A DNA stretch of 64,000 nucleotides, taken from the NCBI GenBank assembly GCA_947631015.1, contig CANRJS010000004.1, positions 48,913 to 112,912 on the forward strand, given 5' to 3'. Shown piece by piece: positions 1 to 64,000 of the stretch (the first letter of the stretch is position 1; each line of letters opens with the position of its first letter). The notes beneath the pieces were generated by a model. That model worked only from the letters and a program-made list of their open reading frames with translations, did no database searches and was not told the origin of the DNA. The stretch comes from an uncultured Clostridia bacterium. Its GTDB lineage: Bacteria > Bacillota > Clostridia > Oscillospirales > JAAYOS01. Made by a program: the position numbers and the translations under genes.

Positions 1-17
1 AGAACGCGGTCGAGGAT

Positions 18-2267
18 ATGGATGCGTACTTCACGCGCAAGCGCGAGGAGGCGGCCACCGCTGCCGAGGCCGCCGCGGCGGAAGCAGCAAAGTCCGCTCC
101 TCCCGCCGCCGAAGCTCCCGCGCCGGAGGCAAAGCAGCCGGAGTCCGGCGCAAAGCCCTCTGCGGAGAAGCCGCAGCAGAAGCCTCAGCAGGAGAAGGCA
201 AAGCAGGATAAGCCGAAGCAGCCGGAAAAGCAGGCCGAGCAGAAACCCTCGGAACCGAAGCAACATACCCCGAAGCCGAAGCGCGAAGTCCGCGTCGTCG
301 ACACGCGCGGCGGCGGAGCGGTCGATCTCTCCAAGTACGACGACCGCGTGGATAAGCTTGTCACCGACCGCGCCCAGCGCATGAGCTCGACCGGCGGCAA
401 GGAGAAGATAAAGCAGAAGTCGGCGGACAACCGCCGTCAGGTCATGGGCGGCGCGAAGCGCCGCGCGGAGGAGCAGGAGAAGATGCGCCGCCTTGCCGCC
501 GCACGCAGCAAGCAGACGCAGCTCAAGGTCAGCATCCCGGACGAGATCTCCGTCGGCGAGCTCGCTTCGCGCCTCAAGAAGACCGGCGCGCAGGTCGTCG
601 GAACGCTCATGCGCCTCGGCGTCATGGCGTCGCTCAGCGAGACTATAGACTTCGACACCGCCTCGCTTGTCGCCATGGAGTTCGGCGCGAAGGTCGAGCA
701 CGAGGTCCACGTCACGATAGAGGAACGGCTCATAGATGTGAGCGAGGACGCGCCGGAGGATCTCGAGCCGCGCAGTCCGGTCGTCGTCGTCATGGGTCAC
801 GTCGACCACGGCAAGACCTCCCTGCTCGACTTCATCAGGAAAACACACGTCACTGCGGGGGAAGCCGGCGGCATCACCCAACACATCGGCGCGTATACCG
901 TCGACTGGAACGGCAACCGCATAACCTTCCTCGACACGCCCGGCCACGCCGCCTTCACCTCGATGCGTATGCGCGGCGCGAACACGACCGACATAGCGAT
1001 ACTCGTTGTCGCGGCGGACGACGGTATCATGCCCCAGACCATCGAGGCGATAAACCACGCCAAGGCCGCGAATATCCCGATAATCGTCGCGATAAACAAG
1101 ATGGATAAGCCGGACGCGAACCCCGACCGCGTCATGCAGCAGCTCACCGAATACGAGCTCGTCCCGGAGGACTGGGGCGGCGACACGATAGTCTGCAAGG
1201 TCTCCGCCGTCACCGGCGAGGGCATAGACAACCTTCTCGAGATGCTGCTTCTCACCGCCGAGATGCGCGAGCTCAAGGCAAACCCGAAGCGCCGCGCGCA
1301 GGGCTCGGTGATAGAGGCGCGGCTTGACAAGGGACGCGGCCCGGTTGCGACGCTGCTTGTGCAGAACGGCACCCTCCGCCAGGGCGACATTATCATCGCC
1401 GGCACGGCGGTGGGACGCGTCCGCGTCATGACCGACCATCGCGGCAAGCGCCTCACCGAGGCGGGACCCTCCACCCCGGTGGAGGTTGCGGGTCTCGCGG
1501 AGGTCCCGGCCGCGGGCGACAGCTTCCACGCCGTCGAGGACGAGAGGATGGCGCGCGAGCTTGCCGCAGAGCGCATAGAGGCCGCCAAGACCGAGGCGAA
1601 CCGCCCCGCCCAGAAGGTCTCGCTCGACGACCTGTTCGAGCAGATAAAGCAGGGCGAGGTCAAGGACCTCAACATCATCGTCAAGGCGGACGTTCAGGGC
1701 TCCGCCGAGGCTCTGAAGGCGTCGCTTGAAAAGCTCTCAAACGACGAGGTGCGCGTCAACATGATCCACACCGGCGTCGGCGCGATAAACGAGAGCGACG
1801 TGCTTCTCGCCTCGACTGCGGGCGCGATAATCGTCGGCTTCAACGTCCGTCCCGACCCGACCGCGGCGGACAACGCCAAGCGCAGCGGCGTCGACGTCCG
1901 CCTGTACCGCGTCATCTACGAGTGCCTTGACGAGATAGAGGCCGCCATGAAGGGACTCCTCGCCCCGAAATACCGCGTCGAGGAACTCGGCCGCGCGGAG
2001 GTACGTCAGGTCTTCCGCGCCTCGAACATCGGCACGGTCGCCGGCAGCTACGTCCTCGACGGCAGGATAGTTCGCGGCACGACGCTCCGTATCGTCCGCG
2101 ACGGCATCGTCGTCCACGAGGGGCCGATGGCCTCCCTCAAGCGCTTCAAGGACGACGTGCGCGAGGTCGCGAGCGGCTACGAGTGCGGCATCAGCATCGA
2201 GAACTTCACCGACATCAAGGAGGGCGACATCATCGAGTCCTTCCGCATGGTCGAGGTGGAAAGATAG
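18..2267 (+). CDS. infB: Translation initiation factor IF-2 (true 5' end may lie upstream of the window; the frame is open back to nt 3)
   Basis: 749-aa ORF with GTPase motifs [21 protein letters not shown]-rich low-complexity N-terminus typical of IF-2. Followed by rbfA and truB as in the conserved infB operon. Confidence 0.95.
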
Positions 2268-2361
2268 CTTTACCCGGCGGACGGCTGCGGCCGCCCGCCG
2301 TTTTATCCGGGAACCGTTCGGAGCTCTCCGCGCGGCTTTCCGAAAACTCAGGAGGACATCT

Positions 2362-2745
2362 ATGGCACGAATAGACAGGATAAACGAAGAGATGCGCGCC
2401 GAGCTTGCGCGCCTGCTCCCCTCCCTCAAGGACCCCCGCCTCTCCGGCGGACTTGTGAGCATCACCCGCGTCGACGCCGCCGCCGACCTCTCGAAGGCGA
2501 CGGTATACTTTAGCGTCCTCGGCGGCGACAGGAAGGAGACGGCTCGCGGCTTCCGCTCCGCCTCCGGCTTCATCCGCCGCGAGCTCGCGCACCGGCTCCA
2601 GCTCCGCAACACGCCCGAGCTGTTCTTCAAATACGACGAATCGATAGAGCGCGGCACGCACCTCCTCGAGCTGATGCGCTCGATAGAGCCGTCCGCCCCG
2701 GAGGACGCCGAAGTCGCTCCCGACGAGGACGAAGACGATGAATAA
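2362..2745 (+). CDS. rbfA: Ribosome-binding factor A
   Basis: 127 aa. N-terminal RIDRINEEMRAELARLL and the TPEL.F.YD motif match the RbfA family. RBS AGGAGG 6 nt upstream. Position directly after infB. Confidence 0.9.
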   Translation: MARIDRINEEMRAELARLLPSLKDPRLSGGLVSITRVDAAADLSKATVYFSVLGGDRKETARGFRSASGFIRRELAHRLQLRNTPELFFKYDESIERGTHLLELMRSIEPSAPEDAEVAPDEDEDDE

Positions 2746-3700
2746 GACGATTGCCCTTGCGGAGTGCGCGGAGCGCCTCCGTTCTGCGGACGGTATTCTC
2801 ATCCTAACCCATGGACACCCGGACGGCGACACCATAGGCTCCGGCGCGGCGCTCTGCGCCCTGCTCCGCCGCCTCGGGAAGACGGCGTACCTCTGCCCGA
2901 ACAGCGAGATAACGCCGAAGCTCCGTCCCTTCACCCTCGAATATCTTCCGCCGGAGGACTTCGAGCCCGGATTTGTCTGCGCGGCGGACGTCGCGGACGA
3001 GCATCTGCTCCCTCCCGACATGCGCGAGCGCTTCTCCGGTAAAGTCGCGCTCTGCATCGACCACCACGGCACAAATTCGCTGTACGCCGAGAAGACCTGC
3101 GTCGATGCGGACGCCGCCGCATGTGCGGAACTCATCATCGCGCTCGCAAAAGAGCTTGGCGTGCCGCTCACGCAGGACATCGCCCTGCCCGCCTACCTCA
3201 GTCTCGCGACCGACACAGGATGCTTCCGCTACTCCTCCGTGCGCCCCGCCACGCTCCGCGCGGCGGCGGACGCCGTAGAGAGCGGCATAGACTTCTACTC
3301 CGTCAACCGCGTGTTCTTCGAGACGCGCTCCCGCGCTGCGCTTGCGGCAGAGAGCACGGTGCTCGCAAACACCGAGTTCTTCAGGAACGGAACCGTCGCC
3401 GTCAGCCGCTTTTCGCTTGAGAACGCGGCCTCCACCCGAGCCGACCGCGACGATACGAACAACCTCTCCTCCGTCCTCCGCACGATAGAGGGCGTCGAGC
3501 TCGGCGTCCTGCTCCGCGAGGAGAAGGACGGCTGGAAGGTCTCCGCGCGGAGCGCCCCCGGCGTCGACTCGGCGGCTGTCTGCGCGCGCCTCGGGGGCGG
3601 CGGACATTCCGCCGCCGCCGGCGCGACGATACGCGCGGGCTACGACGACGCGCGCGCGGCACTGCTCCGCGCGATATCGGAGGAGCTCGGAGAGTTATGA
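2738..3700 (+). CDS. nrnA: DHH/DHHA1 family phosphoesterase (NrnA-like oligoribonuclease/pAp phosphatase)
   Basis: 320 aa with HGHPDGDTIGS, CIDHH (DHH motif) and C-terminal GGGGH (DHHA1). Start overlaps the rbfA stop by 8 nt. Confidence 0.8.
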   Translation: MNKTIALAECAERLRSADGILILTHGHPDGDTIGSGAALCALLRRLGKTAYLCPNSEITPKLRPFTLEYLPPEDFEPGFVCAADVADEHLLPPDMRERFSGKVALCIDHHGTNSLYAEKTCVDADAAACAELIIALAKELGVPLTQDIALPAYLSLATDTGCFRYSSVRPATLRAAADAVESGIDFYSVNRVFFETRSRAALAAESTVLANTEFFRNGTVAVSRFSLENAASTRADRDDTNNLSSVLRTIEGVELGVLLREEKDGWKVSARSAPGVDSAAVCARLGGGGHSAAAGATIRAGYDDARAALLRAISEELGEL

Positions 3701-4554
3701 TGCGCAGCGGCATAATAGTTATCGACAAGCCGGAGGGAATATCGAGCGGCGCCGTCGTTGGACGTGTCCGCCGCACCCTCGGCATAAAGCGCGTGGGTCA
3801 TGGCGGGACGCTCGACCCGATGGCCTCCGGCGTCCTGCCGGTGTTTGTCGGACGCGCGACGCGCGCCTCCGGCATGCTCCTCGACGCAGACAAGACCTAC
3901 CGCGCGGGCTTCGTACTCGGCGTCCGCACCGACACGCAGGACACGACCGGCGTCGTTCTCGAGCGCCGCGAGGTCGCGGTCTCCCCGGAGGAGGTCGAGG
4001 CGGCGCTTCGCGGCTTTGTCGGCCGGCAGAAGCAGACGCCGCCGATGTACTCCGCCATAAAGCGGGACGGAAAGAAGCTCTACGAGCTTGCCCGCAAAGG
4101 CGAGGAGGTCGAGCGCGAGCCGCGCGAGATAGAGATATACCATATAAAATACCTCGGCTGTGAGGCGGGCGAGCACCGCATGGAGGTCTCCTGCTCCAAG
4201 GGCACCTACATCCGCACACTTATAGACGACATCGGGCGCGCGCTCGGCGGCGGAGCCGCGATGAGCAGCCTCCGCCGCCTCCGCACGGGACCGTTCTCGC
4301 TCGAGAACGCCGTCCCGCTCGACTCGCTCACGCCGGACACGCCCCTCCTTCCCACCGACTACCTCTGGCGGACGCTGCCGGAGTTCGTCGCCCCGGCGGA
4401 GGCCGAGGCGCGGATACGCTGCGGCGCAAACATCTTTGCGGACATCCCGGACGGCGACTGGCGCGTATTCTCCGAATCCGGCGAGTTTCTGATGCTCGGC
4501 CGCGCTGAGGGACGCATCCTCTCCTGCGTGAAAAATTTCTTTGAGGTGGACTGA
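3697..4554 (+). CDS. truB: tRNA pseudouridine(55) synthase TruB
   Basis: 285 aa with the GHGGTLDPMASGVL catalytic-Asp motif. ATGA start/stop overlap with the upstream gene. Confidence 0.93.
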   Translation: MMRSGIIVIDKPEGISSGAVVGRVRRTLGIKRVGHGGTLDPMASGVLPVFVGRATRASGMLLDADKTYRAGFVLGVRTDTQDTTGVVLERREVAVSPEEVEAALRGFVGRQKQTPPMYSAIKRDGKKLYELARKGEEVEREPREIEIYHIKYLGCEAGEHRMEVSCSKGTYIRTLIDDIGRALGGGAAMSSLRRLRTGPFSLENAVPLDSLTPDTPLLPTDYLWRTLPEFVAPAEAEARIRCGANIFADIPDGDWRVFSESGEFLMLGRAEGRILSCVKNFFEVD

Positions 4555-4555
4555 A

Positions 4556-5437
4556 ATGCGGTATGCTGTCGCACTCGGCTTCTTTGACGGCGTACATATC
4601 GGCCACGCCGCGCTTATACGCCGGACGGCGGCGCTCGCGAAGCGTCTCGGCCTCGAGCCCGCCGTCTGCACCTTCGACCGCTCCCCCGCCTCCGCGCTCG
4701 GAAGAAGCGGCGTGAAGCTGATAAACTCGCTTCCCGACCGGCTTTTGCTCCTCCGCTCGCTCGGCGTAGAGCATATTTTCGTCCTCGACTTCGACGACCG
4801 CCTCCGCTCGACCGAGCCGGAGGACTTTGTGTCGCTCCTCGCATCCAAGTACGACGCCGGCGCGCTCTGCTGCGGCTGGAACTACCGCTTCGGCGCGGAG
4901 GGACGCGGCGACTGCGAGCTTCTTCGGCGCGAGTGCGCGCGCCTCGGTCTCGGCTTCGATATGCAGCCTGCCGTAGACGCAGGCGGCTCGGCGGTGAGCT
5001 CCACCCGAATCCGCGCGCTCCTCGAAAATGGGGACGCGGAGGCGGCGCGCGGGCTTCTCGGCCATCCGCACATCCTCACGGGCGAGGTGCTGCACGGCAA
5101 CGCGCTCGGCAGGACGCTCGGCTTTCCCACGGCGAACCTCCGCGTGCCGGACGGCGTCCTCGCGCCGCGCTACGGCGTCTACGCCGTCCGCGTCCGGCTC
5201 GGGAGTGAGACTTTCGCCGGAATAGCAAACGTCGGCGAGAAGCCGACCGTCGGCAATTACGCCGCCGGCGTCGAGACGAACATCTTCGACTTCGACCGCG
5301 ACATCTACGGCGAGGAGATGACGGTCGAGTTCCTGCACTTTGTCCGCCCCGAGCGGAAGTTCTCCGGGCTCGACGAGCTGCAGGCGCAGGTACTCGCCGA
5401 CCGCGAGGCGGTGCGGCGCAGTCTCGAACGCGAATAG
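4556..5437 (+). CDS. ribF: Bifunctional riboflavin kinase / FMN adenylyltransferase
   Basis: GFFDGVHIGH nucleotidyltransferase motif and a C-terminal riboflavin kinase domain (GFPTANL). I chose ATG 4556 (RBS GAGGTGG 6 nt upstream) over the track's TTG at 4541. Confidence 0.9.
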   Translation: MRYAVALGFFDGVHIGHAALIRRTAALAKRLGLEPAVCTFDRSPASALGRSGVKLINSLPDRLLLLRSLGVEHIFVLDFDDRLRSTEPEDFVSLLASKYDAGALCCGWNYRFGAEGRGDCELLRRECARLGLGFDMQPAVDAGGSAVSSTRIRALLENGDAEAARGLLGHPHILTGEVLHGNALGRTLGFPTANLRVPDGVLAPRYGVYAVRVRLGSETFAGIANVGEKPTVGNYAAGVETNIFDFDRDIYGEEMTVEFLHFVRPERKFSGLDELQAQVLADREAVRRSLERE

Positions 5438-5452
5438 ACGCGATTTCACGCG

Positions 5453-5490
5453 AATATCTCCGAAAACGCGAGCTTTTCGGAGATATTTTC
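5453..5490 (+). terminator. Rho-independent terminator after ribF
   Basis: 14-bp stem AATATCTCCGAAAA / TTTTCGGAGATATT with a 7-nt loop, followed by a T-rich tail. Confidence 0.6.
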
Positions 5491-5607
5491 ATACGGACTT
5501 TTCCTGTCCGCCGCCGTTGTTGTTCATAGCAGTTGCTTATATAGTAAATTTCTGTTACTATATACTCACAACAGTCGATGCCCGAACAAACCGAAAGGAG
5601 CTGCAAG

Positions 5608-6168
5608 ATGAAAAACATCCTGAAACCCCTCCTCCGCGCGCTCCCGCTCGCGCTGATGCTAGCGCTTCTCTGCTGCTCGTGCTTTGCCACCTACGACACG
5701 TCTGCGGAGGTGGACGGCTACACCGTCGACTTTCAAACGGGGCAGATAACCGACGGCGAGAACGTCTACGAGTTCAAATGGAGCGGCGATGAGGACGACG
5801 GCAGCGCGACCGTCACCCTGCCGAACGGACACTACTTCCTGCAAGAGTGGGGTCCTTCCCGCGTAAACGGCGGCATGGGCACCACCACGGTGGACGAGAT
5901 GGATCTGGCGACGACGCTCCCCGACGTCGTGCGCGACGCGCTCCATGCGCGCAAAAATCCCCCTATCCTGCCGCCGCTTCCGTTCATTGTCGCCGGTCTC
6001 GGCGTGCTGCTGATAGCCTATCCCAAAATCTACTGGTACCTCTCCGGCGGTTGGAAGATAAAGGACGCCGAACCGTCGAACGCTTACCTTGCCATAGGCC
6101 GCATCATCGGCGGAATTATCGTCTTTGCCGGAGTTGTCCTGTTTTTTATCAAAATCGGCGGGAGATAA
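5608..6168 (+). CDS. Hypothetical exported/membrane protein (N-terminal signal or lipobox-like LLCCSC, two C-terminal TM helices)
   Basis: ATG 5608 preceded by RBS AAAGGAG. Hydrophobic N-terminus LPLALMLALLCCSCFA and C-terminal hydrophobic stretches. No recognisable domain. Confidence 0.6.
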   Translation: MKNILKPLLRALPLALMLALLCCSCFATYDTSAEVDGYTVDFQTGQITDGENVYEFKWSGDEDDGSATVTLPNGHYFLQEWGPSRVNGGMGTTTVDEMDLATTLPDVVRDALHARKNPPILPPLPFIVAGLGVLLIAYPKIYWYLSGGWKIKDAEPSNAYLAIGRIIGGIIVFAGVVLFFIKIGGR

Positions 6169-6185
6169 TCGCTTGCGCGTCGGCG

Positions 6186-6590
6186 CGAAATGTGCTCGAG
6201 CAATGAATTGCCCTGCGCACCCTTTCGCAATTCCCGCGCGGTCGCCGACCGCGCGGGAGCCCTTTTAATTAACATGCTCGGGGCAAATGAATTGCCCCTG
6301 CGCGATATTGCCTGCGGCAACATCAACCGCGCGAACAGGCGCGGAACAGCGCTACGCGCCGAGTTTTCCGCCTTCGGCGGAAAATCGACGCACGCTCCGC
6401 GAGAGGTGTAAATTTCGACCTACGGTTCGTACAATGTCGGGACGTCGGCGCGAAGCGCCGAGGTCTGATGCGCCCGGTAGAAAGTTGCGGTTCGTAGTCA
6501 GTAGAAGGGCGCATTCGCGCCGCCGAAAATGATTTGAATTTATTTCGCCGCTAACGCGGCGAAACTCTGCGAGGCTGTCGGCGAGCAAAA
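6186..6590 (+). repeat. Intergenic multi-hairpin repeat locus A (half unit, one type-1 unit at 6229-6345, one type-2 unit)
   Basis: Shares the modules AATTCCC-hairpin-GGGAGCCCTT..ATGCTCG-hairpin(loop ATGAA)-TGCGC-hairpin-AACCGCGCGAACAGGCGCGG, TTTTCCGCC-TTCG-GGCGGAAAA and GCGAAACTCTGCGAGGC with loci at 8.3, 12.3, 22.4, 29.3 and 59.3 kb. Confidence 0.85.
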
Positions 6591-6788
6591 CGCCCACCAT
6601 TCCTCTTGCCATGCAGAAAACCCGAACATTCCAAAATTGCCGCACGTTCCGCGCAACGCGCGGCAGTTTTTGTTGTCTATATGTATAGAGAGCTCTTTAC
6701 GCGGCGAAGCCCGTTCCGCAGCCGTTCTTCAACACCCGTTTGAGTCCGTTCCCGGCGGCGCGCGCCGGAAACATGAAAGGAGGCCGCC

Positions 6789-7349
6789 ATGACTGACGAA
6801 GAGATAGTCGCGCTGTACTTCGCGCGCTCGGAGGAAGCCGTCGCCGCAACCGAGCGGCAGTACGGCGCGTACTGCCGCCGCATAGCGCGCACGATACTTC
6901 TTTCCGACGAGGACGCGGACGAGTGCCTCAATGACACTCTGCTCGCCGCATGGCGCTCGATACCTCCGGCAAAGCCCCGGAGCCTCGCCGCCTACCTCGG
7001 ACGGACGGCGCGCAACCTCGCCCTCAACCGCTTCAAGCTGTATTCGGCGCAGAAGCGCGGCGGCAGTGAGACGGCGCTCGCCCTCGACGAGCTCGGCGAC
7101 TGCGTCCCGTCCTCCGGCTCGGTCGAGGAGGAACTGAACGCGGCGCTCCTCTCGGATGCGATATCGCGCTTCCTCCGCGCCGAGCCGGAGGAGAAACGGA
7201 GGGTGTTCGTCCGCCGCTACTGGTACCTCTCCCCTCTCGAGGAGATCGCGGCGGAGTACGGCATGAGCCGCAGCAAACTCACAAGCCTCCTGTACAGGAT
7301 GCGGAAAGACCTGAAGAAATTCCTTGCAAAGGAGGGCTTTCACATATGA
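6789..7349 (+). CDS. RNA polymerase sigma-70 family factor, ECF-type
   Basis: 186 aa with region 2 (CLNDTLLAAWRS) and a region 4 HTH (LSPLEEIAAEYGMSRSKLTSLLYRMRKDL). RBS AAAGGAGG. Confidence 0.85.
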   Translation: MTDEEIVALYFARSEEAVAATERQYGAYCRRIARTILLSDEDADECLNDTLLAAWRSIPPAKPRSLAAYLGRTARNLALNRFKLYSAQKRGGSETALALDELGDCVPSSGSVEEELNAALLSDAISRFLRAEPEEKRRVFVRRYWYLSPLEEIAAEYGMSRSKLTSLLYRMRKDLKKFLAKEGFHI

Positions 7350-8344
7350 AAGAGAACAACAGCGAAGCGATGCTCCGCGCGATAGGCGGCATAGACGACG
7401 ACCTCATACTTTCCGCCGCGCCGGGCGAGCCGAAGCCGCGTCCCGCCCACCGTGTGCGCTTCGTCCGCCGGACGGCGGCGGTGCTCGCGGCGGCGCTGAT
7501 GCTCTCGCTCGCGGGCGTCGGCACGGCGATGGCCGTGAGCGAGGACGTCCGCGAAAGCGTGACCGAGGCCGCCCGAGCCGTCCGAAACGCGGTGCTCCGC
7601 GTCTTCGGCTTCGGCGACCCCGCGCCCGCGAACTCCTCCGACGCACAGAACCGCCGCGACCGCATAGACCGCTCCGACGGCGTCGAACACGCGCGCCTCA
7701 CCGAGCTTCGGAACGAGGCTCAGCTCTGGCTCCGCCAGGAACTCTCCCTCGACGGCGGCATAGACTTTGCCTCAGAGGACTGGTCGGATGCGGACGGCGT
7801 ATACGTCTGCCTGCTCGAACGCCGCCGCGACCCGTCCGCAGGAGAGGCAAGGTCCGAGGGGTACGACTCCCCCGTCCTCGCCGTCGTCGAATGGACGGAG
7901 GACGGCTTCGTCCTCCGCGGTCACACCGGGTTTTCGGAGGCTCCGGACGACGTTGCCGTCGCGGAGACCGAGGACGTCACCGCCGTATTCGGCAGCACCG
8001 CGCCGCTCGACGGCCGCTTTGCGGAACTCACATCCGTCAGCGCCCGGTGCTCGGACGGTTCGGTGCACATCTGCCGGACCTTCGGCGACGGATACTTCTT
8101 CCTTGTCGTGTGGCACACCGAACCGGGCGCGACGCTCGAGCGGATATACGCCTCCGGCGCTCTGAAGGAGCCGGCGACCGTGCCGCATCAGTACGACCGC
8201 ACGCTCGGGCGATACCTCGACGAGACGCAGGTGACCGACGTGACGCTCTGCCGCACCCCCGGCTCGGACACATGGCAGAACTACTGCGCCATAGTCGACG
8301 GCCGCGAGATGTTCTTTGAGCCGTTCATCACACCCGCCCCCTGA
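7346..8344 (+). CDS. Putative anti-sigma factor / single-pass membrane protein
   Basis: Start overlaps the sigma-factor stop (ATGA). Short cytoplasmic N-terminus, one TM helix (AAVLAAALMLSLAGVGTAMA) and an extracytoplasmic region of about 260 aa. No recognisable domain, so the function is inferred from position only. Confidence 0.55.
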   Translation: MKENNSEAMLRAIGGIDDDLILSAAPGEPKPRPAHRVRFVRRTAAVLAAALMLSLAGVGTAMAVSEDVRESVTEAARAVRNAVLRVFGFGDPAPANSSDAQNRRDRIDRSDGVEHARLTELRNEAQLWLRQELSLDGGIDFASEDWSDADGVYVCLLERRRDPSAGEARSEGYDSPVLAVVEWTEDGFVLRGHTGFSEAPDDVAVAETEDVTAVFGSTAPLDGRFAELTSVSARCSDGSVHICRTFGDGYFFLVVWHTEPGATLERIYASGALKEPATVPHQYDRTLGRYLDETQVTDVTLCRTPGSDTWQNYCAIVDGREMFFEPFITPAP

Positions 8345-8657
8345 CGCAATTCCCGCGCGGTCGGCGACCGCGCGGGAGCCCTTCCGATTGAAATGCTCGG
8401 GGCAACTGAATTGCCCCTGCGCAAATTCGGCGCAAAGCGCCGAATTTAACCGCGCGAACCGGCGCGGAGTGCGGCTTCGCCGCGACAGCCTCGCAGAGTT
8501 CGCCGCGTAAGCGGCGAATAGAGTCAAATTCATTTTCGGCGGCGGCGTGTACGTCGCCGAAAATACTTCTCGCGGAGCGCGCGTCGAAGACGGCAACTCC
8601 GTCGAGGCGCGTAGCGCAGCGTTTGCCGTCGGCAAGGCTGCGCCTTATTCGGCGGCC
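8345..8657. repeat. Intergenic multi-hairpin repeat locus B (type-1 unit at 8348-8468 in plus orientation; type-2 unit at about 8470-8657 in minus orientation)
   Basis: Lies between convergent genes. The left half matches loci A, D and E in plus orientation. The right half is the reverse complement of the type-2 module seen at 6346-6590 and 12410-12600. Confidence 0.85.
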
Positions 8658-8716
8658 TCGCGGGAAATTGGTAAGGCGGGCAGACAAAGTCTGCCCGCCT
8701 TACCAATTTCCCGCGA
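8658..8716. terminator. 28-bp perfect-stem hairpin between convergent genes (bidirectional terminator candidate; part of the repeat family)
   Basis: TCGCGGGAAATTGGTAAGGCGGGCAGAC-AAA-GTCTGCCCGCCTTACCAATTTCCCGCGA. Begins 5 nt from the CDF stop codon. A/T runs on both sides. Confidence 0.7.
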
Positions 8717-8720
8717 AAAC

Positions 8721-9590
8721 TTATTTTTCGTAAGGATTGACATGCACCATGCAGTGCTCGACCCGTAGTCCCGCGTCCTCGACGCCCTTGTGGACAGCCT
8801 CCGCTATCCGGTGCGCCTCCCGGAGCGGCATATCCGCGTCCACCGCTATTTCGATGTCCACGAACGCGACGTTCCCGCTTATCCGCGCCCGCAGCTCATC
8901 TACCGCGCGGACACCCTCCGTCGCGAGCGCCACCTCGCGTATCTTCTCAAGCTCCTCGGGCGGAATGCTGCGGTCGGTGAGGCGGCTCATCGCCTCGCGC
9001 AGGATGTCAAACGCCGCCTTGAGTATGAGCACCGAGACGCCTATCGCCGCCACCGGCTCGAGCCACCACACGCCTACCATGTTCCCGCCGACGCCGACGA
9101 GCACCGCCACCGAGCTCACCGCGTCGGTGCGGTGGTGCCACGCGTCCGCCATCAGCGAAAGCGAGTTCACCTTCTTCGCCGCGCGGCGGGTGTAGCGGAA
9201 CATCCACTCCTTTGCCATGATCGAGATGACCGTCACCGCGAGCGCGGCGGCGGACGCCTCCGAGCGCTCGCCGAGCCACAGGCTCCGCGCACCCTCAACG
9301 CCTATCATCACCGCCGTGCCGCCGAGCGCCACTGCAAGCAGCACCGACACGAGGCTCTCTATCCGCTGGTGCCCGTAGGGATGGTCCTCGTCCGCGCTGT
9401 TCGAGGCGAGCCGCAGTCCGAGCAGCACCGCGACGGTCGTCGCGACGTCCGAGACCGTATGTACGCCGTCGCTTATCACCGAAACGCTGTGCGCGAAAAA
9501 TCCCACCGTGAGCTTCACCGCCGCAAGGACGGCGTTCGCTATCATTGTTGTGACCGACACTTTTTTCGCTGTCAGATAGCTGTTTTCCAC
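8721..9590 (-). CDS. Cation diffusion facilitator (CDF) family metal efflux transporter
   Basis: HSVSVISDGVHTVSD and DAWHHRTD metal-site motifs, six TM segments and a C-terminal cytoplasmic domain. I chose GTG 9590 (RBS AAGGAGA 8 nt upstream) over the track's ATG 9749, whose extension is non-hydrophobic and covers the promoter. Confidence 0.85.
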   Translation of the reverse strand: MENSYLTAKKVSVTTMIANAVLAAVKLTVGFFAHSVSVISDGVHTVSDVATTVAVLLGLRLASNSADEDHPYGHQRIESLVSVLLAVALGGTAVMIGVEGARSLWLGERSEASAAALAVTVISIMAKEWMFRYTRRAAKKVNSLSLMADAWHHRTDAVSSVAVLVGVGGNMVGVWWLEPVAAIGVSVLILKAAFDILREAMSRLTDRSIPPEELEKIREVALATEGVRAVDELRARISGNVAFVDIEIAVDADMPLREAHRIAEAVHKGVEDAGLRVEHCMVHVNPYEK

Positions 9591-9720
9591 AGAGAATATC
9601 TCCTTTTCGGACGTTTTGCGCCCGGGCTTGTATCTCCCCGCCCGCGCGTGTATAATACATATATATGCCGCCTCTCCCCGCGCTGACAATACGCCGCGCG
9701 GAAAGCTTTGATTAACGCAT
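9591..9720 (-). promoter_or_regulatory. GC-rich structured 5' UTR of about 130 nt for the CDF gene (candidate metal-responsive leader)
   Basis: Lies between the consensus promoter and the RBS. Contains hairpins CCGCGC..GCGCGG and GCGCGGGC..GCCCGGGCGC. Membership of a known riboswitch class is not verified. Confidence 0.3.
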
Positions 9721-9749
9721 ATTGTATCACATGTCTCCTTCCCTTTCAA
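9721..9749 (-). promoter_or_regulatory. Sigma-A-type promoter for the CDF gene
   Basis: On the minus strand: TTGAAA, 17 nt, TACAAT. Confidence 0.6.
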
Positions 9750-9827
9750 GGGAGATCTTCACTCTCCGGAGGCGGGCGGCGTCCCGGGTGCGCCCGCGCC
9801 AAAACAAAACTTTTTTCCCGAAAAAGG

Positions 9828-9856
9828 TTGACAATCGCGGTTTTCGCCGCTATAAT
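9828..9856 (+). promoter_or_regulatory. Consensus sigma-A promoter of the rplU-prp-rpmA operon
   Basis: TTGACA (9828-9833), 17 nt, TATAAT (9851-9856). Confidence 0.7.
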
Positions 9857-9857
9857 A

Positions 9858-9941
9858 TTATCTGCCGCATTGAGCGGGTCCGAAAGCGGCGTATGCCCGC
9901 CCGCAAGAGCGAGAATGAAACGGAAGAAGGTTTTTACTCAA
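9858..9941 (+). ncRNA. rplU 5' leader (candidate L21 ribosomal-protein leader)
   Basis: About 85-nt UTR between the consensus promoter and rplU. L21 leaders are known in Firmicutes, but no covariance-model check was possible here. Confidence 0.35.
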
Positions 9942-10253
9942 ATGGTAGCAATTTTTGAGACCGGCGGCAAGCAGTACAAGGTCACCGAGGGCGACGTTAT
10001 ATTCGTCGAGCGCCTCGAGGCCGCCGAGGGAGAGACCGTCAGCTTTGATAGCGTCCTCGCGATAGTCGACGGATGCGAGTCGAAGTTCGGCACGCCCACG
10101 GTCGAGGGCGCGAAGGTCACGGCAAAGGTCATCAAGAACGGCAAGTCGAAGAAGATACTTGTCTACAAGATGAAGGCGAAGAAGAACTATCGCCGCCGTC
10201 ACGGTCACCGTCAGCCGTACACCCGTCTCCAGATAGAGACCATCACCGCTTAA
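9942..10253 (+). CDS. rplU: 50S ribosomal protein L21
   Basis: [23 protein letters not shown]... is a canonical L21. The track ORF 9708-10253 carries a spurious N-terminal extension over the promoter. Confidence 0.95.
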
Positions 10254-10565
10254 GTGACCCGCATCACTCTTACCCGCCGCTCGGGACGCATCGTCCGCAT
10301 AGAGGCGGAGGGTCACAGCGGCTATGCCGACGCCGGCGAGGACATCGTCTGCGCGGCGGTGACGGCGTCGTTCCGCCTGATGTGCGCGCAGCTTGAGGCT
10401 CGCGGCATCGGCGTGAAGGTCATCTCAGACGACCGCCGAGCTTTTCTCTCTCTTGAGGCGGAGGCGGCGGGACACATCTTCGCGGGCTTCGAGGCGTTCG
10501 CGCGCGAGCTCTGCGAGGAATATCCGAAAAACATATCTGTAACGGAGGTAGAGCAAAATGCTTAG
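10254..10565 (+). CDS. prp: Ribosomal-processing cysteine protease Prp
   Basis: 103 aa with GHSGYA and DIVCAAVT (catalytic His/Cys). Located between rplU and rpmA as in Firmicutes. Confidence 0.85.
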
Positions 10566-10845
10566 AATAGGGCTTCAGTTCTTCGCTCACAAGAAGGGCG
10601 TCGGCTCCACCCGCAACGGCCGCGACAGCGAGTCGAAGCGTCTCGGGGCAAAGCGTGCGGACGGTCAGTTCGTCCTCGCGGGCAACATCCTCGTGCGCCA
10701 GCGCGGCACCAAGATCCATCCCGGCACGAACGTCGGCAAGGGCGGCGACGATACCCTCTTCGCGCTCGTTGACGGCAAGGTGCGTTTTGAGCGTCTCGGC
10801 CGCGACCGCAAGCAGGTCTCGGTCTACGAGGTAGAGGCACAGTAA
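10558..10845 (+). CDS. rpmA: 50S ribosomal protein L27 (with an N-terminal propeptide)
   Basis: [24 protein letters not shown]... carries the Prp cleavage-type N-terminal extension followed by the canonical L27 sequence. Confidence 0.95.
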
Positions 10846-10977
10846 GCGGCGGAGGTCCAATTACGGACTTTTACGCAAAGCCGCCGCTCCGCGCGTCCGG
10901 TTTTTTCCGCAGTATAAGCCGCAGGGAAAACGGGCGCACATCAAAGCGGAACGCGGCGGATCGTTTCGACAGGCTCA

Positions 10978-11006
10978 ACAGGCGGCAGTTCTGCCGCCTG
11001 TTTTTC
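10978..11006 (+). terminator. Rho-independent terminator after rpmA
   Basis: ACAGGCGGCAG / CTGCCGCCTGT stem followed by TTTTT. Confidence 0.7.
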
Positions 11007-11052
11007 CGTAAAGCGGGCATTATATAGATGCAAGTCCGCCCGGAGGTATGAA

Positions 11053-12327
11053 ATGTTTATTGACACGGCAAAAATTTCGATACGCGGAGGCGACGGCGGC
11101 AATGGCGCCGTGAGCTTCCACCGTGAGAAGTACGTCGCGGCCGGCGGGCCGGACGGAGGCGACGGCGGCGACGGCGGGAACGTCGTCCTCCGCGTCGACG
11201 ACCACATGGCGACGCTCATGGACTTCCGCTATCAGCGCAAGTACGCCGCCCCGAACGGCGAGAACGGACAGGGCAAGCGATGCTGCGGACGGCGCGGCGA
11301 AGACCTCGTCATCCGCGTGCCGCGCGGCACCGTCGTCCGGGACGCGGAGAGCGGCGCCGTCATGCACGACATGTCGGACGGCGCTGACTATGTCGCGGCG
11401 CGCGGCGGGCGCGGCGGCTGGGGCAACCGCCACTTCGCCACACCCACGCGCCAGACTCCGCGATTTGCGAAGAACGGTCTCAAGGGCGAGGCGCGCGAGA
11501 TCCTGCTCGAACTGAAGCTCATCGCGGACGTCGGCCTTGTCGGCTTCCCGAACGTCGGCAAGAGCACCCTGCTCTCGGTCGTCTCCGCCGCACGTCCGAA
11601 GATAGCAAACTACCACTTCACCACGCTCCAGCCTAACCTCGGCGTTGTGCGCGTGGACGAGACGACGAGCTTTGTCCTTGCCGACATTCCCGGTATAATC
11701 GAGGGCGCGGCGGAAGGTGCGGGTCTCGGCCATGGCTTCCTCCGCCACATCGACCGCTGCCGCCTGCTCGTCCACCTTGTGGACATATCCGGCAGCGAGT
11801 TTCGCGACCCCGTAGAGGACTTCGAGACGATAAACTCGGAGCTTGCCGGATGGAGCGAGGCTCTTGCCTCCCGCCCGCAGATAGTCGCGGCAAACAAGTG
11901 CGACCTCGCGGACGAGACGAACGAGGCGGCGGCGAAGTTCCGCGCCTACGCTTCGGAGCACGGTCTCGAGGTCTACGAGATCTCCGCCGCCACCGGCATG
12001 GGCGTGCAGGCGCTCATATATGCGATAGCGCGCCGCCTCGCCGACCTTCCCCCAGTCGAATACTACGAGCCGGAGTACGTCGAGCCCGAATTTGAGCCCG
12101 GCCGCCCGGAGGACGTCACCGTCCGCCACGAGGACGGCGTTTACATCCTCGAGGGCGACTGGATAGACCGCATCGGCGGAAGCGTCAACTTCGACGACTA
12201 TGAGAGCCGCATGTGGTTTGAACGTATGCTCCGCACGAGCGGGATGTTTGCGCGCCTCGAGGAGATGGGAATACAGGAGGGCGACACCGTCTGTATCGGC
12301 GACTTGGAATTTGAATACCTGCCCTGA
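11053..12327 (+). CDS. obg: GTPase Obg/CgtA
   Basis: 424 aa with a glycine-rich Obg fold (GGDGGNG, GGDGGDGG), G-domain GFPNVGKST and a C-terminal TGS/OCT-like domain. RBS GGAGG. Confidence 0.95.
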   Translation: MFIDTAKISIRGGDGGNGAVSFHREKYVAAGGPDGGDGGDGGNVVLRVDDHMATLMDFRYQRKYAAPNGENGQGKRCCGRRGEDLVIRVPRGTVVRDAESGAVMHDMSDGADYVAARGGRGGWGNRHFATPTRQTPRFAKNGLKGEAREILLELKLIADVGLVGFPNVGKSTLLSVVSAARPKIANYHFTTLQPNLGVVRVDETTSFVLADIPGIIEGAAEGAGLGHGFLRHIDRCRLLVHLVDISGSEFRDPVEDFETINSELAGWSEALASRPQIVAANKCDLADETNEAAAKFRAYASEHGLEVYEISAATGMGVQALIYAIARRLADLPPVEYYEPEYVEPEFEPGRPEDVTVRHEDGVYILEGDWIDRIGGSVNFDDYESRMWFERMLRTSGMFARLEEMGIQEGDTVCIGDLEFEYLP

Positions 12328-12329
12328 CG

Positions 12330-12637
12330 GGCTTCGCGGCGAATCGCGCTCGCTTCGCTCGCTTACCAATTCGCCGCGAAAGCACCGGACAGAGCGGAGC
12401 TCTGCCGGTGCTATGCGCTCCGCTTCGCGCCGAGTTTTCCGCCTTCGGCGGAAAATCGACGCGCGCTCCGCGCAAAGAGTTTTTTCCGACGTACACGCCG
12501 TCGGAAAAAACGGATTTGACTTTATTTCGCGCCGTTGGCGCGAAACTCTGCGAGGCCAATCGGCGCAAAGCGCCGTTTTGGATTTGGCGAAACTCTGCGA
12601 GGCAGGTCAGCGCGCAGCGGCGCTCGTTTACCTGCTT
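12330..12637 (+). repeat. Intergenic multi-hairpin repeat locus C (type-2 modules; GCGAAACTCTGCGAGGC present twice)
   Basis: Contains CTTACCAATTCGCCGCGAAA, CACCGGACAGAGC..GCTCTGCCGGTG, GAGTTTTCCGCCTTCGGCGGAAAATCGACGCGCGCTCCGCG and two copies of GCGAAACTCTGCGAGGC. All are shared with loci A, B, E and F. Confidence 0.8.
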
Positions 12638-13537
12638 TCAGATAAAGTATCTCTCCACCGTCTTTTTGGTGCAGCCTTGCGGACTGTACCGCCAGTAGTC
12701 GATGTGCCCGCCGGTGATGAAGTATTCCATCGGCGGCGGAGACGCCTCGAAGCGCTCTATGACGAGCAGCTTCACCTTCATCCGCTCCGGGTTTATCGAC
12801 TTTATGTATACCGAGACGCCGTCGCCCTCGGAAAGTCCCTCCCGCCGCTCGGTGAGGCCGGAGAGGTTCGGGGTGAGCTCGATAAACGTCCCGTACTCCT
12901 CCACTCCCCGCACTACGCCCGCGACCGTCTCGCCGACAGCGAAGCGAGCGGCGTTCTGCTCCCACGTTCCGAGCAGCTCGCGGTGGGTGAGGCTCACCCG
13001 CCGCCGCTCGCGGTCTATCCCGAGCACGGCGGCATAACCGTCCTGACCCACCCTGAACCGGTCTGACGGGTGCGAGATGCGGCTTATCGAGATGTTCTCT
13101 ATGCCAATAAGGCTCGCCGTGCCGCACCCGATGTCCACGAATGCGCCGAACGGTTCGAGGTGCGTCACCCGGAACGGCAGCACGTCCCCGGGCGACAGCT
13201 CCATCAGCGCGTCGGACGCTTCCTCCTGCGCCTCGCGGCGGCTCAGTACGATCTCTCCGCCGCGCTCCGCCGGCTTGAAGCAGACGTACCGCCCCACAAG
13301 TGAGATTATCGCTATGTCGCGCACGTCGGGCCCCATCGCGGCCTCGGCGCGCGGTATCATACCGATCCGCCCGCCGAGGTCAACGTACAGGTTCCGCTCC
13401 GCGTCACAGCGGACGGCGCGCGCCTCGACTATCCTTCCGAGCGCCGCGGCGCGGCGCAGTCCCTCCTCCGAACCTATGAACCCGCGGTTCTCCTCCGAAC
13501 CCGCGCGATAGCCCTCCGGCAGATATTTTTCCCGCAT
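12638..13537 (-). CDS. S1 RNA-binding domain-containing protein
   Basis: 299 aa with repeated S1/OB-fold signatures (GDVLPFRVTHLEPFGAFVDIG, GETVAGVVRGVEEYGTFIEL). Confidence 0.8.
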   Translation of the reverse strand: MREKYLPEGYRAGSEENRGFIGSEEGLRRAAALGRIVEARAVRCDAERNLYVDLGGRIGMIPRAEAAMGPDVRDIAIISLVGRYVCFKPAERGGEIVLSRREAQEEASDALMELSPGDVLPFRVTHLEPFGAFVDIGCGTASLIGIENISISRISHPSDRFRVGQDGYAAVLGIDRERRRVSLTHRELLGTWEQNAARFAVGETVAGVVRGVEEYGTFIELTPNLSGLTERREGLSEGDGVSVYIKSINPERMKVKLLVIERFEASPPPMEYFITGGHIDYWRYSPQGCTKKTVERYFI

Positions 13538-13622
13538 ATTTCCCGTCCCTTCCGCAGCTTTGCTTTTCTACAAGCCAATATATTGCGGGACGCGTGAAAA
13601 AATGCCTGTCCGCCGGAGAGCC

Positions 13623-14036
13623 CTAGCTCACGCGGATGTGCGCCGCGTGGCTGTTTGAGAAGATCGACACGACCTGCTCGACGTCGCTCCCGTCCACGAG
13701 CGCGCGGATAAGCACCTCATGCGACACCGGAACGTCCTCATCCACGCCCGCGAACGCCGCCGAAAGCCCGCTCGTCTCGCCCGCCGGCCTGGTGTAGAGA
13801 AAGCCTCCGAACTTGCCCATGTTCGCCCCGGCAAGCGAGCCCCAGTTCTCGCCGATATTGTTCGAGAATATCGAGTTGTACGGGTTTATCAGCACGCCGA
13901 TGTCGTCCGAACGGTACGGCCTGTGCGTCGGTGTGACGTCGAAGCGGGAGAACCGCACCCCGTTTTCGTGCAGCGTCCTTCGGATGAAGTCCGCCTCGTC
14001 GGGAGTATCGACCACCGCCGTTATGAATTTGTCCAC
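13623..14036 (-). CDS. Hypothetical protein (137 aa)
   Basis: GTG 14036 preceded by RBS GGAGGGG. The track's longer ORF (to 14330) would overlap the DUF951 gene and is Arg/Pro-rich. Lies upstream of the S1 gene on the same strand. No domain recognised with confidence. Confidence 0.5.
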   Translation of the reverse strand: MDKFITAVVDTPDEADFIRRTLHENGVRFSRFDVTPTHRPYRSDDIGVLINPYNSIFSNNIGENWGSLAGANMGKFGGFLYTRPAGETSGLSAAFAGVDEDVPVSHEVLIRALVDGSDVEQVVSIFSNSHAAHIRVS

Positions 14037-14112
14037 AGTATCCCCTCCAAATAAATTTCGAGGGTATTTTGTCCGGCTCTGCGCCGGTTTATTTGCAAAA
14101 GAGGGATAGAAT

Positions 14113-14322
14113 ATGGATATACGCCCGGGCGACACGCTCGTCCTGAAGAAGCCGCACCCGTGCGGCGCTTTCGAGTGGGAGGTCACGCGCGTCGGCGCGG
14201 ACTTCCGTCTCCGCTGCCTCGGCTGCGGCCGGGAGGTCATGCGCCCGCGCCGCGACGTCGAGCGCGGAGTGCGCCGCGTACTTCGCGGCGGCGCGGAGGT
14301 CTTCCCCGCGCGGGACGCCTGA
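14113..14322 (+). CDS. DUF951 family small protein
   Basis: 69 aa. GD.LVLKKPHPCG...WEV.R.GADFRL.C..CGR.VM.PR matches the conserved DUF951 pattern as I recall it. Confidence 0.75.
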   Translation: MDIRPGDTLVLKKPHPCGAFEWEVTRVGADFRLRCLGCGREVMRPRRDVERGVRRVLRGGAEVFPARDA

Positions 14323-14366
14323 CCCCGCAAACCTGCCCCAAACCGCCGAAAAGCATGGCAAAAGGC

Positions 14367-14395
14367 TTGACAAGCCGCCCCCGAGGTGCTACAAT
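14367..14395 (+). promoter_or_regulatory. Sigma-A promoter of the pheST leader
   Basis: TTGACA (14367-14372), 17 nt, TACAAT (14390-14395). Confidence 0.7.
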
Positions 14396-14399
14396 CTGT

Positions 14400-14648
14400 A
14401 AATAGCGAAAGACCGTGACCGGGAGAGTAACGGCGGAGCGCGCCAAGAGAGGCGGGGTCGTGGGCTGAAAGCCCCGCCGCGAAGCGAAGCCGCGAAGTTC
14501 ACCCGTGAGTCGCGCGGCTGAAAGCCATGCCTGTAGGCCGCGACGTGGGCGCACGTTACAGCGCGGACGAGGGCGCGGAGCATCCCGCGCCGAAGTTGGG
14601 TGGTACCGCGAAGTCTGCCTTCGCCCCAATGCGGGCGGAGGCTTTTTA
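14400..14648 (+). ncRNA. T-box riboswitch leader, Phe-specific
   Basis: Conserved T-box sequence AAGTTGGGTGGTACCGCG at 14593-14610. TTC codon at 14498-14500 in GAAGTTCA (candidate specifier). GTGA (14415-14418) and AGAGTA (14424-14429) stem-I motifs. Terminator GCCTTCGCCC / GGGCGGAGGC at 14617-14642 plus TTTTT. Sits directly upstream of pheS. Confidence 0.85.
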
Positions 14649-14748
14649 TATGCTTTCGCACCGTGACAGAACGCGCGCCGGCCGCGTCTCCGAGGAGGAC
14701 GGAGCCGGCGGAAAGTCGAATGTGCATTACATCACAGGAGGTCATATT

Positions 14749-15768
14749 ATGCAGGAAAAACTTGAGTTTCTGCGCCGCGAAGCGCTCGAAGCGCTCGAGG
14801 CGGCGAAGAATTCCGAGAAGCTGGAGGAGCTGAGGGTCCGCTTCCTCGGCCGCAAGGGTGAGCTGACGGCGATACTGAAGCAGATGGGCTCCCTCAGCGC
14901 CGAGGAGCGCCCGAAGATGGGCGCGCTTGCAAACGACGTGCGCGGCTTCATCGAAAAGGAGCTCGAGGTCCGCGGCAAGGCACTCGCGGAGGAGGCTCTC
15001 GCGCTCAAGCTCGAAAGCGAGCAGGTCGACGTGACGCTCCCCGGCTCGCACCGCGAGCTCGGGCACAAGCATCCGATGACGTCGCTTCTCGACGAGGTGA
15101 AGGAGATCTTCATCGGCATGGGCTTCGAGATAATCGAAGGCCCGGAGGTCGAGACGACCTTCTACAACTTCACCGCGCTGAACACCCCGGAGAACCACCC
15201 GTCCCGCGAGCCGCAGGACACCTTCTATTTCTCCCCCGACGTTCTGCTCCGCACCCAGACCTCGGCGATGCAGGCGAGGTATATGGAGACGCACAAGCCG
15301 CCCTTCCGCATCATCGCCCCCGGCCGCACCTACCGCAAGGACGAGGTCGACGCGACGCACAGCCCGATGTTTCACCAGATAGAGGGTCTTGTCGTCGACA
15401 AGGGGATAAAATTCACCGACCTCAAGGGCACGCTCGACATGCTCTTCAAGAAGATATACGGCGAGGATACGCGCATCCGCTTCCGCCCGCACCACTTCCC
15501 GTTCACCGAGCCCTCCGCCGAGATGGACCTTCAGTGCTTCAACTGCCACGGCGAGGGCTGCCGGATGTGCCACGGCGAGGGTTGGATAGAGATGCTCGGC
15601 TGCGGAATGGTCCACCCGAACGTGCTTCGCATCTGCGGCATCGACCCGGATGAATACTCCGGCTTCGCGTTCGGTCTCGGCACCGACCGCATGGCCATGT
15701 GGCGCTACGGCGTGAGCGACATGCGCCTGTTCTTCGACAACGACATGCGTTTCCTCACGCAGTTTTAA
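14749..15768 (+). CDS. pheS: Phenylalanine--tRNA ligase alpha subunit
   Basis: 339 aa from ATG 14749 (RBS AGGAGG). Class II aaRS motifs present (FRPHHFPFTEPSAE, GFAFGLGTDRMAM). The track ORF start at 14527 lies inside the T-box leader. Confidence 0.95.
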   Translation: MQEKLEFLRREALEALEAAKNSEKLEELRVRFLGRKGELTAILKQMGSLSAEERPKMGALANDVRGFIEKELEVRGKALAEEALALKLESEQVDVTLPGSHRELGHKHPMTSLLDEVKEIFIGMGFEIIEGPEVETTFYNFTALNTPENHPSREPQDTFYFSPDVLLRTQTSAMQARYMETHKPPFRIIAPGRTYRKDEVDATHSPMFHQIEGLVVDKGIKFTDLKGTLDMLFKKIYGEDTRIRFRPHHFPFTEPSAEMDLQCFNCHGEGCRMCHGEGWIEMLGCGMVHPNVLRICGIDPDEYSGFAFGLGTDRMAMWRYGVSDMRLFFDNDMRFLTQF

Positions 15769-15783
15769 GGGAGGCAAAACGGT

Positions 15784-18204
15784 ATGAATCTTTCAAGAAA
15801 ATGGCTCCGCGAGTTCGTTGACGTCTCGGACATCAGCGACCGCGAATTTTACCACCGCATGACCATGACCGGCTCGAAGATAGAGACCGTCACCGACTGC
15901 GGCGAGGCGACGACGCACGTCGTCGTCGGTCTCGTGAAGTCCGTCGAGAAGCACCCGAATGCCGACAAGCTTGTCGTCTGCCATGTCGACGTGGGGGACG
16001 GCGAGGACCTCGTGATATGCACCGGCGCCTCCAACGTCACCCCCGGCTGTGTCGTTCCTGTAGCGCTCTGCGGAGCGGATCTTCCGAACACCACCCACCC
16101 GCACATCGAAAAGACGGTCATGCGCGGCGTCGAGTCGAACGGCATGCTCTGCTCGATGGGCGAGCTCGGGCTTGACCTGCGCGACCTTCCCGCGGGCGAC
16201 CCGGACGGGATACTCCTTCTGAACGCCCCCGGTATGGACGTCCTGCCCGAGGACTACAAGCTCGGCGACGACATCCGCCCGATACTCGGCCTTGACGACC
16301 ACATCGTCGAGTTCGAGATAACCCCGAACCGTCCCGACTGCCTGTCGGTGATAGGTCTCGCGCGCGAGGCCGCCGCGACCTTCAGCCGTCCGCTCACGCT
16401 CCACACGCCCGTGGTGAATGGCGGCGCGGGGCATATAGGCGACATGCTCTCGGTCGAGGTGCGCGAGCCGGAGCTTTGCCCGCGCTACACCGCCCGCGTC
16501 GTGAAGAACGTGAAGATCGGCCCCAGCCCGAAGTGGATGCGCGAGCGGCTCCGCGCCGCCGGCGTCCGCCCGATAAGCAACATCGTCGACATCACAAACT
16601 ACGTCATGCTTGAGTACGGCCAGCCGATGCACGCCTTCGACTACGCCTGCCTCGACGGCGGAAAGATAGTCGTCCGCCGCGCAACCCCCGGCGAGACGAT
16701 GGCCACTCTCGACTCGAAGGAGCGCGCCCTCACACCGGACATGCTCGTCATAGCTGACGAGCACAAGGCGAGCGCCGTCGCGGGCGTCATGGGCGGCGCG
16801 ATAAGCGAGATAACCGACAAGACTACCACCATTGTCTTCGAGAGCGCCAACTTCGACGGCGCGTCGGTGCGCCGCACCGCCGTCGCGCTCGGCATGCGCA
16901 CCGACTCCTCCTCCCGCTTCGAGAAGGGGCTTGACCCGGAGAACACGATACCCGCCGTCGACCGCGCGTGCGAGCTTGTCGAGCTGCTCGGCTGCGGCGA
17001 GGTCGCGGACGGATATATCGACATCAACAACACCCACTACGTCGAAAAGACCGTCCCGCTCGAGTGGGAGCGGATAAACGCCCTGCTCGGCTGCGACCTC
17101 TCGGAGGACTACATGGCGGAGGCACTTCGCCGCCTGCACTTCAAGGTGGAGCGCAAATGTGGCAAGTACGTCGTCCACGTCCCGTCCTACCGCATGGACG
17201 TCAGCATGATGGCCGACCTCGCGGAGGAGGTCGCCCGCATGTACGGCTACGACGAGCTTGACACCACCCTCGCGATGGGCGCCGCCACCCTCGGCGGCTA
17301 CACCCCGCGCCAGACGGCGGAGAACCGCGCCGGCGTCCTCGCCCGCGCGCTCGGCTACACCGAGGTGCTGACCTACTCCTTCACCTCACCGAGCTTTGCC
17401 GACCGCCTGCATCTGCCGGAAGACTCGCCTCTCCGCAACACCATGAAGATACTCAACCCCCTCGGCGAGGACCGCTCGGTGATGAGAACGACCACCCTCG
17501 GCTCGATGCTCGAGGTCGCGGCGAAGAACTGCGCCTCCCGCGTACCGGAAGCGCGGCTCTACGAGCTCGCGAAGGTCTATCTTCCCAAGGGCGACGGCTC
17601 CTGCTCCGAGCCGAAGCGCCTCACCCTCGCGGCCTACGGCGGAGAGTACGACTTCTTCACGCTCAAGGGCGACATAGAGGCTCTGCTTTCCGGCCTGCAC
17701 GTCGCGGGCCTCGACTGGACGGCCCTGCGTGACGACGCGACCTTCCACCCCGGACGCGCCGCAGTCATCCGCGCGGACGGCGTCCTCGTCGGCAAGGCGG
17801 GGCAGATACACCCGACCGTCGCCGAGGGCTACGGCATTGATTCCGACCTGTATATCGCCGAGCTCGACTTCGAGGCGATATGCGCGCTCGACGCGGGCGA
17901 CCCGACCTTCAAGCCTCTTCCCCGCTTCCCGTCCACCACGCGTGACATGGCCGTCGTCTGCCGTGACGAGATACCGGCGGGCGACCTTCTCCGCACCGTG
18001 CGGAACGCCGCGAGCGAGCTGCTTGTGTCCGCTAATGTCTTTGACGTCTACCGTGGCGAGCACATTCTCAGCGGCTTCAAGAGCGTGGCAATTTCGCTCG
18101 AGTTCCGCGCGGACGACCGCACCCTCACCGACGCCGAGGTGGACGAGTGCTTCGGCGCGGCGCTCAAGGCTCTTGCGGACGAGTACGGCGCGTCGCTTCG
18201 CTGA
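15784..18204 (+). CDS. pheT: Phenylalanine--tRNA ligase beta subunit
   Basis: 806 aa with N-terminal tRNA-binding domain, B3/4, B5 and C-terminal FDX-ACB domains. Immediately follows pheS. Confidence 0.95.
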   Translation: MNLSRKWLREFVDVSDISDREFYHRMTMTGSKIETVTDCGEATTHVVVGLVKSVEKHPNADKLVVCHVDVGDGEDLVICTGASNVTPGCVVPVALCGADLPNTTHPHIEKTVMRGVESNGMLCSMGELGLDLRDLPAGDPDGILLLNAPGMDVLPEDYKLGDDIRPILGLDDHIVEFEITPNRPDCLSVIGLAREAAATFSRPLTLHTPVVNGGAGHIGDMLSVEVREPELCPRYTARVVKNVKIGPSPKWMRERLRAAGVRPISNIVDITNYVMLEYGQPMHAFDYACLDGGKIVVRRATPGETMATLDSKERALTPDMLVIADEHKASAVAGVMGGAISEITDKTTTIVFESANFDGASVRRTAVALGMRTDSSSRFEKGLDPENTIPAVDRACELVELLGCGEVADGYIDINNTHYVEKTVPLEWERINALLGCDLSEDYMAEALRRLHFKVERKCGKYVVHVPSYRMDVSMMADLAEEVARMYGYDELDTTLAMGAATLGGYTPRQTAENRAGVLARALGYTEVLTYSFTSPSFADRLHLPEDSPLRNTMKILNPLGEDRSVMRTTTLGSMLEVAAKNCASRVPEARLYELAKVYLPKGDGSCSEPKRLTLAAYGGEYDFFTLKGDIEALLSGLHVAGLDWTALRDDATFHPGRAAVIRADGVLVGKAGQIHPTVAEGYGIDSDLYIAELDFEAICALDAGDPTFKPLPRFPSTTRDMAVVCRDEIPAGDLLRTVRNAASELLVSANVFDVYRGEHILSGFKSVAISLEFRADDRTLTDAEVDECFGAALKALADEYGASLR

Positions 18205-18338
18205 CGCTCCGCTCTTTTGACCGATTGCGCTGAAATATTACAATCAGATTAAATTTCAACGCTTCTATTTACAACCGGCCGGAAAAGCGCTAAAATACAA
18301 GCATAGAACAGTTTTTCGATTTTTAAGGAGGCGGCTGT

Positions 18339-18599
18339 ATGGACGCGACGCGCAAATTCTCACCCATTGACGACGAGCACCGTATCCCCATGCGCGAGGC
18401 GCTGCGCGCCGTATACAGCTCCCTTCAGGAGAAGGGCTACGATCCCCTCAACCAGATAGTCGGATACCTGCTGAGCGAGGATCCCACCTACATCACAAAT
18501 CACAAGAACGCGCGGAGCCTCATCCGCCGTCTCGACCGTGACGAGCTGATGCAGGAGCTCGTGCGGAGCTACCTCGGCATTGAGGACGGGGAGAAGTGA
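18339..18599 (+). CDS. IreB family regulatory phosphoprotein (UPF0297)
   Basis: 86 aa. The pattern ...[37 protein letters not shown] is characteristic of IreB/YrzL. Confidence 0.85.
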
Positions 18600-18628
18600 C
18601 CCCCGCTCCGCAAAACGACACCGTGACC

Positions 18629-18666
18629 AAGCTGGCGCTTTCCTTTCGGAAAGCGCCAGCTTTTTG
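18629..18666 (+). terminator. Rho-independent terminator after the ireB-like gene
   Basis: AAGCTGGCGCTTTCC-TTTC-GGAAAGCGCCAGCTT followed by TTTT. Confidence 0.8.
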
Positions 18667-18818
18667 TCCCGCGCCCGCGCGGCGCGGCGTTTTTCCCGAC
18701 GCGCCGCTTTTTTGCCTTATCTTACGGTTTTTCATGCCAAATCAGGAAATTTCTGCCGATTATTCCTGCTTCCGCTGAAATAAATTGTCTTTCATGGGAT
18801 TTATTTTGCTTCCCGCTC

Positions 18819-18847
18819 TTGACACCGCCGTGCCTCGGTGATAAAAT
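18819..18847 (+). promoter_or_regulatory. Sigma-A promoter of the 96-aa gene / NlpC-P60 pair
   Basis: TTGACA (18819-18824), 17 nt, TAAAAT (18842-18847). An 11-bp tandem AAATAGTTACA x2 at 18844-18865 overlaps the -10 element and start region. Confidence 0.6.
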
Positions 18848-18896
18848 AGTTACAAAATAGTTACAACCTTCGGAGCGTATCTGAAAGGAGATCCCA

Positions 18897-19187
18897 ATGG
18901 CAAAGAAGAAAACATCGGAGCTCATCTGGCGCGGGTACCCCCTCGTGCGGAGCGGCAACACGATCTACTACGGCAACATTACCGACCCCTATATCGCGAT
19001 GCTCAGAATTACATCCACCAAGCAGGTCGGCGACCTCGAGGTGGCGGATAAGGTCTCTCTCCAGCTTCAGGCTACGGGAGAGGACGTTCACACCCGCGAC
19101 CGCGTCCAGAAGCGCGCCGAGAAGGACGGGCTCTATCCCGCGCTCGACCTCGCAAGCGTCTGGCTCTCCCGTGCGCTGAAGGCATAA
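18897..19187 (+). CDS. Hypothetical small protein (96 aa)
   Basis: RBS AAAGGAG. High-G+C codon pattern consistent with coding. No domain recognised. Ends 9 nt before the NlpC/P60 gene. Confidence 0.6.
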   Translation: MAKKKTSELIWRGYPLVRSGNTIYYGNITDPYIAMLRITSTKQVGDLEVADKVSLQLQATGEDVHTRDRVQKRAEKDGLYPALDLASVWLSRALKA

Positions 19188-19195
19188 GGCGGCGC

Positions 19196-20140
19196 ATGAT
19201 GAAAAGAAGTCTGAAAATACTGATTTGTGCGGCGTCTCTCATCGTTCTCGCGATTTTCGCATGCTCTGCGGACGCCGTCGAAGCAGGGACTGTCAATGCC
19301 GAAAGCGGACTTCGCCTCCGCACCGCCGCGAGCACTTCCGCCGGCACTGTATCCATACTTCCGAACGGCTCCGAGGTCATCATCACCGAGGTCGGAACGG
19401 AGTGGTGCAAGGTGAACTGCGGCAGCGCCGAGGGATATATGTCCACCGAATACCTCACCCGTTCGGACACCGCTGCCTTCGAGACGCCCTACACCGGCAA
19501 GGTCACGGCGTCGGTCGTCAACCTCCGTGCGGAAGCGAATACGACGAGCACCGTGCTCGGTCAGCTCGTCGAGAACTCCGAGGTCGTCATACTCGGCGTA
19601 TCCGGCGGATGGTACCACGTCCTCGCAAACGACGTGGAGGGCTTCATCCACCCCGACTACGTCGTCCCGACGGCGGTCATGTCATCCGATGACGCCGCTC
19701 CCGCGTCGGAAGCGCCCGCGGCCGCGAGCGCCGACTTCGTCCCCGCCTCCCAAGACGTGAGCGACCTGCGCGCACAGCTTATCGCCTTTGCAAAGCAGTA
19801 CATCGGCACCCGCTATACCTATGGCGGACGTTCCCCTTCCACCGGCTTTGACTGCTCAGGTTTCGTGTACTACGTCTTTAAGAACTTCGGCTACACCCTC
19901 AACCCCGGCGCTTCCACCCAGATGGACAAGGTCACAGTGATAAAGAAGGCCGAGCTCGTACCGGGCGACCTGGTGTTCTTCAACAACGGCACCGCCCGCC
20001 GTGCAAGTCACGTCGGCATCTACATCGGCAACAATCAGTTCATCCACGCCGTCTCTCCGGGGCATCCGGTCGCTGTCTCCTCGCTTGACGGCGGATATTA
20101 CAGCCGCTGCTTCGTCGGCGGCGGACGCGTCCTTCCGTAA
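19196..20140 (+). CDS. Secreted SH3b-domain NlpC/P60 (C40) peptidoglycan endopeptidase
   Basis: Signal peptide, two SH3b-like repeats (GTVNAESGLRLRTAAS.., GKVTASVVNLRAEAN..) and a C-terminal NlpC/P60 domain with catalytic DCSGFV and SHVGIY. Confidence 0.9.
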   Translation: MMKRSLKILICAASLIVLAIFACSADAVEAGTVNAESGLRLRTAASTSAGTVSILPNGSEVIITEVGTEWCKVNCGSAEGYMSTEYLTRSDTAAFETPYTGKVTASVVNLRAEANTTSTVLGQLVENSEVVILGVSGGWYHVLANDVEGFIHPDYVVPTAVMSSDDAAPASEAPAAASADFVPASQDVSDLRAQLIAFAKQYIGTRYTYGGRSPSTGFDCSGFVYYVFKNFGYTLNPGASTQMDKVTVIKKAELVPGDLVFFNNGTARRASHVGIYIGNNQFIHAVSPGHPVAVSSLDGGYYSRCFVGGGRVLP

Positions 20141-20179
20141 AAAATTTGCGGCGGAACTCAATATGGGCTTAATAACTTA

Positions 20180-20215
20180 CCGAGCTTCGGAGCAATGCTC
20201 CGGGGCTCGGTTTTT
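20180..20215 (+). terminator. Rho-independent terminator after the NlpC/P60 gene
   Basis: CCGAGC..CGGAGC-AAT-GCTCCG..GCTCGG followed by TTTTT. Confidence 0.7.
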
Positions 20216-20316
20216 ATATGTCCGCACCGACGCGCCGCGAAAATCTTTTCTTGCCTACTTTCATATATTGTGGTAGTATTATTGTGTATGCAAATCACTG
20301 AGGAGGCGTTTTCCGA

Positions 20317-21162
20317 ATGCGTTTTACCAAGATGCACGGCTGCGGCAACGACTATATATACGTTGACTGCTTCCATGAGAAGGCAGACGTGCAAAATCCC
20401 GAACAGCTCTCAAGGCGGCTGAGCGACCGCCACTTCGGAGTAGGCTCGGACGGCCTTATCTTCATCAAGCCTAGCCCCGTGGCGGACTGCTTTATGGATA
20501 TGTACAACTACGACGGACCGCGCAGCGAGATGTGCGGCAACGGCATCCGCTGCGTCGGCAAGTACCTCTACGACCACGGCATCGTCGACCGCGACGTCAT
20601 AACTGTCGACACGCTCGCGGGCGTCAAGACCCTCTACCTGCACATCGAGAACGGCGTCTGCACCGGCGCGACCGTCGACATGGGCGAGCCGATACTTCTC
20701 CCGCAGATGATACCCACCGAGCTTCACGGCAGCGACGGACGCGCTGTCGACGTCCCGCTTGACGCGGACGGCGTCACCTACCGCGTCACCTGCGTGTCTA
20801 TGGGGAACCCCCACGCCGTCGTCGTCGTGGACGACCCCGCGTCCTTCCCCGTCCGCGAGGTTGGAATGCGGATAGAGACGCACCCCGCCTTCCCCCGCCG
20901 CACCAACGTCCACTTCATCCGCGCGGAATCGCGCGACAGCATCATCATCCGCACATGGGAGCGCGCCACCGGCGAGACGCTCGCCTGCGGCACCGGCAAC
21001 TGCGCCTCCCTCGTCGCGGCGACGCTGCTCGGACTCTCGGACGGCGAGGCGGAGATGCACTGTCTCGGCGGCACGCTCCACATCAAGTGGGACAGAAACG
21101 ACAACCACGTCTACATGACCGGCCCCGCCGTCGAGGTGTTCTCCGGCAGCATAGACGTCTGA
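20317..21162 (+). CDS. dapF: Diaminopimelate epimerase
   Basis: 281 aa with MRFTKMHGCGNDYIYVD, the two catalytic Cys motifs (MCGNGIRC, LACGTG) and SMGNPH. Confidence 0.93.
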   Translation: MRFTKMHGCGNDYIYVDCFHEKADVQNPEQLSRRLSDRHFGVGSDGLIFIKPSPVADCFMDMYNYDGPRSEMCGNGIRCVGKYLYDHGIVDRDVITVDTLAGVKTLYLHIENGVCTGATVDMGEPILLPQMIPTELHGSDGRAVDVPLDADGVTYRVTCVSMGNPHAVVVVDDPASFPVREVGMRIETHPAFPRRTNVHFIRAESRDSIIIRTWERATGETLACGTGNCASLVAATLLGLSDGEAEMHCLGGTLHIKWDRNDNHVYMTGPAVEVFSGSIDV

Positions 21163-21197
21163 ACCTCAAAAACATCCCTTGGTCAGGAGGAAAATCA

Positions 21198-22403
21198 ATG
21201 AAACTGAATGACAACTTCCGCAAGATGCAGTCAAACTACCTCTTCTACACCGTCCGCGTCAAGACGAACGAGTACCTTGAGAGCCACCCCGGCGCCGAGG
21301 TCATACGCCTCGGGATAGGAGACGTCACGCTCCCGCTCGTCCCCGCCGTCATAGACGCGATGCATGCCGCCGTCTCGGACATGGGCAGCGCCGCCACCTT
21401 CAAGGGCTACGGCGAGGACTTCGGCTACTCCTTCCTCCGCCGCGCGATAATCGAGCAGGACTACAAGCCGCTCGGCGTCGACCTCGCGCTCGAGGAGGTC
21501 TTTATCAACGACGGCGCGAAGAGCGACACCGGCAACTTTGCGGAGCTCTTCGACCGCGACAACGTCGTCGCCGTCTGCGACCCGGTCTACCCCGTCTACG
21601 TCGACTCGAACGCCATGGCCGGCCGCGCCGGCGACTTTGACGGCGAGCGTTGGAGTAAGCTCCTCTACATGCCCTGCGTCGCCTCGAACGGCTTCATTCC
21701 GGAGCCGCCGAAGGAGCATGCGGACATCATCTACCTCTGCTTCCCGAACAACCCGACCGGCGCTCACATCGGCTACGACGAGCTGAAGGCGTGGGTCGAC
21801 TACGCCCTCCGCGAGGGCTCGGTCATACTCTATGACGCGGCCTACTGCGCCTTCATCGAGGGCGACATGCCCCGCTCGATATACGAGATAGACGGCGCGA
21901 AGCGCTGCGCCGTCGAGTTCCGGAGCTACTCCAAGACCGCCGGCTTCACCGGCGTGCGCTGCGGCTTCACCGTTGTACCGAACGACCTCGTCTTCTACGG
22001 GCAGAGCCTCCGCGCGATGTGGGCGCGCCGCCAGACCACGAAGTTCAACGAGGCAAGCTATATCTCCCAGCGCGGCGCGGCGGCGATATACACGCCGGAG
22101 GGCGCAAAGCAGGCCATGGAGTCTATCGCCTACTACAAGAACAACGCAAAGACCCTCCGCGAGGGACTTCAGGCGCTCGGCTTTGAGGTCTACGGCGGGG
22201 TACATTCCCCCTACGTCTGGCTCGCGACGCCGAACGGCATGACCTCGTGGGAGTTCTTTGACGCACTGCTCGACCGCGCGCAGGTCGTCGGCACCCCCGG
22301 CTCGGGCTTCGGGCCGTGCGGCGAGAGCTACTTCCGCCTCACGAGCTTCGGCACGCTCGAAAACTCGCTCCGCGCGCTCGAGCGGATAAAGGAAAGCTTC
22401 TAA
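21198..22403 (+). CDS. dapL: LL-diaminopimelate aminotransferase (DapL-type)
   Basis: 401 aa from ATG 21198 (RBS AGGAGG). SYSKTAGFTGVRCG PLP-lysine motif and the N-terminal N.N....SNYLF pattern. Adjacent to dapF. The track ORF start at 20955 overlaps dapF and is rejected. Confidence 0.85.
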   Translation: MKLNDNFRKMQSNYLFYTVRVKTNEYLESHPGAEVIRLGIGDVTLPLVPAVIDAMHAAVSDMGSAATFKGYGEDFGYSFLRRAIIEQDYKPLGVDLALEEVFINDGAKSDTGNFAELFDRDNVVAVCDPVYPVYVDSNAMAGRAGDFDGERWSKLLYMPCVASNGFIPEPPKEHADIIYLCFPNNPTGAHIGYDELKAWVDYALREGSVILYDAAYCAFIEGDMPRSIYEIDGAKRCAVEFRSYSKTAGFTGVRCGFTVVPNDLVFYGQSLRAMWARRQTTKFNEASYISQRGAAAIYTPEGAKQAMESIAYYKNNAKTLREGLQALGFEVYGGVHSPYVWLATPNGMTSWEFFDALLDRAQVVGTPGSGFGPCGESYFRLTSFGTLENSLRALERIKESF

Positions 22404-22404
22404 G

Positions 22405-22620
22405 TTTCGCTTCGCGTCGACGCGAAATGTGCTCGGGCGCAATGAATTGCCCTGCGCACCCTTTCGTAATTCCCAAACGCTCCAAAGGAGCGTTTGGGAG
22501 CCCTTCCGATTAAAATGCTCGCCGGAAATGAATTCCGGCTCCGCGAAGTTGGCGGCAAAGCCGCCAACTTCAACCGCGCAAACCGGCGCAGCGCAGCCGC
22601 AGGCTGCGTAGAAGGCAGGA
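22405..22620 (+). repeat. Intergenic multi-hairpin repeat locus D (half unit plus type-1 unit at 22468-22590)
   Basis: The first ~50 nt, GCGAAATGTGCTCG..CAATGAATTGCCCTGCGCACCCTTTCG.AATTCCC, are near-identical to 6187-6235. The hairpin stems differ from other copies but remain paired. Confidence 0.85.
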
Positions 22621-22702
22621 TACGCTAAAGGTTGGCGGGCGTCCCGGATTCACAGAACGTCGCGACGTCGCGGCGTAAGACTTTTAAGTTTGGAGGAACA
22701 CT

Positions 22703-23743
22703 ATGTATATCGAATCCAAGTACACCGACTATATGATTGAGACCTTCGGCAAGCTGGTCGCCATTCCCTCTCCGACCGGCTACACCCGCCGCGCGGCGGA
22801 GTGGATAGCGGCGGAGCTGCGCAGGTTCGACTTCGAGCCGATCATAACGAACCGGGGAAACGTCCTCTGCCGCGTCGGCGGCGACGGAGACGGCATCCTC
22901 CTCTCCTCGCACTTCGACACCCTCGGCGGGATGGTGCGCTCGGTGAAGCCGGACGGACGTCTCCGCATAGCCCGCCTCGGCGGCCCCGCTCTCGGCAGCT
23001 ACGAGGCGGAGAACTGCACCGTGATAACGCGCGGCGGCCGTGAAATCCCCGGCACCTTCCAGATGAACGAGCCCTCGAGCCACGTCGCTGGCGCGAAGCT
23101 CTCGGAGGCGAAGCGCACCCTCGAGGAAATGCAGGTCGTGCTCGACATCGTAAGCTCCTCCGCGGAGGAGACTGCGGCGGCGGGCGTCGAGACCGGCGAC
23201 ATCGTCGCGTTCGACCCGCGCTTCCGCGTCTCGGGCGACGACTACATCAAGAGCCGCTATATCGACGACAAGATGGGATGCTCGGTGCTCCTCGCCCTCG
23301 CGAAGCTCATAAGCGAGCGCGCGCCGCTCCTCCCCCGCACATTGTGGCTGATGTTCACCTGTCACGAGGAGGTCGGCACCGGCGCGGCGAGCGGCCTGCC
23401 GGACGGCTGCACCGAGATGATAGCGGTCGACATGGGCTGCGTCGGGGACGACCTCGCCTGCACCGAGCGCGAGGTTTCGATATGCGTCCTCGACGGCGGC
23501 GGACCCTACGACTACGGCCTCGTCTCCGCCCTCAAGGACGTCTGCGTGCGGGACGACATTCCCCACGCGCTCGACGTCTACCCCTTCTACGGCTCGGACG
23601 CGGACGCCGCCGTCGGCGCGGGGTACCACCTCCGTCACGCCTGTATAGGCCCCGGCGTCTACGCGAGCCACGGCTACGAGAGGACGCACCGCCGCGGCGT
23701 CGAAGCGACGCTCCGCCTCGTCGCGGGCTACGTTGTCGGATAA
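22703..23743 (+). CDS. M42 family metallopeptidase (glutamyl aminopeptidase-like)
   Basis: 346 aa with SHFDTLG, DDKMGC and CHEEVGTG motifs typical of M42. Confidence 0.8.
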   Translation: MYIESKYTDYMIETFGKLVAIPSPTGYTRRAAEWIAAELRRFDFEPIITNRGNVLCRVGGDGDGILLSSHFDTLGGMVRSVKPDGRLRIARLGGPALGSYEAENCTVITRGGREIPGTFQMNEPSSHVAGAKLSEAKRTLEEMQVVLDIVSSSAEETAAAGVETGDIVAFDPRFRVSGDDYIKSRYIDDKMGCSVLLALAKLISERAPLLPRTLWLMFTCHEEVGTGAASGLPDGCTEMIAVDMGCVGDDLACTEREVSICVLDGGGPYDYGLVSALKDVCVRDDIPHALDVYPFYGSDADAAVGAGYHLRHACIGPGVYASHGYERTHRRGVEATLRLVAGYVVG

Positions 23744-23836
23744 ATAACGAGCGTTCACAAAGGAATTTCTCTTAGAGAACGTCCGCTGCGGAGTTTTTGA
23801 AGCCGCGCACCGTTCCGGTGCGGGAAGGAGCGTAAA

Positions 23837-25408
23837 ATGAAAAGGAGAATGTTTTTCGCCTCGCTCGCGGTGCTTGCCGTGACAGGTCTGCTGGCGCTCG
23901 TCCTGTTTGTTCTCCCCGAGCCTGCGGGCTCCCCCGGCGCGCTGCCGGAGGACATATCCGAGGAGGACCGCGCGCTTCTGGAGGAAGAACCGCTCTTTGC
24001 CAGCTTCCTTGTGGGCACCGGTCGGGCGCGCTTCGACCGTCTCGACCCCATCGCCACGAAGTACGGCGATATCCGCTCTTATCAGGTGAACAGCTCCCGC
24101 GGCTACGCGCGCGCATTCATCTTCCCGGACGGCTCGGTCTTCTGGTGCGAGACAAGCCGCATTCCCTTCACGCTCTCGCTCGACTGCGGCGCGGGCGCGT
24201 CCGCCGTCCGTCTGGACCCGGACGATGAGCGCTCACCGCTTCTCGTGCAAAGCGGTCCCGGCGGACTCGGGATGCTCGTCGAAGCTCCGCTCGGCGCGGT
24301 CATCGAGGGAACGCCGAACGACCCGTTCGGTATCACCGCGCTCGAGGAGCGCAACGGCACGGCGTCGCTCCGCGAAAGCAGTGTAACTCTGAAATTTGAC
24401 AGACCAGAGGACGAGGGGTACGCCCGATCCATCTGGTGGGTCTATGCGTCGGAGGGAGCCTTCCCCACAGGCGAGGACGTCCCTCAGTGGCTCTACGACT
24501 GCACGGTGGAAAAGTTCGGCGCGGACGACCGCATGGCGCCCTCCGGCTACTACTACACCTCCCCCGAAGACTACTCCACGGCGGGCGAGGGCAGCTTCTA
24601 CCTTCTCCCCGCCGCCTACATACCGGTAAAGCTCGCGCGCCGCTGTGACGACCCGGATGCGCTTTGGATAGCCGCGGCGATGCTCGACATACAGCGCGGC
24701 AATCTCGAGCTCTCCACCCTCTCCGAGCTCGTCGACTCCCCCGACGCCGTTCGCTACCTGACTTTCGAGTACCCCGAAAGCATCCCGCCGGAGCTGCTCG
24801 GCGGCACGTTTGACGAAAGTTCCGAGGCTGGCTTTATCCCCACGGCGCCCCGGAGCGGGCAGCTCGGGCGTGACTACGGCGTCGGCGCGGGCTTCCACGA
24901 CACCCGAGCCAATACCGACCTCGCCGCGGGTCTGCTCGCGCTCGGCGAAAAGCTGGGCGCGGACACGTTTGTCGAGAGCGCCGATAACTACGTCCTCTAC
25001 CTCTGTTTCCACGCGCTCACCCGCTCGGACGAGACCGCGAACGGCGGTCTCCTCGTGGACGACTACTCACATCCGGACGGCTCGAAACGCACCCACTGCG
25101 CCCTCAACCATCAGCTTGCGGAGATACTGCTGCTCTACGGCTCCGAAATACCGGAGGCGGAAGATGTCGCTCGCCGCATGCTCCTCGGCATCGAGGATAC
25201 GGCGGAGGACTGGATACGTCCGGACGGCGACCTCCACTATGCGCGCTTCCCGGACGGCAGCTACGGCAGGGACGACTGCCCCACCCTCACCTACAACGAC
25301 CTTCTCGCGCTCGACCGTTATATCGGCGGCAACACCGCCCTCGAGCGCCTCATGGATACCAAGCGGGAATGGATGGATGCAAACGGCGTTACGGGCTGTG
25401 ACAAGTGA
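23837..25408 (+). CDS. Hypothetical membrane-anchored/exported protein (523 aa)
   Basis: RBS GGAAGGAG. N-terminal TM/signal anchor FFASLAVLAVTGLLALVLFVL. No domain recognised with confidence. Confidence 0.7.
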   Translation: MKRRMFFASLAVLAVTGLLALVLFVLPEPAGSPGALPEDISEEDRALLEEEPLFASFLVGTGRARFDRLDPIATKYGDIRSYQVNSSRGYARAFIFPDGSVFWCETSRIPFTLSLDCGAGASAVRLDPDDERSPLLVQSGPGGLGMLVEAPLGAVIEGTPNDPFGITALEERNGTASLRESSVTLKFDRPEDEGYARSIWWVYASEGAFPTGEDVPQWLYDCTVEKFGADDRMAPSGYYYTSPEDYSTAGEGSFYLLPAAYIPVKLARRCDDPDALWIAAAMLDIQRGNLELSTLSELVDSPDAVRYLTFEYPESIPPELLGGTFDESSEAGFIPTAPRSGQLGRDYGVGAGFHDTRANTDLAAGLLALGEKLGADTFVESADNYVLYLCFHALTRSDETANGGLLVDDYSHPDGSKRTHCALNHQLAEILLLYGSEIPEAEDVARRMLLGIEDTAEDWIRPDGDLHYARFPDGSYGRDDCPTLTYNDLLALDRYIGGNTALERLMDTKREWMDANGVTGCDK

Positions 25409-25412
25409 ACCC

Positions 25413-25446
25413 GCGCCCCCTCGGACAGTCCGAGGGGGCGCTTTTT
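25413..25446 (+). terminator. Rho-independent terminator
   Basis: GCGCCCCCTCGG-ACAGT-CCGAGGGGGCGC followed by TTTTT, 5 nt after the stop codon. Confidence 0.85.
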
Positions 25447-25983
25447 ATGCCCCGACGCGCGCGAAAAGTTCCCCTCCCGCGAAAATCGCCGGCGAAGCGG
25501 GCATATTCATTATTTATGTAAACTTGCGTCACATTTGTACGGAAACGAAATCGCGCTTTCGGGCTCCGGATATATTCCTCAATTTTCCCCGAAGCCGTTG
25601 CGGCGCAAGGCGTTCGCCCTTGTTAATAAGTCTGTGGATAATGTGAATAACTTCTTGTTGTAGCTTTATTGCTATTTTTTATGTCCACTGGCTACATTAT
25701 TATTCTTTCGAAAAAATCCGCCCAGGAAGTGGCGGATTTTCCCCGTTCCTGCGCAAAATCGAGTCTTTTCGGCAAAATGACATCTTCTGCCAAAAATTAC
25801 GCTTTCGACAATTTGTGCGCGTCGCGGCCGTTTTCGACCGGTTGGTGTCACACTTATACGAAGTGTTATCCGGCCTTTACCGTCGCTCCCGCCGCGCCGT
25901 GCAGTTATTCATTCAATTATTTCGCATCCTTGGAAAAAATCGGCTGTACTTTTGTTCAAATCGGACGGCGCGCCGCAGTCCCC

Positions 25984-26012
25984 TTGACTTTAGTAAGCGT
26001 TTGATTTAGTAT
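25984..26012 (+). promoter_or_regulatory. Candidate promoter of the beta-galactosidase gene
   Basis: TTGACT (25984-25989), 17 nt, TAGTAT (26007-26012). A TATAAT hexamer also overlaps at 26012-26017. Confidence 0.5.
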
Positions 26013-26053
26013 ATAATTGTAAATTGGCGGGGAATACGCCACGCTGTCTGTAA

Positions 26054-29233
<3,180 letters not shown>

Positions 29234-29259
29234 ACCGCTTATTACCTCTTTTCTTCATA

Positions 29260-29315
29260 CTCCCCCAACAGGAAGAACCGCGGGCACAAGCCCGCGGTTC
29301 TTCCTGTTGGGGGAG
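29260..29315. terminator. 26-bp perfect-stem hairpin after lacZ
   Basis: CTCCCCCAACAGGAAGAACCGCGGGC-ACAA-GCCCGCGGTTCTTCCTGTTGGGGGAG. No strong T-run follows. Confidence 0.6.
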
Positions 29316-29562
29316 TTGCCCCAAACGGCGCTCTGCGCCGTTTGGGGACCCCTTTAATTTAAATGCTCGGGGCGAATGAATCGCCCCTGCGCGATTTCGT
29401 CGCTGTGCGGCGAAATCACCGCGCGAACCAGCGCGGTCGCCGCTCACGCGGCGAAACTCTGTAGGGTTTCGTGAAAAATCACGCGGGCAAAGCCGCAATT
29501 CCTAAACGCTCAGTTGGAGCGTTGGGATCCCTTTTGATTGAAATTTTCGGGGCAATTCAGCA
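29316..29562 (+). repeat. Intergenic multi-hairpin repeat locus E (type-1 unit at 29317-29436, GCGAAACTCTG module, truncated second type-1 unit at 29497-29562)
   Basis: CCCC-AAACGGCGC-TCT-GCGCCGTTT-GGGG..AAATGCTCG-GGGGCGA-ATGAA-TCGCCCC-TGCGC.. and AATTCCT-AAACGCTC..GAGCGTT-GGGATCCCTTTTGATTGAAATTTTCG-GGGC. Confidence 0.85.
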
Positions 29563-29596
29563 AAAAATGATGCTTTACGTCCACAGCAAATCCCGA

Positions 29597-30211
29597 TCAG
29601 CAGATAATATCTCGCCGGTCTCCCCGAATCAATACGACTTGCCCGTCGGACAATTCTATCGGGCCGTTTTCGGATATTGCCTGACAACAGTTTTCCCGTT
29701 CGGCGTGCGGTATCAGCGGGTTGGATAAGTATCCCAATCCGTCGGCGAAATTCCCGGCGGCAACCATGCTTCCCGCGCTGATCCCCAGATATACCAGCCC
29801 GTTCTCTATCGCCTGCTTCAAAGGCTTGGAGAAGCCTGTTCTGTTTATTTCTCTCAAAAGGGTCGAAGCGTTTCCTCCGCAAAAAGCAATAAAGTCATAC
29901 CGGGAAAGCTCTTCGGCACTCATCAAGCGGATCTGCACGGGGATGTCCTCTACATAATCGGAATATGTCCTTTTATAGCCGTCGGAAAGCAAAAGCGCCA
30001 GATCATATATCAAAATATTACTTACAGCTATCCCCATGCTTTGAAGTCTTTCCAGACATACGATAATGCCCTCCCGCGCGCTGTCGCTTCCGATGGCGGC
30101 AGTCGGGACGAAGCTCGCCTTTGTATGTCGGGGTTCCTTCCCGATACATTCCCAAAACAGCTTGGCAGTCCTTTCATTCAGACCGTTTGAACTTAAAAAC
30201 AGAGTTCTCAT
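29597..30211 (-). CDS. Peptidase S51 (dipeptidase E-like) family protein
   Basis: 204 aa from ATG 30211 (RBS GGAGGTGA). YLGISAGSMVA nucleophile-elbow motif typical of S51. Visibly lower G+C than neighbouring genes. Confidence 0.7.
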   Translation of the reverse strand: MRTLFLSSNGLNERTAKLFWECIGKEPRHTKASFVPTAAIGSDSAREGIIVCLERLQSMGIAVSNILIYDLALLLSDGYKRTYSDYVEDIPVQIRLMSAEELSRYDFIAFCGGNASTLLREINRTGFSKPLKQAIENGLVYLGISAGSMVAAGNFADGLGYLSNPLIPHAERENCCQAISENGPIELSDGQVVLIRGDRRDIIC

Positions 30212-30290
30212 TGTCCTTCTCACCTCCCGTAAAGCAGATACCTCGAAGGCGCGCCGTTCGGTTTCACCGCCGGTTTTGCCGCCAATGGAC

Positions 30291-30791
30291 TTACCTCCCG
30301 CCCAGCTCAAATGACGCTATCTCCCTTGTGGGCCAGAAGGCGCATAAATGCAGTCGGACGATATTTCCGACAAACGGGCAAAACGACCGCACGAACAGCG
30401 GCAGCGCGGAGCAGACCGCTTCCGGCTCGTCTATCAGTACCGTGACATGCGGCGTCCACACGCGTTCCGTATCTGTTTCGCACGCGTCGTGGAGCGCGTC
30501 CAACTGCGCGTTTCTTTCGGGCGCGGCAAAAAGCACCTTTCCTCCGGCGAACATGCCGATATGGCTGATGTGGACCGGAACTGCCGGGAATTCGGCAGCA
30601 GCTTTTTTCATCAAACCGACGACTTCATCCTCCCGCTCAAGCGGAAACGTAGCCAAGCTGATGTGATAAGGAAGCCCCGGCGTCTGTGTTCCGACGAATC
30701 CCGCTTCTTTCAGTGCGCCGTACCATTCGGACAGGCGCTTTTGCGAGATCTCGTCCAAATCCGCCATGAGAGTCAAAAATTCTTCCACCAT
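30291..30791 (-). CDS. 2H phosphoesterase superfamily protein (LigT / 2'-5' RNA ligase-like)
   Basis: 166 aa with two H-x-S/T-x motifs (HISL and HVTV) at the spacing expected for the 2H fold. Confidence 0.65.
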   Translation of the reverse strand: MVEEFLTLMADLDEISQKRLSEWYGALKEAGFVGTQTPGLPYHISLATFPLEREDEVVGLMKKAAAEFPAVPVHISHIGMFAGGKVLFAAPERNAQLDALHDACETDTERVWTPHVTVLIDEPEAVCSALPLFVRSFCPFVGNIVRLHLCAFWPTREIASFELGGR

Positions 30792-30881
30792 AGTATCCTC
30801 CGTCTCTGCTTCCGATGCAGAACTTATGCTGCAAAAACGCGCTTTTGTCTCTTTTTCGGCTTTGCATCAAGCTCCGCGGGA

Positions 30882-31397
30882 CTATTTCTCCGAGTTGTCA
30901 AAGAGCCAGATATTTCCCGGCGTGCCGTCGTGATACTCGCTGCCGGGGACTGCCTCGAAAAGCGTCCCCTTTCCGCCGGTGTACTCGGTCACCACTCTGT
31001 CCCAGAACAGCTTCGACGGGACGTTCGTCGGCAGATACTTGAGCTGCCAGCGTCCCCGGAACATATCAAACACCGTCCGCGCAGCCCACGAGCCGACGCC
31101 CATCCGCTTATATCTGTTCATCACAAAGAACTCCGCGAGAGCATAGTCGCACTTCTCCCCCGGAAGCTCCGGGAAGTCGCTCACCATCACGAAGCCCGCG
31201 AGCTTTCCGTCCGCCGTGATGAAGAACGCCCAGCGGTTCTTCTCCGTCCAGTAGCAGTCGAGCCAGTCGTAGCCGTAGAGGCCGAGCGGGCTGACGTCGG
31301 TCTTTTCGTAGAGCGAGAAGTCGTAGAGGTACTTTTCCATGAGGTTAGAGAGTATCGGCTTTTCGTCCGCCGTCACCCTTCTCAGTTCAAGCTTCAT
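30882..31397 (-). CDS. GNAT family N-acetyltransferase
   Basis: 171 aa with the acetyl-CoA binding motif RYKRMGVGSWA (R-x-x-G-x-G/A). Confidence 0.8.
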   Translation of the reverse strand: MKLELRRVTADEKPILSNLMEKYLYDFSLYEKTDVSPLGLYGYDWLDCYWTEKNRWAFFITADGKLAGFVMVSDFPELPGEKCDYALAEFFVMNRYKRMGVGSWAARTVFDMFRGRWQLKYLPTNVPSKLFWDRVVTEYTGGKGTLFEAVPGSEYHDGTPGNIWLFDNSEK

Positions 31398-31473
31398 AGT
31401 TTTTCCTTTCCGCGCCCTGTCGTGTACTATCGGACAAGATTATAAACGATTTACCGCATTTTGTCAAATTGAT

Positions 31474-31501
31474 TGACTTCCGCCCCGTCCTGTGCTATGA
31501 T
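31474..31501 (+). promoter_or_regulatory. Candidate nagB promoter (extended -10)
   Basis: TTGACT (31474-31479), 16 nt, with TGC preceding TATGAT (31496-31501). Confidence 0.55.
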
Positions 31502-31554
31502 TTTACAAAAGAGAGCGCATATTACACTACAAAAGCGCCGTTTCGGAGGATATT

Positions 31555-32286
31555 ATGAACATCATTTCCGCAAAGAACTACTCGGACCTCAGCCGCCGTG
31601 CAGCGGGATTCATCGCCGCGCAGGTGACGCTGAAGCCGGACTGCGTCCTCGGGCTCGCGACCGGCTCCACGCCGATAGGCATCTACCGCGACCTCATAGA
31701 GCGCTACCGCCGCGACGAGCTCGACTTCTCCCGCGTCCGCGCGGTGAACCTCGACGAGTACAGGGGCCTCGCGCCGACGCACCCGAGAAGCTACGCCTTC
31801 TATATGCGCGAGCATCTGTTTGAGCACGTCAACATCGACGAGGACGACTGCTTTCTCCCGGACGGCCTCGCCGAGGACGCCGAGGTGGAGTGCGCCCGCT
31901 ACGACGAACTTATAGAGGAGCTCAGCGGCATCGACCTTCAGCTTCTCGGCCTCGGTCACAACGGACACATCGGCTTCAACGAACCCGGCGATGCATTTAT
32001 ACCCGACACCCATCTCGTCACCCTCAGTGAAAGCACGATAGAGGCGAACAGCCGTTTCTTCGACGAGGGCGAGGCACAGCCGACAAGCGCGTACACCCTC
32101 GGCATACGCGGGATACTCTCCGCGCGGAGGATACTGCTTGTCGTCTCCGGCGCGTCTAAGGCGGAGGCTCTGCAAAGCGCGCTCTGCGGCCCGGTGACGC
32201 CGCGCTGCCCCGCGTCGGTGCTCCAGCTCCACCCGGACGTCACCGTCATAGCGGACGAGGACGCGCTTTCGAAAATGGGGCTTTGA
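31555..32286 (+). CDS. nagB: Glucosamine-6-phosphate deaminase
   Basis: 243 aa with GLATGSTP and GLGHNGHIGFNEPG motifs. Confidence 0.93.
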   Translation: MNIISAKNYSDLSRRAAGFIAAQVTLKPDCVLGLATGSTPIGIYRDLIERYRRDELDFSRVRAVNLDEYRGLAPTHPRSYAFYMREHLFEHVNIDEDDCFLPDGLAEDAEVECARYDELIEELSGIDLQLLGLGHNGHIGFNEPGDAFIPDTHLVTLSESTIEANSRFFDEGEAQPTSAYTLGIRGILSARRILLVVSGASKAEALQSALCGPVTPRCPASVLQLHPDVTVIADEDALSKMGL

Positions 32287-32406
32287 CCCGCCCGTGCGAT
32301 GGCACAACAAGCAGACGGCAGGAATTTACGGGGAGGCTCAGATGGCAAAAGGGATAAGAGCCTGACCGTCGGCCGCTGAACCCGCCGAACCTTCCAACAA
32401 GCACAA

Positions 32407-32432
32407 AAGCGCCCGCCGAGTGGCGGGCGCTT
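32407..32432. terminator. Bidirectional terminator between nagB and the convergent minus-strand operon
   Basis: AAGCGCCCGCC-GAGT-GGCGGGCGCTT with T-rich tails in both orientations. Confidence 0.75.
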
Positions 32433-32460
32433 CTCTGTTTTCCGTTCTATCTGCCGGCGA

Positions 32461-33195
32461 TCATTCCGCCTTGCGGATGAGTATGAGCGGCGTCAGCTCG
32501 TCCGACTGACCGGCCGGGTTGTCGCGGATCATCTCAAGGAACACCTCGTCGCTCACCGGACGCTTCTCCGGCCCGCCGAGTATCTCGCGCTCGAGGTCGT
32601 TCGCGTCGACGATGTAGCAGGTGATGCCGGTCTCGCGGCCTATCTCCGAGCAGACCTTGTCCGGCTCGCGCGGGTTGAGTATCGCCATCGTCTTGTACAC
32701 GTCGAAGGAGGAGTGCGAATAGAAGCCGTCAATGCCGGCTATCCCGTGCCCCGCGACCTTGTAGAACACGCCCTTCTTGCCGAACAGTTTGCCTATGACG
32801 TGGCAGAAGCACGCGAAAAGTATCCTCGGCAGACCGGCAAGGTCTATGGCAAGCTGCAGCTTGTACGGCTCGTCCATGCCGATGCCCGCGGTCGAGCGGG
32901 ACGCGAACTTCGAAAGGTGCTTTGCAAACCATCCGAGCTTCACGTCCTTCATTTCGACGACGTTGTTCTGGCACATGCCGATTATCTTCTCGCTCACCGA
33001 GAGGATGTCCCCCTCCCGGTAGAGCGGCAGGACGTACCGCTTCATCAGCTCGACGTAGCTCTCGCCGCGCTCGACGAAGTGCGTCTGTATCGCGAGGCGG
33101 TCATAGACCTCCCCGCCCGCCGTTATCTGCGGACGGATGAAGTACGTCACATCCCCCTGTGTGCGCTTTGCCTCATCAGAATTTCTGAACGCCAT
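32461..33195 (-). CDS. F420-0:gamma-glutamyl ligase (CofE)-like domain protein
   Basis: 244 aa. Overall pattern (SEKIIGMCQ.., GIGMDEPYKLQLAID.., ITCYIVDANDL) resembles the CofE-like family found in non-F420 Firmicutes. Assigned from memory, not searched. Confidence 0.5.
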   Translation of the reverse strand: MAFRNSDEAKRTQGDVTYFIRPQITAGGEVYDRLAIQTHFVERGESYVELMKRYVLPLYREGDILSVSEKIIGMCQNNVVEMKDVKLGWFAKHLSKFASRSTAGIGMDEPYKLQLAIDLAGLPRILFACFCHVIGKLFGKKGVFYKVAGHGIAGIDGFYSHSSFDVYKTMAILNPREPDKVCSEIGRETGITCYIVDANDLEREILGGPEKRPVSDEVFLEMIRDNPAGQSDELTPLILIRKAE

Positions 33196-33222
33196 AACAT
33201 ATCCCCCTGTCTTGATATTCCT

Positions 33223-34404
33223 TTATCCGTCGATTTCGATACCGCCGCCGCCTTCGGAGAAGATCGGCTCGATTTCCCATGAATACGGCTCCTCCGCCGT
33301 CTGCGGAAGTCCCTGCGGGCTCCACTTCAGCTCGCCCTCTGCCTCCGCGTCTGTTCCGAAAAGAAAGCTCTCGTTTGCGTAGTAGTCGCAGAGCGAGGCG
33401 TCCACGTGATACCACAGTCCGTCCAGCTCCACGAGGTTCCAGCTGTGCTCCGCGCCGTTCCAACGCCCGTCCACGCGGCGCGTCTCTATGCCGAGCTCGC
33501 CGCAGAGCGCCGAGAGTGCGAGCGCGTATCCCTCGCTCGCCGCCGCGCCGTCCACAAGCGCCCCGTAAGCGTTGCGGACGTCGCCCGCGCCCTCCGTGTC
33601 ATAATCGTCGTACTCCGGCTCGTCCACGAACTCGCACCGCTCGCAGAGCGCGCGGACGAGGCCGCGCACCGTCTCCGCCGCGCCGTCCTCTTCGACGGAG
33701 GCGGAGGCAAGCATCCCGCCTATCGCATCCTCGAGCGCGGTCTGCCGCGCCCGAAGCGTTTCCACGGGATAGGGATAGGTGAACTTCACCTCGATTATCC
33801 GGCTGAGGCCGCTCGACGGGTAGACGTTCACCTCTATCGAGGGACTGCCGAGCGAGACGAACGGGTCGCTTTCCATGTACTCGGCCACTATCTTCGCGGC
33901 GTCGTAGCTCTCCTCGACGTAGTAGGAGACCTCCGCCGTAAGCTCCGAGCCGAACTCCCTGAGCGTCGAAAGCAGCTCCGCGCGGAAGTCCGCCGCCCTG
34001 CTCACGCTCTTTATGCGGTCAAGCTCCTCGCGGCTGCGCGAATAGGTTATCGAGACGCTTGCCTCGTAGTTTGCGAGCACCCTCACGCAGTTGTAGGACA
34101 TGTACTCGACGCCGTAAGCGCCGAGAGGCTCGTCGTTTGTGACCTCGCTGCACGCGGTGCGGAGGTCGTTTTCCGCGTTCCCGTCGTAGCCCGCGAGGGT
34201 GACGGTACCCTCCTCCAGTCCCGCTTCGACGAAATGGAGAATTGCGCCGCGCAGCTCGGTGTAGTTCGAGGCTCTGAGCTCTCCGTTGTGCTCGTGCGTA
34301 ATGGTACTGCTGTCGAGATGCGGATGGATATCCGAATAGCTGCTCGGGCCGCAGGCGCAGAGCAGAAGCGCCGCCGCAAGCGTCAGCGCGGCAAGCCTTT
34401 TCAA
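33223..34404 (-). CDS. Lipoprotein with a C-terminal transglutaminase-like core domain
   Basis: TTG start with RBS GGAGG. Lipobox LLLCAC-G. C-terminal ..GAAASEGYALALSALCGELGIETRRVDG...HSWNLVELDGLWYHVDAS resembles the transglutaminase core (Cys/His/Asp) but has Ser at the Cys position. Confidence 0.7.
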   Translation of the reverse strand: MKRLAALTLAAALLLCACGPSSYSDIHPHLDSSTITHEHNGELRASNYTELRGAILHFVEAGLEEGTVTLAGYDGNAENDLRTACSEVTNDEPLGAYGVEYMSYNCVRVLANYEASVSITYSRSREELDRIKSVSRAADFRAELLSTLREFGSELTAEVSYYVEESYDAAKIVAEYMESDPFVSLGSPSIEVNVYPSSGLSRIIEVKFTYPYPVETLRARQTALEDAIGGMLASASVEEDGAAETVRGLVRALCERCEFVDEPEYDDYDTEGAGDVRNAYGALVDGAAASEGYALALSALCGELGIETRRVDGRWNGAEHSWNLVELDGLWYHVDASLCDYYANESFLFGTDAEAEGELKWSPQGLPQTAEEPYSWEIEPIFSEGGGGIEIDG

Positions 34405-34558
34405 AGCCTCTCCTCCTCTCCGTTTCGCTTTCTATATTTTCTCACGATTTGCCGTTTATTGCAAGCCCTTTTCCTTTACAAGTTTGTTCCCGCGTGATAT
34501 ACTTGTCTGCGGGGCGCGGCGCCGTGCCGCTCCCATACATAAAGAGACGGGTGAAAAG

Positions 34559-35215
34559 ATGCGTGTGAAAGCAGTCCTCTGGGACATGGACGGAGTTATA
34601 ATAGACAGCGAGAGGTTCTACTGGGAGGAGATGGACCGCTTCTACGAGGGGATAGGCGTGTTTCTCTCCCCCGAGCGGAAGCGGAGCTTCATCGGCTCCT
34701 CCGCGATGATAAACTCCGCAAACGTCAAGAAGTGGTACCCTGACCTTCCGCAGACGGCGGAGGAGCTGTGCGCCGGTCACAAGGCCGCGCTCCTGCGCGG
34801 GATAATGCGTGTGGACGGGCTCATCCCCGGCGTCGGGGAATGGCTCTCGCGCCTCCGCGCCGCAGGCGTGAAGAACGCCGTCGCGACGAGCTCCACCGGT
34901 GAGATGCTTGACTGGGCGACGCGCGCGCTCCGCCTCGACGAGATATTCGACACCATCGTCACCGCCATGGACGTCCCGCGCGCGAAGCCCAACCCGGACA
35001 TCTTCCTCGAGGCGGCGCGCCGCTTCGGCGCGGAGCCGCGGGACTGCCTCGTCATGGAGGACTCACAGAACGGCGTCCTCGCGGCGAAGGCAGCAGGGAT
35101 GCGCGTCGCGGTCTTCACCGGCGCGCCCGGACTTTCCGGCGCGCCCACGCCGGAGGGCGGCGACTATATCTTTGACAGGTACGACGACGCCGCTTTCGAT
35201 ATGCTTTTCAAGTAA
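34559..35215 (+). CDS. HAD-IA family hydrolase (beta-phosphoglucomutase/phosphatase-like)
   Basis: 218 aa from ATG 34559. Motif I LWDMDGVIIDSE, motif II ATSS, motif IV MEDSQNG. Confidence 0.85.
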   Translation: MRVKAVLWDMDGVIIDSERFYWEEMDRFYEGIGVFLSPERKRSFIGSSAMINSANVKKWYPDLPQTAEELCAGHKAALLRGIMRVDGLIPGVGEWLSRLRAAGVKNAVATSSTGEMLDWATRALRLDEIFDTIVTAMDVPRAKPNPDIFLEAARRFGAEPRDCLVMEDSQNGVLAAKAAGMRVAVFTGAPGLSGAPTPEGGDYIFDRYDDAAFDMLFK

Positions 35216-35281
35216 ATTCGTCCTTTCGGACACAAAACCACCCGCACAAACCCGTCCGACCGCCAAATAATACTAAAAAGT

Positions 35282-35320
35282 CGCCCGCACATCGGTTTTC
35301 GATGTGCGGGCGGTCTTTTT
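35282..35320. terminator. Bidirectional terminator
   Basis: CGCCCGCACATCG-GTTTT-CGATGTGCGGGCG followed by GTCTTTTT. A-run on the other side. Confidence 0.75.
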
Positions 35321-35628
35321 CAGCCGGACAGTCCGTTTCTTTCGGTTATTTTACACAGTATATGTATAGCGTACGCCGTGACCGATGAGAGTATAGCCAG
35401 TCCGAGCATGCTTGCCTGCAAGGCAAGAAGCCCTACGCAAAAGTCGTCGCTGTACTTTCCAAAGGCTTCCCGCGCGGTAGTGACGATGCTGAATATTACC
35501 GGCGCCACCACATGCATCATATGCTCCCAACCGAGCGGCGTCCAATAGCACGATATTTTCGCGGCTATATAAAAGAGTATAGCTAAGACAATAGCGGCCG
35601 TCCGCGCTCTTTCCAGCTTGTATACCAT
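35320..35628 (-). CDS. Hypothetical small membrane protein (3 predicted TM helices)
   Basis: 102 aa, RBS AGGAG. A 60-nt sample (35341-35400) hand-counts to 26/60 G+C. No domain recognised. Confidence 0.5.
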   Translation of the reverse strand: MVYKLERARTAAIVLAILFYIAAKISCYWTPLGWEHMMHVVAPVIFSIVTTAREAFGKYSDDFCVGLLALQASMLGLAILSSVTAYAIHILCKITERNGLSG

Positions 35629-35652
35629 GGCAAACTCATACTCCTTTCCGCC

Positions 35653-36148
35653 TCAGCCTCTTTCGTAAATCATTCTAAGCTCCGTGTTGGGTGTGCCGAG
35701 CATGATCTCCGCTTCCGTCCCGTCAAAGCGAAAGCCGTATTGCTCATAGAAACGGATCGCTTTGTCGTTTCCCTTCAACACCCACAGCGCAACTTTTTTT
35801 GTAATTCGACAGCTTATCTAGCGCGGCGTTCATCAGTTCGTATCCTATCTTTTGACCCTGAAACTCCGCAAGGACATAGATCGCATAGACCTCGCCGTGT
35901 TCGGGGAGAGTTTCGTCCCGATAGGAGCCGTATCCTGCAAAACCCACCCCTTTTTCTCCGTCCTTGGCTACAAGAATGTTGTCGGACCACTTGTGCGCGG
36001 TATTTATGCACTTTTCAAGGGTATGCCGCTCCAGATATGCTGGGTCGACAAGACCCGGGTAGGTTTCCTGCCATGATTTGTAGTGGACGTATCCCTTGCC
36101 GTTTATTTCGTCCTCGCTCTCCATCGGTTTGATAATATATCGGCTCAT
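35653..36148 (-). pseudogene. GNAT family N-acetyltransferase interrupted by a frameshift in an A7 run
   Basis: Frame 1 gives 134 aa ending ..LDKLSNYKKSCAVGVEGKRQSDPFL*. Removing one A from the run at 35794-35800 yields ..NYKKVALWVLKGNDKAIRFYEQYGFRFDGTEAEIMLGTPNTELRMIYERG*, a canonical GNAT C-terminus. The Q-x-x-G-x-x motif EFQGQKIGYELM lies upstream. Confidence 0.8.
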
Positions 36149-36210
36149 GCTTGCTCCTTAAATGTTACCAGACCTCTGTTTCAAACCTCCGCATATACCG
36201 AACGGAGCTT

Positions 36211-37545
36211 CTACTCCCCCACAGCGGCGGGTTCCGCCGCCTGCTCCTCCGGTGCGGACGCGTCCTGCGCCGCTTCCGCGCGTTCGAGCGCGCGGCGGGC
36301 GTTTGCGAGCATCAGCTTGAGGCGGTTCTCCTGGTTGACCGAGGTCGTGCCGGGGTCGTAGTCTATGGCGACGATGTTCGCGTTCGGATGCGCCTCGCGC
36401 ACTGGACGCATCATGCCCTTGCCGACGATGTGGTTTGGCAGGCACCCGAACGGCTGCGTGCAGACGATATTCGTCACGCCCGAATTTATCAGCTCGAGCA
36501 TCTCGGCGGTGAGGAGCCATCCCTCGCCCATCTTGTTGCCGTAGCCGAGGAAACCCTTCACCATCTCCTTGATATCCGCGTAGCGCGCGGGGACGGGGTA
36601 CCCGTCCGCGTAGCTTATACACTCGCGCAGGAGGTCCTGATAGCCGATGATGTAGTTGCGGAGCACGGTCGCGACGGCCTTCTTTGCGGCCTTGCCGCCG
36701 TATATCACGCTGTCCTCAACGCGGTTGTCCACCTTGAAAATGAGGAAGTCCATCAGTCCCGGGACAATCACCTCCGCGCCCTCGCTCCGCAGGAAGCGCT
36801 CGAGGTTGTTGTTGCCGAGCGGCGCGAACTTGACGTATATCTCGCCCACGACGCCGACGCGCGGCTTCTTCACGTCCGAGAGCTTCAGCGCGCCGAAGTC
36901 GCGCGCGATGGCGAGCAGGTTCTCGCGGACCTTCTTCTTGTTGGGTAGCTTCGTATGGCTCATCTCGTCGGAGAGGCGCGTCGTCCACTTCTTCACGAGC
37001 GCGTCGGTCTCGCCGGCGTTCACTTCGTAGGCGCGGGAACGGTTCGAGAGCCACATCAGCGCGTCTCCGTACACGACGCCGGTGATGAGACGGCTTATCA
37101 GCGGCAGCGTCATCTTAAAGCCGGGGTTGCTCTCGAGGCCGGAGAGGTTAAGCGAAATGACCGGCACCTTGTCAAAGCCCGCCTTCTTCAGTCCCTTGCG
37201 GAGCAGATGTATGTAGTTCGAGGCACGGCATCCGCCGCCGGTCTGGGTTATCATCAGCGCGACGTGGTCCATGTCGTACTTCCCGCTCTTGAGAGCGTCT
37301 ATCATCTGGCCTATAACGAGCAGCGCCGGGAAGCAAATGTCGTTGTGGACGTGCTTCAGTCCCGCGTCGATTATCCCCCGGTGCGTGGTGTTCAGCACCT
37401 CGACCTTGAGTCCTTCGAGGCTCAGCGCCTTCGTTATGAACTCGAAGTGTATCGGCAGCATCTGCGGAACGAGGACGGTGTAGCTGTCCCGCATCTCCTT
37501 AGTGAAGAGCAGACGCCCGTCCTTTGTGTATTTCAGCTCAGCCAC
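36211..37545 (-). CDS. Activase-associated protein (COG3580/3581-like, 2-hydroxyacyl-CoA dehydratase-related fold), function unknown
   Basis: 444 aa. Start overlaps the stop of the upstream activase gene by 8 nt. Conserved Cys-containing motifs (GGGCRASNYIHLLRK, CTQPFGCLPNH). This family is commonly fused to or adjacent to double BcrAD/BadFG ATPases. Confidence 0.65.
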   Translation of the reverse strand: MAELKYTKDGRLLFTKEMRDSYTVLVPQMLPIHFEFITKALSLEGLKVEVLNTTHRGIIDAGLKHVHNDICFPALLVIGQMIDALKSGKYDMDHVALMITQTGGGCRASNYIHLLRKGLKKAGFDKVPVISLNLSGLESNPGFKMTLPLISRLITGVVYGDALMWLSNRSRAYEVNAGETDALVKKWTTRLSDEMSHTKLPNKKKVRENLLAIARDFGALKLSDVKKPRVGVVGEIYVKFAPLGNNNLERFLRSEGAEVIVPGLMDFLIFKVDNRVEDSVIYGGKAAKKAVATVLRNYIIGYQDLLRECISYADGYPVPARYADIKEMVKGFLGYGNKMGEGWLLTAEMLELINSGVTNIVCTQPFGCLPNHIVGKGMMRPVREAHPNANIVAIDYDPGTTSVNQENRLKLMLANARRALERAEAAQDASAPEEQAAEPAAVGE

Positions 37546-40486
37546 GGACGCTCACCGCCTTTCTCTCCCGTGCCTCCATCGCCGCTACGAGCGAGCGGAG
37601 ACGAATCTTTGCCGCGCCGAGATTGGTTATCTCGTCTATCTTGACCTGAGTGTAGAACTTTCCGCTGCGCTCGAGGATATCGCGGAGCTCGTCGCCGGTG
37701 ATGGCGTCTATGCCGCAACCGAAGCTCACAAGCTGCACGAACTCCATGTCGTCCTGCGTCGCGACGTATGCCGCCGCGTTGTACAGCCGCGCATGGTAGC
37801 TCCACTGGTTGAGGACGTGCAGAGGCGCGGCGCTCCCCTTGGGCGCCACCGCCTCCTCGGTTATCACTACAAGACCGAGCGACGTAATGAGCCGGTCGAT
37901 GCCGTGGTTTATCTCCGGGTCAATATGGTAGGGTCGTCCCGAGAGGACTATCATCTTCTTCCCGTGCTCCCGCGCCCACGCGACGGCCTCCTCGCCCTTC
38001 ATGCGTATCTCCTCGCGGAAGGCGTGGTCCGCCTCGCGCGCGAGCTTCACCGCGTGCTTCACCTCGTGCTCGGTGAGGTCGGGGTAATACGGCGAAAGCG
38101 CCTCATAGAGCTTCTTTTCAAAGCCCTTGCGGGTGTATATCAGATAGGGGTTGAGGTATTCGAGGGTCTTCGTCACCGGCATATTCGCCGCGATGAGCTC
38201 GGGGTAGTACGCCACGACCGGGCAGTTGTAGTAGTTGTCCGCCTTCTCGTACTCGGTGTTGTTGTACGGCGCGCAGGGGTAGAAGATACGCTTCACGCCG
38301 CGCTCCGCGAGGGCGGCGATATGTCCGTGGACGAGCTTTGCGGGGTAGCATACCGTGTCAGACGGTATCGTGTCCTGCCCGAGAGAGTAGAGCACGCGGT
38401 CGCTCTGCCCGGAAAGTACGACTTTCACGCCGATGTTGCGGAAGAACGCGCCCCAGAACGGCAAAGTGTCGAAGAAGTTGAGCGCGAGCGGTATTCCTAT
38501 CTCGCCGCGCGTCGGGTTCTCGCAGACCTCGGTCTCGAGCAGCTTCTTATACTTGTACTCGTAGAGATTCGGTATCTCCTCCGAGCGTTTGGAAGCGCCC
38601 GCGCCGCGCTCGCACCGGTTGCCGGTGATAAACCTCCGCCCGCCGGTGAAGCGGTTGACGGTGAGGGTGCAGTGGTTGCCGCAGAGCCCACAGCGCGCGG
38701 CGGAGCTCGTGTGTTCGAATTGCTCCAGTTCCTCGAGGCTTATGAGCGTGCTCTCCTCGCCGCCGCGCTCGCGCGCGTAGAGCGCGCAGCCGAAAGCGCC
38801 CATCAGTCCCGCAATGGCGGGGCGCGTCACCTCGCGCCCAAGCTCGCGCTCGAACGCGCGGAGTATCGCGTCATTGAGGAACGTGCCGCCCTGCACCACG
38901 ACATGGTGACCGAGTTCCTCCGGGTCGACGACGCGTATCACCTTGTAGAGCGCGTTCTTGACTACCGAGATGGAGAGCCCCGCACTGATGTCCGCAACGG
39001 TCGCGCCCTCCTTCTGAGCCTGCTTGACAGACGAGTTCATAAAGACGGTGCAGCGCGAGCCGAGGTCCGCGGGGTGCTCGCCGAAAAGCCCGAGCTTTGC
39101 AAACTCCGGCGTGGTGTAGCCTATCGCCTTTGCGAAGGTCTCGATAAACGAGCCGCATCCGGACGAGCACGCCTCGTTGAGCATTATACCGTCTATCGCG
39201 CCGCCGCGTATGCGGAAGCATTTCATGTCCTGACCGCCGATGTCGATTATGTAGTCTACCTCCGGTTCGAAGAAGCGCGCGGCGGTGTAGTGCGCCACCG
39301 TCTCGACGATGCCGCTGTCCACGCCGAACGCGGCGCACATCAGCTCCTCGCCGTAGCCGGTGACGGCGCTGCCGCGAAGGGTTATCCTGTCGCCGGTTAT
39401 CTTCCGTATCTCAAGCAGCTGCTCGCGCAGGACCTCGACCGGGTCGCCGCGGTTAGGCGCATAGTAGCTGTAAAGTATCCTCATATCGTCCGAGAGAAGG
39501 ACGAGCTTTGTCGTGGTGCTCCCGGCGTCTATGCCGAGCCACGCGCCGCCCTCGTACTCCGCGGGGTCGACGGTATCCACCGACGCCGTCGCGTGGCGGC
39601 GTCGGAACTCCCCGTACTCCTCCTCGCTGCGGAAGAGCGGTTCGAGGCGGCTCGTCACCGTGATGTCCTCCGCCGCCGCGAGGCGCGCGGCGACGTCCGC
39701 GAGCCTCAGCGGCTCGAAATGCTCCGACTCGACCGCGCACCCGAGCGCGACGAAATACTGTCCGTCCTTCGGGAAGCGCGCCTGCTCCGGCGTGAGCTTC
39801 AGGGTCTTCACGAACAGCTTTCCGAGCTCGGGCAGGAAGGAGAGCGGTCCGCCGAGGAACGCGACGTTTCCTTCTATCCTCCGTCCCTGTGCAAGTCCGC
39901 CTATAGTCTGATTGACGACCGCCTGGAGTATCGACGCCGCGACGTCCTCCCGCCGCGCGCCCTGGTTTAATAGCGGCTGCACGTCGGTCTTTGCGAACAC
40001 TCCGCAGCGCGAAGCTATCGGATAGAGCTTCTCCGCGCGGGAAGCGAGGTCGTTGAGCTCATCCGCCGTGATGTCCATCAGAGTCGCCATCTGGTCTATG
40101 AAGGCGCCGGTGCCTCCGGCGCAGGTCCCGTTCATCCTCTGCTCGGTGACCTGACCGAAGAAGATTATCTTCGCGTCCTCACCGCCGAGCTCTATGACGG
40201 CGTCGGTGCCGGGCAGGAACTTCTCCACCGCCGTGGAGCTTGCCACGACCTCCTGCACGAACGGCAGCCCCGCGCGCTCTGCCGCGCCGAGACCCGCCGA
40301 ACCGGTCACCGCCGCGTGAAGCTCTATGTCGCCGAACTTTTCGAGTATCTCGGAAAGTATCTCGCCTATAAGCTCGCGCACGCGCGCGTTGTGCCGCTCG
40401 TAGCGTTTGTAGAGCATTTCTCCGCTCTCGCTCATCAGCACCGCCTTGACTGTTGTGGAACCGACGTCAATTCCCAGAGATTTCAT
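37538..40486 (-). CDS. Double BcrAD/BadFG-type ATPase (CoA-substrate-specific enzyme activase-like) fused to a DUF2229-like domain
   Basis: 982 aa. Two actin-fold ATPase modules (LGIDVGSTTVKAVLM.. and LGIDAGSTTTKLVLL..), each with a cluster-ligand Cys context (RCGVFAKTDV, RCTVFMNSSV). Central CGLCGNHC..C motif. Confidence 0.8.
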   Translation of the reverse strand: MKSLGIDVGSTTVKAVLMSESGEMLYKRYERHNARVRELIGEILSEILEKFGDIELHAAVTGSAGLGAAERAGLPFVQEVVASSTAVEKFLPGTDAVIELGGEDAKIIFFGQVTEQRMNGTCAGGTGAFIDQMATLMDITADELNDLASRAEKLYPIASRCGVFAKTDVQPLLNQGARREDVAASILQAVVNQTIGGLAQGRRIEGNVAFLGGPLSFLPELGKLFVKTLKLTPEQARFPKDGQYFVALGCAVESEHFEPLRLADVAARLAAAEDITVTSRLEPLFRSEEEYGEFRRRHATASVDTVDPAEYEGGAWLGIDAGSTTTKLVLLSDDMRILYSYYAPNRGDPVEVLREQLLEIRKITGDRITLRGSAVTGYGEELMCAAFGVDSGIVETVAHYTAARFFEPEVDYIIDIGGQDMKCFRIRGGAIDGIMLNEACSSGCGSFIETFAKAIGYTTPEFAKLGLFGEHPADLGSRCTVFMNSSVKQAQKEGATVADISAGLSISVVKNALYKVIRVVDPEELGHHVVVQGGTFLNDAILRAFERELGREVTRPAIAGLMGAFGCALYARERGGEESTLISLEELEQFEHTSSAARCGLCGNHCTLTVNRFTGGRRFITGNRCERGAGASKRSEEIPNLYEYKYKKLLETEVCENPTRGEIGIPLALNFFDTLPFWGAFFRNIGVKVVLSGQSDRVLYSLGQDTIPSDTVCYPAKLVHGHIAALAERGVKRIFYPCAPYNNTEYEKADNYYNCPVVAYYPELIAANMPVTKTLEYLNPYLIYTRKGFEKKLYEALSPYYPDLTEHEVKHAVKLAREADHAFREEIRMKGEEAVAWAREHGKKMIVLSGRPYHIDPEINHGIDRLITSLGLVVITEEAVAPKGSAAPLHVLNQWSYHARLYNAAAYVATQDDMEFVQLVSFGCGIDAITGDELRDILERSGKFYTQVKIDEITNLGAAKIRLRSLVAAMEARERKAVSVRG

Positions 40487-40528
40487 TTCAGTTTCTCATT
40501 ACCTTTCTGTGATATTGCATTCAATATA

Positions 40529-40556
40529 AATTATACACCCGCGAACAGCTTTTTCA
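40529..40556 (-). promoter_or_regulatory. Candidate promoter of the activase operon
   Basis: On the minus strand: TTGAAA, 16 nt, TATAAT. Confidence 0.5.
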
Positions 40557-40600
40557 ATAGCACATTCCTAAAAGAAATGTAAGTTTTTCTCAAGAATTCT

Positions 40601-41254
40601 TTACGTTGCGTCCGCTCCGGCGGCAAGCTCCGAAAAGCTCTCAATCGCCGCGTCTGCCTCGATACGCATCTCCTCCCAGTCTTCCCGCGAGCTCTCGTCG
40701 TACATCGCGACGACCCTGAAGCCACCGTCCTTCGCCCCGCGCACGCACTTCAGTACGTCCTCGAACACGACCGTCTCCTCCGGCGGGACGTCCATCCTCT
40801 CCGCCGCGAGAAGGTACACGTCGGGAAAGCCCTTCGGCCGCGCCGCCTCGGAGGTATAAACCACGGCGTCCGTGAGCCTGTCGAGGCCGAGACGGCGGAG
40901 CAGTCCCTCGCAGAGTTCGGGTTCGTTTGAGGTGGCTATCGCCGTCTTCACCCCGGCGTCCTTCAGCGCGCGCAGATACTCGAGCGCCCCTGGCTTTGCC
41001 TGTATATCGAAGTCGTACTCCCTCTGCACGTACCCGCGCCACTCCGCAATGAGGTCGTCCGGCGTCTCGTCATACAGCCCGTAGCGCTCTATCGTGTACT
41101 CTGCGGCGAGACGGAAATGCAGAGCCTTGAGCGCCGCGAAGTAGTCCGCCTCCTGCGGCAGGCCCCGCTTCTCGAGGAACGCGACGTCCGCCGCGTGCCA
41201 CGCGCCCATGCTGTCCACAAGCGTCCCGTCCAAATCGAATACTGCGCCCTTCAC
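40601..41254 (-). CDS. HAD-IA family hydrolase
   Basis: 217 aa, GTG start with RBS AGGAGG. Motif I VFDLDGTLVDSM, motif II ATSN, motif IV FEDV. Confidence 0.85.
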   Translation of the reverse strand: MKGAVFDLDGTLVDSMGAWHAADVAFLEKRGLPQEADYFAALKALHFRLAAEYTIERYGLYDETPDDLIAEWRGYVQREYDFDIQAKPGALEYLRALKDAGVKTAIATSNEPELCEGLLRRLGLDRLTDAVVYTSEAARPKGFPDVYLLAAERMDVPPEETVVFEDVLKCVRGAKDGGFRVVAMYDESSREDWEEMRIEADAAIESFSELAAGADAT

Positions 41255-41298
41255 GCTGCACCTCCTGCTTGTCCTATTTGAATAAAACCCGATAAAAC

Positions 41299-41329
41299 GA
41301 AAGGGGGCTCCGGATAGGAGCCCCCTTTC
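41299..41329 (-). terminator. Rho-independent terminator after the tiny-peptide gene
   Basis: GAAAGGGGGCTCC-TATCC-GGAGCCCCCTTTC on the minus strand, followed by GTTTTATCGGGTTTTATT. Confidence 0.75.
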
Positions 41330-41340
41330 CCGCCGGACTG

Positions 41341-41454
41341 TCAGTCACAGCTGTTGCCGAAGAAGCAGATGAGCACTATCGCGATGATAATGACCCAAAG
41401 CCAATCGTTCTGACGGCTGTTGCCGAAGAGACCGGAACCGTTGCAACAAGTCAT
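41341..41454 (-). CDS. Tiny transmembrane peptide, 37 aa (YjcZ-like?), absent from the ORF track because it is under 60 aa
   Basis: MTCCNGSGLFGNSRQNDWLWVIIIAIVLICFFGNSCD. RBS GGGAGG 9 nt upstream of the ATG. Its own terminator starts 12 nt after the stop. Cys/Gly/Asn-rich ends flank a single hydrophobic helix. Confidence 0.6.
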   Translation of the reverse strand: MTCCNGSGLFGNSRQNDWLWVIIIAIVLICFFGNSCD

Positions 41455-41515
41455 GCTGTAAAACCTCCCTCTGTGGATTACACTCCATCATATTCGGGAG
41501 GCGGGAATTGGTGAC

Positions 41516-42706
41516 TCAACCCAGAAGGCGCACGCCGCCATCCCCGGCGGCGGCATACTGCCGCTCGGTAAACGTGCCCGCGTCCATCAGCTTTTCCGCG
41601 AGGACCGTTCCGTTTTTGCATTTTGCCGAGAGAGCCCGCCACGAGACGTAAGCCATCGAGTCGCGGATGAAGCTCTGCCTTGAGAGGCTGTCATGCTCGA
41701 ATCCGGTTATTACTCCCAGCCGTTCCGCGGCGGACGGGGCGTCCGCCCAGTCAAAATCTCCGGCGTCCTCGCTGTAACCGAGGGCGCGGAGTATGAAAGT
41801 CATGTACATCTCCTCCGTAGCCGGAGAGTCGGGGTCGAAGCAGGAGGCGCTGACGCCCTTAGTATATCCCTTGGAATAGGCGTAGCCGACGTACTTCGGA
41901 GGCTCTCCGCCGGCCCACACCGGCAGGTCGTCAAACGGACATTCGCCCGTGTAGACAAGCGCCTCGTCCTCTTCCCCGAGCAGGCGAAGGAACATTATAA
42001 GCGCCTCAAGGCGCGTCGCGCTCCGTCCGAGCACGAAGCCGTTGCCCGTGCCCTTCATCACGCCGAGCGTGCGCAGCGCGAACGCCGCGTCTGTATGTCT
42101 CGGCCGCACGGCGGGGAGCACCTGATAGTTTCCGGTGACAAGTATCTCCGCTCCGGACGCCGTCTCCGCGCCGGCAAGGCGCTCGCCGTCCGTGACAACG
42201 TACCGCGTCCCGGTGCTCATCGCCAACGAGGCATAGTTCAGCGCGGCGGAGGTCACGTTGACTATCTCCGCCGCCCGCTCGCCCGCAAGCGTCGCCGCGC
42301 CTCTCACAAGGCGCATCTCGCCGCCCTCCGCGACTATCAGCCGCTCGCCTGCGGCAAGGCGCACGGTGACAGGGCTTTTCGCCGTGAGCATGAATCCGTT
42401 ATCCATCAGGCGCATGTACGCCTCATACTCTATCTGCCGGTCGAGACCGGATGAATTTATCTGCACGTTCGAAGTATCCAGTCCGTTTATCGCCCGCAGA
42501 GCCTCGTCGCGGATTGCGGCAAGCTCCGGCTCCGCCGAACTGACTGCCGCGTCGAGCTTAGCATTGAACTGCGGTATGACTTTTTTCTCTATGTAACCGA
42601 GGGTCGCGACCGGGTCTGCTCCCGTGCCGCCGCCCGCCGCTATCGAGGCCGCCGCGGCGAGCAGCATCACCGCAAGCGACGCCGCTATGAACCGTTTGAG
42701 CGCCAT
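41516..42706 (-). CDS. Secreted protein with C-terminal SLH-like repeats
   Basis: 396 aa from ATG 42706 (RBS AGGAAGG). Signal peptide FIAASLAVMLLAAAASIAA. C-terminal half has degenerate SLH-type repeats (ALRTLGVMKGTGNGF..SATRLEALIMFLRLLG; YAYSKGYTKGVSASCFDPDSPATEEMYMTFILRALG). Confidence 0.6.
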   Translation of the reverse strand: MALKRFIAASLAVMLLAAAASIAAGGGTGADPVATLGYIEKKVIPQFNAKLDAAVSSAEPELAAIRDEALRAINGLDTSNVQINSSGLDRQIEYEAYMRLMDNGFMLTAKSPVTVRLAAGERLIVAEGGEMRLVRGAATLAGERAAEIVNVTSAALNYASLAMSTGTRYVVTDGERLAGAETASGAEILVTGNYQVLPAVRPRHTDAAFALRTLGVMKGTGNGFVLGRSATRLEALIMFLRLLGEEDEALVYTGECPFDDLPVWAGGEPPKYVGYAYSKGYTKGVSASCFDPDSPATEEMYMTFILRALGYSEDAGDFDWADAPSAAERLGVITGFEHDSLSRQSFIRDSMAYVSWRALSAKCKNGTVLAEKLMDAGTFTERQYAAAGDGGVRLLG

Positions 42707-42814
42707 GGCCGCACCTTCCTTTCGGGGCGTTCCGCCCGGTATCCTTATATATTGTACCACAGAACACGCCCGCTGTTCAACACCATTTTTCGCGCGCCTT
42801 CGCCGCGCAAAACA

Positions 42815-42843
42815 CGGCCGGAGGCGAATTTCGCCTCCGGCCG
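42815..42843 (-). terminator. Rho-independent terminator
   Basis: GGCCGGAGGCGA-ATT-TCGCCTCCGGCC. On the minus strand it is followed by GTGTTTTG. Confidence 0.65.
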
Positions 42844-42869
42844 GTCTCGTATGCGGAAAACGCGCCGCG

Positions 42870-43652
42870 TCAGTTCTTGTCCGAGTCGTCGTGGCGGAGT
42901 ATCTTCCAACGCTCGCCGAGCTTCGGATACGCCTGCGAGAGGCGGCTGCGGAGCCTCCGTTCGCGCCTTATCCTGCGCTCGCTGTACCTGCGGCGGGAGC
43001 GCTCGAGCTTATCGTGCAGCTCCTGCGTCATGCGGTGGAACTCCTCCGCGTTCAGGGCGCGCTTCTCGCGCGCCTCCTCGGCCTTTTCGCGGAGCGAGAC
43101 CGCCAGCTTGTCAAACGTATGCATCTTGCCGAGTATCAGCACCGAGTCCGCAACGCATATCACGCCGATGACCGCAAGCGCGGATATTCCGACGGGGAGC
43201 GGCACACGGGCTATGACCGAGTCGAGCCACGGCACGAGGAAGAGTATCGCAAGCGTCGCGAGCGGACCCCACGCGAGGCTCTCCGGCACGGCTATGCGTC
43301 CGTTCAGGTTGAAGCGGTGGTCGGAGTAGTCCCACCAGCGCTGATGGAACAGCTTCTCAAGCAGCCATCCCACGAAGTACTCCACGGCGCAGGCTATGAC
43401 CGCGCTCACTACAAGCAGAGCCGCTATGCCGTGCGCCGTCGGCGTGCCTCCCCGGAACAGCAGCAGCTTCACCGGCGACAGCACAGCGATGATTATGCAC
43501 ATCGCCGTCCCGTATATCGGGCATATCGGCCCCGTGAGAAACCCTCGGTTGACGAATTTCTTCTGTTGAAAGCTCACAAGCGCGCTCTCGAGCGCCCATC
43601 CCACAAAGCTGAATATCAGAAAATACCAGCAGAAGTTGTAGATACCGGGCAT
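42870..43652 (-). CDS. Multi-pass membrane protein, putative ABC-transporter type IV (CmpB-like) family, with a basic coiled C-terminal tail
   Basis: 260 aa, RBS GGAGGAAAAGG. N-terminal pattern FLIFSFVGWALE..NRGFLTGPICPIYG as I recall for this family. Arg-rich tail RRRYSERRIRRERRLRSR. Confidence 0.6.
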   Translation of the reverse strand: MPGIYNFCWYFLIFSFVGWALESALVSFQQKKFVNRGFLTGPICPIYGTAMCIIIAVLSPVKLLLFRGGTPTAHGIAALLVVSAVIACAVEYFVGWLLEKLFHQRWWDYSDHRFNLNGRIAVPESLAWGPLATLAILFLVPWLDSVIARVPLPVGISALAVIGVICVADSVLILGKMHTFDKLAVSLREKAEEAREKRALNAEEFHRMTQELHDKLERSRRRYSERRIRRERRLRSRLSQAYPKLGERWKILRHDDSDKN

Positions 43653-43728
43653 TGTTCCTTTTCCTCCAAATAAATTTGCACGGCATATAGTATACCAATT
43701 TTCGGAAAAAAAGTCAAATCAATCATAT

Positions 43729-43757
43729 TTGACAATCCGGCAAAAACGGGCTATCAT
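43729..43757 (+). promoter_or_regulatory. Candidate rex promoter
   Basis: TTGACA (43729-43734), 17 nt, TATCAT (43752-43757). Confidence 0.6.
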
Positions 43758-43792
43758 AGATACAAATATATGCGAAAAGGGCCTTTTCACTT

Positions 43793-44422
43793 ATGGACAA
43801 CGGCAAGACAAAGATCCCGGCGGCGGTCGTCCGCCGCCTTCCCCGCTACTACCGGTGCCTCTCCGCGCTCGAGCGCGAGGGCGCGGAGAAAACGAGCTCG
43901 CAGGAGCTCGCGCAGGCGCTCCGCCTCACCGCCTCGCAGGTCCGGCAGGACCTCAATCACTTCGGCGGCTTCGGCCAGCAGGGCTACGGCTACCACGTCC
44001 GCCCGCTCCGCGAGGGCATCGGCGCGGCGCTCGGCATACGCGAGCCGCGCGGAGCGGTGCTGCTCGGCGCGGGGAACCTCGGCCGTGCGATACTGAAAAA
44101 CTTCGACTTTGAGGCGTGCGGCTTTCGGATGCTCGCCGCGTTCGACGTCGACCCCGCGATAGTCGGTACGGCGCAGCACGGCGTGAGCGTCTACCCTCTC
44201 GACGTTCTCGAAGAGTTCACGCGGCGCTACCGCCCGTCGGTCGCGGTGCTGACGCTTCCGGCCTCCGGCGCGGAGGAAGCGGCGAGCCGCCTCGACTTGC
44301 TCGGTTACAGCGGTATATGGAACTTCACCGGCGTCGACCTCGCCGAAAGGAGCCCCCGCCTTTCCATAGAGAACGTCAACTTTGCGGACAGCCTCATGGC
44401 GCTCCGCTTCAGGATAAAGTGA
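43793..44422 (+). CDS. rex: Redox-sensing transcriptional repressor Rex
   Basis: 209 aa with a winged-helix N-terminus KIPAAVVRRLPRYYRCL and Rossmann GAGNLGRAIL. Confidence 0.92.
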   Translation: MDNGKTKIPAAVVRRLPRYYRCLSALEREGAEKTSSQELAQALRLTASQVRQDLNHFGGFGQQGYGYHVRPLREGIGAALGIREPRGAVLLGAGNLGRAILKNFDFEACGFRMLAAFDVDPAIVGTAQHGVSVYPLDVLEEFTRRYRPSVAVLTLPASGAEEAASRLDLLGYSGIWNFTGVDLAERSPRLSIENVNFADSLMALRFRIK

Positions 44423-44437
44423 TTCGGAGGCTAAACC

Positions 44438-46183
44438 ATGCTTGCAAGTCAAAAACTGCGCTCACTCTCGCCGGAGCTTGACCCGCTCCGCCTCGGCACC
44501 GGCTGGACGCCGGAGGAGCTCGCTCTGCCGCAGGTATTCGTTGAGAGCACCTTCGGGGACAGTCACCCCGGCTCCTGCCACCTCGACCGCCTCACGGACG
44601 CCGTCCTGCGCGGGATACGAGACGGCGGTGGACGCGGCGCGCGGTACTTCTGCACCGATATGTGCGACGGCGAAAGTCAGGGCAACGACGGGATAAATTA
44701 CAGCCTCGCGAGCCGCGAGATGATCGCGAACATGATAGAGATACAGGCGAACGCCACCCCGTTCGACGCTGGCGTGTTCATCGCGAGCTGCGACAAGGGG
44801 CTTCCCGGGAACCTCATGGGGCTTGCGCGGGTGAACATCCCGTCGGTCGTGGTCTGCGGCGGGACGATGAGCGCCGGGCCGGAGCTTCTCACGCTCGAAC
44901 AGCTCGGAATGTACAGCGCAAGGTTCGAGCGCGGCGAGATAGACGCCGCGCGCCTCGAGTGGGCGAAGCGGAACGCCTGCCCCGGATGCGGCGCGTGCAG
45001 CTTCATCGGCACCGCCTCCACCATGCAGATAATGGCCGAGGCGCTGGGGCTCGCGCTCCCCGGCAGCGCGCTTCTCCCCGCCTCCGGGACGGACATAGAC
45101 GACCTCGCGTACCGCGCCGGACGCCGCGCGGCGGAGCTCGCGCGCGAGGGCGTCCGCCCGCGCGACATCGTCACGCGTGAGAGCTTCGAGAATGCGATAA
45201 TGGTCCACGCCGCCATATCCGGCAGTACGAACGCCCTGCTACACCTCCCCGCCATAGCGCACGAGCTCGGTGTCGGGTTGGACGGCGACGATTTCGACCG
45301 TCTGCACCGCGGCGCGCGCTGGCTGCTCGACATTCGCCCCGCGGGACGCTGGCCGGCGGAGTTCTTCGGTTATGCCGGCGGCGTGCCCGCGATAATGGAG
45401 GAGATAAAGGATGTCCTTCACCTCGACGCGCTCACCGTCACCGGCAAGACGCTCGGCGAAAACCTCGCGGAGCTGCGCGCCGGCGGATACTACGACCGCT
45501 GCCGCGAGCTGCTTGAGGGCGCGAACCACAGGTACGGCCTCAGCCTCATGCGCGAGGACATCATACGTCCCGCTTCCCGTCCGCTAGGCACGGAGGGCAG
45601 CATCGCCGTCCTGCGCGGTAACCTCGCGCCGGAGGGCGCGGTGATAAAGCACACGGCATGTCCGCGTGAGATGTTCCGCGCCGTCCTCCGCGCCCGTCCG
45701 TTTGACAGCGAGGAGGAATGCCTTGACGCAGTGCTCCGTCACCGCGTCGATAAGGGCGACGCGGTCTTTATCCGATACGAGGGACCGAAGGCGAGCGGTA
45801 TGCCCGAGATGTTCTACACGAGCGAGGCGATAAGCTCGGACGCAGAGCTCGGACGCTCGATAGCTCTCATCACCGACGGGCGCTTCAGCGGCGCTTCCAC
45901 CGGCCCGGTGATAGGCCACGTCAGCCCGGAGGCGCAGTCGGGCGGTCCGATAGCCCTCGTCGAGGACGGTGACCTCATCGAGATAGACATTCCCGCGCGA
46001 CGGCTCGCGATAGTCGGCGTCGGCGGCGAGCGGCGGAGCGCGGAGGAGATAGACGCGGTGCTCGCGGAGCGCCGAAAGCTCTGGCGCCCGAAGCCGCGCA
46101 AATACAAAAGCGGCGCGCTCCGCATCTTCGGCGAGCACGCCGCAAGCCCGATGAAGGGCGCGTACCTCGAATTTGACGACTGA
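44438..46183 (+). CDS. IlvD/Edd family dehydratase (dihydroxy-acid or sugar-acid dehydratase paralogue)
   Basis: 581 aa with TDMCDG, ASCDKGLPG and ITDGRFSG motifs of the family. Starts 15 nt after the rex stop, with RBS GGAGG. Confidence 0.85.
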   Translation: MLASQKLRSLSPELDPLRLGTGWTPEELALPQVFVESTFGDSHPGSCHLDRLTDAVLRGIRDGGGRGARYFCTDMCDGESQGNDGINYSLASREMIANMIEIQANATPFDAGVFIASCDKGLPGNLMGLARVNIPSVVVCGGTMSAGPELLTLEQLGMYSARFERGEIDAARLEWAKRNACPGCGACSFIGTASTMQIMAEALGLALPGSALLPASGTDIDDLAYRAGRRAAELAREGVRPRDIVTRESFENAIMVHAAISGSTNALLHLPAIAHELGVGLDGDDFDRLHRGARWLLDIRPAGRWPAEFFGYAGGVPAIMEEIKDVLHLDALTVTGKTLGENLAELRAGGYYDRCRELLEGANHRYGLSLMREDIIRPASRPLGTEGSIAVLRGNLAPEGAVIKHTACPREMFRAVLRARPFDSEEECLDAVLRHRVDKGDAVFIRYEGPKASGMPEMFYTSEAISSDAELGRSIALITDGRFSGASTGPVIGHVSPEAQSGGPIALVEDGDLIEIDIPARRLAIVGVGGERRSAEEIDAVLAERRKLWRPKPRKYKSGALRIFGEHAASPMKGAYLEFDD

Positions 46184-46197
46184 ATGCAAATCGGCAT

Positions 46198-46233
46198 AAA
46201 AACATCCCGCTCCACAAGGAGCGGGATGTTTTT
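46198..46233. terminator. Bidirectional terminator between the dehydratase gene and ftsZ
   Basis: AAAAACATCCCGCTCC-ACAA-GGAGCGGGATGTTTTT. Confidence 0.85.
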
Positions 46234-46265
46234 CTCTAAGCGTATCGAACCTGCGGAGCCTCGTC

Positions 46266-47390
46266 TCAGAACTTGCCCCTCTCGCGGTCCTTCTGCTCGA
46301 ATATCTTCTTGAGGAGGTCCCAGTCGTCGTCCTCGGCGTCCTTGCCGCCGTCCGCAGGCGCGGCGGGAGCATCCTGCGTCCCGGCAGGCGCGGCGGGCTT
46401 CGCCGCATCCTGATGGCTGATGCCGGAACCGTCCACAAAGTTCGTGGCGATGACGGTTATGCGGATCTCATCGTCGAGCGAGTCGTCAAAGCCCGCGCCG
46501 AAGATGATGTTGCAGTCCTCGCTGACGGCGGATTGGACCATGCTCGCGGCGGTGGTGACGTCCTCGAGGCGGAGGGCAGTGGAGCCGGTGATGTTGAGTA
46601 TCACGCCGCGCGCGCCGTTTATCGAGGTCTCGAGCAGCGGGCTCTCTATCGCGATGCGCGCCGCCTCCTCGGCCTTGTTCTTGCCGGAGGCTCTGCCCAC
46701 GCCCATGTGCGCGAAGCCCGCGTTCTCCATGACGCTCTGGACGTCCGCAAAGTCGAGGTTTATGAGACCCGTGACCTTTATGAGGTCGGATATGCTCTGG
46801 ACGGCCTGACGCAGTACGTCGTCCGCTATCTCGAAGGCGTTGAGGAAGGTTATCTCCTTCTCGCTGACGTGCTGGAGGCGGTCATTGGGGATAACCACGA
46901 GCGAGTCGACCCGCTCGTGCAGCTCGTCTATGCCGGCGTTTGCCTGGTTCCTGCGGCGCATGCCCTCAAAGGCGAAGGGGCGCGTCACGACGCCGACGGT
47001 AAGTATGCCCATCTCCCGGGCGATGTCCGCTATTATCGGCGCCGCGCCGGTGCCGGTGCCGCCGCCCATTCCGGCGGTGATGAACACCATGTTCGTACCC
47101 TCGAGAGCTTTGGCTATCTGCGCGCGGCTCTCCTCGGCGCTCTTGCGGCCGACCTCGGGGTTGGAGCCCGCGCCGCGGCCGTGGGTGAGCTTTTCGCCTA
47201 TCTGTATCTTTTCGGTGGCGGAGGAGCCTTTGAGAGCCTGTATGTCGGTGTTGACGGCTATGAACTCCACGCCGTGCATCCCGGAATTTATCATGCGGTT
47301 CACGACGTTGCAGCCGCCGCCGCCAACGCCCAGAACTTTTATGACGACGCCGGCCTCTATCCCGGTGTCCATGTCGAAAGTCATACCCAT
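46266..47390 (-). CDS. ftsZ: Cell division protein FtsZ
   Basis: [13 protein letters not shown] and [15 protein letters not shown] tubulin signature. Start placed at ATG 47390 (RBS GGAGG 9 nt upstream). ATGs at 47384 and 47408 are alternatives. Confidence 0.95.
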
Positions 47391-47554
47391 TTTCAACTTC
47401 CTCCCCAAAGGTCTTTTTTATCCGGCAAAATCTGCCTTAACGTGACATACACAAGGTGTTGTACAGCATATACTCATAAGTATACTATATTTTATCGCGT
47501 TTTTCCACGCAGGTCAAGAGCCGAGCGCGCATTTTCCTAAAAATAAGCGATTTT

Positions 47555-48331
47555 TCAGAACTCCTCGAGGAACCGCGCCTCGCCCTTTTCGATGAGGCGG
47601 CTGAGGTCGATGCTTCCCTTCTGGTTCGGCCCCAGCTTGTTCTGCACTATCTCGCGCAGATACTCTATCTTGTAGTCCAGATCCTCAGGCGCGCCGAAGT
47701 CGACATCGAAGCGCCCGTCGAGCCTTATCGACACGTCGTACAGTCCGGACAGGTCTATCTCCTCCACATCGCGGAGCATCCCGGAGCGCTCGAGAGCGGA
47801 GAGGGTTTCTGTGTAGGTCTGAAGGCGAAGCTCGCCCTCCTCGCCGAGCTCCGCCGTGCTTCCCTCGAGCGGCGTCACCGGCTGCACGCCGTCCACGCGT
47901 ATGAGACCCGTCGGCTCCTCCGTGACGCGTTCGAGAAGCTTCCCCTCGGTGTTGCAGAGCCAGAAGTCCCCCGCGCCGGTGAAGTACGCCACGGCCTTCG
48001 TCTCGGTGACGGTGATTATGAGCGTATCCGGCAGGCGGCGGGTTATCTTCACCCCGTCCACGTAAGGGAGGGCGGAGGTTATGCCTATCGTCATTCCTCT
48101 CTTGTTTATGAACACGAGGTTTGAACCGGTCTCCGCGCCGGAGGCCGCGATTATATCCGTATCCTTGTAGTGTCCGACGCCCTCGACCTCGATGTGCTTC
48201 ATCTTGAAGAAGATGAATATCGCCGCCGTCGTCACCGCCGCTATCACCGCGACGAGGAAAAGCACCGACAGGCAGCCGGGTGCTCCCCGTCCGCCTGTGC
48301 TTCTCCTTCTCGGTTGTCTTCTTCTCGACAT
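47555..48331 (-). CDS. ftsQ: Cell division protein FtsQ/DivIB (POTRA domain)
   Basis: 258 aa with a basic N-terminus, one TM helix and a POTRA-like segment (IEVEGVGHYKDTDIIAASG). Position between murA and ftsZ. Confidence 0.8.
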   Translation of the reverse strand: MSRRRQPRRRSTGGRGAPGCLSVLFLVAVIAAVTTAAIFIFFKMKHIEVEGVGHYKDTDIIAASGAETGSNLVFINKRGMTIGITSALPYVDGVKITRRLPDTLIITVTETKAVAYFTGAGDFWLCNTEGKLLERVTEEPTGLIRVDGVQPVTPLEGSTAELGEEGELRLQTYTETLSALERSGMLRDVEEIDLSGLYDVSIRLDGRFDVDFGAPEDLDYKIEYLREIVQNKLGPNQKGSIDLSRLIEKGEARFLEEF

Positions 48332-48353
48332 CTCAAAACGTCCTTCTGTACCT

Positions 48354-49604
48354 TTATTCCCGGCTTATGTCCGCTCCTAGCGAACGGAGCGACTCCTCCA
48401 GGCCGAAATAACCCCGCTCGATGTGCTCGGTGCCGCCGATGCGTGTGCGTCCCTCCGCGCCGAGCGCTGCGACGACGAGTCCCGCGCCGCCGCGAAGGTC
48501 GGTTGCGTGTACCTCCGCCCCGAAAAGGCGTTCCACGCCCTGTACGAGCGCGACCCTGCCCTCCGCGCGTATATCCGCGCCCATGCGCATGAGTTCGCCC
48601 GCGTGACGGTACCTGCTCTCGAAGATGTTCTCCACGAACATCGTCGCGCCGCGCGCCGTCGCCATGACGCTCATCATTATCGACTGCGCGTCTGTGGGAA
48701 ATCCCGGGTAGGGCTGCGTCTTTATCGGCCGGACTGCCGCGAGCCGTCTCGCGGCGGACACCTGTATGACGCTTCCCTGTTCGCACACGTCCGCGCCGGC
48801 CTCGCGGAGCACCGCGCTGACGGCGCTCACCTGCTCCGGCCGCGCGTTCTCGATGAGCACCGCGCCGCCCGCGGCGGCGACTGCCGCCATGTATGTAGCC
48901 GCGACTATCCGGTCTGGTATGACCCGGTGCCGCGCGCCGTGAAGCGGGCGGCCTCCCTCTATCTCGACAGTCATTCCGCCCGCGCCGCGCACGTCCGCGC
49001 CAAGCGCGCACAGGAAATCCTGAAGATCGACTATTTCCGGCTCGCGCGCCGGGTTGAATATCCGCGTCCTGCCCTTCGCCGCAGTCGCGGCGAGCATGAT
49101 GTTCTCCGTCGCGCCGACGCTCGGGAACGCCAGCGTCACGTCCGCGCCGCGCATGTTCTCGGCGCGGCAGCATATCCTTCCGCCCGACTCGGTTATCTCC
49201 GCCCCGAGCGCCCGAAGTCCCGCGAGGTGGAGGTCTATCGGCCGCGCTCCGAGCTCGCACCCGCCCGGCCTGCTCACCTCCGCGTATCCGCAGCGCGCGG
49301 CGAGCGCGCCGAGAAAGGTCACCGAGGAGCGCATCTCCCGCATCTGTGCGTCGGGGATGTCCTGCCGGACGATGTCCCCCGCGCGCACCGCGAGGGTGTC
49401 TCCGTCCCTCCGCACCTCGGCTCCGAGGCGCGAAAGTATCCTCCCCGTCGCCTCGACGTCCCGCAGGGCGGGACAGTCCTCCAGAACACATTCGCCGTCC
49501 GTTAATACACAGGCGGCAAGTATCGGCAGCGCGCTGTTCTTTGCGCCGTGTACGCGCACGCTGCCGTACAGCTTCTTTCCTCCGTCGATAATGAGCGTGC
49601 CCAT
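48354..49604 (-). CDS. murA: UDP-N-acetylglucosamine 1-carboxyvinyltransferase
   Basis: 416 aa from ATG 49604 (RBS GGAGG). MGTLIIDGGKKLYGSV.. and active-site PGGCELGARPIDLH. Confidence 0.93.
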   Translation of the reverse strand: MGTLIIDGGKKLYGSVRVHGAKNSALPILAACVLTDGECVLEDCPALRDVEATGRILSRLGAEVRRDGDTLAVRAGDIVRQDIPDAQMREMRSSVTFLGALAARCGYAEVSRPGGCELGARPIDLHLAGLRALGAEITESGGRICCRAENMRGADVTLAFPSVGATENIMLAATAAKGRTRIFNPAREPEIVDLQDFLCALGADVRGAGGMTVEIEGGRPLHGARHRVIPDRIVAATYMAAVAAAGGAVLIENARPEQVSAVSAVLREAGADVCEQGSVIQVSAARRLAAVRPIKTQPYPGFPTDAQSIMMSVMATARGATMFVENIFESRYRHAGELMRMGADIRAEGRVALVQGVERLFGAEVHATDLRGGAGLVVAALGAEGRTRIGGTEHIERGYFGLEESLRSLGADISRE

Positions 49605-49717
49605 ATCCGCCTCCGATTGAACAATGGTTTGGTCTTTCGTCCGCACCATACTATTCCTTCAGAGTACAGACGGTGAATGCTCTGCCGTATCGCAGACCTC
49701 GGCGTGCCTGCGGAAGC

Positions 49718-50851
49718 TTACCGCTCTCCGTCCGCAAGGCCGCATATCGTGTCGTAGATCCTAGACGCGGCGTCGAGGACGGCCATCTCCCGCAGCGCCG
49801 CACTCATTTGCGCGAGGCGCGCGGGGTCGCCGAGGAGCCCCTTTATCGTTCCGTAGAGCAGCTCGGGCGTGCAGTCCTTCTCGACTATCACGACCGCGCC
49901 GCCCGCGCGTTCGAGCGCTCTGGCGTTCGCCTCCTGGTGATTCTCCGCCACGTTCGGCGAGGGGATTATCACCGCCGGCTTCGCCGCCGCTATGAGCTCA
50001 CTCAGGGTGCTCGCCCCGCCGCGGCAGACCATCAGGTCGGCGGCGCACGCCGCCTCCGGCATGTTGAAGATATACTCGCGCATGTCTATCTGCGGCTGAC
50101 GCTCGAGGTCGATGCCCATGTCGCGGAGAAGCTCGGGCATCCACTTCCAGCCGAAGCTGCCAGTGGAGTGGATGTGGCGGAACCGCGCGCTGTCCTCGCA
50201 CTCGAGGCGCATGACGTTTGCTATCGTGCGGTTCATCTCCCGCGCGCCGAGGCTCCCCCAGTAGCTGACGACTACCTTCTCATCCTGCGGAATGCCCATC
50301 GCGTCGCGGGCGCGCTCGCGGCTGCCGAAGATGAACTCCTCGCGCACCGGCGTGCCTGTGACGACCGTCCTCTCCGGGTTCCTGTAGTGCTGCGCCGCCT
50401 CGGCAAAGCCGACCATAATCCTGTCCGCGTGTTTTGCGAGCACCGAGGTCGTGAGGCCGGGCTTTACGTTTGACTCGTGAATTGCCGTCGGGATGCCGAG
50501 CTTCTGCGCCGCCGCGACCGCCGGGTAGCTTGCAAACCCTCCCGTTCCGACCACGACGTCAGGCTTAAACGACGTTATTATCTCCTTTGCCCGCTTCAGC
50601 GCCTTTCGGCGCATGAAGAAGACCTCCGTGTTGTGCTTTATCGCGCCGAGGCTCAGTCCCCGCGCAAACGAGCCTATCCGCACCGTCTCGATGTGGAAGC
50701 CCTCTCGCGGCACGAGCTGCGTCTCCATCGCGCCCTCGGCGCCCACGAACAGCACCTCGCTCGAGGGACGGCGTTCCATCACCATCCGCGCGACGGCTAT
50801 CGCCGGGTTGATGTGTCCCGCCGTACCGCCGCAGGTAAAGATAACTCTCAT
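49718..50851 (-). CDS. murG: UDP-N-acetylglucosamine--N-acetylmuramyl-(pentapeptide) pyrophosphoryl-undecaprenol GlcNAc transferase
   Basis: 377 aa from ATG 50851 (RBS GAGGAGG), with MRVIFTCGGTAGHINPAIAV. The track's 649-aa ORF is a spurious upstream extension across ftsW in another frame. Confidence 0.93.
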   Translation of the reverse strand: MRVIFTCGGTAGHINPAIAVARMVMERRPSSEVLFVGAEGAMETQLVPREGFHIETVRIGSFARGLSLGAIKHNTEVFFMRRKALKRAKEIITSFKPDVVVGTGGFASYPAVAAAQKLGIPTAIHESNVKPGLTTSVLAKHADRIMVGFAEAAQHYRNPERTVVTGTPVREEFIFGSRERARDAMGIPQDEKVVVSYWGSLGAREMNRTIANVMRLECEDSARFRHIHSTGSFGWKWMPELLRDMGIDLERQPQIDMREYIFNMPEAACAADLMVCRGGASTLSELIAAAKPAVIIPSPNVAENHQEANARALERAGGAVVIVEKDCTPELLYGTIKGLLGDPARLAQMSAALREMAVLDAASRIYDTICGLADGER

Positions 50852-50862
50852 GCTCCGCCTCC

Positions 50863-52029
50863 TCAGCCCGACCGCTGTGCGGGGATCTGCCGTGACACAC
50901 TGAGGACTATGCCCATCTCCACGAGCTGTATGAGCAGCGCGCTTCCTCCGTAGCTGAAGAAGGGCAGGCTCACGCCGGTGGTGGGTATGAGATTCGTCAC
51001 GACCGCGATATTGAGAAACACCTGCACGGCAAAGAGCGTCGTGACGCCCGTCGCGAGGAGCGAACCGAACCTGTCGCGCGCCTTTACCGCTATCCAGTAG
51101 CCGCGAATGACGAGCAGGGCAAAGAGCACGAGCACGACGCACGCGCCGACGAACCCCAGCTCCTCGCAGACTATCGCAAAGACAAAGTCGTTCTGCTGCT
51201 CCGGCAGGTACAGATACTTCTGACGGCTCTTGCCTATGCCGAGGCCGAGCAGTCCACCCGAGCCGACGGCGTAGAGCGACTGGATGATCTGGTAGCCGTC
51301 CCCCTGCGCGTCCGACCACGGATCGCGCCATATCTGGAGGCGCGCTATCGAATGGCTCATGTTTGTCATGATGAACCATATCCCGACGACGGCTATCGCG
51401 GCGACCGCCGCGAACCATCCCCAGTGGACGCCGCCGACAAACATCAGCGTTCCGCCGACGACGGCTATGAGTATCATTCCCGAGAGGTGCGGCTGCGCCC
51501 ACATCAGTCCGCATATCACCGCAAGTATTATCGCAAACGGAAGTATTCCGTACCGGAAGGTCTTCATCTTCTCGCGGAAGGCGGAGGCCATCGTCGCGAA
51601 GGTCATTATGACGGCGAGCTTTGCTATCTCGCTCGGCTGAACGCTTATCGGGCCGAATTGCAGCCACCTCGTCGCGCCGCCGCCCTTCTTGCCGATGCCG
51701 GGGATGAGCACCAGTCCGAGCAGCACCACCGCGACGGCGAGCGCGCCGAAGCTCAGCATGCGGAAGCTCTGATAGTTCATCCTGCTGATGAAAAGCATCA
51801 GCGCAACGCCCGCCACGCCGACCGCACCCTGCCTTATGAGGAAGTGCGCCGAGCTGGATTCCTTGTAGTACGCCGTGGCGTAGCTCGCCGAGAACATCAT
51901 TATCGTTCCTATCGACAGCAGGAGTATCACGAGCAGCAGGAACGGGAGGTCCATCGGCCTCATTATCCGTTCGGGGCGCGCCGTCTTCGATTTTCTCTTT
52001 TTTCCCTTCAAAATATCCGTAGACTGCAT
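50863..52029 (-). CDS. ftsW: SEDS family protein FtsW/SpoVE (peptidoglycan polymerase / lipid II-related)
   Basis: 388 aa, about 10 TM helices, with the conserved ..LPEQQNDFVFA.. and ..GVSLPFFSYGGS.. motifs. Confidence 0.9.
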   Translation of the reverse strand: MQSTDILKGKKRKSKTARPERIMRPMDLPFLLLVILLLSIGTIMMFSASYATAYYKESSSAHFLIRQGAVGVAGVALMLFISRMNYQSFRMLSFGALAVAVVLLGLVLIPGIGKKGGGATRWLQFGPISVQPSEIAKLAVIMTFATMASAFREKMKTFRYGILPFAIILAVICGLMWAQPHLSGMILIAVVGGTLMFVGGVHWGWFAAVAAIAVVGIWFIMTNMSHSIARLQIWRDPWSDAQGDGYQIIQSLYAVGSGGLLGLGIGKSRQKYLYLPEQQNDFVFAIVCEELGFVGACVVLVLFALLVIRGYWIAVKARDRFGSLLATGVTTLFAVQVFLNIAVVTNLIPTTGVSLPFFSYGGSALLIQLVEMGIVLSVSRQIPAQRSG

Positions 52030-52102
52030 AGTGCCTCCCGAATCGTTGGATTTTTCACCGAGCTTCCCGCCGCCGTACCAATTCCGAACCGTCCGCGCTC
52101 CG

Positions 52103-53116
52103 TCAGACCGTGTGCAGGCCGCCCATGCCGAGGTACGCGACGACGCACATCACGACCGTCACAAGCCCGAACACGCAGCAGAGCTTCTTTTCCGACCAGC
52201 CGCCCATCTCAAAGTGGTGATGTATCGGCGCCATCCGGAAGAGCCGCTTGCCGTGCGTCGCCTTGAAGTATACCACCTGGAGCACGACCGAAAGTATCTC
52301 TATGACGTAGATAAGACCGACTATCGGAATGGCGAGCGGCGCGTCGCACGCGAACGCAAGCGCGCAGACCATCCCGCCTAGGAATAGCGAGCCCGTGTCG
52401 CCCATGAATATCTTAGCAGGGTTGAAGTTGTATACGAGAAAACCCGCTATCCCGCCGACGACTCCCGCCGCCACGGCACTCACGCCGAGGCTTTCGCGCA
52501 TCACGCCGAGCACGGCAAAGAACACCATCACCGGCAGGGACACCGTTCCGAGCAGACCGTCCACTCCGTCGGTGAAGTTGACGGCGTTCACCGTCGCGAC
52601 TATCGCGAGCACCGCGAGGACCATGTAGAGCGTCCAGTCTATCGGTATCGTCACACCCGCGAAGGGTATGTAGACGTTCGGCGTGAGCATTCCCGCGAGC
52701 CGCAGATAGCTGACGTATGCGAGCGACCACGCGACCTGGAGCACGAGCTTCTGTATAACGGTGAGGCCGAGGTTGCGGTGCTTTGCGACCTTCACGAAGT
52801 CGTCAAGGAAGCCTATGACGCCGAACCCGAGCGCGAACAGGAGTATCACCCCCGGCAGCTCCGCGTTCCCGTCTCCGGAGACGAGTGAGGCTATCGTCGC
52901 CGCCACCGTCGTGACGGCGGACGCCGCTATGAACATCACGCCGCCCATCGTCGGCGTGCCCGCCTTCGACATGTGCCAGCGCGGGCCGTCCTCGCGTATC
53001 TCCTGCCCGAAGTGCTTCTTCCGCATAAAGGGTATGAAAAACTTTCCGACGACCAGAGCGACTATAAACCCGACTATCGGGCAGACCGCCGCCGTTATCT
53101 TCATCACGCTGTCCAT
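52103..53116 (-). CDS. mraY: Phospho-N-acetylmuramoyl-pentapeptide transferase
   Basis: 337 aa with KAGTPTMGG, NAVNFTDGVDGL and PIHHHFE motifs. Confidence 0.95.
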   Translation of the reverse strand: MDSVMKITAAVCPIVGFIVALVVGKFFIPFMRKKHFGQEIREDGPRWHMSKAGTPTMGGVMFIAASAVTTVAATIASLVSGDGNAELPGVILLFALGFGVIGFLDDFVKVAKHRNLGLTVIQKLVLQVAWSLAYVSYLRLAGMLTPNVYIPFAGVTIPIDWTLYMVLAVLAIVATVNAVNFTDGVDGLLGTVSLPVMVFFAVLGVMRESLGVSAVAAGVVGGIAGFLVYNFNPAKIFMGDTGSLFLGGMVCALAFACDAPLAIPIVGLIYVIEILSVVLQVVYFKATHGKRLFRMAPIHHHFEMGGWSEKKLCCVFGLVTVVMCVVAYLGMGGLHTV

Positions 53117-53170
53117 TCCGGTCTCCTCCCATGCCTCCCGCCGCGAAACGCCGTTTCACGGCGGAGCTTC

Positions 53171-54610
53171 TTACTTTGCGAAATACTCCGCGACGACTTC
53201 CCTTTCGTCGAGGTGTCTTCTCTCTCCCATTATCTCCTGATAGGTCTCCTGACCCTTGCCCGCGAGCAGAACGACGTCGTCCTTCTTCGCCGTGCCGAGC
53301 GCCCACGCTATAGCCTCGCGTCGGTCGGGTATCACCATGCGCTTCTCGGGCTGCTTCATCCCCGCGACAATGTCCGCGATTATCGCCTCCGGCTCCTCGC
53401 TTCTCGGATTATCCGAGGTGACGACGCAGAAGTCCGCGAGCCTCTCCGCCATGTCGCCCATTATCGGGCGCTTGGTGCGGTCGCGGTCGCCTCCGCAGCC
53501 GAAGACTATTATCAGCCGCCCCTTCGTTGTGGGACGGAGCGCGCGGAGGATGTTCTCTATCCCGTCCGGCGTATGCGCGTAGTCGATGACGACCGAGTAG
53601 TCGGTGGGCGTCGGCACGAGCTCCGCGCGTCCCTTGACGCCTCCGAACTCCCCGAGCGCGCGCGCCGCGTCCTCGAGGGAAATACCGAGCGCGGCGGCGC
53701 AGCCGAGCGCCGTGAGCGCGTTGTGGACCGAGAACTCTCCGGGTATCGCGAGCTTGACGTGCGCCTGCTCGCCGCCGCGCCGCGCCACGAACTCCACCCC
53801 GTCCGGGGTGTAGGTCACGCGCCCGGCGGAGATGGCTGCGCCGCTCTCGCCGTGCGCCGTCGTGGTGACGGCGGGACACTTCACCGTGTCCGCGAGCCGC
53901 CTGCCGTACTCGTCGTCGAGGTTGATCGAGGCGAGTCCGCACATCGAAAACAGCTTCTTCTTTGCCTCGAAGTAGTTTTCCATCGTGCCGTGGAAGTCGA
54001 GGTGATCCTGCGTGAGGTTCGTGAACGCGCCCACGCGGAACTTCACGTCGGCCACGCGATGAAGCGCGAGCGCGTGGCTTGAGACCTCCATGACGGCGTA
54101 CCGCTCGCCCGCCGCCGCCATCCTTGCGAATATCTTCTGGATGTCCACCGACTCGGGCGTCGTGCGCGTCGCCTCGACGTGCTCGCCGCCCGCGATTATC
54201 TCATTCGTGCCGATAAGTCCTACGCTCACTCCGCGCACCTTCTCTAGGATGTGCCGCACGAGGTAGGACGAGGTCGTCTTTCCGTTCGTACCGGTGATGC
54301 CTATGACCGTCATCCTCTCGGTGGGTCGTCCGCAGAGGTTCGCGGCGGCGCGGCTCATCTCGCGGCGGACGCTTTTCACGACGACGCAGGGCGCTCCGTC
54401 TATCGGACGTTCTGCGAGCACCGCCGCCGCGCCGCGCTCGAGCGCCATGGGGACGTATTTCGCGCCGTCCTCCTTCGTACCCGGCACCGCCGCGAAGAGC
54501 GCGCCGGGCGTCACCGCGCGGCTGTCGAACACCACGTCGGTTATATCGGTTTCGGGCGAAACGGTGCTTTCAATTATTTCCGCGCCCGCAAGTATATCTC
54601 TCAGCTTCAC
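53171..54610 (-). CDS. murE: UDP-N-acetylmuramoyl-L-alanyl-D-glutamate--2,6-diaminopimelate ligase
   Basis: 479 aa, GTG start with RBS AAGGAGA. GITGTNGKTT P-loop and the DNPR motif (SDNPRSE) indicative of meso-DAP specificity. Confidence 0.9.
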   Translation of the reverse strand: MKLRDILAGAEIIESTVSPETDITDVVFDSRAVTPGALFAAVPGTKEDGAKYVPMALERGAAAVLAERPIDGAPCVVVKSVRREMSRAAANLCGRPTERMTVIGITGTNGKTTSSYLVRHILEKVRGVSVGLIGTNEIIAGGEHVEATRTTPESVDIQKIFARMAAAGERYAVMEVSSHALALHRVADVKFRVGAFTNLTQDHLDFHGTMENYFEAKKKLFSMCGLASINLDDEYGRRLADTVKCPAVTTTAHGESGAAISAGRVTYTPDGVEFVARRGGEQAHVKLAIPGEFSVHNALTALGCAAALGISLEDAARALGEFGGVKGRAELVPTPTDYSVVIDYAHTPDGIENILRALRPTTKGRLIIVFGCGGDRDRTKRPIMGDMAERLADFCVVTSDNPRSEEPEAIIADIVAGMKQPEKRMVIPDRREAIAWALGTAKKDDVVLLAGKGQETYQEIMGERRHLDEREVVAEYFAK

Positions 54611-54649
54611 TTTTGTCTCCTTATTTCGCCGGTGTTGCCTGATTATCGT

Positions 54650-56953
54650 CTACATTGTTCCGACATTCGAGTCGAGGAAGCTCACGTCGATTATCGTGCC
54701 GCGCGGCACCTCCGTCCCGCCCTCGACCGACTGACTGACGGCGCGTATTGTGGACGCCGTGGCGCTCAGCGCGCCGGAGGGCTGGAGGTAAAGCCCCGCG
54801 TTCGTGAGCGCGACGTTCGCCTGCTCCGGCGACATTCCTATCACGTAAGGGACCGTCACCGTGTCGCTCGGCGCGTCTCCCTCGGTATAGAGGACTATGC
54901 GCGAGGAGGTCGTGACCTTCACGCCTCCGGGCGGCAGCTGGTCGGTGACGGTCTCTCCGTCGCCGACGACGCGGACGTTCTCGAAGCCGCGCTCCTTCAG
55001 CGCGTTCTTTGCCGCGTCCAGAGCGACGCCCCGCACATCCGGTACGGACACCGTCGCGCCGAACATCTCCTCGCCGGAGTACTCCGGCTCGTAGCCGAGG
55101 TAGGGCAGCAACTCCTCGAGTATGTCTCCCGCAAGCGGAGCGGCGAGGTAGCCGCCCGACCGCTGCGACACCGGCCAGCTCTCGCCGGGGGTGTCGAGTA
55201 TGACGAGCAGCGCTATCTCCGGGTCGTCCGCCGGGGCGACCGCCATAAAGCTTACGTCGTACTTTCCTTCGCTGTTCGCGACGCCTATCTTCTCCGACGT
55301 CGCGGTCTTGCCGCCTATCCGGTAGCCCGCGACCTGCGCGTTGCGTCCCGAGCCGTCCGCCACGACCGCCTCCATCATCCGGCACATCGTCGCCGACGTC
55401 TCCTCGCTTATCACCTGCCGCACGACCGTCGGCTCGGTTGCGTGCGCCACGGTGCCGTCCGAGTTCAGGATCTCCTGAACAATGTACGGCTTCATGAGGT
55501 AGCCGCCGTTGACGACGGCGGACACCGCCGTTATCATCTGTATCGGCGTGACGTTGAAGGTCTGACCGAAGCTCGCAACCGCGAGCGAGACCTGCTGACT
55601 TAAGAAGTTGCTCCTGTCGAATATCAGTCCGGGAGCCTCGCCGGGGAGGTCGATGCCGGTGTACTGACCGAACCCGTAAGCCTGCAGATAGTCGTAGAAG
55701 CGCTCGTTTCCGACCCTCTGACCTATCGCGATGAACGCCGGGTTGCAGGAGTTCTGGAGCGCGCGCTGGAGCGTCTGCGTACCGTGGCCGCTCCGCCGCC
55801 AACAGCTTATCGGCTTTGGCCAGCCGGTGACGCGCGTGGAGCCGGTGCAGGTGAAGGTCGAGGTCTCGTCGACGACGCCCTCCTCGAGCGCCATCGAAAG
55901 CGTAATGAGCTTGAATATCGAGCCGGGCTGGTAGGTATCGCTTATAGCCTTGTTTCTCCAATGTGCGTACTGGAGCTCGGCAAGCTTTGCGGTGTACTCG
56001 TCGCCCTCAAGACCCTCGAGTTCGGCGTAGTCCTCCTCGGTGAGGGCGCGCGGCTCGTTGAGGTCGCACCCGTCGGTCGTCGCCATACCGAGTATCGCGC
56101 CGGTATTGACGTCCATGACTATCGCGACGCCCTTCTCCTGTATGTCGTCCTCGATTATCGCGCGGGCAAGGTGCGTCTCGAGCATCTGCTGGACGGTCTG
56201 GTCTATCGTCAGCACGAGCGACTGCCCGTCCTGCGCGTCGTAATACTTCTCGAACTTGAACGGCATCGCCGTTCCCGCGTTGTTCTTGAGGCTCACGACC
56301 TTGCCCTCCACACCGGTGAGGGTGGAGTCGTAGTAGCTCTCGATGCCCTCGAGGCCCTCGTTGTCCACGCCGACGAAGCCTATCACCTGCGACGCGAAGC
56401 TGCCGAAGGAGTAGTAGCGCTTGGTGTCCGGCACTATCTCGATGGCGTTTAGGCCGCCGTTTGCCTTCTTGAACTCACGCACCTCGTCCGCGACGTCCTG
56501 CTCGACCTTCCGCTGAATAAGCTGGTATGCGAGGCTGCGGTTCTCGGTCTTTTTGAGGACGTTGTCGTAATCTATACCGAGTATCTCGCTGAGGCCGCGC
56601 GCTATGAGCTGAGCCTCCGCGTCGTCCTTGATGTTTCGCGGTGAGAGCTGTATCGTCTCTGCGGAGGCGCTTATCGCGAGCGTCGAACCATTGCGGTCAT
56701 AGATAACGCCCCTGTCCGCCTCGATTATCGAGCCACGCATCTGCTGACTTATCGCCTTCTGCTCATAGAAATCGTGGTCTACTATCTGGATATGATACAG
56801 CTGCCAGACGAGCGCCGTATAGCCGAGGATGAGTATCAGCCCCTCTATCAGCCATATCCGCAGCGTCATCGAACGGTCGGGGCGGATGCCGCCCTGCTCC
56901 GGCGACCTCAGCTTCTCTATTCTCTTTTCGCTGCCGTTCGTCTCTTTTGCCAT
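54650..56953 (-). CDS. Class B penicillin-binding protein (PBP2B/SpoVD-like) with two C-terminal PASTA domains
   Basis: 767 aa from ATG 56953 (RBS GGAGG). N-terminal TM helix, transpeptidase motifs SIFK (SxxK) and KTAT (KTG-like), and two PASTA repeats (VPDVRGVALDAAKNAL.., VPYVIGMSPEQANVAL..). Confidence 0.9.
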   Translation of the reverse strand: MAKETNGSEKRIEKLRSPEQGGIRPDRSMTLRIWLIEGLILILGYTALVWQLYHIQIVDHDFYEQKAISQQMRGSIIEADRGVIYDRNGSTLAISASAETIQLSPRNIKDDAEAQLIARGLSEILGIDYDNVLKKTENRSLAYQLIQRKVEQDVADEVREFKKANGGLNAIEIVPDTKRYYSFGSFASQVIGFVGVDNEGLEGIESYYDSTLTGVEGKVVSLKNNAGTAMPFKFEKYYDAQDGQSLVLTIDQTVQQMLETHLARAIIEDDIQEKGVAIVMDVNTGAILGMATTDGCDLNEPRALTEEDYAELEGLEGDEYTAKLAELQYAHWRNKAISDTYQPGSIFKLITLSMALEEGVVDETSTFTCTGSTRVTGWPKPISCWRRSGHGTQTLQRALQNSCNPAFIAIGQRVGNERFYDYLQAYGFGQYTGIDLPGEAPGLIFDRSNFLSQQVSLAVASFGQTFNVTPIQMITAVSAVVNGGYLMKPYIVQEILNSDGTVAHATEPTVVRQVISEETSATMCRMMEAVVADGSGRNAQVAGYRIGGKTATSEKIGVANSEGKYDVSFMAVAPADDPEIALLVILDTPGESWPVSQRSGGYLAAPLAGDILEELLPYLGYEPEYSGEEMFGATVSVPDVRGVALDAAKNALKERGFENVRVVGDGETVTDQLPPGGVKVTTSSRIVLYTEGDAPSDTVTVPYVIGMSPEQANVALTNAGLYLQPSGALSATASTIRAVSQSVEGGTEVPRGTIIDVSFLDSNVGTM

Positions 56954-57055
56954 GTTTGCCTCCGCGCGCCCATTCGAGCAGTAAAGGGGGGAATCTTCCC
57001 CCCTCCCGATCATCTGCCGTTTTTGCCGTTAAAGTATATTTCGCACATCTTCACA

Positions 57056-57598
57056 CTATTCCCCGCTGAAGTAATCTCCTATGCCGAGCAGTAGATTTTC
57101 CAGTCCCGCAAAGAAGCCGTCGCCGCCCTTTTCCGAGTACGCCGTCACCTTGTCGCCGCGGCTTATGTCGATGTAGTCCACCTGATCCGATCCCGGCGAA
57201 TACATCCCTATCTCCTCCGCCTTCGCCGAGAGGTCGCTGAGGTTCATCGCCCTCTCGTACTCCACCCGGAGCTTTGCCGCCTCGCTTTTCAGCTCGGCGC
57301 TCTCGTTCTCGAGCCGCGCGGTGTCGATGGTCACTTCGTTGAGTATCATATAGTTCATTACTATGCCGAGCATCAGCGCAAAAAGAACCACATAGCTGAA
57401 CACCGCGAACGCGCTCACGCGCATGCGCGGACGTGCGTCCGTCTTCGACGCCGTCTTTGACTTCTGCTTTACGGGAAGCTCGGGCGTGACCTCCTCGCTC
57501 TCGAGCGCCTCGCGCACACGGCGGCGGCGGTCGAAGCGCGACAGGTCGTAGGCTACGTTGCCCTCGTACATATTCGGCTCTCTTGCTTCCGTTGCCAT
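57056..57598 (-). CDS. ftsL: FtsL-like cell division protein (single TM helix plus coiled coil)
   Basis: 180 aa from ATG 57598. TM helix AFAVFSYVVLFALMLGIVMNYMIL followed by a heptad-like segment. Position between rsmH and the PBP gene. Confidence 0.7.
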   Translation of the reverse strand: MATEAREPNMYEGNVAYDLSRFDRRRRVREALESEEVTPELPVKQKSKTASKTDARPRMRVSAFAVFSYVVLFALMLGIVMNYMILNEVTIDTARLENESAELKSEAAKLRVEYERAMNLSDLSAKAEEIGMYSPGSDQVDYIDISRGDKVTAYSEKGGDGFFAGLENLLLGIGDYFSGE

Positions 57599-57634
57599 CC
57601 CGAGTTCCCCTTCCTTCGAAATTCCGTACCGCAT

Positions 57635-58564
57635 TTATACTATCTTCTCCGCCGCCCGAAGCTTCGCGCTCCGCGCGCGGGAATTTTCTTTAAGCTCCGC
57701 CTCGCCGGCCGTCACCGGCTTCTTTGTGATGAGCTTCAGTTCCGGCTTCCTGCCGCAGACGCACACCGGAAAGTCCGGCGGGCAGATGCAGCCCTTCGCC
57801 TTTTCCTGCATGAAGTTCTTGACTATCCTGTCCTCGAGCGAATGGAAGCTCATCACCGCGAGCCTCCCTCCCGGCCGAAGCAGCTCCCATATACTTCCGA
57901 GCGCCGCTTCGAGCGCTCCGAGCTCGTCGTTTACCGCTATCCGTATCGCCTGGAAACTACGCTTCGCGGGGTGCTGCGCCTCCCGGCGCGCCGCCGCGGG
58001 CATCGCCCCGCGTATCACGTCCGCAAGCTCAAGCGTTCTCTCTATCGGCCGCGCCGCGACTATCGCCGCCGCTATCCGCGCGGCGTACCGCTCCTCGCCG
58101 TAGTCGCGGAGTATGCGTATAAGCTCCTCCTGTGGCCACTCGTTTACGACCTCCGCCGCGCTGAGGGCGGCGCTCCTGTCCATTCTCATGTCGAGCGGCG
58201 CGTCCGCCATATAGGAAAAGCCCCTCGAAGCGTCGTCAAGCTGGGGCGACGAAACGCCGAGGTCCATCAGAACCCCATCCAGTCCCGAGACGCCCCGGCT
58301 TCGGAGCTCGTCCGCCGCGTCCCGAAAGTCACAGCGCAGGAGCTCGACCTTTTCCCCAAACTCCCGCAGGAGCTCGCCCGCCTCGATTATCGCGGTTTCG
58401 TCCCGGTCTACGCCGTAGAGACGTCCCGTGGTGAGGCGGCGCACTATCTCGCGGGAATGGCCCGCGCGTCCGAGCGTGAGGTCGGCGTAGACGCCGTCCG
58501 GCTTTACCGCGAGCGCTTCGATGCACTCCGCGAGCATCACCGGCTTATGCGAGAACGTCTCCAT
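57635..58564 (-). CDS. rsmH: 16S rRNA (cytosine1402-N4)-methyltransferase
   Basis: 309 aa with HKPVML, DLTLGRAGHS and DLGVSSPQLD motifs. Starts 1 nt after the mraZ stop. Confidence 0.93.
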   Translation of the reverse strand: METFSHKPVMLAECIEALAVKPDGVYADLTLGRAGHSREIVRRLTTGRLYGVDRDETAIIEAGELLREFGEKVELLRCDFRDAADELRSRGVSGLDGVLMDLGVSSPQLDDASRGFSYMADAPLDMRMDRSAALSAAEVVNEWPQEELIRILRDYGEERYAARIAAAIVAARPIERTLELADVIRGAMPAAARREAQHPAKRSFQAIRIAVNDELGALEAALGSIWELLRPGGRLAVMSFHSLEDRIVKNFMQEKAKGCICPPDFPVCVCGRKPELKLITKKPVTAGEAELKENSRARSAKLRAAEKIV

Positions 58565-58565
58565 C

Positions 58566-58973
58566 TCAGCCGTCCAGAGCGGCGGCGAGATCTTCGGCGG
58601 TCATGGAGTTGTTGAACTCCTCCCACGTCTTTGAGTTCCAGATCTCGGCCCACTCGCCCACGCCGATAAACGAGACGTCGTGCTCGAGCGACGCGTACTC
58701 TCTCAGCTCCTTGGGAATGATGATTCTTCCCTGACCGTCCGGCTCGCAGGTGACGGCATTCGCAAAAAGCATACGCTTCAGCACCCTCGCTCTCGCGGAG
58801 GGCATCTGCGACACCTTGTCCGCCATACGCGCCCATTCGGTCTCGGAGTAAGCGGAAAGGCAGTTGTCCGCGCCTTTTGTGACATAGAAACGCTCGCCAA
58901 GCTCGGTTCTGAGCTTCGCGGGTACAGCAAGACGCCCCTTAGCGTCCAGTGTGCATTTCCAACTGCCTGTCAT
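58566..58973 (-). CDS. mraZ: Transcriptional regulator MraZ
   Basis: 135 aa from ATG 58973 (RBS GAGGTGG). Two DxxxR-type SpoVT/AbrB-like repeats (LDAKGRLAVPAKLR and PDGQGRIIIPKELR). Confidence 0.9.
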   Translation of the reverse strand: MTGSWKCTLDAKGRLAVPAKLRTELGERFYVTKGADNCLSAYSETEWARMADKVSQMPSARARVLKRMLFANAVTCEPDGQGRIIIPKELREYASLEHDVSFIGVGEWAEIWNSKTWEEFNNSMTAEDLAAALDG

Positions 58974-59005
58974 TTTCCACCTCTCACCTAAATGTGGGTT
59001 AAAAT

Positions 59006-59030
59006 CACCACTATTCCCCACCTTGCCCTT
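59006..59030 (-). promoter_or_regulatory. Candidate MraZ operator: three direct GGG/GTGG-containing repeats with 10-bp phasing
   Basis: Minus strand reads AAAGGGCAAG GTGGGGAATA GTGGTGATTT immediately downstream of the -10 hexamer. This resembles the spaced TGGGN-type MraZ boxes described in other bacteria. Confidence 0.45.
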
Positions 59031-59032
59031 TT

Positions 59033-59060
59033 AGTATAACAGGCTGCGGAAAAATTGCAA
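59033..59060 (-). promoter_or_regulatory. Candidate dcw (mraZ) promoter
   Basis: On the minus strand: TTGCAA, 16 nt, TATACT. Confidence 0.55.
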
Positions 59061-59205
59061 GTGTTTTTTTCTAACTTTTCTCAAGCGATATGTAAAAAAA
59101 GAGGTTTTTTCGTAGAGATTTCCGTAATCCAAAACACTTGTTCGTATCTCTCCCGTACATACATACGATTTTGACGTCTGCCTCCCCACACTTTTCCGCA
59201 AGCCA

Positions 59206-59241
59206 AAAACAGCCCGGACGGTTTCCCGTCCGGGCTGTTTT
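59206..59241 (-). terminator. Rho-independent terminator upstream of the mraZ promoter
   Basis: AAAACAGCCCGGACGG-TTTC-CCGTCCGGGCTGTTTT, with T-runs in both orientations. Confidence 0.8.
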
Positions 59242-59344
59242 AAGTCTGTTGAAAAGCCTCGTAGAGTTCGCCGCCGCAGACGGAGAACTCTGGTTCAATC
59301 AGTTTTTCGGCGCCATACGCCCGCGAACCTTTACCACATTCAAC

Positions 59345-59747
59345 TTTCTACGCCGCCAAGGGCGACGTCCGCGCCTGTTCGCGCGGTTAAAGTTGCTTGC
59401 CGCAGGCAAGCAACTTTGCGAAGCCCCGATTCATTCGGGGCGAGCATTTCAATCGGAAGGGCTCCCACGCGGTCACCGACCGCGTGGGAATGCGTCGATT
59501 TTCCGCCGAAGGCGGTTCCGCGCCTGTTCGCGCGGTTAAAGTTGCTTGCCATAGGCAAGCAACTTTGCGGAGCCCCGATTCATTCGGGGCGAGCATTTCA
59601 ATCGGAAGGGCTCCCACGCGGTCACCGACCGCGTGGGAATTGCGTAGCGGAGCGTTGCCACCGGCAGAGCGAAGCTCTGTCCGGCTGTCTCGCGGGAAAT
59701 TGGTAAAGGAGCGGGCTTTTGCCCGCTCCTGCGATTTCCCGCGAAAA
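59345..59747 (-). repeat. Intergenic multi-hairpin repeat locus F: two tandem type-1 units (59370-59491 and 59519-59641, 149-bp period) plus a large-hairpin module (59690-59747), all in minus orientation
   Basis: The reverse complement reads AATTCCC-ACGCGGTC-GGT-GACCGCGT-GGGAGCCCTTCCGATTGAAATGCTCG-CCCCGA-ATGAA-TCGGGG-CTCCGCA-AAGTTGCTTGCC..GGCAAGCAACTT-TAACCGCGCGAACAGGCGCGGA. The unit is duplicated with only a few substitutions. Confidence 0.9.
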
Positions 59748-59783
59748 TTTTTCTGAAAAGTCCTAACGGACTTTTCAGAAAAA
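59748..59783 (-). terminator. Rho-independent terminator directly after the coiled-coil protein gene
   Basis: TTTTTCTGAAAAGTCC-GTTA-GGACTTTTCAGAAAAA on the minus strand, starting 1 nt after the TAA stop and followed by TTTTCG. Confidence 0.8.
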
Positions 59784-59784
59784 T

Positions 59785-60243
59785 TTAATTTTTGCTTGCG
59801 TTCTTGAAGCTCCCGCGTGAGGTCTTGACCTCGCCGAGTGCTTCCTCGAGCGCCTCCTGAGCACGGGCAAGCGCGTCGTCGACATACCTGTTGGTGGCGA
59901 TGCGCAGCTCCTTGCTCTTCTGCTCGGCGGCGTTCACTATCTCGCTTGCCTTCTGTCGCGCCGCGATGACGACCTCGTCGCGGCTGACCATCTGACGCGC
60001 GCGCTCCTCAGCGGCGCGCTTTATGGCGTCCGCCTCGCGCTTGGCGGAACCGCTTATCTCATTCTTGGTCGCCACGATATTGCGGGCCTGCTCTATCTCG
60101 GAGGGCAGTCTGTTCTCGATATCCTCGATAAGCTCCAGCACCTGGGCGCGGTCAATGACGCATTTTGCCCTTCCGAGCGAAAATCCGTCCTGCACCGCGT
60201 TTTTGAGCAGCTCCAAAAGTTCATCTACGTCATGACCGGCCAT
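59785..60243 (-). CDS. Coiled-coil protein of unknown function (often annotated ATPase / ATP synthase subunit b or H-like)
   Basis: 152 aa, highly charged and heptad-rich (..AKREADAIKRAAEERARQM..AEQKSKELRIATNRYVDDALARAQEALEEAL..). Confidence 0.7.
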   Translation of the reverse strand: MAGHDVDELLELLKNAVQDGFSLGRAKCVIDRAQVLELIEDIENRLPSEIEQARNIVATKNEISGSAKREADAIKRAAEERARQMVSRDEVVIAARQKASEIVNAAEQKSKELRIATNRYVDDALARAQEALEEALGEVKTSRGSFKNASKN

Positions 60244-60263
60244 ATTTTTATCCTCCCGTTTTG

Positions 60264-60752
60264 TTATTTCCTGCCGTACTTAGCCGAAAGTCTCTTTTCC
60301 ACACACTCGGGGACCCACTTCGATATGTCCGCGCCGTAGCGGAGGAATTCTCTCACCACGGTCGAGCTTATCTGCGAGGTCTCCGCACGCGCGGGGAGTA
60401 TCAGCGTGTCGATATCGAAGGTGCGGTTCGCCGCCGCGATCTCCTCCTCGTACTCGAAGTCCCGCGTGCTCCGCGCGCCCTTGACGAGCACCGACGGAGC
60501 GTACCTCGCGCAGAGGTCGCGCGTGAAACCGTCGTCCACGATGACCTCGACCGTGTCGAGGTGCGCCGTCGCCTCGTGAATGAGCCCCGCGCGCTCCTCC
60601 GGACTGAGAAGCCCCTGCTTGCCGGAGTGACCGTTGTGCATCACCGCGACCACGACTCTCGGGAAGATCTTAGCCGCGCGCTCGATTATGTCGAGGTGTC
60701 CGAGCGTGACCGGGTCAAAGCTTCCTGGATATATCGCCGTCAATGCCCTCAT
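60264..60752 (-). CDS. coaD: Phosphopantetheine adenylyltransferase
   Basis: 162 aa from ATG 60752 with AIYPGSFDPVTLGHLDII (HxGH-type motif). The track's longer ORF adds an Arg/Ser-rich extension overlapping rsmD. Confidence 0.92.
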   Translation of the reverse strand: MRALTAIYPGSFDPVTLGHLDIIERAAKIFPRVVVAVMHNGHSGKQGLLSPEERAGLIHEATAHLDTVEVIVDDGFTRDLCARYAPSVLVKGARSTRDFEYEEEIAAANRTFDIDTLILPARAETSQISSTVVREFLRYGADISKWVPECVEKRLSAKYGRK

Positions 60753-61302
60753 CCTCCTCCGTCTCCTCGCGGATGTAGACCGTGAGCTTTGTGCGTCCGA
60801 AGCCATACTCCCTGCCCCGGACAAGTCCTCCGACCCGCTCCGGGAGCGTGTCCTTTGACTCGCTCTCAACCACTATTATACCACCAAATTCGAGCGTGTC
60901 AAACCTTGCCGCGAGTTCGAGGGTACGCTTCCACAGTTTTTCGGCGTAGGGCGGGTCGACAAGCACTATATCGAACCGCTCTCCGCGCTTGAGATACCCC
61001 GCGTAGTCGCCGAGGATGAGCTTCGAGCGGTCGAGAAAGCCGCACTTCGTCACGTTCTCCCGCGCAACGGCGAGCGCCGCGCGGTCGTTATCGACAAACA
61101 CGCATTCCGCCGCGCCGCGGCTCAGCGCCTCTATCCCGAGCTGACCCGACCCGGCGAACAGGTCGAGCACGCGCCGTCCCTCGAGGTCGAACTGGAGTAT
61201 CGAGAACATCGCCTCCTTGACCTTTCCGGCGGTCGGACGGGTGTGGAGCCCGTCAAGGGTCTTGAGGTTCCGCCCCTTGGCCTCTCCGGTTATCACTCTC
61301 AT
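60715..61302 (-). CDS. rsmD: 16S rRNA (guanine966-N2)-methyltransferase
   Basis: 195 aa with MRVITGEAKGR, DLFAGSGQLGIEALSRGA and the DPPY motif. Confidence 0.9.
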   Translation of the reverse strand: MRVITGEAKGRNLKTLDGLHTRPTAGKVKEAMFSILQFDLEGRRVLDLFAGSGQLGIEALSRGAAECVFVDNDRAALAVARENVTKCGFLDRSKLILGDYAGYLKRGERFDIVLVDPPYAEKLWKRTLELAARFDTLEFGGIIVVESESKDTLPERVGGLVRGREYGFGRTKLTVYIREETEEDEGIDGDISRKL

Positions 61303-63146
61303 TCCTTTTCCTCACTTTTCCGCGCCTTCTCGTCAAAGTACGCTCTTATCTTTCCTGCGGCGAAGGGACCTACGGTCTCCGCAAGCTCCTCCTCGCTCGC
61401 CGTGCTTATCTTCTTCACCGAACCGAACCGCTTCAGGAGCGCGGTGCGGCGCTTCTCCCCGATGCCCTCTATCTTCTCTAGCTCCGAGCCGTGGAGTTTC
61501 CTTGAGCGCAGCTCGCGGTTGTAGGTTATCGCGAAGCGGTGCGCCTCCTCCTGTATCCTTCCGACGAACCCGAAGAGCTGCGGGTTGCCGGAAATCGACA
61601 CCTCGCTCCCCTCCGGGCTGACGAGCGCCCGCGTGCGGTGCCGCCCGTCCTTGACCATTCCGTATATCAGCGGGTCGAAGCCGAGAGCCCGCGCGGCGCT
61701 CCGCGCCGCGCGGGCGTGCTCCGCACCGCCGTCTATCAGCACGAGGTCAGGGGCGGGAAGGAACTTCTCGTCCCCCTCCTTCAGATGCGTAAAGCGCCGC
61801 GTTATCGTCTCCGCCATAGACGCGTAGTCGTCCTGACCCTCTATCGTCTTCATCTTGAAGCGGCGGTAGGCGCTCCGCTTCGGCGCGCCGTCCTCCATGA
61901 CGACCATCGACGAGACGACGTCCTGCCCCGCGAAGTTTGAGACGTCGAACGCCTCTATCCGCTTCGGCGCGGTCTCTAGCCCGAGCGCCGCGCGGAGCAA
62001 TTCGAGCGAACGCGCGGTGCGGTCGCGGTTCGTTGTTACCCGCTCCGCCTCCTCGCGCGCGTTCCGCGCCGCCATGCGCATGAGCTCCATTCTCTCTCCG
62101 CGCTTCGGCACCAGTATCTCGACCTTCCGCCCGACGCGCTCCGAGAGCATCCGCGCGAGGTTTTCGCGGTTCTCCACGTCGAACGGCAGAAGCACCGTCC
62201 TCGGCGGGTCGGAGCGGGAGATGTAGTACTGGGTGAGGAACGCGTCAAGTATCTCCTCCGGCGTTCCCTCGACCGACTGCTCTATCACAGTCGCCTCTTT
62301 GTCGGTGAGCGTACCGTCGACGTAGCGGAGCACCGAGACGGCGCTCCGCGCCGCCTTGTAGAAGCCGAAAACGTCGGTGTCCGGCGCGCCGCCGCCTATA
62401 ACGTGCTGGCGGCTCCGGAGCTTTTCGACCGCCGCGAGGCGGTCGCGCAGCACCGCCGCGCGCTCGAACTTCAGCTCCTCCGCGGCGCGCTCCATCTCCT
62501 CGCGGAGAGCGTCCGCCGCCTCGTCGCCTTTACCTTGGAGAACGTCGCACGCCTCGCGTATGAGCTCGCGGTACTCCTCCTGCGTTATGTCTCCCTTGCA
62601 GGGCGCAACGCACCTGCCCATGTGGTAGTTGAGGCAGGGACGCTCCCTTCCGATGTCGCGCGGAAAGACCCTCGTGCAGTCGGGGAGCTTCAGCGCCTCC
62701 CGTATGGCAAGCACCGAGCGGTGCGCCATCGCAAGCCCGTAGTACGGGCCGAACCACGCCGCGCCGTCGTCAAGCGGGGCGGGCGAGAGCGTAAAGTTCG
62801 GGTAGGGCTCGCGGAGGTCGCAGCGGATATAGTGGAAGCCCTTGCTGTCCTTGAGTTTGATGTTGTACTTGGGTTGGTGCTGCTTTATGAGCGAGCATTC
62901 GAGCATCAGCGCCTCATACTCGCTCGCGGCGACGATATAGTTGAAGTCGTTTATCTTTGAGACGAGCTTCCGCGTCTTTTCGGTGTGCGACTGCTGATCC
63001 TGAAAGTAGGAGCTGACGCGGTTCTTGAGCTTCTTCGCCTTGCCGACGTATATGACCTCTCCGCGCGAATCGAGCATGATGTACACGCCCGGCTCCGCCG
63101 GCAGAGACAGCACCTTCTTTTTCAGTCTTTCCAGTCTATCGTCCAA
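61299..63146 (-). CDS. uvrC: Excinuclease ABC subunit C
   Basis: 615 aa, TTG start with RBS GGAGG. GIY-YIG N-terminus (GVYIMLDSRGEVIYVGKAKKLKNRVSSY), UVR domain, and C-terminal endonuclease plus (HhH)2. Confidence 0.95.
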   Translation of the reverse strand: MDDRLERLKKKVLSLPAEPGVYIMLDSRGEVIYVGKAKKLKNRVSSYFQDQQSHTEKTRKLVSKINDFNYIVAASEYEALMLECSLIKQHQPKYNIKLKDSKGFHYIRCDLREPYPNFTLSPAPLDDGAAWFGPYYGLAMAHRSVLAIREALKLPDCTRVFPRDIGRERPCLNYHMGRCVAPCKGDITQEEYRELIREACDVLQGKGDEAADALREEMERAAEELKFERAAVLRDRLAAVEKLRSRQHVIGGGAPDTDVFGFYKAARSAVSVLRYVDGTLTDKEATVIEQSVEGTPEEILDAFLTQYYISRSDPPRTVLLPFDVENRENLARMLSERVGRKVEILVPKRGERMELMRMAARNAREEAERVTTNRDRTARSLELLRAALGLETAPKRIEAFDVSNFAGQDVVSSMVVMEDGAPKRSAYRRFKMKTIEGQDDYASMAETITRRFTHLKEGDEKFLPAPDLVLIDGGAEHARAARSAARALGFDPLIYGMVKDGRHRTRALVSPEGSEVSISGNPQLFGFVGRIQEEAHRFAITYNRELRSRKLHGSELEKIEGIGEKRRTALLKRFGSVKKISTASEEELAETVGPFAAGKIRAYFDEKARKSEEKE

Positions 63147-63206
63147 AGCGCGCCTCCAAAACGCAAAAGACCCCGCCCTCGCGGACGGGATCTCACAGCC
63201 TTGATA

Positions 63207-63470
63207 TTACTCGGAGAAATTGGACTCTATGAGCGCGCAGAGCGTGTCGACCGCCTGCTGCTCGTCCGAACCATCCGCGATTATTGTTATCTTCGTTCCC
63301 TTGATTATACCGAGGGAAAGGACGCCAAGCAGGCTCTTCGCGTTAACGCGGCGCTCGTCCTTCTCGACCCAGATGCCGCTCTTGAACTCGTTGGCTTTCT
63401 GAATAAAGAAGGTCGCGGGCCGCGCATGAAGTCCTACCTGATTGTTGACTACTACCTCTTTGGTTACCAT
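63207..63470 (-). CDS. ptsH: Phosphocarrier protein HPr
   Basis: 87 aa from ATG 63470 (RBS GGAGGGG). GLHARPA (His15) and KSLLGVLSLG (Ser46 region). Confidence 0.9.
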   Translation of the reverse strand: MVTKEVVVNNQVGLHARPATFFIQKANEFKSGIWVEKDERRVNAKSLLGVLSLGIIKGTKITIIADGSDEQQAVDTLCALIESNFSE

Positions 63471-63742
63471 ACTCGAATCCCCTCCAAATAGACACGGACC
63501 CGCAGGTCCGGCTTCTTCACAGATTGGCTGGAATAAGGATACCATATTTTCAATGCAAAAGTCAACCTTTTTTCTGCTTTTGAAACGCAAAAGCAACATT
63601 TCGTTCATTTAGACAAACCTCGGCTCGCAAGGCGGCGCGGTTTTGTGGGTTTTTGCGGCGATTTTTTCACCCCGAAGCGCTCCGAGGGGACGTGTATCCT
63701 CGTCCGCGGGCGGCGGACAATGTCCGCCGCCCGTGTCCGTTC

Positions 63743-64000
63743 TCAGAACTCCACTATGGTGACGCCGCTCTCTCCCTCGCCGTACTTTCCCATTCGGAAG
63801 GAGCTCACCCGGCGGTCGGAGCGCAGCTTCTCGGTGATGGCGTTCCGGAGCGCTCCCGTGCCCTTGCCGTGGATTATCGTCACGGATGTGAGACCCGCCA
63901 TCACTGCGGCGTCGAGGAACGCGTCCACGTCCTCGAGCGCTTCCCCGACGGTCTCGCCCCTGAGGTCGAGTTCGCTCTTTGCCGCCCGCTCGCCGAGCGG
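63743..64000 (-). CDS. mutS2: Endonuclease MutS2, C-terminal Smr domain (5' part lies outside the window)
   Basis: The frame is open to the window edge. ELDLRGETVGEALEDVDAFLDAAVMAGLTSVTIIHGKGTGALR.. is the Smr domain pattern. Confidence 0.85.
   Translation of the reverse strand, partial: PLGERAAKSELDLRGETVGEALEDVDAFLDAAVMAGLTSVTIIHGKGTGALRNAITEKLRSDRRVSSFRMGKYGEGESGVTIVEF

Follow-up and report, generated by a model that had tools for sequence, protein, structure and literature searches.

Locus A, an intergenic segment at positions 6186-6590 of the 64-kb stretch of DNA analysed here (the window), is built of short hairpin modules that recur elsewhere in the same stretch, which raises the question of what such arrays are and how they came to be assembled. 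A first-pass annotation had described six loci (here A to F) as a dispersed, modular, multi-hairpin intergenic family. All six were found where it had placed them, and the family proved to be genuine, being recognized by a covariance model and exceeding 100 copies in related loci. On balance, we lean towards reading the loci as arrays of small mobile DNA modules that neither code for protein nor move autonomously, with the type-1 unit (T1) as their core.

Modules of the six loci

Six matches to the T1 core pattern were found in the window against 0.00 expected from shuffled sequences, and the hp4 and T2-tail patterns gave six and three matches against 0.3 and 0.02, respectively. The covariance model, an analysis already proposed for this family, was built from 60 T1 units and identified six full copies in the window with scores of 122-140 bits and one truncated copy at ∼23 bits, the remaining matches being noise. 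In a motif scan, the T2, T3, hpA and LH motifs were confined, within the window, to the six loci. The segment 25475-25486, previously suggested to be a remnant of the family, only matches the LH tail over 11 nt, next to an ordinary terminator, and received no model or motif support. The gene content of the window consisted of core genes only, and an Rfam scan of the whole window at gathering thresholds returned a T-box at 14406-14631 and nothing else. The statements that the loci share no conserved open reading frame, no terminal inverted repeats and no CRISPR-like spacing were upheld.

Locus A opens with a leader piece (6186-6228, plus strand) composed of a small CGCG hairpin, AAATGTGCTCG, a short hp2-like hairpin with the loop ATGAA, and TGCGCACCCTTTCGC. 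It looks like a partial T1-like unit placed before the full T1; it is kept at the orthologous site of L004, and the same piece, located by motif positions, precedes T1 copy D at 22420-22467 (plus strand). T1 copy A, with hairpins hp1-hp4, occupies 6229-6345 on the plus strand (model match 6228-6354; 122.8 bits) and has a DNA fold of -39.2 kcal/mol (z = -5.3). It is followed by a T2 unit at 6346-6590 (plus strand) with the head GCGCTACGCGCC, hpA, GACGCACGCTCCGCGAG, hpB, hpC and the tail AAACTCTGCGAGGC. This segment had been taken as one long type-2 unit; T2 itself stands, but comparison of hpB in its short and long forms, between orthologous as well as paralogous sites, revealed that it carries a T3 module of ∼110 nt (about 6404-6516) nested in the loop of hpB. 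The whole array lies between the stop codon of the upstream gene and the actual intrinsic terminator of that gene, which is located past the array at 6649-6672.

In locus B, T1 copy B (8348-8468, plus strand; model match 8347-8477; 133.5 bits; fold z = -6.0) begins 4 nt past the stop codon of the gene at 7346-8344. It is followed by an inverted T2 with a spacer hairpin at 8470-8657 (minus-strand motifs: tail 8488-8502, mid 8569-8585 and head 8606-8617), which is co-oriented with the convergent minus-strand gene at 8721-9749, and then by an LH module at 8658-8716. The latter is a perfect 28-bp palindrome with a 3-nt loop, to which no strand can be assigned; its arms (8658-8685 and 8689-8716) were 100% complementary in a repeat search, and no T-run follows it on either strand. 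Such a large hairpin had been reported to open loci B and F, and a degenerate LH (CGCGGCGAAT...CAATTCGCCGCG) was found to open locus C as well. There, it is followed by the hairpin CACCGGACAGAGC..GCTCTGCCGGTG (12335-12412 for the two together, plus strand; LH tail motif at 12367-12381), and the same pair recurs in L094 and L077. The remainder of locus C, which is without T1, consists of a T2 whose hpB is short and whose tail is doubled (12413-12603, plus strand; hpA3, T2mid and two T2tail motifs), sharing 85% identity across 74 nt with 6350-6423 (family D6).

T1 copy D lies at 22468-22591 on the plus strand (model match 22467-22601; 139.2 bits; fold z = -8.7). T1 copy E, at 29317-29436 on the plus strand (model match 29315-29446; 121.9 bits), is preceded by a long hairpin (29262-29312) downstream of a beta-galactosidase gene. 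It is followed at 29437-29466 (plus strand) by what reads as an hpC-like hairpin with the T2-tail-like sequence AAACTCTGTAGGG, a segment kept in L032, and then by a 3'-truncated T1 at 29497-29562 (plus strand; model match 29496-29576; 23.4 bits). The truncated copy comprises hp1, the linker and the start of hp2, spans nhmmer model positions 3-61 and is missing from the orthologous site of L032.

Locus F is on the minus strand and opens just downstream of the gene at 59785-60243 with the hairpin CCGGACAGAGC..GCTCTGCCGG and an LH (about 59690-59746), together covering 59655-59746 (LH motifs at 59688-59702 and 59732-59746). T1 copy F2 (59519-59641; model match 59508-59642; 140.1 bits), an hpA hairpin (AACCGCCTTCGGCGGAAAATCGACGC) at 59492-59518 (motif at 59492-59507) and T1 copy F1 (59370-59491; model match 59359-59493; 136.4 bits; fold z = -8.7) come next, so arranged that the tandem period of 149 nt equals one T1 plus the 27-nt hpA. 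The distal end of the array (59257-59345, minus strand) is tentatively regarded as a probable remnant of a T2 3' half, with the hpB tail, hpC and AACTCTACGAGGC, a sequence reading that falls under the motif thresholds. In summary, modules are shared among the loci as originally proposed, but their order is not fixed, T2 being inverted in locus B and T1 being absent from locus C.

Covarying stems and hairpin replacement in T1

T1 is a unit of ∼120 nt with four perfect hairpins and conserved single-stranded linkers between them. Its stems have 7-13 bp, and hp1 and hp3 have 11-13 bp with 3-nt loops. Folding returned four hairpins in each copy (z from -5 to -10), and both strands folded equally well. 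In the T1 alignment, 96.8% of stem cells were paired, compared with 81.5% in shuffles and 36-43% in slid registers, and 310 cells were changed on both sides compared with 101 in shuffles, a value that was reached in none of 500 shuffles. T1 stems thus covary strongly. Mismatches of the G-T and A-C types within stems were about equally frequent (∼20 and ∼23), which is uninformative on strand. Considering the perfect stems with short loops, the equal folding of both strands, the balance of the two mismatch types and the mixed orientation of copies described below, the hairpins appear to act at the level of DNA.

Each of hp1, hp2 and hp3 occurred in ∼5 or more discrete stem variants in the 60-sequence alignment, in which the linkers were invariant. 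No GTAG or CGTC tag was present at a fixed position beside the T1 hairpins in this alignment; occurrences of GTAG were limited to the heads of some flanking T2 units and to the T3 loop, where it adjoins a stem. ARAGORN and Rfam detected no tRNA-like fold in T1, whose 3' end is the GC hairpin hp4. Intrinsic terminators were rejected as an identity of these hairpins, because no T-run follows the T1 hairpins and terminator-like sites in and around the arrays were no more numerous than in shuffles. In hpA and hpB, the T-run precedes the stem and an A-run trails it. Copies in other genera end with an additional terminator-like hairpin, hp5.

Comparison of sister species at 90-95% identity demonstrated hairpin replacement at orthologous sites: hairpin variants, module sets and unit numbers differed, whereas the flanks and linkers were unchanged. 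For example, T1 copy E and its ortholog in L032 have the same hp1 and hp4 and different variants of hp2 and hp3, and one orthologous site carries T1 and T2 in one species versus LH, a hairpin and T2 in its sister. Arrays also lengthened or shortened between orthologous sites, which again speaks against the fixed module order assumed at first, and some of them show a pattern of hairpin, unit and partial hairpin. Mutual information among the variants of hp1, hp2 and hp3 equalled the permuted value (p = 0.43, 0.11 and 0.056; n = 84), showing that these variants assort independently. On the other hand, loci A, B and C were 100% identical among conspecific strains in independent assemblies, and phase-variable or hypervariable switching was rejected on this basis.

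Distribution, genomic context and flanking duplications

More than 100 T1 copies occur in three sister metagenome-assembled genomes (MAGs) from rabbit gut, the covariance model having recovered over 100 in the 95 related loci (0.68 Mb). Recognizable relatives were present in Oscillibacter, Dysosmobacter, Lawsonibacter, Flintibacter and Pseudoflavonifractor, including the cultured carriers Oscillibacter valericigenes, Flintibacter porci, Pseudoflavonifractor phocaeensis and Lawsonibacter celer, as well as in human-gut metagenomes, where one T1 locus was near-identical across about 40 samples. In BLAST searches, locus A had no match among plasmids and a single 58-nt match, on an unannotated contig, among phages; a scan of viral contigs yielded one genuine T1 copy, in a phage fragment. 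Confinement of the family to one region, a possibility raised at the outset, does not agree with these results, which refute the idea that the loci are a local artefact of one recent regional segmental duplication or of misassembly. The window copies differ in their hairpins, and independent assemblies of the same species agree exactly at loci A, B and C, so that the likelihood of such an artefact is practically nil. It should be noted that F1 and F2, at 59 kb, are 98% identical (tandem family D2); they form a lone tandem pair and lend no support to segmental duplication.

The other matter left undecided earlier was whether the family had been described. Rfam scans at gathering thresholds of 18 loci from other genera returned tRNA, SRP and T-box matches only, and when loci A and B and one locus with the long T1 form were scanned by E-value, chance hairpin matches were all that appeared. 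A literature search, including the core sequence string, found no account of the family in Oscillospiraceae or Clostridia. Thus, this small non-coding family of hairpin modules of gut Clostridia is apparently undescribed. Integron attC sites, group II intron fragments, IS110 bridge RNA and TnpB/IscB guide-RNA scaffolds were set aside, as no Rfam matches, associated genes or defining sequence features were found for them.

Within the 0.68 Mb of related loci, a single T1 match was inside a called gene and the rest were extragenic. Convergent spacers were enriched for T1 (30% versus 15%). In tandem contexts, 19 copies were in sense and 25 in antisense orientation to the flanking protein genes, and many copies sit past a terminator with no room for a promoter. 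All arrays of the window are co-oriented with the upstream gene; orientation was mixed among the 92 full-length matches overall, which led us to reject a cis-acting mRNA element of fixed polarity. Clustering of open reading frames in 0.74 Mb of T1 loci identified only ordinary genes as recurrent neighbours (ABC transporters, MatE, aminotransferases, response regulators, a lipoprotein family and similar) and no coding partner. Nothing in these 0.74 Mb linked the family to a transposase, a reverse transcriptase or an integrase.

Linkers that are conserved and stems that covary across genera are usually taken as the pattern of a functional RNA or a protein-binding site, and this counts against a mobile element. 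T1 might instead be a structured RNA or cis element with a host function, multiplied by duplication and kept by selection rather than by mobility; it could serve as a 3'-UTR hairpin array that blocks exonucleases or read-through, or as a platform bound by a protein recognizing the conserved linkers. The conserved ATGAA loop, the preference for 3' and convergent spacers, the position of locus A ahead of the actual terminator, the locus shared by so many human-gut samples and the stability of the window loci within species all agree with such a role. However, the absence of an Rfam match, the mixed orientation to transcription, the copies lying beyond terminators, the lack of T-runs after hairpins and the gain, loss and exchange of units at orthologous sites do not, and we consider it rather unlikely. 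In addition, the target duplications described below, including those of copies inside the 5' end of a gene, are hard to explain without insertion.

Flanking target duplications were demonstrated in related genomes. Low-copy sequence of 24 nt or more was directly repeated on the two sides of 25 of 133 T1 cores (∼19%) compared with 20 of 1500 control positions (1.3%), and repeats of at least 40 nt flanked 17 of 133 and 11 of 1500, respectively. The duplications consist of 24-97 nt of unique target sequence, with a different length at every locus, and often comprise the last codons of a gene and its stop codon. For instance, the last 68-71 nt of pheT were duplicated in two Oscillibacter and one Dysosmobacter; other duplicated gene 3' ends measured 61, 49, 45-68 and 34 nt. 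A gene start (44-51 nt) was duplicated in two cultured isolates, and the 3' end of a tRNA-Val gene was duplicated together with its terminator. Among 26 further distinct T1 loci from human-gut metagenomes, six had duplications of 49-88 nt. Assembly error is an unlikely source, since four of the duplication-flanked T1 copies come from cultured isolates and substitutions distinguish the two copies of the repeat. About 80% of T1 copies were without flanking duplication, and the copies and arrays of the window had none above the shuffled background; the behaviour of T1 as an insertion element is not visible from the window alone. With no duplications in the window, and loci A, B and C identical among strains, there is no sign of recent activity in this genome.

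The inserts between the duplications extend from hp1 through hp4 and contain no open reading frame. Their 5' end (CCC...) is precise and always at the base of hp1, preceded by 0-4 extra T-rich bases, and their 3' end (...GCGCGG) is followed by 0-70 extra bases, which in one insert amount to a terminator in sense orientation. Terminal inverted repeats are lacking in T1, an inverted repeat of 2-4 nt being the most that the two ends of these inserts share. Inspection of the junctions revealed neither consistent microhomology nor an obvious target motif. We infer that the duplications arise at insertion; in principle, such structures could also arise afterwards, by duplication and deletion around a hairpin cluster. 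A related possibility dispenses with a dedicated enzyme: hairpin clusters would stall replication, and the nascent strand would switch its template to another copy and then return, giving new insertions with flanking duplications. Template switching would account by a single process for mosaic shuffling at linker points and for nested loop insertions, and also for variable duplication lengths and the absence of an associated gene. It appears improbable given the junctions without consistent microhomology and the precise 5' end, and the strict rules of orientation seen at gene ends and beside tRNA genes suggest that recognition is specific.

These rules are twofold. At duplication-carrying 3' ends of protein genes, T1 was antisense in all of ∼10 cases, with its 3' end always facing the stop-codon side of the duplicated gene end. 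Next to tRNA genes, T1 was immediately downstream and in the orientation of the tRNA at 13 loci, with one exception. No one simple model explains both rules. They may be viewed in terms of a SINE-like retroposon, in which T1 RNA made by read-through of a tRNA terminator would be inserted through target-primed reverse transcription by a resident reverse transcriptase. T1 would then be the first bacterial SINE-like retroposon, a structured RNA of ∼120 nt and a trailer of tRNA genes. Such an origin would explain the long variable duplications, the polarity, the extra junction bases (the T-rich bases before hp1, and 3' bases resembling 3' transduction) and the absence of inverted repeats and of a transposase, and the terminator-like hp5 that finishes copies in other genera would also fit. 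Nevertheless, the perfect palindromic stems, 3-nt loops and lack of a G-U excess point to DNA, a terminator separates the tRNA from T1, and the truncated copy of the window lacks the 3' part instead of the 5' part. We know of no bacterial SINE, and we regard this origin as unlikely.

Proposed origin and comparison with known systems

Under the mobile-module reading that we prefer, a trans-acting factor would copy T1 into new sites, chiefly in spacers at the ends of genes. Insertion would be polar: two nicks tens of bases apart would open the target, and repair would duplicate 24-97 nt of it on both sides. Insertions straddling a stop codon, a start codon or a tRNA plus terminator would survive, as one gene end stays intact. 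Recombination or gene conversion, with breaks falling in the conserved linkers, may then swap entire hairpins between inserted copies, unequal recombination may lengthen or shorten arrays, and T3 and T4 may land in hairpin loops; exchange and nesting together would yield the mosaic module 'grammar' of the window. The window copies would be old and fixed in 3' or convergent spacers of core genes, probably with little effect beyond extra hairpins in 3' regions.

Small intergenic repeats have been well studied in Proteobacteria, and no description was found for the Oscillospiraceae, a dominant family of gut Clostridia. Three features were not found described together elsewhere: conserved linkers with reassorting stems, nesting in loops and the duplication of 24-97 nt of target. 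Duplications of such length and variability pose a mechanistic puzzle, which a 120-nt element present in cultured species makes testable. T1 may represent a novel class of non-autonomous elements, whose mobilizing enzyme would make nicks in the target that are separated by tens of bases; if the intermediate were RNA, it would be a new kind of bacterial retroelement. On the practical side, T1 repeats appear to fragment short-read MAG assemblies and to create pseudo gene ends, and they could act as strain or species markers.

With regard to known systems, the family had been called REP/BIME-like, and as an analogy this is apt. T1 is also short, non-coding, hairpin-forming, high-copy and extragenic, favours 3' and convergent spacers, and occurs in mosaic clusters with linker motifs, the clusters differing between related genomes. 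As an identity it does not hold. T1 has four hairpins in ∼120 nt, whereas a REP is a single palindrome of 20-40 nt; T1 conserves linkers and one loop and varies its stems, whereas REPs conserve the stem; T1 units are not in regular inverted pairs; and T1 insertions in related genomes duplicate their target, which REPs do not. The definition of REPs includes a GTAG (or CGTC) left unpaired where the palindrome ends on one side (PMC3733652), a tag that T1 lacks at any fixed position, and the host family of T1, a Firmicute one, is outside the published REP survey, which has no Firmicutes (PMC3733652).

A true REP/BIME or IS200/IS605 derivative, moved as single-stranded DNA by a RAYT/TnpA (Y1 HUH) enzyme, would share the copy number, extragenic position and hairpin-rich mosaic clusters of T1, and the GTAG beside a stem of T3 might be seen in its favour. 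So might a replication-strand bias, although this is suggestive only: the C-rich strand carried 34 arrays and the G-rich strand 16 (p = 0.015, without full independence of the arrays), and relative to the majority gene strand the split was 30 against 16. Y1 enzymes are not known to leave a target duplication, however, and tblastn searches of ∼0.8 Mb around T1 with approximate queries for Escherichia coli RAYT and IS200 TnpA gave no match. Together with the missing tag and the variable stems, this makes such a derivation quite improbable. The IS200/IS605-derived PATEs, which lack target duplications and lie on the 3' side of a constant tetra- or pentanucleotide, differ from T1 in the same respect of long duplications, and no obvious fixed target motif was seen at the inspected T1 junctions.

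MITEs (Correia/NEMIS, RUP and BOX) are likewise small, non-autonomous, multi-copy, structured, located in spacers and mobilized in trans, and BOX is also modular (boxA, boxB and boxC). In contrast, T1 has neither terminal inverted repeats nor a known parent insertion sequence with the same ends, and its variable duplications are ten times longer than the fixed 2-10 bp of MITEs. T1 thus resembles both REP/BIME elements and MITEs and yet lacks what defines either.

Eukaryotic SINEs are similar in size (∼100-300 nt), non-coding and polar in insertion, with variable target duplications, extra junction bases and a link to tRNA genes. T1 differs from them in having no tRNA-, 7SL- or 5S-derived head and no A-rich or LINE-derived tail, and its perfect palindromes suggest that structure matters at the DNA level; SINE-type retroposition has, to our knowledge, not been demonstrated in bacteria. 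Cas1-type integration of CRISPR spacers and casposons also involves staggered nicks that duplicate ∼14-37 nt, often palindromic, and the succession of hairpin, unit and partial hairpin in some T1 arrays resembles repeat-spacer-repeat. The duplication length of T1 is not fixed, however, the insert always belongs to the same family, the sites are dispersed and cas genes are absent. For IS1549 and IS1634, direct repeats of 8-514 bp have been described, with no mechanism proposed (PMC2266710). These are the only bacterial elements documented here that share with T1 long and variable insertion duplications; members of the IS1634 family are 1.5-2 kb in size and have a DDE transposase gene and terminal inverted repeats, whereas T1 has neither.

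Hairpin modules in the window and their structure

The hairpin family in the window is genuine. The units that the first-pass annotation had reported at six intergenic loci (A to F: 6186-6590, 8345-8716, 12330-12637, 22405-22620, 29316-29562 and 59345-59747) were present on reading the sequence, a core pattern and a covariance model agreed, and its overall description was largely right. The model of the ∼120-nt T1 unit, trained on 60 units, identified exactly six full copies in the 64 kb (122-140 bits) and a truncated one at 29496-29576, with no other credible match. The 25-nt T1 core pattern matched six times in the window versus 0.00 expected, and the patterns for its hairpin hp4 and for the tail of the second unit, T2, were likewise non-random. 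A motif scan showed that T2, its hairpins hpA, hpB and hpC, the nested unit T3 and the large palindrome LH were confined to the six loci within the window. The arrays total ∼1.95 kb (3% of the window); a possible remnant suggested at 25475 turned out to be an 11-nt coincidence adjoining an ordinary terminator.

Read at the six loci, T1 consists of (A)ATT, hp1 (CCC...GGG), the linker AGCCCTTCCGATTGAAATGCTC, hp2, TGCGC, hp3, AA and hp4 (CCGCGC-GAACNG-GCGCGG). Its stems are perfect and 7-13 bp long (11-13 bp in hp1 and hp3, 7 bp in hp2), with loops of 3 nt in hp1 and hp3, 5 nt (ATGAA) in hp2 and 6 nt in hp4. Each unit alone was predicted to fold into four hairpins (-39 to -47 kcal/mol, z = -5 to -10), equally well on either strand. 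Across 60 copies, 96.8% of stem cells were paired, compared with 81.5% with shuffled partners and 36-43% with slid register, and changes on both sides of a stem were found in 310 cells versus 101 in shuffles (reached by 0 of 500), whereas hp4 and the linkers were nearly invariant. Stem mismatches of the G-T (∼20) and A-C (∼23) types were both rare and similar in number; thus, no RNA strand is singled out. The perfect palindromes and 3-nt loops look more like DNA-level structure than a typical functional RNA.

The genes flanking the arrays are all core chromosomal: infB, rbfA, truB, ribF, an ECF sigma factor, a cation efflux protein, L21, L27, obg, an S1-domain protein, pheS and pheT with a T-box leader, dapF, an aminotransferase, an M42 peptidase, lacZ, the entire dcw cluster from mraZ to ftsZ, ilvD, rex and uvrC. 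No transposase, reverse transcriptase or integrase was found in the window. Three arrays lie in tandem and three in convergent spacers, each after a gene's 3' end, and at locus A the array comes after the stop codon but before the real terminator (6649-6672). Terminator analysis of the window arrays ruled out that the T1 hairpins are terminators themselves. A perfect 19-bp palindrome at 59745-59786 (AAATTTTTCTGAAAAGTCC / GGACTTTTCAGAAAAATTT), which separates the LH module from the gene at 59785-60243, is AT-rich, unlike the GC-rich modules, and is likely a bidirectional terminator. The T-box leader upstream of pheS-pheT (14406-14631, plus strand; Rfam, 93.5 bits) contains the ATG at 14527 of the pheS ORF; pheS translation therefore probably begins farther 3'. 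GC skew stays negative throughout the 64 kb, although genes are mostly on the plus strand up to about 30 kb and mostly on the minus strand after it; in the first half, skew and gene-strand bias are thus at odds.

The conserved linkers and covarying stems would favor T1 being an RNA or protein-binding element with a host function. We consider this unlikely, as orientation relative to genes was mixed (19 sense versus 25 antisense, using a rough GC3-based gene caller whose calls looked sound in spot checks), copies sit after terminators, and the insertion signatures described below contradict it.

Distribution of T1 relatives

In a scan of one genome per species, at least 95 stretches with T1-like sequence were detected. 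Among the matches listed, most came from three rabbit-gut 'uncultured Clostridia' MAGs (Lapin-003-2 bin20, Lapin-004 bin9 and Lapin-008 bin30), two of which are 88-92% identical to the window where syntenic; by the covariance model, these related stretches hold more than 100 T1 units in 0.68 Mb. The window was 99.4-100% identical to rabbit-type metagenome assemblies. Relatives could also be recognized in Oscillibacter, Dysosmobacter, Lawsonibacter, Flintibacter, Pseudoflavonifractor and Candidatus Enterenecus, which keep the T1 linker, the hp2 loop and TGCGC but differ in hp3 and hp4 and have an extra hairpin, hp5. A further 77 copies were present among 120 metagenome stretches, mostly from human gut. 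This spread over several genera and over human and rabbit gut therefore indicates a feature of Oscillospiraceae at the family level, whose copy number has surged in one clade, and it rules out regional duplication; local duplication or assembly artefact as the source of the family is excluded.

Locus A matched no plasmid, and phages gave only one 58-nt match to it, on an unannotated contig. One T1-like copy was found in an IMG/VR phage fragment that also carries a P22-like portal gene (L096, 2815-2960, minus strand); this unit has an enlarged hp2 and occupies an intergenic spacer directly upstream of a gene's ribosome-binding site, divergent from the gene. No Rfam family matched T1 or the other modules in the window and related loci, and literature searches, including one with the core sequence string, found no such repeats described for this group; a description outside the searchable literature is possible.

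Several other features were observed at related loci. One T1-like locus after the terminator tail CGTCGTGTCTTTCTTTTT was near-identical in ∼40 metagenome assemblies, mostly from human gut (including L104, L105, L116 and L117), and apparently represents one stable site in a species that is prevalent. Several short Lapin-004 bin9 contigs (for example, L020, L021, L022, L079, L085 and L089) end in or very close to a T1 unit, and the repeats probably break up short-read assemblies of these genomes. Lipoprotein-like paralogues with a signal peptide, a lipobox and a common C-terminal motif (...FCENxDGSGE...), matching no Pfam family, adjoin several T1 loci of the rabbit-gut MAGs (L027 1527-2642, L018, L005 and L016).

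Flanking duplications and turnover at orthologous sites

In three genomes (Oscillibacter valericigenes, another Oscillibacter and a Dysosmobacter), the pheT stop codon is followed directly by a T1-like unit, beyond which the final 68-71 nt of pheT, including the stop codon, occur again (identity between copies, 93%, 86% and 99%). A systematic search then extended this case to many unrelated loci: other gene 3' ends were duplicated over 61, 49, 45-68, 34, 84 and 27-45 nt, a gene start over 44-51 nt (Flintibacter porci and P. phocaeensis), further sites over 53-97 nt, and at a tRNA-Val gene the last 30 nt together with the terminator. Direct repeats of at least 24 nt in low-copy sequence flanked 25 of 133 T1 cores versus 20 of 1500 random positions, and those of at least 40 nt flanked 17 of 133 versus 11 of 1500; human-gut metagenomes added duplications of 49-88 nt at 6 of 26 further distinct loci. 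In some arrays, the sequence repeated beyond hp4 is instead the 3' portion of the array's own hp1. Four duplication-flanked cases are in cultured isolates, and repeat copies are usually a few substitutions apart; misassembly is therefore not a credible cause.

The tRNA-Val repeat (L060, 6850-7345) includes T1, with a 260-nt period and 93% identity over 180 nt, and resembles the duplication of an att site at a tRNA 3' end. In two cultured isolates (L037 5204-5418 and L052 2262-2476), a T1-like unit lies inside the 5' end of a gene with an N-terminal GAGHAG FAD-binding motif, resembling MnmG or TrmFO, whose first ∼15 codons are duplicated. Transcription of the intact copy must pass through the antisense element, whose edge provides the Shine-Dalgarno-like AAAGGA used by that copy.

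Most simply, T1 can be read as an insertion element that duplicates tens of target bases when it integrates. The DNA between the repeats runs from hp1 through hp4, with 0-4 extra T-rich bases 5' of hp1 and 0-70 extra bases 3' of hp4; these inserts had no terminal inverted repeats and, on inspection, no consistent junction microhomology. At protein-gene 3' ends, the duplicated stretch begins 0-16 nt past the stop codon and T1 is antisense in all ∼10 cases. At tRNA genes, T1 is immediately downstream in the same orientation at 13 loci (∼10 independent), with one exception. Within the insertion model, a SINE-like RNA route would fit this polarity, the extra junction bases, the co-oriented tRNA-linked copies and the terminator-like hp5, but it is rather improbable, having no known reverse transcriptase partner and fitting the perfect palindromes poorly.

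At orthologous sites in sister species (90-95% identity), the arrays differed in content. The counterpart of locus A (L004) retains the flanks, leader piece and hp4 and has other variants of hp1, hp2 and hp3, and that of locus E (L032) shares hp1 and hp4 and differs in hp2 and hp3. The L032 site lacks the truncated T1 and the minus-strand S51-peptidase gene (window 29497-30310) and has ∼300 nt of unrelated spacer instead. Other pairs showed T1+T2 versus LH+hairpin+T2, one unit versus two (the indel edged by the direct repeat GCTAYGCAATTCCC) or one versus three, and a spacer downstream of tRNA-Arg was filled in one species and almost empty in the other. Among 84 parsed units (hp2 perfectly paired in 78), variants of hp1, hp2 and hp3 assorted independently, mutual information equalling the permuted value (p = 0.43, 0.11 and 0.056). 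The units are thus mosaics put together combinatorially, and the best explanation is that whole hairpins are exchanged through breaks in the conserved linkers. Nesting was also found: a long T1 form has a ∼95-nt domain in place of the hp2 loop, a related module sits after GAAC in the hp4 loop, and T3 lies in the hpB loop of T2 (∼6404-6516 in the window). Enzyme-free template switching would account for such shuffling and nesting; it is nevertheless quite improbable, leaving both the precise T1 5' end and the apparent absence of junction microhomology unexplained.

The window loci are stable within the species. Three independent conspecific assemblies were identical to the window at loci A, B and C, their ∼60 differences all falling in an unrelated recombination tract (18.4-21.5 kb). 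In two conspecific metagenome contigs (L098 and L099), ∼60 substitutions or indels lay nearly all in 18464-21539, which spans IreB, NlpC/P60, DapF and an aminotransferase and was probably imported by recombination; the remainder of the 21 kb was nearly identical.

Insertion model and comparison with known elements

On balance, we lean toward a model in which T1 would insert by polar copy-and-paste at widely staggered nicks, driven by a putative trans-acting factor. Insertions would survive where the duplication keeps one intact gene end. Such a model would explain why T1 lies hard against stop codons (4 nt after the stop at locus B), why terminator/T1/terminator arrangements recur and why orthologous sites show turnover. 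Recombination between conserved linkers could suffice for later hairpin shuffling and array growth. The argument for mobility rests on the relatives, and the window copies are without sign of recent activity: having no detectable flanking duplication and being fixed in the species, they would be old insertions embedded in arrays.

It is highly improbable that T1 is a true member of the REP/RAYT system, which fails on the tag and on stem conservation and for which target duplications should be absent. No Y1 gene was found near T1 copies with approximate query sequences. A survey of GTAG- or CGTC-tagged REPs does not include Firmicutes in its list (PMC3733652). T1 belongs among the small non-autonomous intergenic repeat elements; if instead it were a bacterial retroposon or used a new integration chemistry, as a minority reading has it, it would form a new category altogether. 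Known bacterial transposases, to our knowledge, generate target duplications of 2-14 bp. Documented exceptions are IS1549 and IS1634, with duplications of 8-514 bp and no proposed mechanism (PMC2266710); these are full insertion sequences with inverted repeats, whereas T1 inserts lack terminal ones. The label 'REP-like' given in the first-pass annotation fits as an analogy at most: these modular hairpin elements of Oscillospiraceae behave as mobile DNA, with target duplications that are long and variable and hairpin cassettes that recombine freely.

Follow-up and report, generated by a model that had tools for sequence, protein, structure and literature searches.

What is conserved in a repeat whose stems change from copy to copy and yet stay paired? 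This question is raised by a 376-nt spacer located between ORF 7346-8344 and a convergent cation-efflux gene (CzcD, 8721-9749), in a 64,000-nt stretch of DNA of an uncultured Clostridia bacterium that is referred to here as the window. A preliminary description had pointed out a hairpin-rich unit in this spacer, and had proposed that selection acts on its secondary structure, as RNA or single-stranded DNA, rather than on its primary sequence. The unit (type 1, copy B) starts 3 nt past the stop codon of ORF 7346-8344. Type-1 units are non-coding, about 125 nt long, and contain four hairpins, hp1 to hp4, with a constant junction between the first two and short linkers elsewhere (Table 1). The folds predicted for copy B show indeed these four hairpins, with z values of -6.7 as DNA and -5.5 as RNA. 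The base that follows the hp2 stem (e.g., in 8399-8422) covaries with stem position 2, since alleles starting with G are mostly followed by CTGCGC and those starting with GC by CTCCGC, although L007, L023, and L027 deviate from this rule. Linkage could account for it, or an extra contact. Two other readings of the constant parts were discarded. A promoter formed by TTGAAA...TGAAT, across the junction and hp2, was ruled out by inspection, the spacing being 13 nt. A peptide starting at the invariant ATG of ATGCTCG was ruled out as well; it has no Shine-Dalgarno sequence, and the stem alleles freely alter its residues.

A covariance model, built from 41 copies and used to scan the window and other loci, detects six full type-1 copies and one decayed copy in the window, where the core patterns give 4-6 matches against 0.00 expected by chance. 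All type-1 copies of the window are intergenic, and their neighbors are ordinary housekeeping genes. The hairpin sequences first quoted are all present, but hairpin 2 of locus A lies at 6280-6298 and not at 6271-6289, an error of 9 positions. A type-2 slot had been said to behave in the same way as the type-1 stems, and its flanks are indeed conserved around two unrelated hairpins in the window, a comparison of two or three hairpin types only. The perfect palindromes at 8658-8716, 29259-29316, and 59745-59786 have loops of 3-4 nt. The window also contains a T-box leader (14406-14631, + strand) upstream of ORF 14527-15768, with a score of 93.5 bits, just over the gathering threshold (93). Although the G+C content is about 62%, this leader identifies the genome as Firmicutes-like.

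Table 1. Repeat features of the window, and loci of other sequences (L numbers) discussed in the text.
Feature	Position	Strand	Details
Type-1 unit, copy A	6228-6347	+	Covariance model 120 bits; hp1 and hp2 stems as in copy B; hp3 differs, GATATTGCC/GGCAACATC, with one A·C mismatch
Partial unit just 5' of copy A	6190-6227	+	Decayed hp2-like piece and CTGCGCACCCTTTCGCAATT; from sequence
Type-1 unit, copy B	8347-8470	+	Unit of the preliminary description; covariance model match 128 bits, fold, sequence
Copy B, hp1	8351-8377	+	Arms 8351-8362/8366-8377; 12 bp, CCC/GGG closure
Copy B, constant junction	8378-8394	+	17 nt, between hp1 and hp2
Copy B, outer clamp pairs around hp2	8395-8396 with 8419-8420	+	G-C/C-G
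Copy B, hp2	8399-8417	+	Arms 8399-8405/8411-8417; 7 bp, loop CTGAA
Copy B, hp3	8423-8447	+	Arms 8423-8433/8437-8447; 11 bp
Copy B, hp4	8450-8467	+	Arms 8450-8455/8462-8467; 6 bp, loop GAACCG
Type-1 unit, copy D	22467-22594	+	Covariance model 140.5 bits; hp1 AAACGCTCC, hp2 CCGGAA, hp3 GAAGTTGGCGGC
Partial fragment upstream of copy D	~22427-22466		Same as the fragment 5' of copy A; sequence, weak covariance model match 22430-22457
Type-1 unit, copy E	29315-29439	+	Covariance model 116.6 bits; ortholog in L056
Degenerate truncated type-1 copy	29496-29591	+	Covariance model 22 bits; hp1 and junction recognizable, hp2 broken
Type-1 unit, copy F1	59515-59642	-	Covariance model 136 bits; first unit of a 149-nt tandem duplication (direct repeat 98% identical)
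Type-1 unit, copy F2	59366-59493	-	Covariance model 133.8 bits; second unit of the tandem pair with F1
Type-2 unit	6343-6405	+	Constant flanks around hairpin TTTTCCGCC-TTC-GGCGGAAAA; direct repeat 85% identical with second copy
Type-2 unit, second copy	12414-12476	+	Same hairpin type as 6343-6405
Type-2 unit, reverse orientation	8567-8623	-	Same flanks, unrelated hairpin GACGG-AGTTG-CCGTC
Perfect palindrome, 28-bp arms	8658-8716		Closes locus B repeat cluster; related modules 12355-12385, 59655-59750
Perfect palindrome, 27-bp arms	29259-29316		Edge of repeat cluster; conserved in L056 orthologue with a different loop
Perfect palindrome, 19-bp arms	59745-59786		Edge of repeat cluster
Sites of the ~95-nt module	L007 5389-5470, 5520-5615, 5680-5775; L043 3000-3090; L017 499-709; L027 6109-6320; L067 6190-6398
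Units bracketed by duplicated gene ends	L020 7380-7629; L073 1104-1387; L066 1-314; L078 11-445; L065 5182-5443; L010 3821-4102		ackA (three), rplL, mnmG 5' end, NAD synthase
tRNA-linked units	L012, L038, L041, L048, L054, L057, L060, L072, L075, L076, L081, L089, L091, L094, L095, L096

The junction and hp2 pattern is found in at least 102 genome blocks among the matches listed; roughly seventy of these are true copies and the rest are chance matches in unrelated genomes. The true copies belong, among the matches listed, to three rabbit-gut "uncultured Clostridia" MAG species (the expanded clade) and to other Oscillospiraceae, with Flintibacter, Pseudoflavonifractor, Lawsonibacter, Intestinimonas, Dysosmobacter, Oscillibacter, Hominicoprocola, and Enterenecus among the further carriers. 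The window is syntenic with two of the three rabbit-gut species, at 87-93% identity, and it is in this clade of rabbit-gut genomes that the type-1 family is strongly expanded. From the window and the collected loci, the model recovers 103 copies in more than 25 genomes. It also matches IMG/VR contigs, and genes for capsid, portal, and tail-fibre proteins are present on one of these (L187). Two units (4890-5015 and 8591-8716) lie there inside the structural gene cluster, each directly 5' of a capsid or portal gene start and antisense to the gene, with hp1 abutting the Shine-Dalgarno sequence. A plasmid collection gave no match to the type-1 unit, and a phage collection gave only three unverified, unannotated virome scaffolds, which are not counted as evidence.

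No earlier description of this repeat family was found in the literature. In Rfam 15, no family reaches its gathering score on any unit, the only matches (T-box, tRNA, SAM, and SRP) lying off the units, and a permissive Rfam search of 6100-8800 returned only chance hairpin matches below threshold. A metagenome scan with the CzcD protein encoded beside locus B retrieved only 31-44%-identical homologues from unrelated environments, and no orthologous spacers. Exact-protein look-up of the M42 peptidase of the window gave only short Logan contigs (L183 1-152 and L184 1-155), which end in the copy D repeat; a second window protein had no exact record, and no empty site was obtained from these look-ups. 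Public short-read assemblies of the strain are thus interrupted precisely within copy D, and the family is therefore probably under-represented in MAGs. It is an uncatalogued family of modular, hairpin-rich intergenic repeats of Oscillospiraceae-like Clostridia and at least one phage.

The pairing was evaluated in a structure-blind MAFFT alignment of 41 copies. Standard pairs make up 98.7% of its 1542 stem cells, and in 25 of the 39 pairs both sides have changed. These values were never attained in 500 column shuffles, and sliding the 3' partners by 1-3 columns leaves 37-41% paired. RNAalifold independently predicts hp1 to hp3. In model-fitted alignments, which lean towards the structure, the 103 copies are 97.5% paired with double changes in 37 of 39 pairs, and the 42 copies from outside the expanded clade are 95.9% paired with 35 of 39. 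The initial observation that the stems differ and stay paired is thus borne out, also in the larger alignment, and disrupted copies are rare. The loops and junctions had been described as nearly constant. This is the case for the junctions (mean column identity 0.87-0.99), the hp2 loop (0.97), and the hp4 loop (0.89), but not for the loops of hp1 (0.45) and hp3 (0.53), which are the most variable columns. The corresponding value is 0.75-0.81 for the stems of hp1 to hp3 and 0.98 for the hp4 stem, hp4 being nearly invariant in the clade of the window. These data support the view that base pairing is constrained rather than stem sequence.

Whether the constrained molecule is RNA or DNA can be addressed through the wobble pairs. 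Among 3722 stem cells, 96.3% are Watson-Crick; 45 cells (1.2%) are of the G·U type and 32 (0.9%) of the A·C type, i.e., would-be G·U on the opposite strand (p = 0.17). The tolerance of G·U on the transcribed strand only, a generic trait of structured RNA, is thus not observed. Splitting the wobble cells by the direction of neighboring transcription reveals no enrichment, with G·U versus A·C counts of 4 versus 6 in sense copies and 18 versus 16 in antisense copies, and the genera outside the expanded clade show no significant strand asymmetry (29 versus 17, p = 0.10). A GC-skew test for replication-strand bias was weak and gave opposite directions in the two groups (p = 0.03 and 0.02), and no interpretation is drawn from it. 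With gene calls from our own GC3-based heuristic, the spacers occupied in the expanded clade are co-directional in 37 cases, convergent in 16, and divergent in 2, and the units of co-directional spacers are sense in 18 cases and antisense in 19. Avoiding promoters and being indifferent to strand is a REP-like pattern. Because the pairs are almost purely Watson-Crick on both strands and the orientation is random in the expanded clade, the constraint is placed on single-stranded or cruciform DNA, and not on a particular RNA. Selection on secondary structure, as first proposed, is a reasonable view, but nothing favors its RNA version.

Outside the expanded clade, the units display a strict polarity. 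All 16 tRNA-linked units lie 3' of the tRNA, on the tRNA strand, at 30-340 nt, and many anticodons are represented; 13 of them are within about 70 nt, behind a 15-17-bp A-tract/T-tract hairpin. The unit faces the 3' end of the gene in all ten cases of gene-3'-end duplication examined, and the mnmG case is found at the 5' end of the gene. Such a polarity near tRNAs and gene ends leaves room for an RNA- or transcription-linked role, and it is not predicted by a purely DNA-level function. It could be explained by a cis-acting structured RNA or small RNA, in which hairpins of 3' UTRs, intercistronic regions, or tRNA trailers, together with the constant loops, would serve to bind a protein or to obstruct RNases, the stems covarying under RNA-level selection. 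Invariant unpaired nucleotides beside freely covarying stems are consistent with such an RNA, as are the persistence of covariation across genera, the position of most units outside the expanded clade between stop codon and terminator, the contact of hp1 with the capsid and portal Shine-Dalgarno sequences in the phage, and the hairpin plus T-run that ends some Hominicoprocola-type units. However, wobble pairs are rare and not enriched on the transcribed strand, nor on the reverse strand in other genera, sense and antisense copies are equally frequent in the expanded clade, there is no promoter room between the tRNA terminator hairpin and the unit, and no Rfam family corresponds to it. Allele swapping, target duplications, and nested modules, detailed below, are moreover DNA-level events. 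On balance, a structured RNA appears rather unlikely.

The alleles tell how the covariation could have arisen. The copies do not reduce to two or three founder sub-families, since 27 hp2, 49 hp3, and 68 hp1 alleles are distinguished, and the 66 copies of the window's clade show 61 different hp1/hp2/hp3 combinations. Ten perfect hp2 alleles cover 82 copies (27, 15, 10, 9, 8, 7, 3, 1, 1, and 1), whereas 12 imperfect variants cover 13 copies and are nearly all singletons. In the L056 orthologue of copy E, whose flanks are about 90% identical, hp1 is kept, three base pairs of hp2 are swapped, and hp3 is unrelated. Tandem units at one locus have the local flank and hp1 in common and differ from hp2 to hp4. 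Read from the sequences, these mosaics point to an exchange of whole hairpin cassettes between copies, for which the constant linkers likely provide the homology. Much of the covariation signal is the inheritance of whole self-complementary hairpin cassettes shuffled among copies.

A non-selective route to double changes is offered by replication template switching, for which the one-step creation or repair of a perfect stem is documented (PMC8794818). It is conceivable that no structural selection operates at all, and that the unit is neutral palindromic DNA whose arms are made or repaired by template switching in quasi-palindromes and by gene conversion, mimicking compensatory evolution. The purely Watson-Crick pairs, with many G-C to C-G transversion swaps and almost no wobble intermediates, would agree with this, and the inverted copy of junction-spanning ackA bases found within the 3' part of the unit in L020 and L073 looks like a template-switch footprint. 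Neutrality leaves unexplained, however, the invariance of the junction and of the loops of hp2 and hp4 across genera, the fixed order and spacing of four hairpins in more than 25 genomes, and the singleton status of the imperfect variants compared with 7-27 copies for perfect alleles. This explanation is considered very unlikely.

Several signs of mobility were also uncovered. L001 and L007 are 95% identical over 8 kb, and at the unit common to both, L007 has one extra unit and three extra modules of about 95 nt, one in an hp2 loop and two in hp4 loops. The module consists of a hairpin, CGAGGGC...GCCCTCG, with a loop of about 30 nt, followed by a second hairpin and by CC(R)ACATTGA. It is inserted inside hp2 in five copies, with intact hp2 arms around it, and it is absent from the orthologous L001 unit and from the 64-kb window. 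In addition, direct repeats of 24-161 nt, variable in length and not identical, enclose many units, and their junction with the unit is sharp and coincides with the base of hp1. The duplicated target is the terminal 58-87 nt of ackA in three genera, where two or more different junctions occur; other targets include the ends of rplL and of an NAD synthase gene and codons 1-18 of mnmG. The gene at the duplicated target is always left intact. All six window copies, like most of those in the window's clade, show no flanking duplication within 350 nt.

Comparison of the functional gene ends with their displaced duplicates reveals 22 coding differences (L010, with its mis-called frame, being left out of this count), nearly all at third codon positions, and 19 of the 22 are synonymous. 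A simple insertion followed by decay does not explain such duplicates. Judging from these substitutions, a gene that had diverged while remaining functional is the probable source of one of the two copies, and this hints that the unit may travel with a gene end or integrate in a Campbell-style manner. It could be a site of recombination or a miniature cassette of the integrative type, which would leave the genome as a small circle with the 3' end of a gene or tRNA and re-integrate at the homologous place of other genomes, either by a Campbell-type event or through a recombinase that recognizes folded hairpins, as happens at integron attC and CTX/dif sites. The direct repeats of gene ends around units next to intact genes and the synonymous differences are what such a cassette would leave. 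In L055 and L063, the unit adjoins a tRNA 3' fragment although no complete tRNA lies close by. Integration classically targets tRNA genes, and tandem X-E-X-E-X arrays are seen, all of which would fit as well. On the other hand, the neighbors are housekeeping genes with no adjacent integrase or recombinase, the duplicated sequence differs at each locus, which implies that there is no single protein-recognized core, and flanking duplications are missing around most copies of the window's clade. An integrative cassette of this kind is accordingly regarded as highly improbable.

No transposase, integrase, or recurrent protein was detected near the copies, among the Pfam-scanned neighbors and 297 ORFs, the inspected part of the expanded-clade genomes amounting to about 0.4 Mb. 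At one locus (L024 1-290), an ORF ending in ...HIHIQYDGLGFIPLNELMKEETA lies upstream of the unit, and the preceding hairpin has no 5' arm. By eye, this end looks like the C-terminal part of a large serine recombinase, a similarity that would hint at the insertion of an integrative element there. To our knowledge, gene-end duplications with synonymous-only divergence, strict tRNA polarity, and modules nested in loops fit no known mechanism of transposition or integration. The unit might be the visible part of an undescribed type of DNA movement, in which a structure-specific enzyme or replicative template switching would copy the hairpin cassette beside hairpins or gene ends, carrying or creating a replacement gene end, while the module of about 95 nt would home into loops. 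This process would be common to many Oscillospiraceae genera and ferried by phages. A replacement end for the target gene, if true, would explain the long synonymous-only duplications. We consider this scenario quite unlikely as a whole.

The reading that we prefer, with slightly better than even confidence, is that the unit belongs with the REP/BIME/BOX elements, as mobile DNA that is non-autonomous and recombines. In this mobile DNA, gene conversion across the constant junctions would exchange the hairpins as intact cassettes, and it is for this reason that stems could differ and stay paired. New alleles would come from pair-by-pair compensatory change or from one-step template switching. 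Mismatched copies do not seem to spread, as would be expected if hairpins had to be extruded for a copy to be made or kept. Those single-stranded segments that do not vary (GATTGAAATGCTCG, the hp2 loop RTGAA-T, CTGCGC, and the hp4 loop) may constitute the recognition site of a putative trans-acting protein. Read-through transcripts would still carry the hairpins, and could gain REP-like effects on 3'-end stability or insulation. Besides the polarity outside the expanded clade, the synonymous differences between duplicated gene ends, and the lack of a candidate enzyme near the copies, it weighs against mobile DNA that the unit has neither terminal inverted repeats nor a target duplication of fixed length, and thus agrees with none of the known chemistries of transposition.

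Oscillospiraceae abound in the gut, and most of their genomes are known as bins of short reads. The type-1 repeat breaks their assemblies and fills many of the spacers downstream of genes. A catalogued model would improve annotation and avoid false "structured RNA" calls based on covariation alone. More generally, overwhelming covariation statistics do not by themselves indicate RNA, as an identical signal results from the inheritance of cassettes, from gene conversion, and possibly from template switching.

How does the unit compare with known systems? The integron attC sites and the ends of IS200/IS605 elements have, like the unit, a conserved structure with free stem sequence and a few invariant unpaired bases, a logic that may also apply to recognition of the unit. 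The attC site consists of one imperfect hairpin, which has extrahelical bases and R''-L''/L'-R' boxes and lies 3' of cassette ORFs in an array beside intI, whereas the unit has four perfect hairpins and occupies scattered loci between housekeeping genes; no intI, cassette ORF, or attC R/L box organization was seen at the units or their neighbors. In contrast to IS200/IS605 PATEs, the unit does not have the two-ended LE/RE layout, with its left and right subterminal hairpins, and the sequence 5' of hp1 differs at every locus, while PATEs insert 3' of a fixed tetra- or pentanucleotide. No TnpA or TnpB was present among the scanned neighbors and ORFs near copies, which cover part of each genome. 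Target duplications, as found around the unit, are made neither by integron attC nor by IS200/IS605 systems. They are made by MITEs (Correia/NEMIS, ERIC, RUP), which resemble the unit in being short and non-autonomous, polymorphic for insertion and absence, present in transcripts, and spread horizontally. Nevertheless, MITE target duplications have a fixed length of 2-10 nt, against the variable 24-161 nt of the unit, for which no parent IS is known. The 5' (CGCAATT-CCC...) and 3' (...GGCGCGG) ends of the unit are not complementary either, its inverted repeats all being internal hairpins.

Among Firmicutes, BOX (boxA-boxB-boxC of Streptococcus pneumoniae) and bcr1 (Bacillus cereus group) are intergenic modules in fixed order, with predicted stable stem-loops, often co-transcribed and without a transposase. 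They have no evident sequence relationship with the unit, whose slots differ by carrying many interchangeable alleles between constant single-stranded linkers. The cyanobacterial SDR are very small repeats nested in other repeats at places that preserve the host hairpin; they differ from the unit in phylum, sequence, and size.

The REP, BIME, and REPIN elements of Proteobacteria, associated with RAYT, are high-copy extragenic hairpins located 3' of genes and rare in promoter spacers, with motif types combined as mosaic clusters and vertical persistence across related genera, as for the unit. The preliminary description had contrasted the type-1 stems with classic REP copies, but this contrast fails, because REPINs are described as frequently showing compensatory changes across the hairpin (PMC3116915). 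The differences lie elsewhere. REP/REPIN are 20-40-nt palindromes or inverted doublets, whereas the unit, about 125 nt long, comprises four distinct hairpins whose order and orientation are fixed. It forms no inverted doublet, lacks a 5' tetranucleotide of the GTAG type, has long variable target duplications, and is hosted by Clostridia. No RAYT (Y1 HUH) was identified among the Pfam-scanned neighbors, nor any multi-copy or transposase-like family in the 297 ORFs near copies, a survey of part of each genome. The unit shows none of the tested defining features of MITE, PATE, or attC, and does not have the REPIN palindrome, doublet, or tetranucleotide form; its REP traits are to be extragenic, to occur in high copy number (six in 64 kb), and to be depleted in divergent spacers according to the heuristic gene calls.

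Follow-up and report, generated by a model that had tools for sequence, protein, structure and literature searches.

Introduction

Several families of short, hairpin-forming repeats occupy bacterial spacers. The BOX elements of pneumococcus have the arrangement boxA-boxB(n)-boxC. Their tight hairpins are over-represented between convergent genes, and their unit numbers vary among strains. REP sequences, known from Enterobacteria and Pseudomonas, are in the super-families of Di Nocera palindromes of 20-40 bp with GTAG or CGTC directly at one end. They show a downstream bias, as do BOX, RUP and SPRITE repeats. REPs at most 15 nt from a stop codon reportedly stall ribosomes. SPRITE repeats are interspersed, lie near the 3' ends of coding sequences and are strongly enriched between convergent genes.

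Here, we describe repeats of this kind from an uncultured Clostridia bacterium. We analysed a window of 64,000 nucleotides, in which self-BLAST linked six spacers (loci A to F), and focused on locus B. The best-supported conclusion is that the family is a new lineage-specific repeat of the BOX/BIME/REP kind. It is reasonably probable that locus B is an instance of a lineage-specific mosaic, hairpin-rich intergenic repeat family, in which a polar type-2 scaffold is combined with a non-polar type-1 filler. The unusual traits of the family are a near-absolute anchoring to stop codons and the coexistence of polar with non-polar modules.

Locus B contains two opposed modules

Locus B fills a spacer of 372 bases (8345-8716). 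On its left is an open reading frame of the plus strand (7346-8344) with no Pfam match. On its right is a CDF transporter gene of the minus strand (8721-9749; Pfam Cation_efflux), with its stop codon at 8721-8723. The left half of the spacer is a plus-strand type-1 unit (8345-8468), identified by self-comparison, by the core motif and by profile (HMM) matches. Four hairpins make up this unit: H1 (8351-8377), H2 (8399-8417), H3 (8423-8447) and H4 (8450-8467). The conserved linker GGGAGCCCTTCCGATTGAAATGCTCG spans 8374-8399. The right half (8470-8716) is a minus-strand type-2 scaffold and, by self-comparison, the reverse complement of the type-2 module at loci A and C. It begins with P1, a perfect hairpin with a 28-bp stem (8658-8716). 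Next come module 2a (8609-8671), which includes the bulged hairpin P2, and modules 2b (8568-8611), 2c (8522-8569) and 2d (8487-8527). The two halves, with these coordinates and orientations, had been recognised correctly by a sequence-only reading of the window.

Both halves adjoin a gene. Four nucleotides separate the CDF stop codon from the start of P1. The TGA of 7346-8344 directly precedes the type-1 unit. Homology between loci A and B begins at 8335, 10 nt inside this open reading frame. Hence, its last codons and TGA overlap the repeat. The layout of locus B, in which an inverted type-1 unit sits at the distal end of a scaffold, recurs in related genomes (loci L010, L072 and L063). It is also found between co-directional genes (L079, L046 and L073), so the two opposed halves are independent of the convergent gene pair. 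In our reading, the minus-strand scaffold would be anchored on the CDF stop codon. The inverted type-1 unit at its distal end would adjoin the stop codon of the plus-strand gene by chance.

Five further loci in the window

The G+C content of the window is ~62%, and the presence of a T-box makes an origin in Bacillota probable. A gene map based on codon usage, together with Pfam, bore out the gene labels of the sequence-only reading. In both Obg and the CDF protein, the Pfam domain reaches the C-terminus. Hence, neither gene is truncated. The type-1 core motif had seven matches in the window, where none was expected.

Self-comparison and profile matches define locus A as a plus-strand composite (6169-6600). 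A P1-variant 5' part (6169-6235) is followed by a type-1 unit (6227-6345) and module 2b (6350-6404), then an unrelated insert and module 2d (6534-6576). Locus C directly follows the stop codon of obg (11053-12327; Pfam Obg) and is a plus-strand type-2 scaffold without a type-1 unit (12328-12580). Its modules are 2a (12366-12428), 2b (12421-12475), 2c (12475-12521) and 2d (12516-12556). Locus D (22404-22620, plus strand) lies between a class I/II aminotransferase gene (20955-22403; Pfam) and a Peptidase_M42 gene. A P1-variant 5' part (22404-22470) again comes first, with a type-1 unit (22466-22591). At both A and D the type-1 unit is set into the P1-variant part.

Locus E (29259-29557, plus strand) follows a GH2 beta-galactosidase gene (26057-29233; Pfam). 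It opens with a long hairpin that resembles P1 (29259-29316). A type-1 unit (29320-29436) and a 2d-like tail (29437-29471) follow, and a partial type-1a unit (29494-29557) comes last. A Peptidase_S51 gene (Pfam), not counted by the earlier reading, occupies 29597-30310 of the minus strand. Locus E is therefore a convergent spacer. The partial unit is 40 nt from the stop codon of this gene and is thus anti-oriented to the nearest gene end.

Locus F is a minus-strand composite (59191-59786), again defined by self-comparison and profile matches. From the stop codon onwards it contains an AT-rich hairpin (59745-59786), P1 (59690-59744), module 2a (59642-59703), two type-1 units (59517-59643 and 59368-59492) and module 2d (59255-59296). 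An inverted repeat (59191-59256) lies at the far end.

Modules obey a simple grammar

To extend the sample, we scanned a genome collection with the type-1 core. All of the matches listed, at least 81 loci, came from three rabbit-gut 'uncultured Clostridia' MAGs. These loci were picked for the type-1 motif and come from sister species of the window's genome, with 90-93% identity in syntenic genes. Their genes were called with our own codon-usage model, which misses foreign genes (for example 3382-5412 in L054). Profile searches of the window and these loci gave at least 152 type-1 matches and at least 40-61 copies of each type-2 sub-module. As a negative control, 355 kb of unrelated metagenome DNA gave no module match.

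Briefly, a type-1 unit is ~125 nt long and reads AATT, H1, the linker AGCCCTTCCGATTGAAATGCTCG, H2 with the loop AATGAAT, TGCGCRA, H3, TYAA and H4. The type-2 order is P1, P2, 2b, 2c and 2d. P1 is a long hairpin with covarying outer arms (TCGCGGGAAAT...ATTTCCCGCGA) and a variable inner part. P2 has the form GCCGCCGG-A-CAGAGC...GCTCTGCCGGCGGC, in which the bulged A is conserved, and is followed by ACGCTCCGCTACGC. In our profiles, module 2a starts with the 3' arm of P1, takes in P2 and extends as far as ACGCTCCGCTACGC. Module 2d terminates in GAAACTCTGCGAGGC.

Module strings of all spacers, from the window and the at least 81 loci, identified the canonical composite 2a-(1a 1b)n-2b-2c-2d. Examples of this order are L006, L071, L038, L048 and, from the window, loci C and F. 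Internal type-1 units number none at locus C, one in L006 and L071, and two in L038 and locus F. Arrays of three occur in L017, L030 and L079. The strings also show that modules are gained, lost and reordered freely.

Comparison with described families

The fixed 5' and 3' modules and the variable count of internal units are BOX-like. Convergent enrichment and variation in unit number are also common to both families. The two share no sequence similarity. BOX pairs boxA with boxC, whereas the Clostridia family has no visible terminal inverted repeats: its 5' end, TTCGCGGGAAATCGC, and its 3' end, GAAACTCTGCGAGGC, are not complementary. Unlike in BOX, the internal unit may be inverted or stand alone. 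The Clostridia 5' module is also stop-anchored and strongly polar; the BOX reports consulted describe no comparable anchoring.

Like REPs and BIMEs, the Clostridia elements are GC-rich extragenic palindromes, mostly downstream of open reading frames, that form mosaics with conserved linkers. However, neither GTAG/CTAC nor CGTC/GACG abuts the stems of the H1-H4, P1 and P2 consensus. The sole recurrent CTAC is 10-12 nt 3' of P2, in ACGCTCCGCTACGC. In BIMEs, REP units alternate head-to-head with defined linkers. The Clostridia units are instead co-linear, and inversions involve whole type-1 units only. REPINs are mobilised by RAYT, an IS200/IS605-type Y1 transposase; approximate queries found none in 0.66 Mb here.

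SPRITE repeats and the Clostridia elements are both near 3' ends of coding sequences and enriched between convergent genes. However, SPRITE is a single 18-bp stem with a U-rich tract; the Clostridia elements are multi-hairpin mosaics of 200-700 nt, mostly without T-runs. With MITEs such as RUP and Correia the family shares a short, non-coding, multi-copy, intergenic and lineage-restricted character, and the TA-containing stop codons at its junctions recall TA-targeting MITEs. Unlike in MITEs, terminal inverted repeats and target-site duplication were not detectable (one filled/empty pair), and internal composition is highly variable.

Across the whole window, Rfam 15 at gathering thresholds gave no match to repeat elements; a T-box (14406-14631) was the sole match above threshold. 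In E-value mode, positions 6100-8800 gave sub-threshold matches only, to generic long-hairpin microRNA models. Plasmid and phage collections had no match to locus B. A literature search by motif strings returned chance primer matches only. A metagenome scan with the CDF protein, for orthologous B loci, gave a best match of 45% identity and recovered no ortholog. An exact-protein search with the CDF open reading frame found no record, and the start codon assigned to it is probably wrong.

Type-2 modules are polar and type-1 units are not

The sequence-only reading held that every unit, of either type, shares the orientation of the gene whose stop codon precedes it. It suggested strand-specific action within 3' UTRs, for example as terminators, 3' end stabilisers, or sites of processing or binding. 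Six of six loci in the window fit this claim. However, orientation carries information only where the flanking genes are co-directional; in a convergent spacer, a unit of either orientation has some gene to follow. This applies to loci B, C and E. Only A, D and F have co-directional neighbours, and all three are co-oriented (one-sided p 0.125). We counted orientations in the at least 81 loci from the three related MAGs.

In these loci type-2 modules were biased and type-1 units were not. Between co-directional genes, module 2a was co-oriented in 16 cases and anti-oriented in 3 (p = 0.004), or 14:3 without orthologous duplicates. The corresponding counts were 10:2 for 2b, 7:0 for 2c and 16:1 for 2d. 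The anti-oriented copies of 2a are in L019, L020 and L030. In convergent spacers, 29/30 copies of 2a were nearest to the co-oriented gene (25:1 without orthologous duplicates). Of all scorable copies, 50/59 were co-oriented with the gene on the 5' side, and type-2 modules were sense to the abutted gene in ~90%. The five copies of 2a in divergent spacers were all co-oriented with the downstream gene, i.e. as 5' leaders. Four of these begin 2-18 nt downstream of a perfect TATAAT, which is usually part of TGnTATAAT.

For type-1 units (1a), the same loci gave 20 co-oriented and 15 anti-oriented regions between co-directional genes. Removal of orthologous duplicates left 16:9, with two ortholog clusters discordant. 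Arrays of type-1 units only were 7:9. At orthologous sites, type-1 orientation was flipped (L043 vs L079 and L052 vs L076). We conclude that outside the window the orientation of type-1 units relative to genes is random, and that the orientation rule holds in part: it stands for the type-2 scaffold and is refuted for type-1 units.

A strand-specific action of every unit in 3' UTRs, with type-1 units among them, is therefore very doubtful. Some observations do point that way. Type-1 units at most 30 nt from a stop codon were 10 co-oriented vs 2 anti-oriented in the at least 81 loci, a count that includes several orthologous duplicates. Type-1 units also shared the orientation of a co-resident scaffold in 44 cases and opposed it in 11. 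Set against these are the ratios and flips above and the lack of any G-U excess on the unit's own strand. Hence, with polar and non-polar modules in one family, orientation statistics for whole elements can mislead.

Elements were present in 61% of convergent spacers, compared with 12% of tandem and 15% of divergent ones (chi-square p = 2e-18); as the loci were selected for elements, the contrast between classes alone is meaningful. Two convergent spacers, L005 and L024, contain two opposed scaffolds, each on its own gene. These rule out the replication strand as a cause of orientation. GC skew in the window was uninformative on the replication strand.

The scaffold is anchored at stop codons

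To locate the 5' boundary, we considered copies with 2a as the first module after a co-oriented gene. Among the at least 81 loci, the start of P1 fell at -3 to +8 nt relative to the stop codon in 42/43 such copies, with a median of ~2 nt. Hence, ~98% of Clostridia scaffolds abut a stop codon; the corresponding share reported for E. coli REPs is roughly 11-50%, so the anchoring here is more extreme. Folding energies of P1 were mostly -20 to -75 kcal/mol. The stop codons before 2a were TAA in 25, TAG in 14 and TGA in 5 cases (TAA/TAG 39/44; at least 81 loci). Other genes had 115 TAA, 70 TAG and 211 TGA (TAA/TAG 47%; Fisher p = 5e-4). The second base of the stop codon was A in 88% before 2a vs 52% elsewhere. 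Upstream of the abutted stop, the sequence of the open reading frame is not conserved. The repeat boundary is thus the stop codon. Simple tolerance of insertions leaves the tight anchoring and the TAA/TAG bias unexplained.

The TAA/TAG bias lends some support to an alternative already raised by the sequence-only reading, strand-specific insertion. A mobile-element enzyme would insert 3' of TA(A/G) in one orientation, and the elements would have no function as RNA. In a GC-rich genome, stop codons and -10 boxes would supply the sense-strand target, with co-orientation as a by-product. We consider this main rival possible, though on balance unlikely. The stop codon usage, the second base and the boundary described above are as it would predict. 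So are the leader copies, which follow TATAAT...TAG, and stems without an excess of G-U over A-C. However, the distance from stop codon to P1 varies from 0 to 8 nt, with no fixed junction, and TGA precedes five copies. One filled/empty pair, described below, shows neither target duplication nor defined ends. A tblastn search for IS200 and IS608 TnpA gave no match with E below 0.1 in 0.66 Mb of incomplete genomes; with approximate queries, this is a weak test. Large uncalled gaps beside elements were considered as transposase genes, and this was ruled out by their content of OLD/AAA_15 nuclease and sodium:solute symporter genes. Finally, antisense targets should be available too, as TTA and CTA in the sense strand of the AT-richer spacers. 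The ~90% bias and the near-exclusive use of stop codons would hence still need selection.

A second alternative gives the anchoring a role. The type-2 scaffold might be a stop-anchored, sense-polar 3'-UTR cassette, either placed by a reader of open reading frame ends or with P1 co-opted genome-wide. We think this quite improbable. If true, the scaffold behind roughly one gene in ten would not be merely tolerated junk, and P1, which starts inside the footprint of the terminating ribosome, could link the end of translation to decay of the mRNA or to rescue of ribosomes.

Elements probably lie within transcripts and are unlikely to be terminators

A pattern scan of locus B (8345-8716) detected no T-run behind a hairpin, whichever strand was read. 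In the same scan, sense hairpins with a T-run were found in 15/73 element regions, below the 29/73 with antisense ones. Such signals were present at most 150 nt downstream of 23/73 regions, and about ten of these have a long GC stem and a good T-run. Two further distal terminator-like sites are at window loci A (6649-6663, a hairpin with a T-run) and C (12561-12575). Clear canonical terminators were thus distal to elements in at least 12 loci. At locus F, a terminator-like hairpin with a T-run, recognised in the sequence itself (~59201-59240), is part of the terminal inverted repeat and lies beyond the array and upstream of the mraZ promoter.

Distal terminators and leader copies together would place the elements inside transcripts and not at transcript ends. 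From these positions, transcription would be expected to pass through the elements. Residence in a transcript is not absolute, since copies of 2a located after a canonical terminator occur in L067, L009 and L081. The proposal that co-orientation results from residence in 3' UTRs thus survives in part. It suits type-2 modules, which are sense in ~90% of cases with terminators distal to them, but not type-1 units, which are randomly oriented and flip.

Terminators that lack a U-tract, known as 'I-shaped', have been proposed for GC-rich bacteria. P1 and the other hairpins could be of this type, with the remainder of the element as untranscribed filler. The stability of P1, its position immediately after the stop codon and the enrichment of elements between convergent genes would all suit such a role, and SPRITE repeats are a precedent. 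We nonetheless judge it very unlikely, as we do the terminator role suggested by the sequence-only reading. In addition to the scan results at locus B and elsewhere and the terminators distal to elements, sense copies sit between a -10 box and the downstream gene, and others between closely spaced co-directional genes, as at locus D of the window. Nor would this role account for the polarity of 2b to 2d.

Stems are kept as DNA palindromes

We examined the stems of 76 full-length type-1 copies. Of all stem cells, 98.4% were paired, compared with 82.7% after shuffling and ~40% with partners slid. Changes on both sides were seen in 23/34 stem pairs. G-U cells were about as frequent as A-C cells in whole type-1 units (~15 vs 12), in 1a (13 vs 8), in 2a (28 vs 21) and in 2c (3 vs 2). 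The G-U share was about 0.6-2% of stem cells and not above that of A-C. Hence, 1a, 2a and 2c show no strand-specific signature of RNA pairing, in which G-U is tolerated and A-C avoided. Neither strand is favoured, as expected of DNA palindromes. We conclude that the stems are kept as perfect DNA palindromes.

The stems exist as a few discrete alleles that combine freely. For example, alleles of H2 include GGGGC/GCCCC, GCCCC/GGGGC, GGCGG/CCGCC and GCCGG/CCGGC. In several copies of P1, one of the two arms has been perfected, as in the window (8658-8716), L025, L024, L041 and L042. Perfected quasi-palindromes are a signature of quasi-palindrome correction by template switching. In orthologous type-1 copies, H1 is kept while the alleles of H2 and H3 differ, within flanks that are 85-95% identical (window locus E vs L022; L001 vs L003). 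The number of type-1 units also differs between orthologous loci. Copies therefore evolve by swaps of hairpin cassettes and by changes in unit number between orthologous loci, which points to recombination within the conserved linkers.

These data also bear on whether type-2 modules function as RNA. They could be cis-acting elements of 3' UTRs and leaders, or small RNAs with their own promoter, with linkers recognised by a protein or RNA. Consistent with this, type-2 modules have a strict sense polarity and some copies begin a few nucleotides after TGnTATAAT boxes. The linkers, the AATGAAT loop and the bulged A of P2 are conserved, and the stems covary. However, G-U pairs are only ~1-2% of stem cells and not above A-C, unpaired columns are no more conserved overall than paired ones, and no Rfam family was matched. 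Modules are freely added, lost and reordered. The shuffling of a few discrete stem alleles among copies indicates recombination and not stepwise covariation of an RNA. We give this explanation little credence.

One filled/empty pair was available. L078 contains an element that is missing from L047, where the promoter is intact. The junctions are ragged, 7 nt are replaced at the site and there is no clean target duplication.

Discussion

Our preferred reading is that of a polar scaffold with a non-polar filler. The type-2 P1 would begin no more than a few nucleotides from the stop of a same-strand gene or, more rarely, just after the -10 box of a 5' leader. The scaffold would thus almost always be sense within a transcript. 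Up to about three type-1 units, or more if partial units are counted, would occupy positions inside or beside the scaffold in either orientation. We infer that the elements are non-autonomous selfish DNA, able to persist in the transcribed but untranslated stretch after open reading frames. Neither a transposase nor a clean insertion footprint was found in the DNA examined (0.66 Mb with approximate queries, and the one filled/empty pair).

As RNA, the elements would form chains of very stable hairpins, which may block 3'-to-5' exonucleases, and they would probably not act as intrinsic terminators. P1 would fall inside the footprint of the terminating ribosome and might affect translation termination or the fate of the mRNA. 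By analogy with REPs near stop codons, for which stalling is reported, P1 could stall ribosomes. The anchoring raises the question of whether hairpins act on terminating ribosomes or insertion is directed by stop codons.

For repeat biology, the family combines a strictly polar and a non-polar module in one mosaic. For annotation, the elements fill most long spacers in this lineage. The median length of element-bearing spacers is ~550 nt, compared with 27-157 nt for others. The elements also overlap the ends of some open reading frames and break assemblies. A look-up of Obg retrieved same-species contigs only, several of which end ~30 nt after obg, in the repeat.

Repeat sequence at gene ends, contig breaks and an indel

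The plus-strand open reading frame (ORF) at 7346-8344, directly upstream of repeat-bearing locus B (8345-8716), ends within repeat sequence. Its final three codons and TGA (8335-8344) are homologous to the repeat at 6216-6225; the sequences are CGCCCCCTGACGCAATT and CGCACCCTTTCGCAATT, respectively. In two loci from related rabbit-gut Clostridia (L044 and L058), ORFs upstream of arrays of the type-1 unit, a ~125-nt block of four hairpins, are called with an end 16 nt into the first repeat unit.

Contigs L083, L084, L085 and L086, each from a separate, independent assembly of the same species, end ~30-35 nt past the obg stop codon (32 nt for L083). These break points fall within the type-2 repeat, a polar block of hairpins and modules. 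Hence, the repeat family fragments short-read assemblies.

We compared positions 29458-30288 with the orthologous site in related genome CANRIN (L022, 1280-1591). The CANRIN site lacks both the minus-strand Peptidase_S51 gene at 29597-30310 and the lower-GC stretch at 30-32 kb (~56-58% G+C). We conclude that an indel adjoins repeat locus E (29259-29557).

Further elements accompanying the repeats

The motif GTAGAA(A/G)G, the sole GTAG-like tag seen, occurs in locus D (22605-22612), locus F (59336-59343, minus strand) and locus A (6478-6485). At each position it lies just past type-1 units, following a small hairpin. This motif may be a further module.

A promoter-like module, TGGCATAT...TGnTATAAT, is present in three copies on the minus strand of related locus L048 (6985-7393). 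Hence, the promoter region is itself repeated. One copy precedes a type-2 scaffold and two follow it, ahead of the gene. The small hairpin AGCCGC...GCGGCT is found after each of the first two copies. In another related locus, L054, only a few hundred bases separate a type-1 array and a defence-like OLD-family/AAA_15 ATPase-nuclease gene (3382-5412, plus strand). This gene has atypical codon usage and was overlooked by the codon-model gene caller.

Other features of the window

The pheS-pheT pair is preceded by a T-box leader (14406-14631, plus strand; 93.5 bits), and the initial ~105 nt of the pheS ORF as called (14527-15768) fall within this leader. Because of this overlap, the true pheS start codon is probably further downstream than 14527.

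Across positions 1-64000, genes are mostly on the plus strand before ~30 kb and mostly on the minus strand after ~36 kb. Nearly all 2-kb bins have negative GC skew, with no sign change, while gene strand switches. In this genome, GC skew therefore does not follow gene strand.
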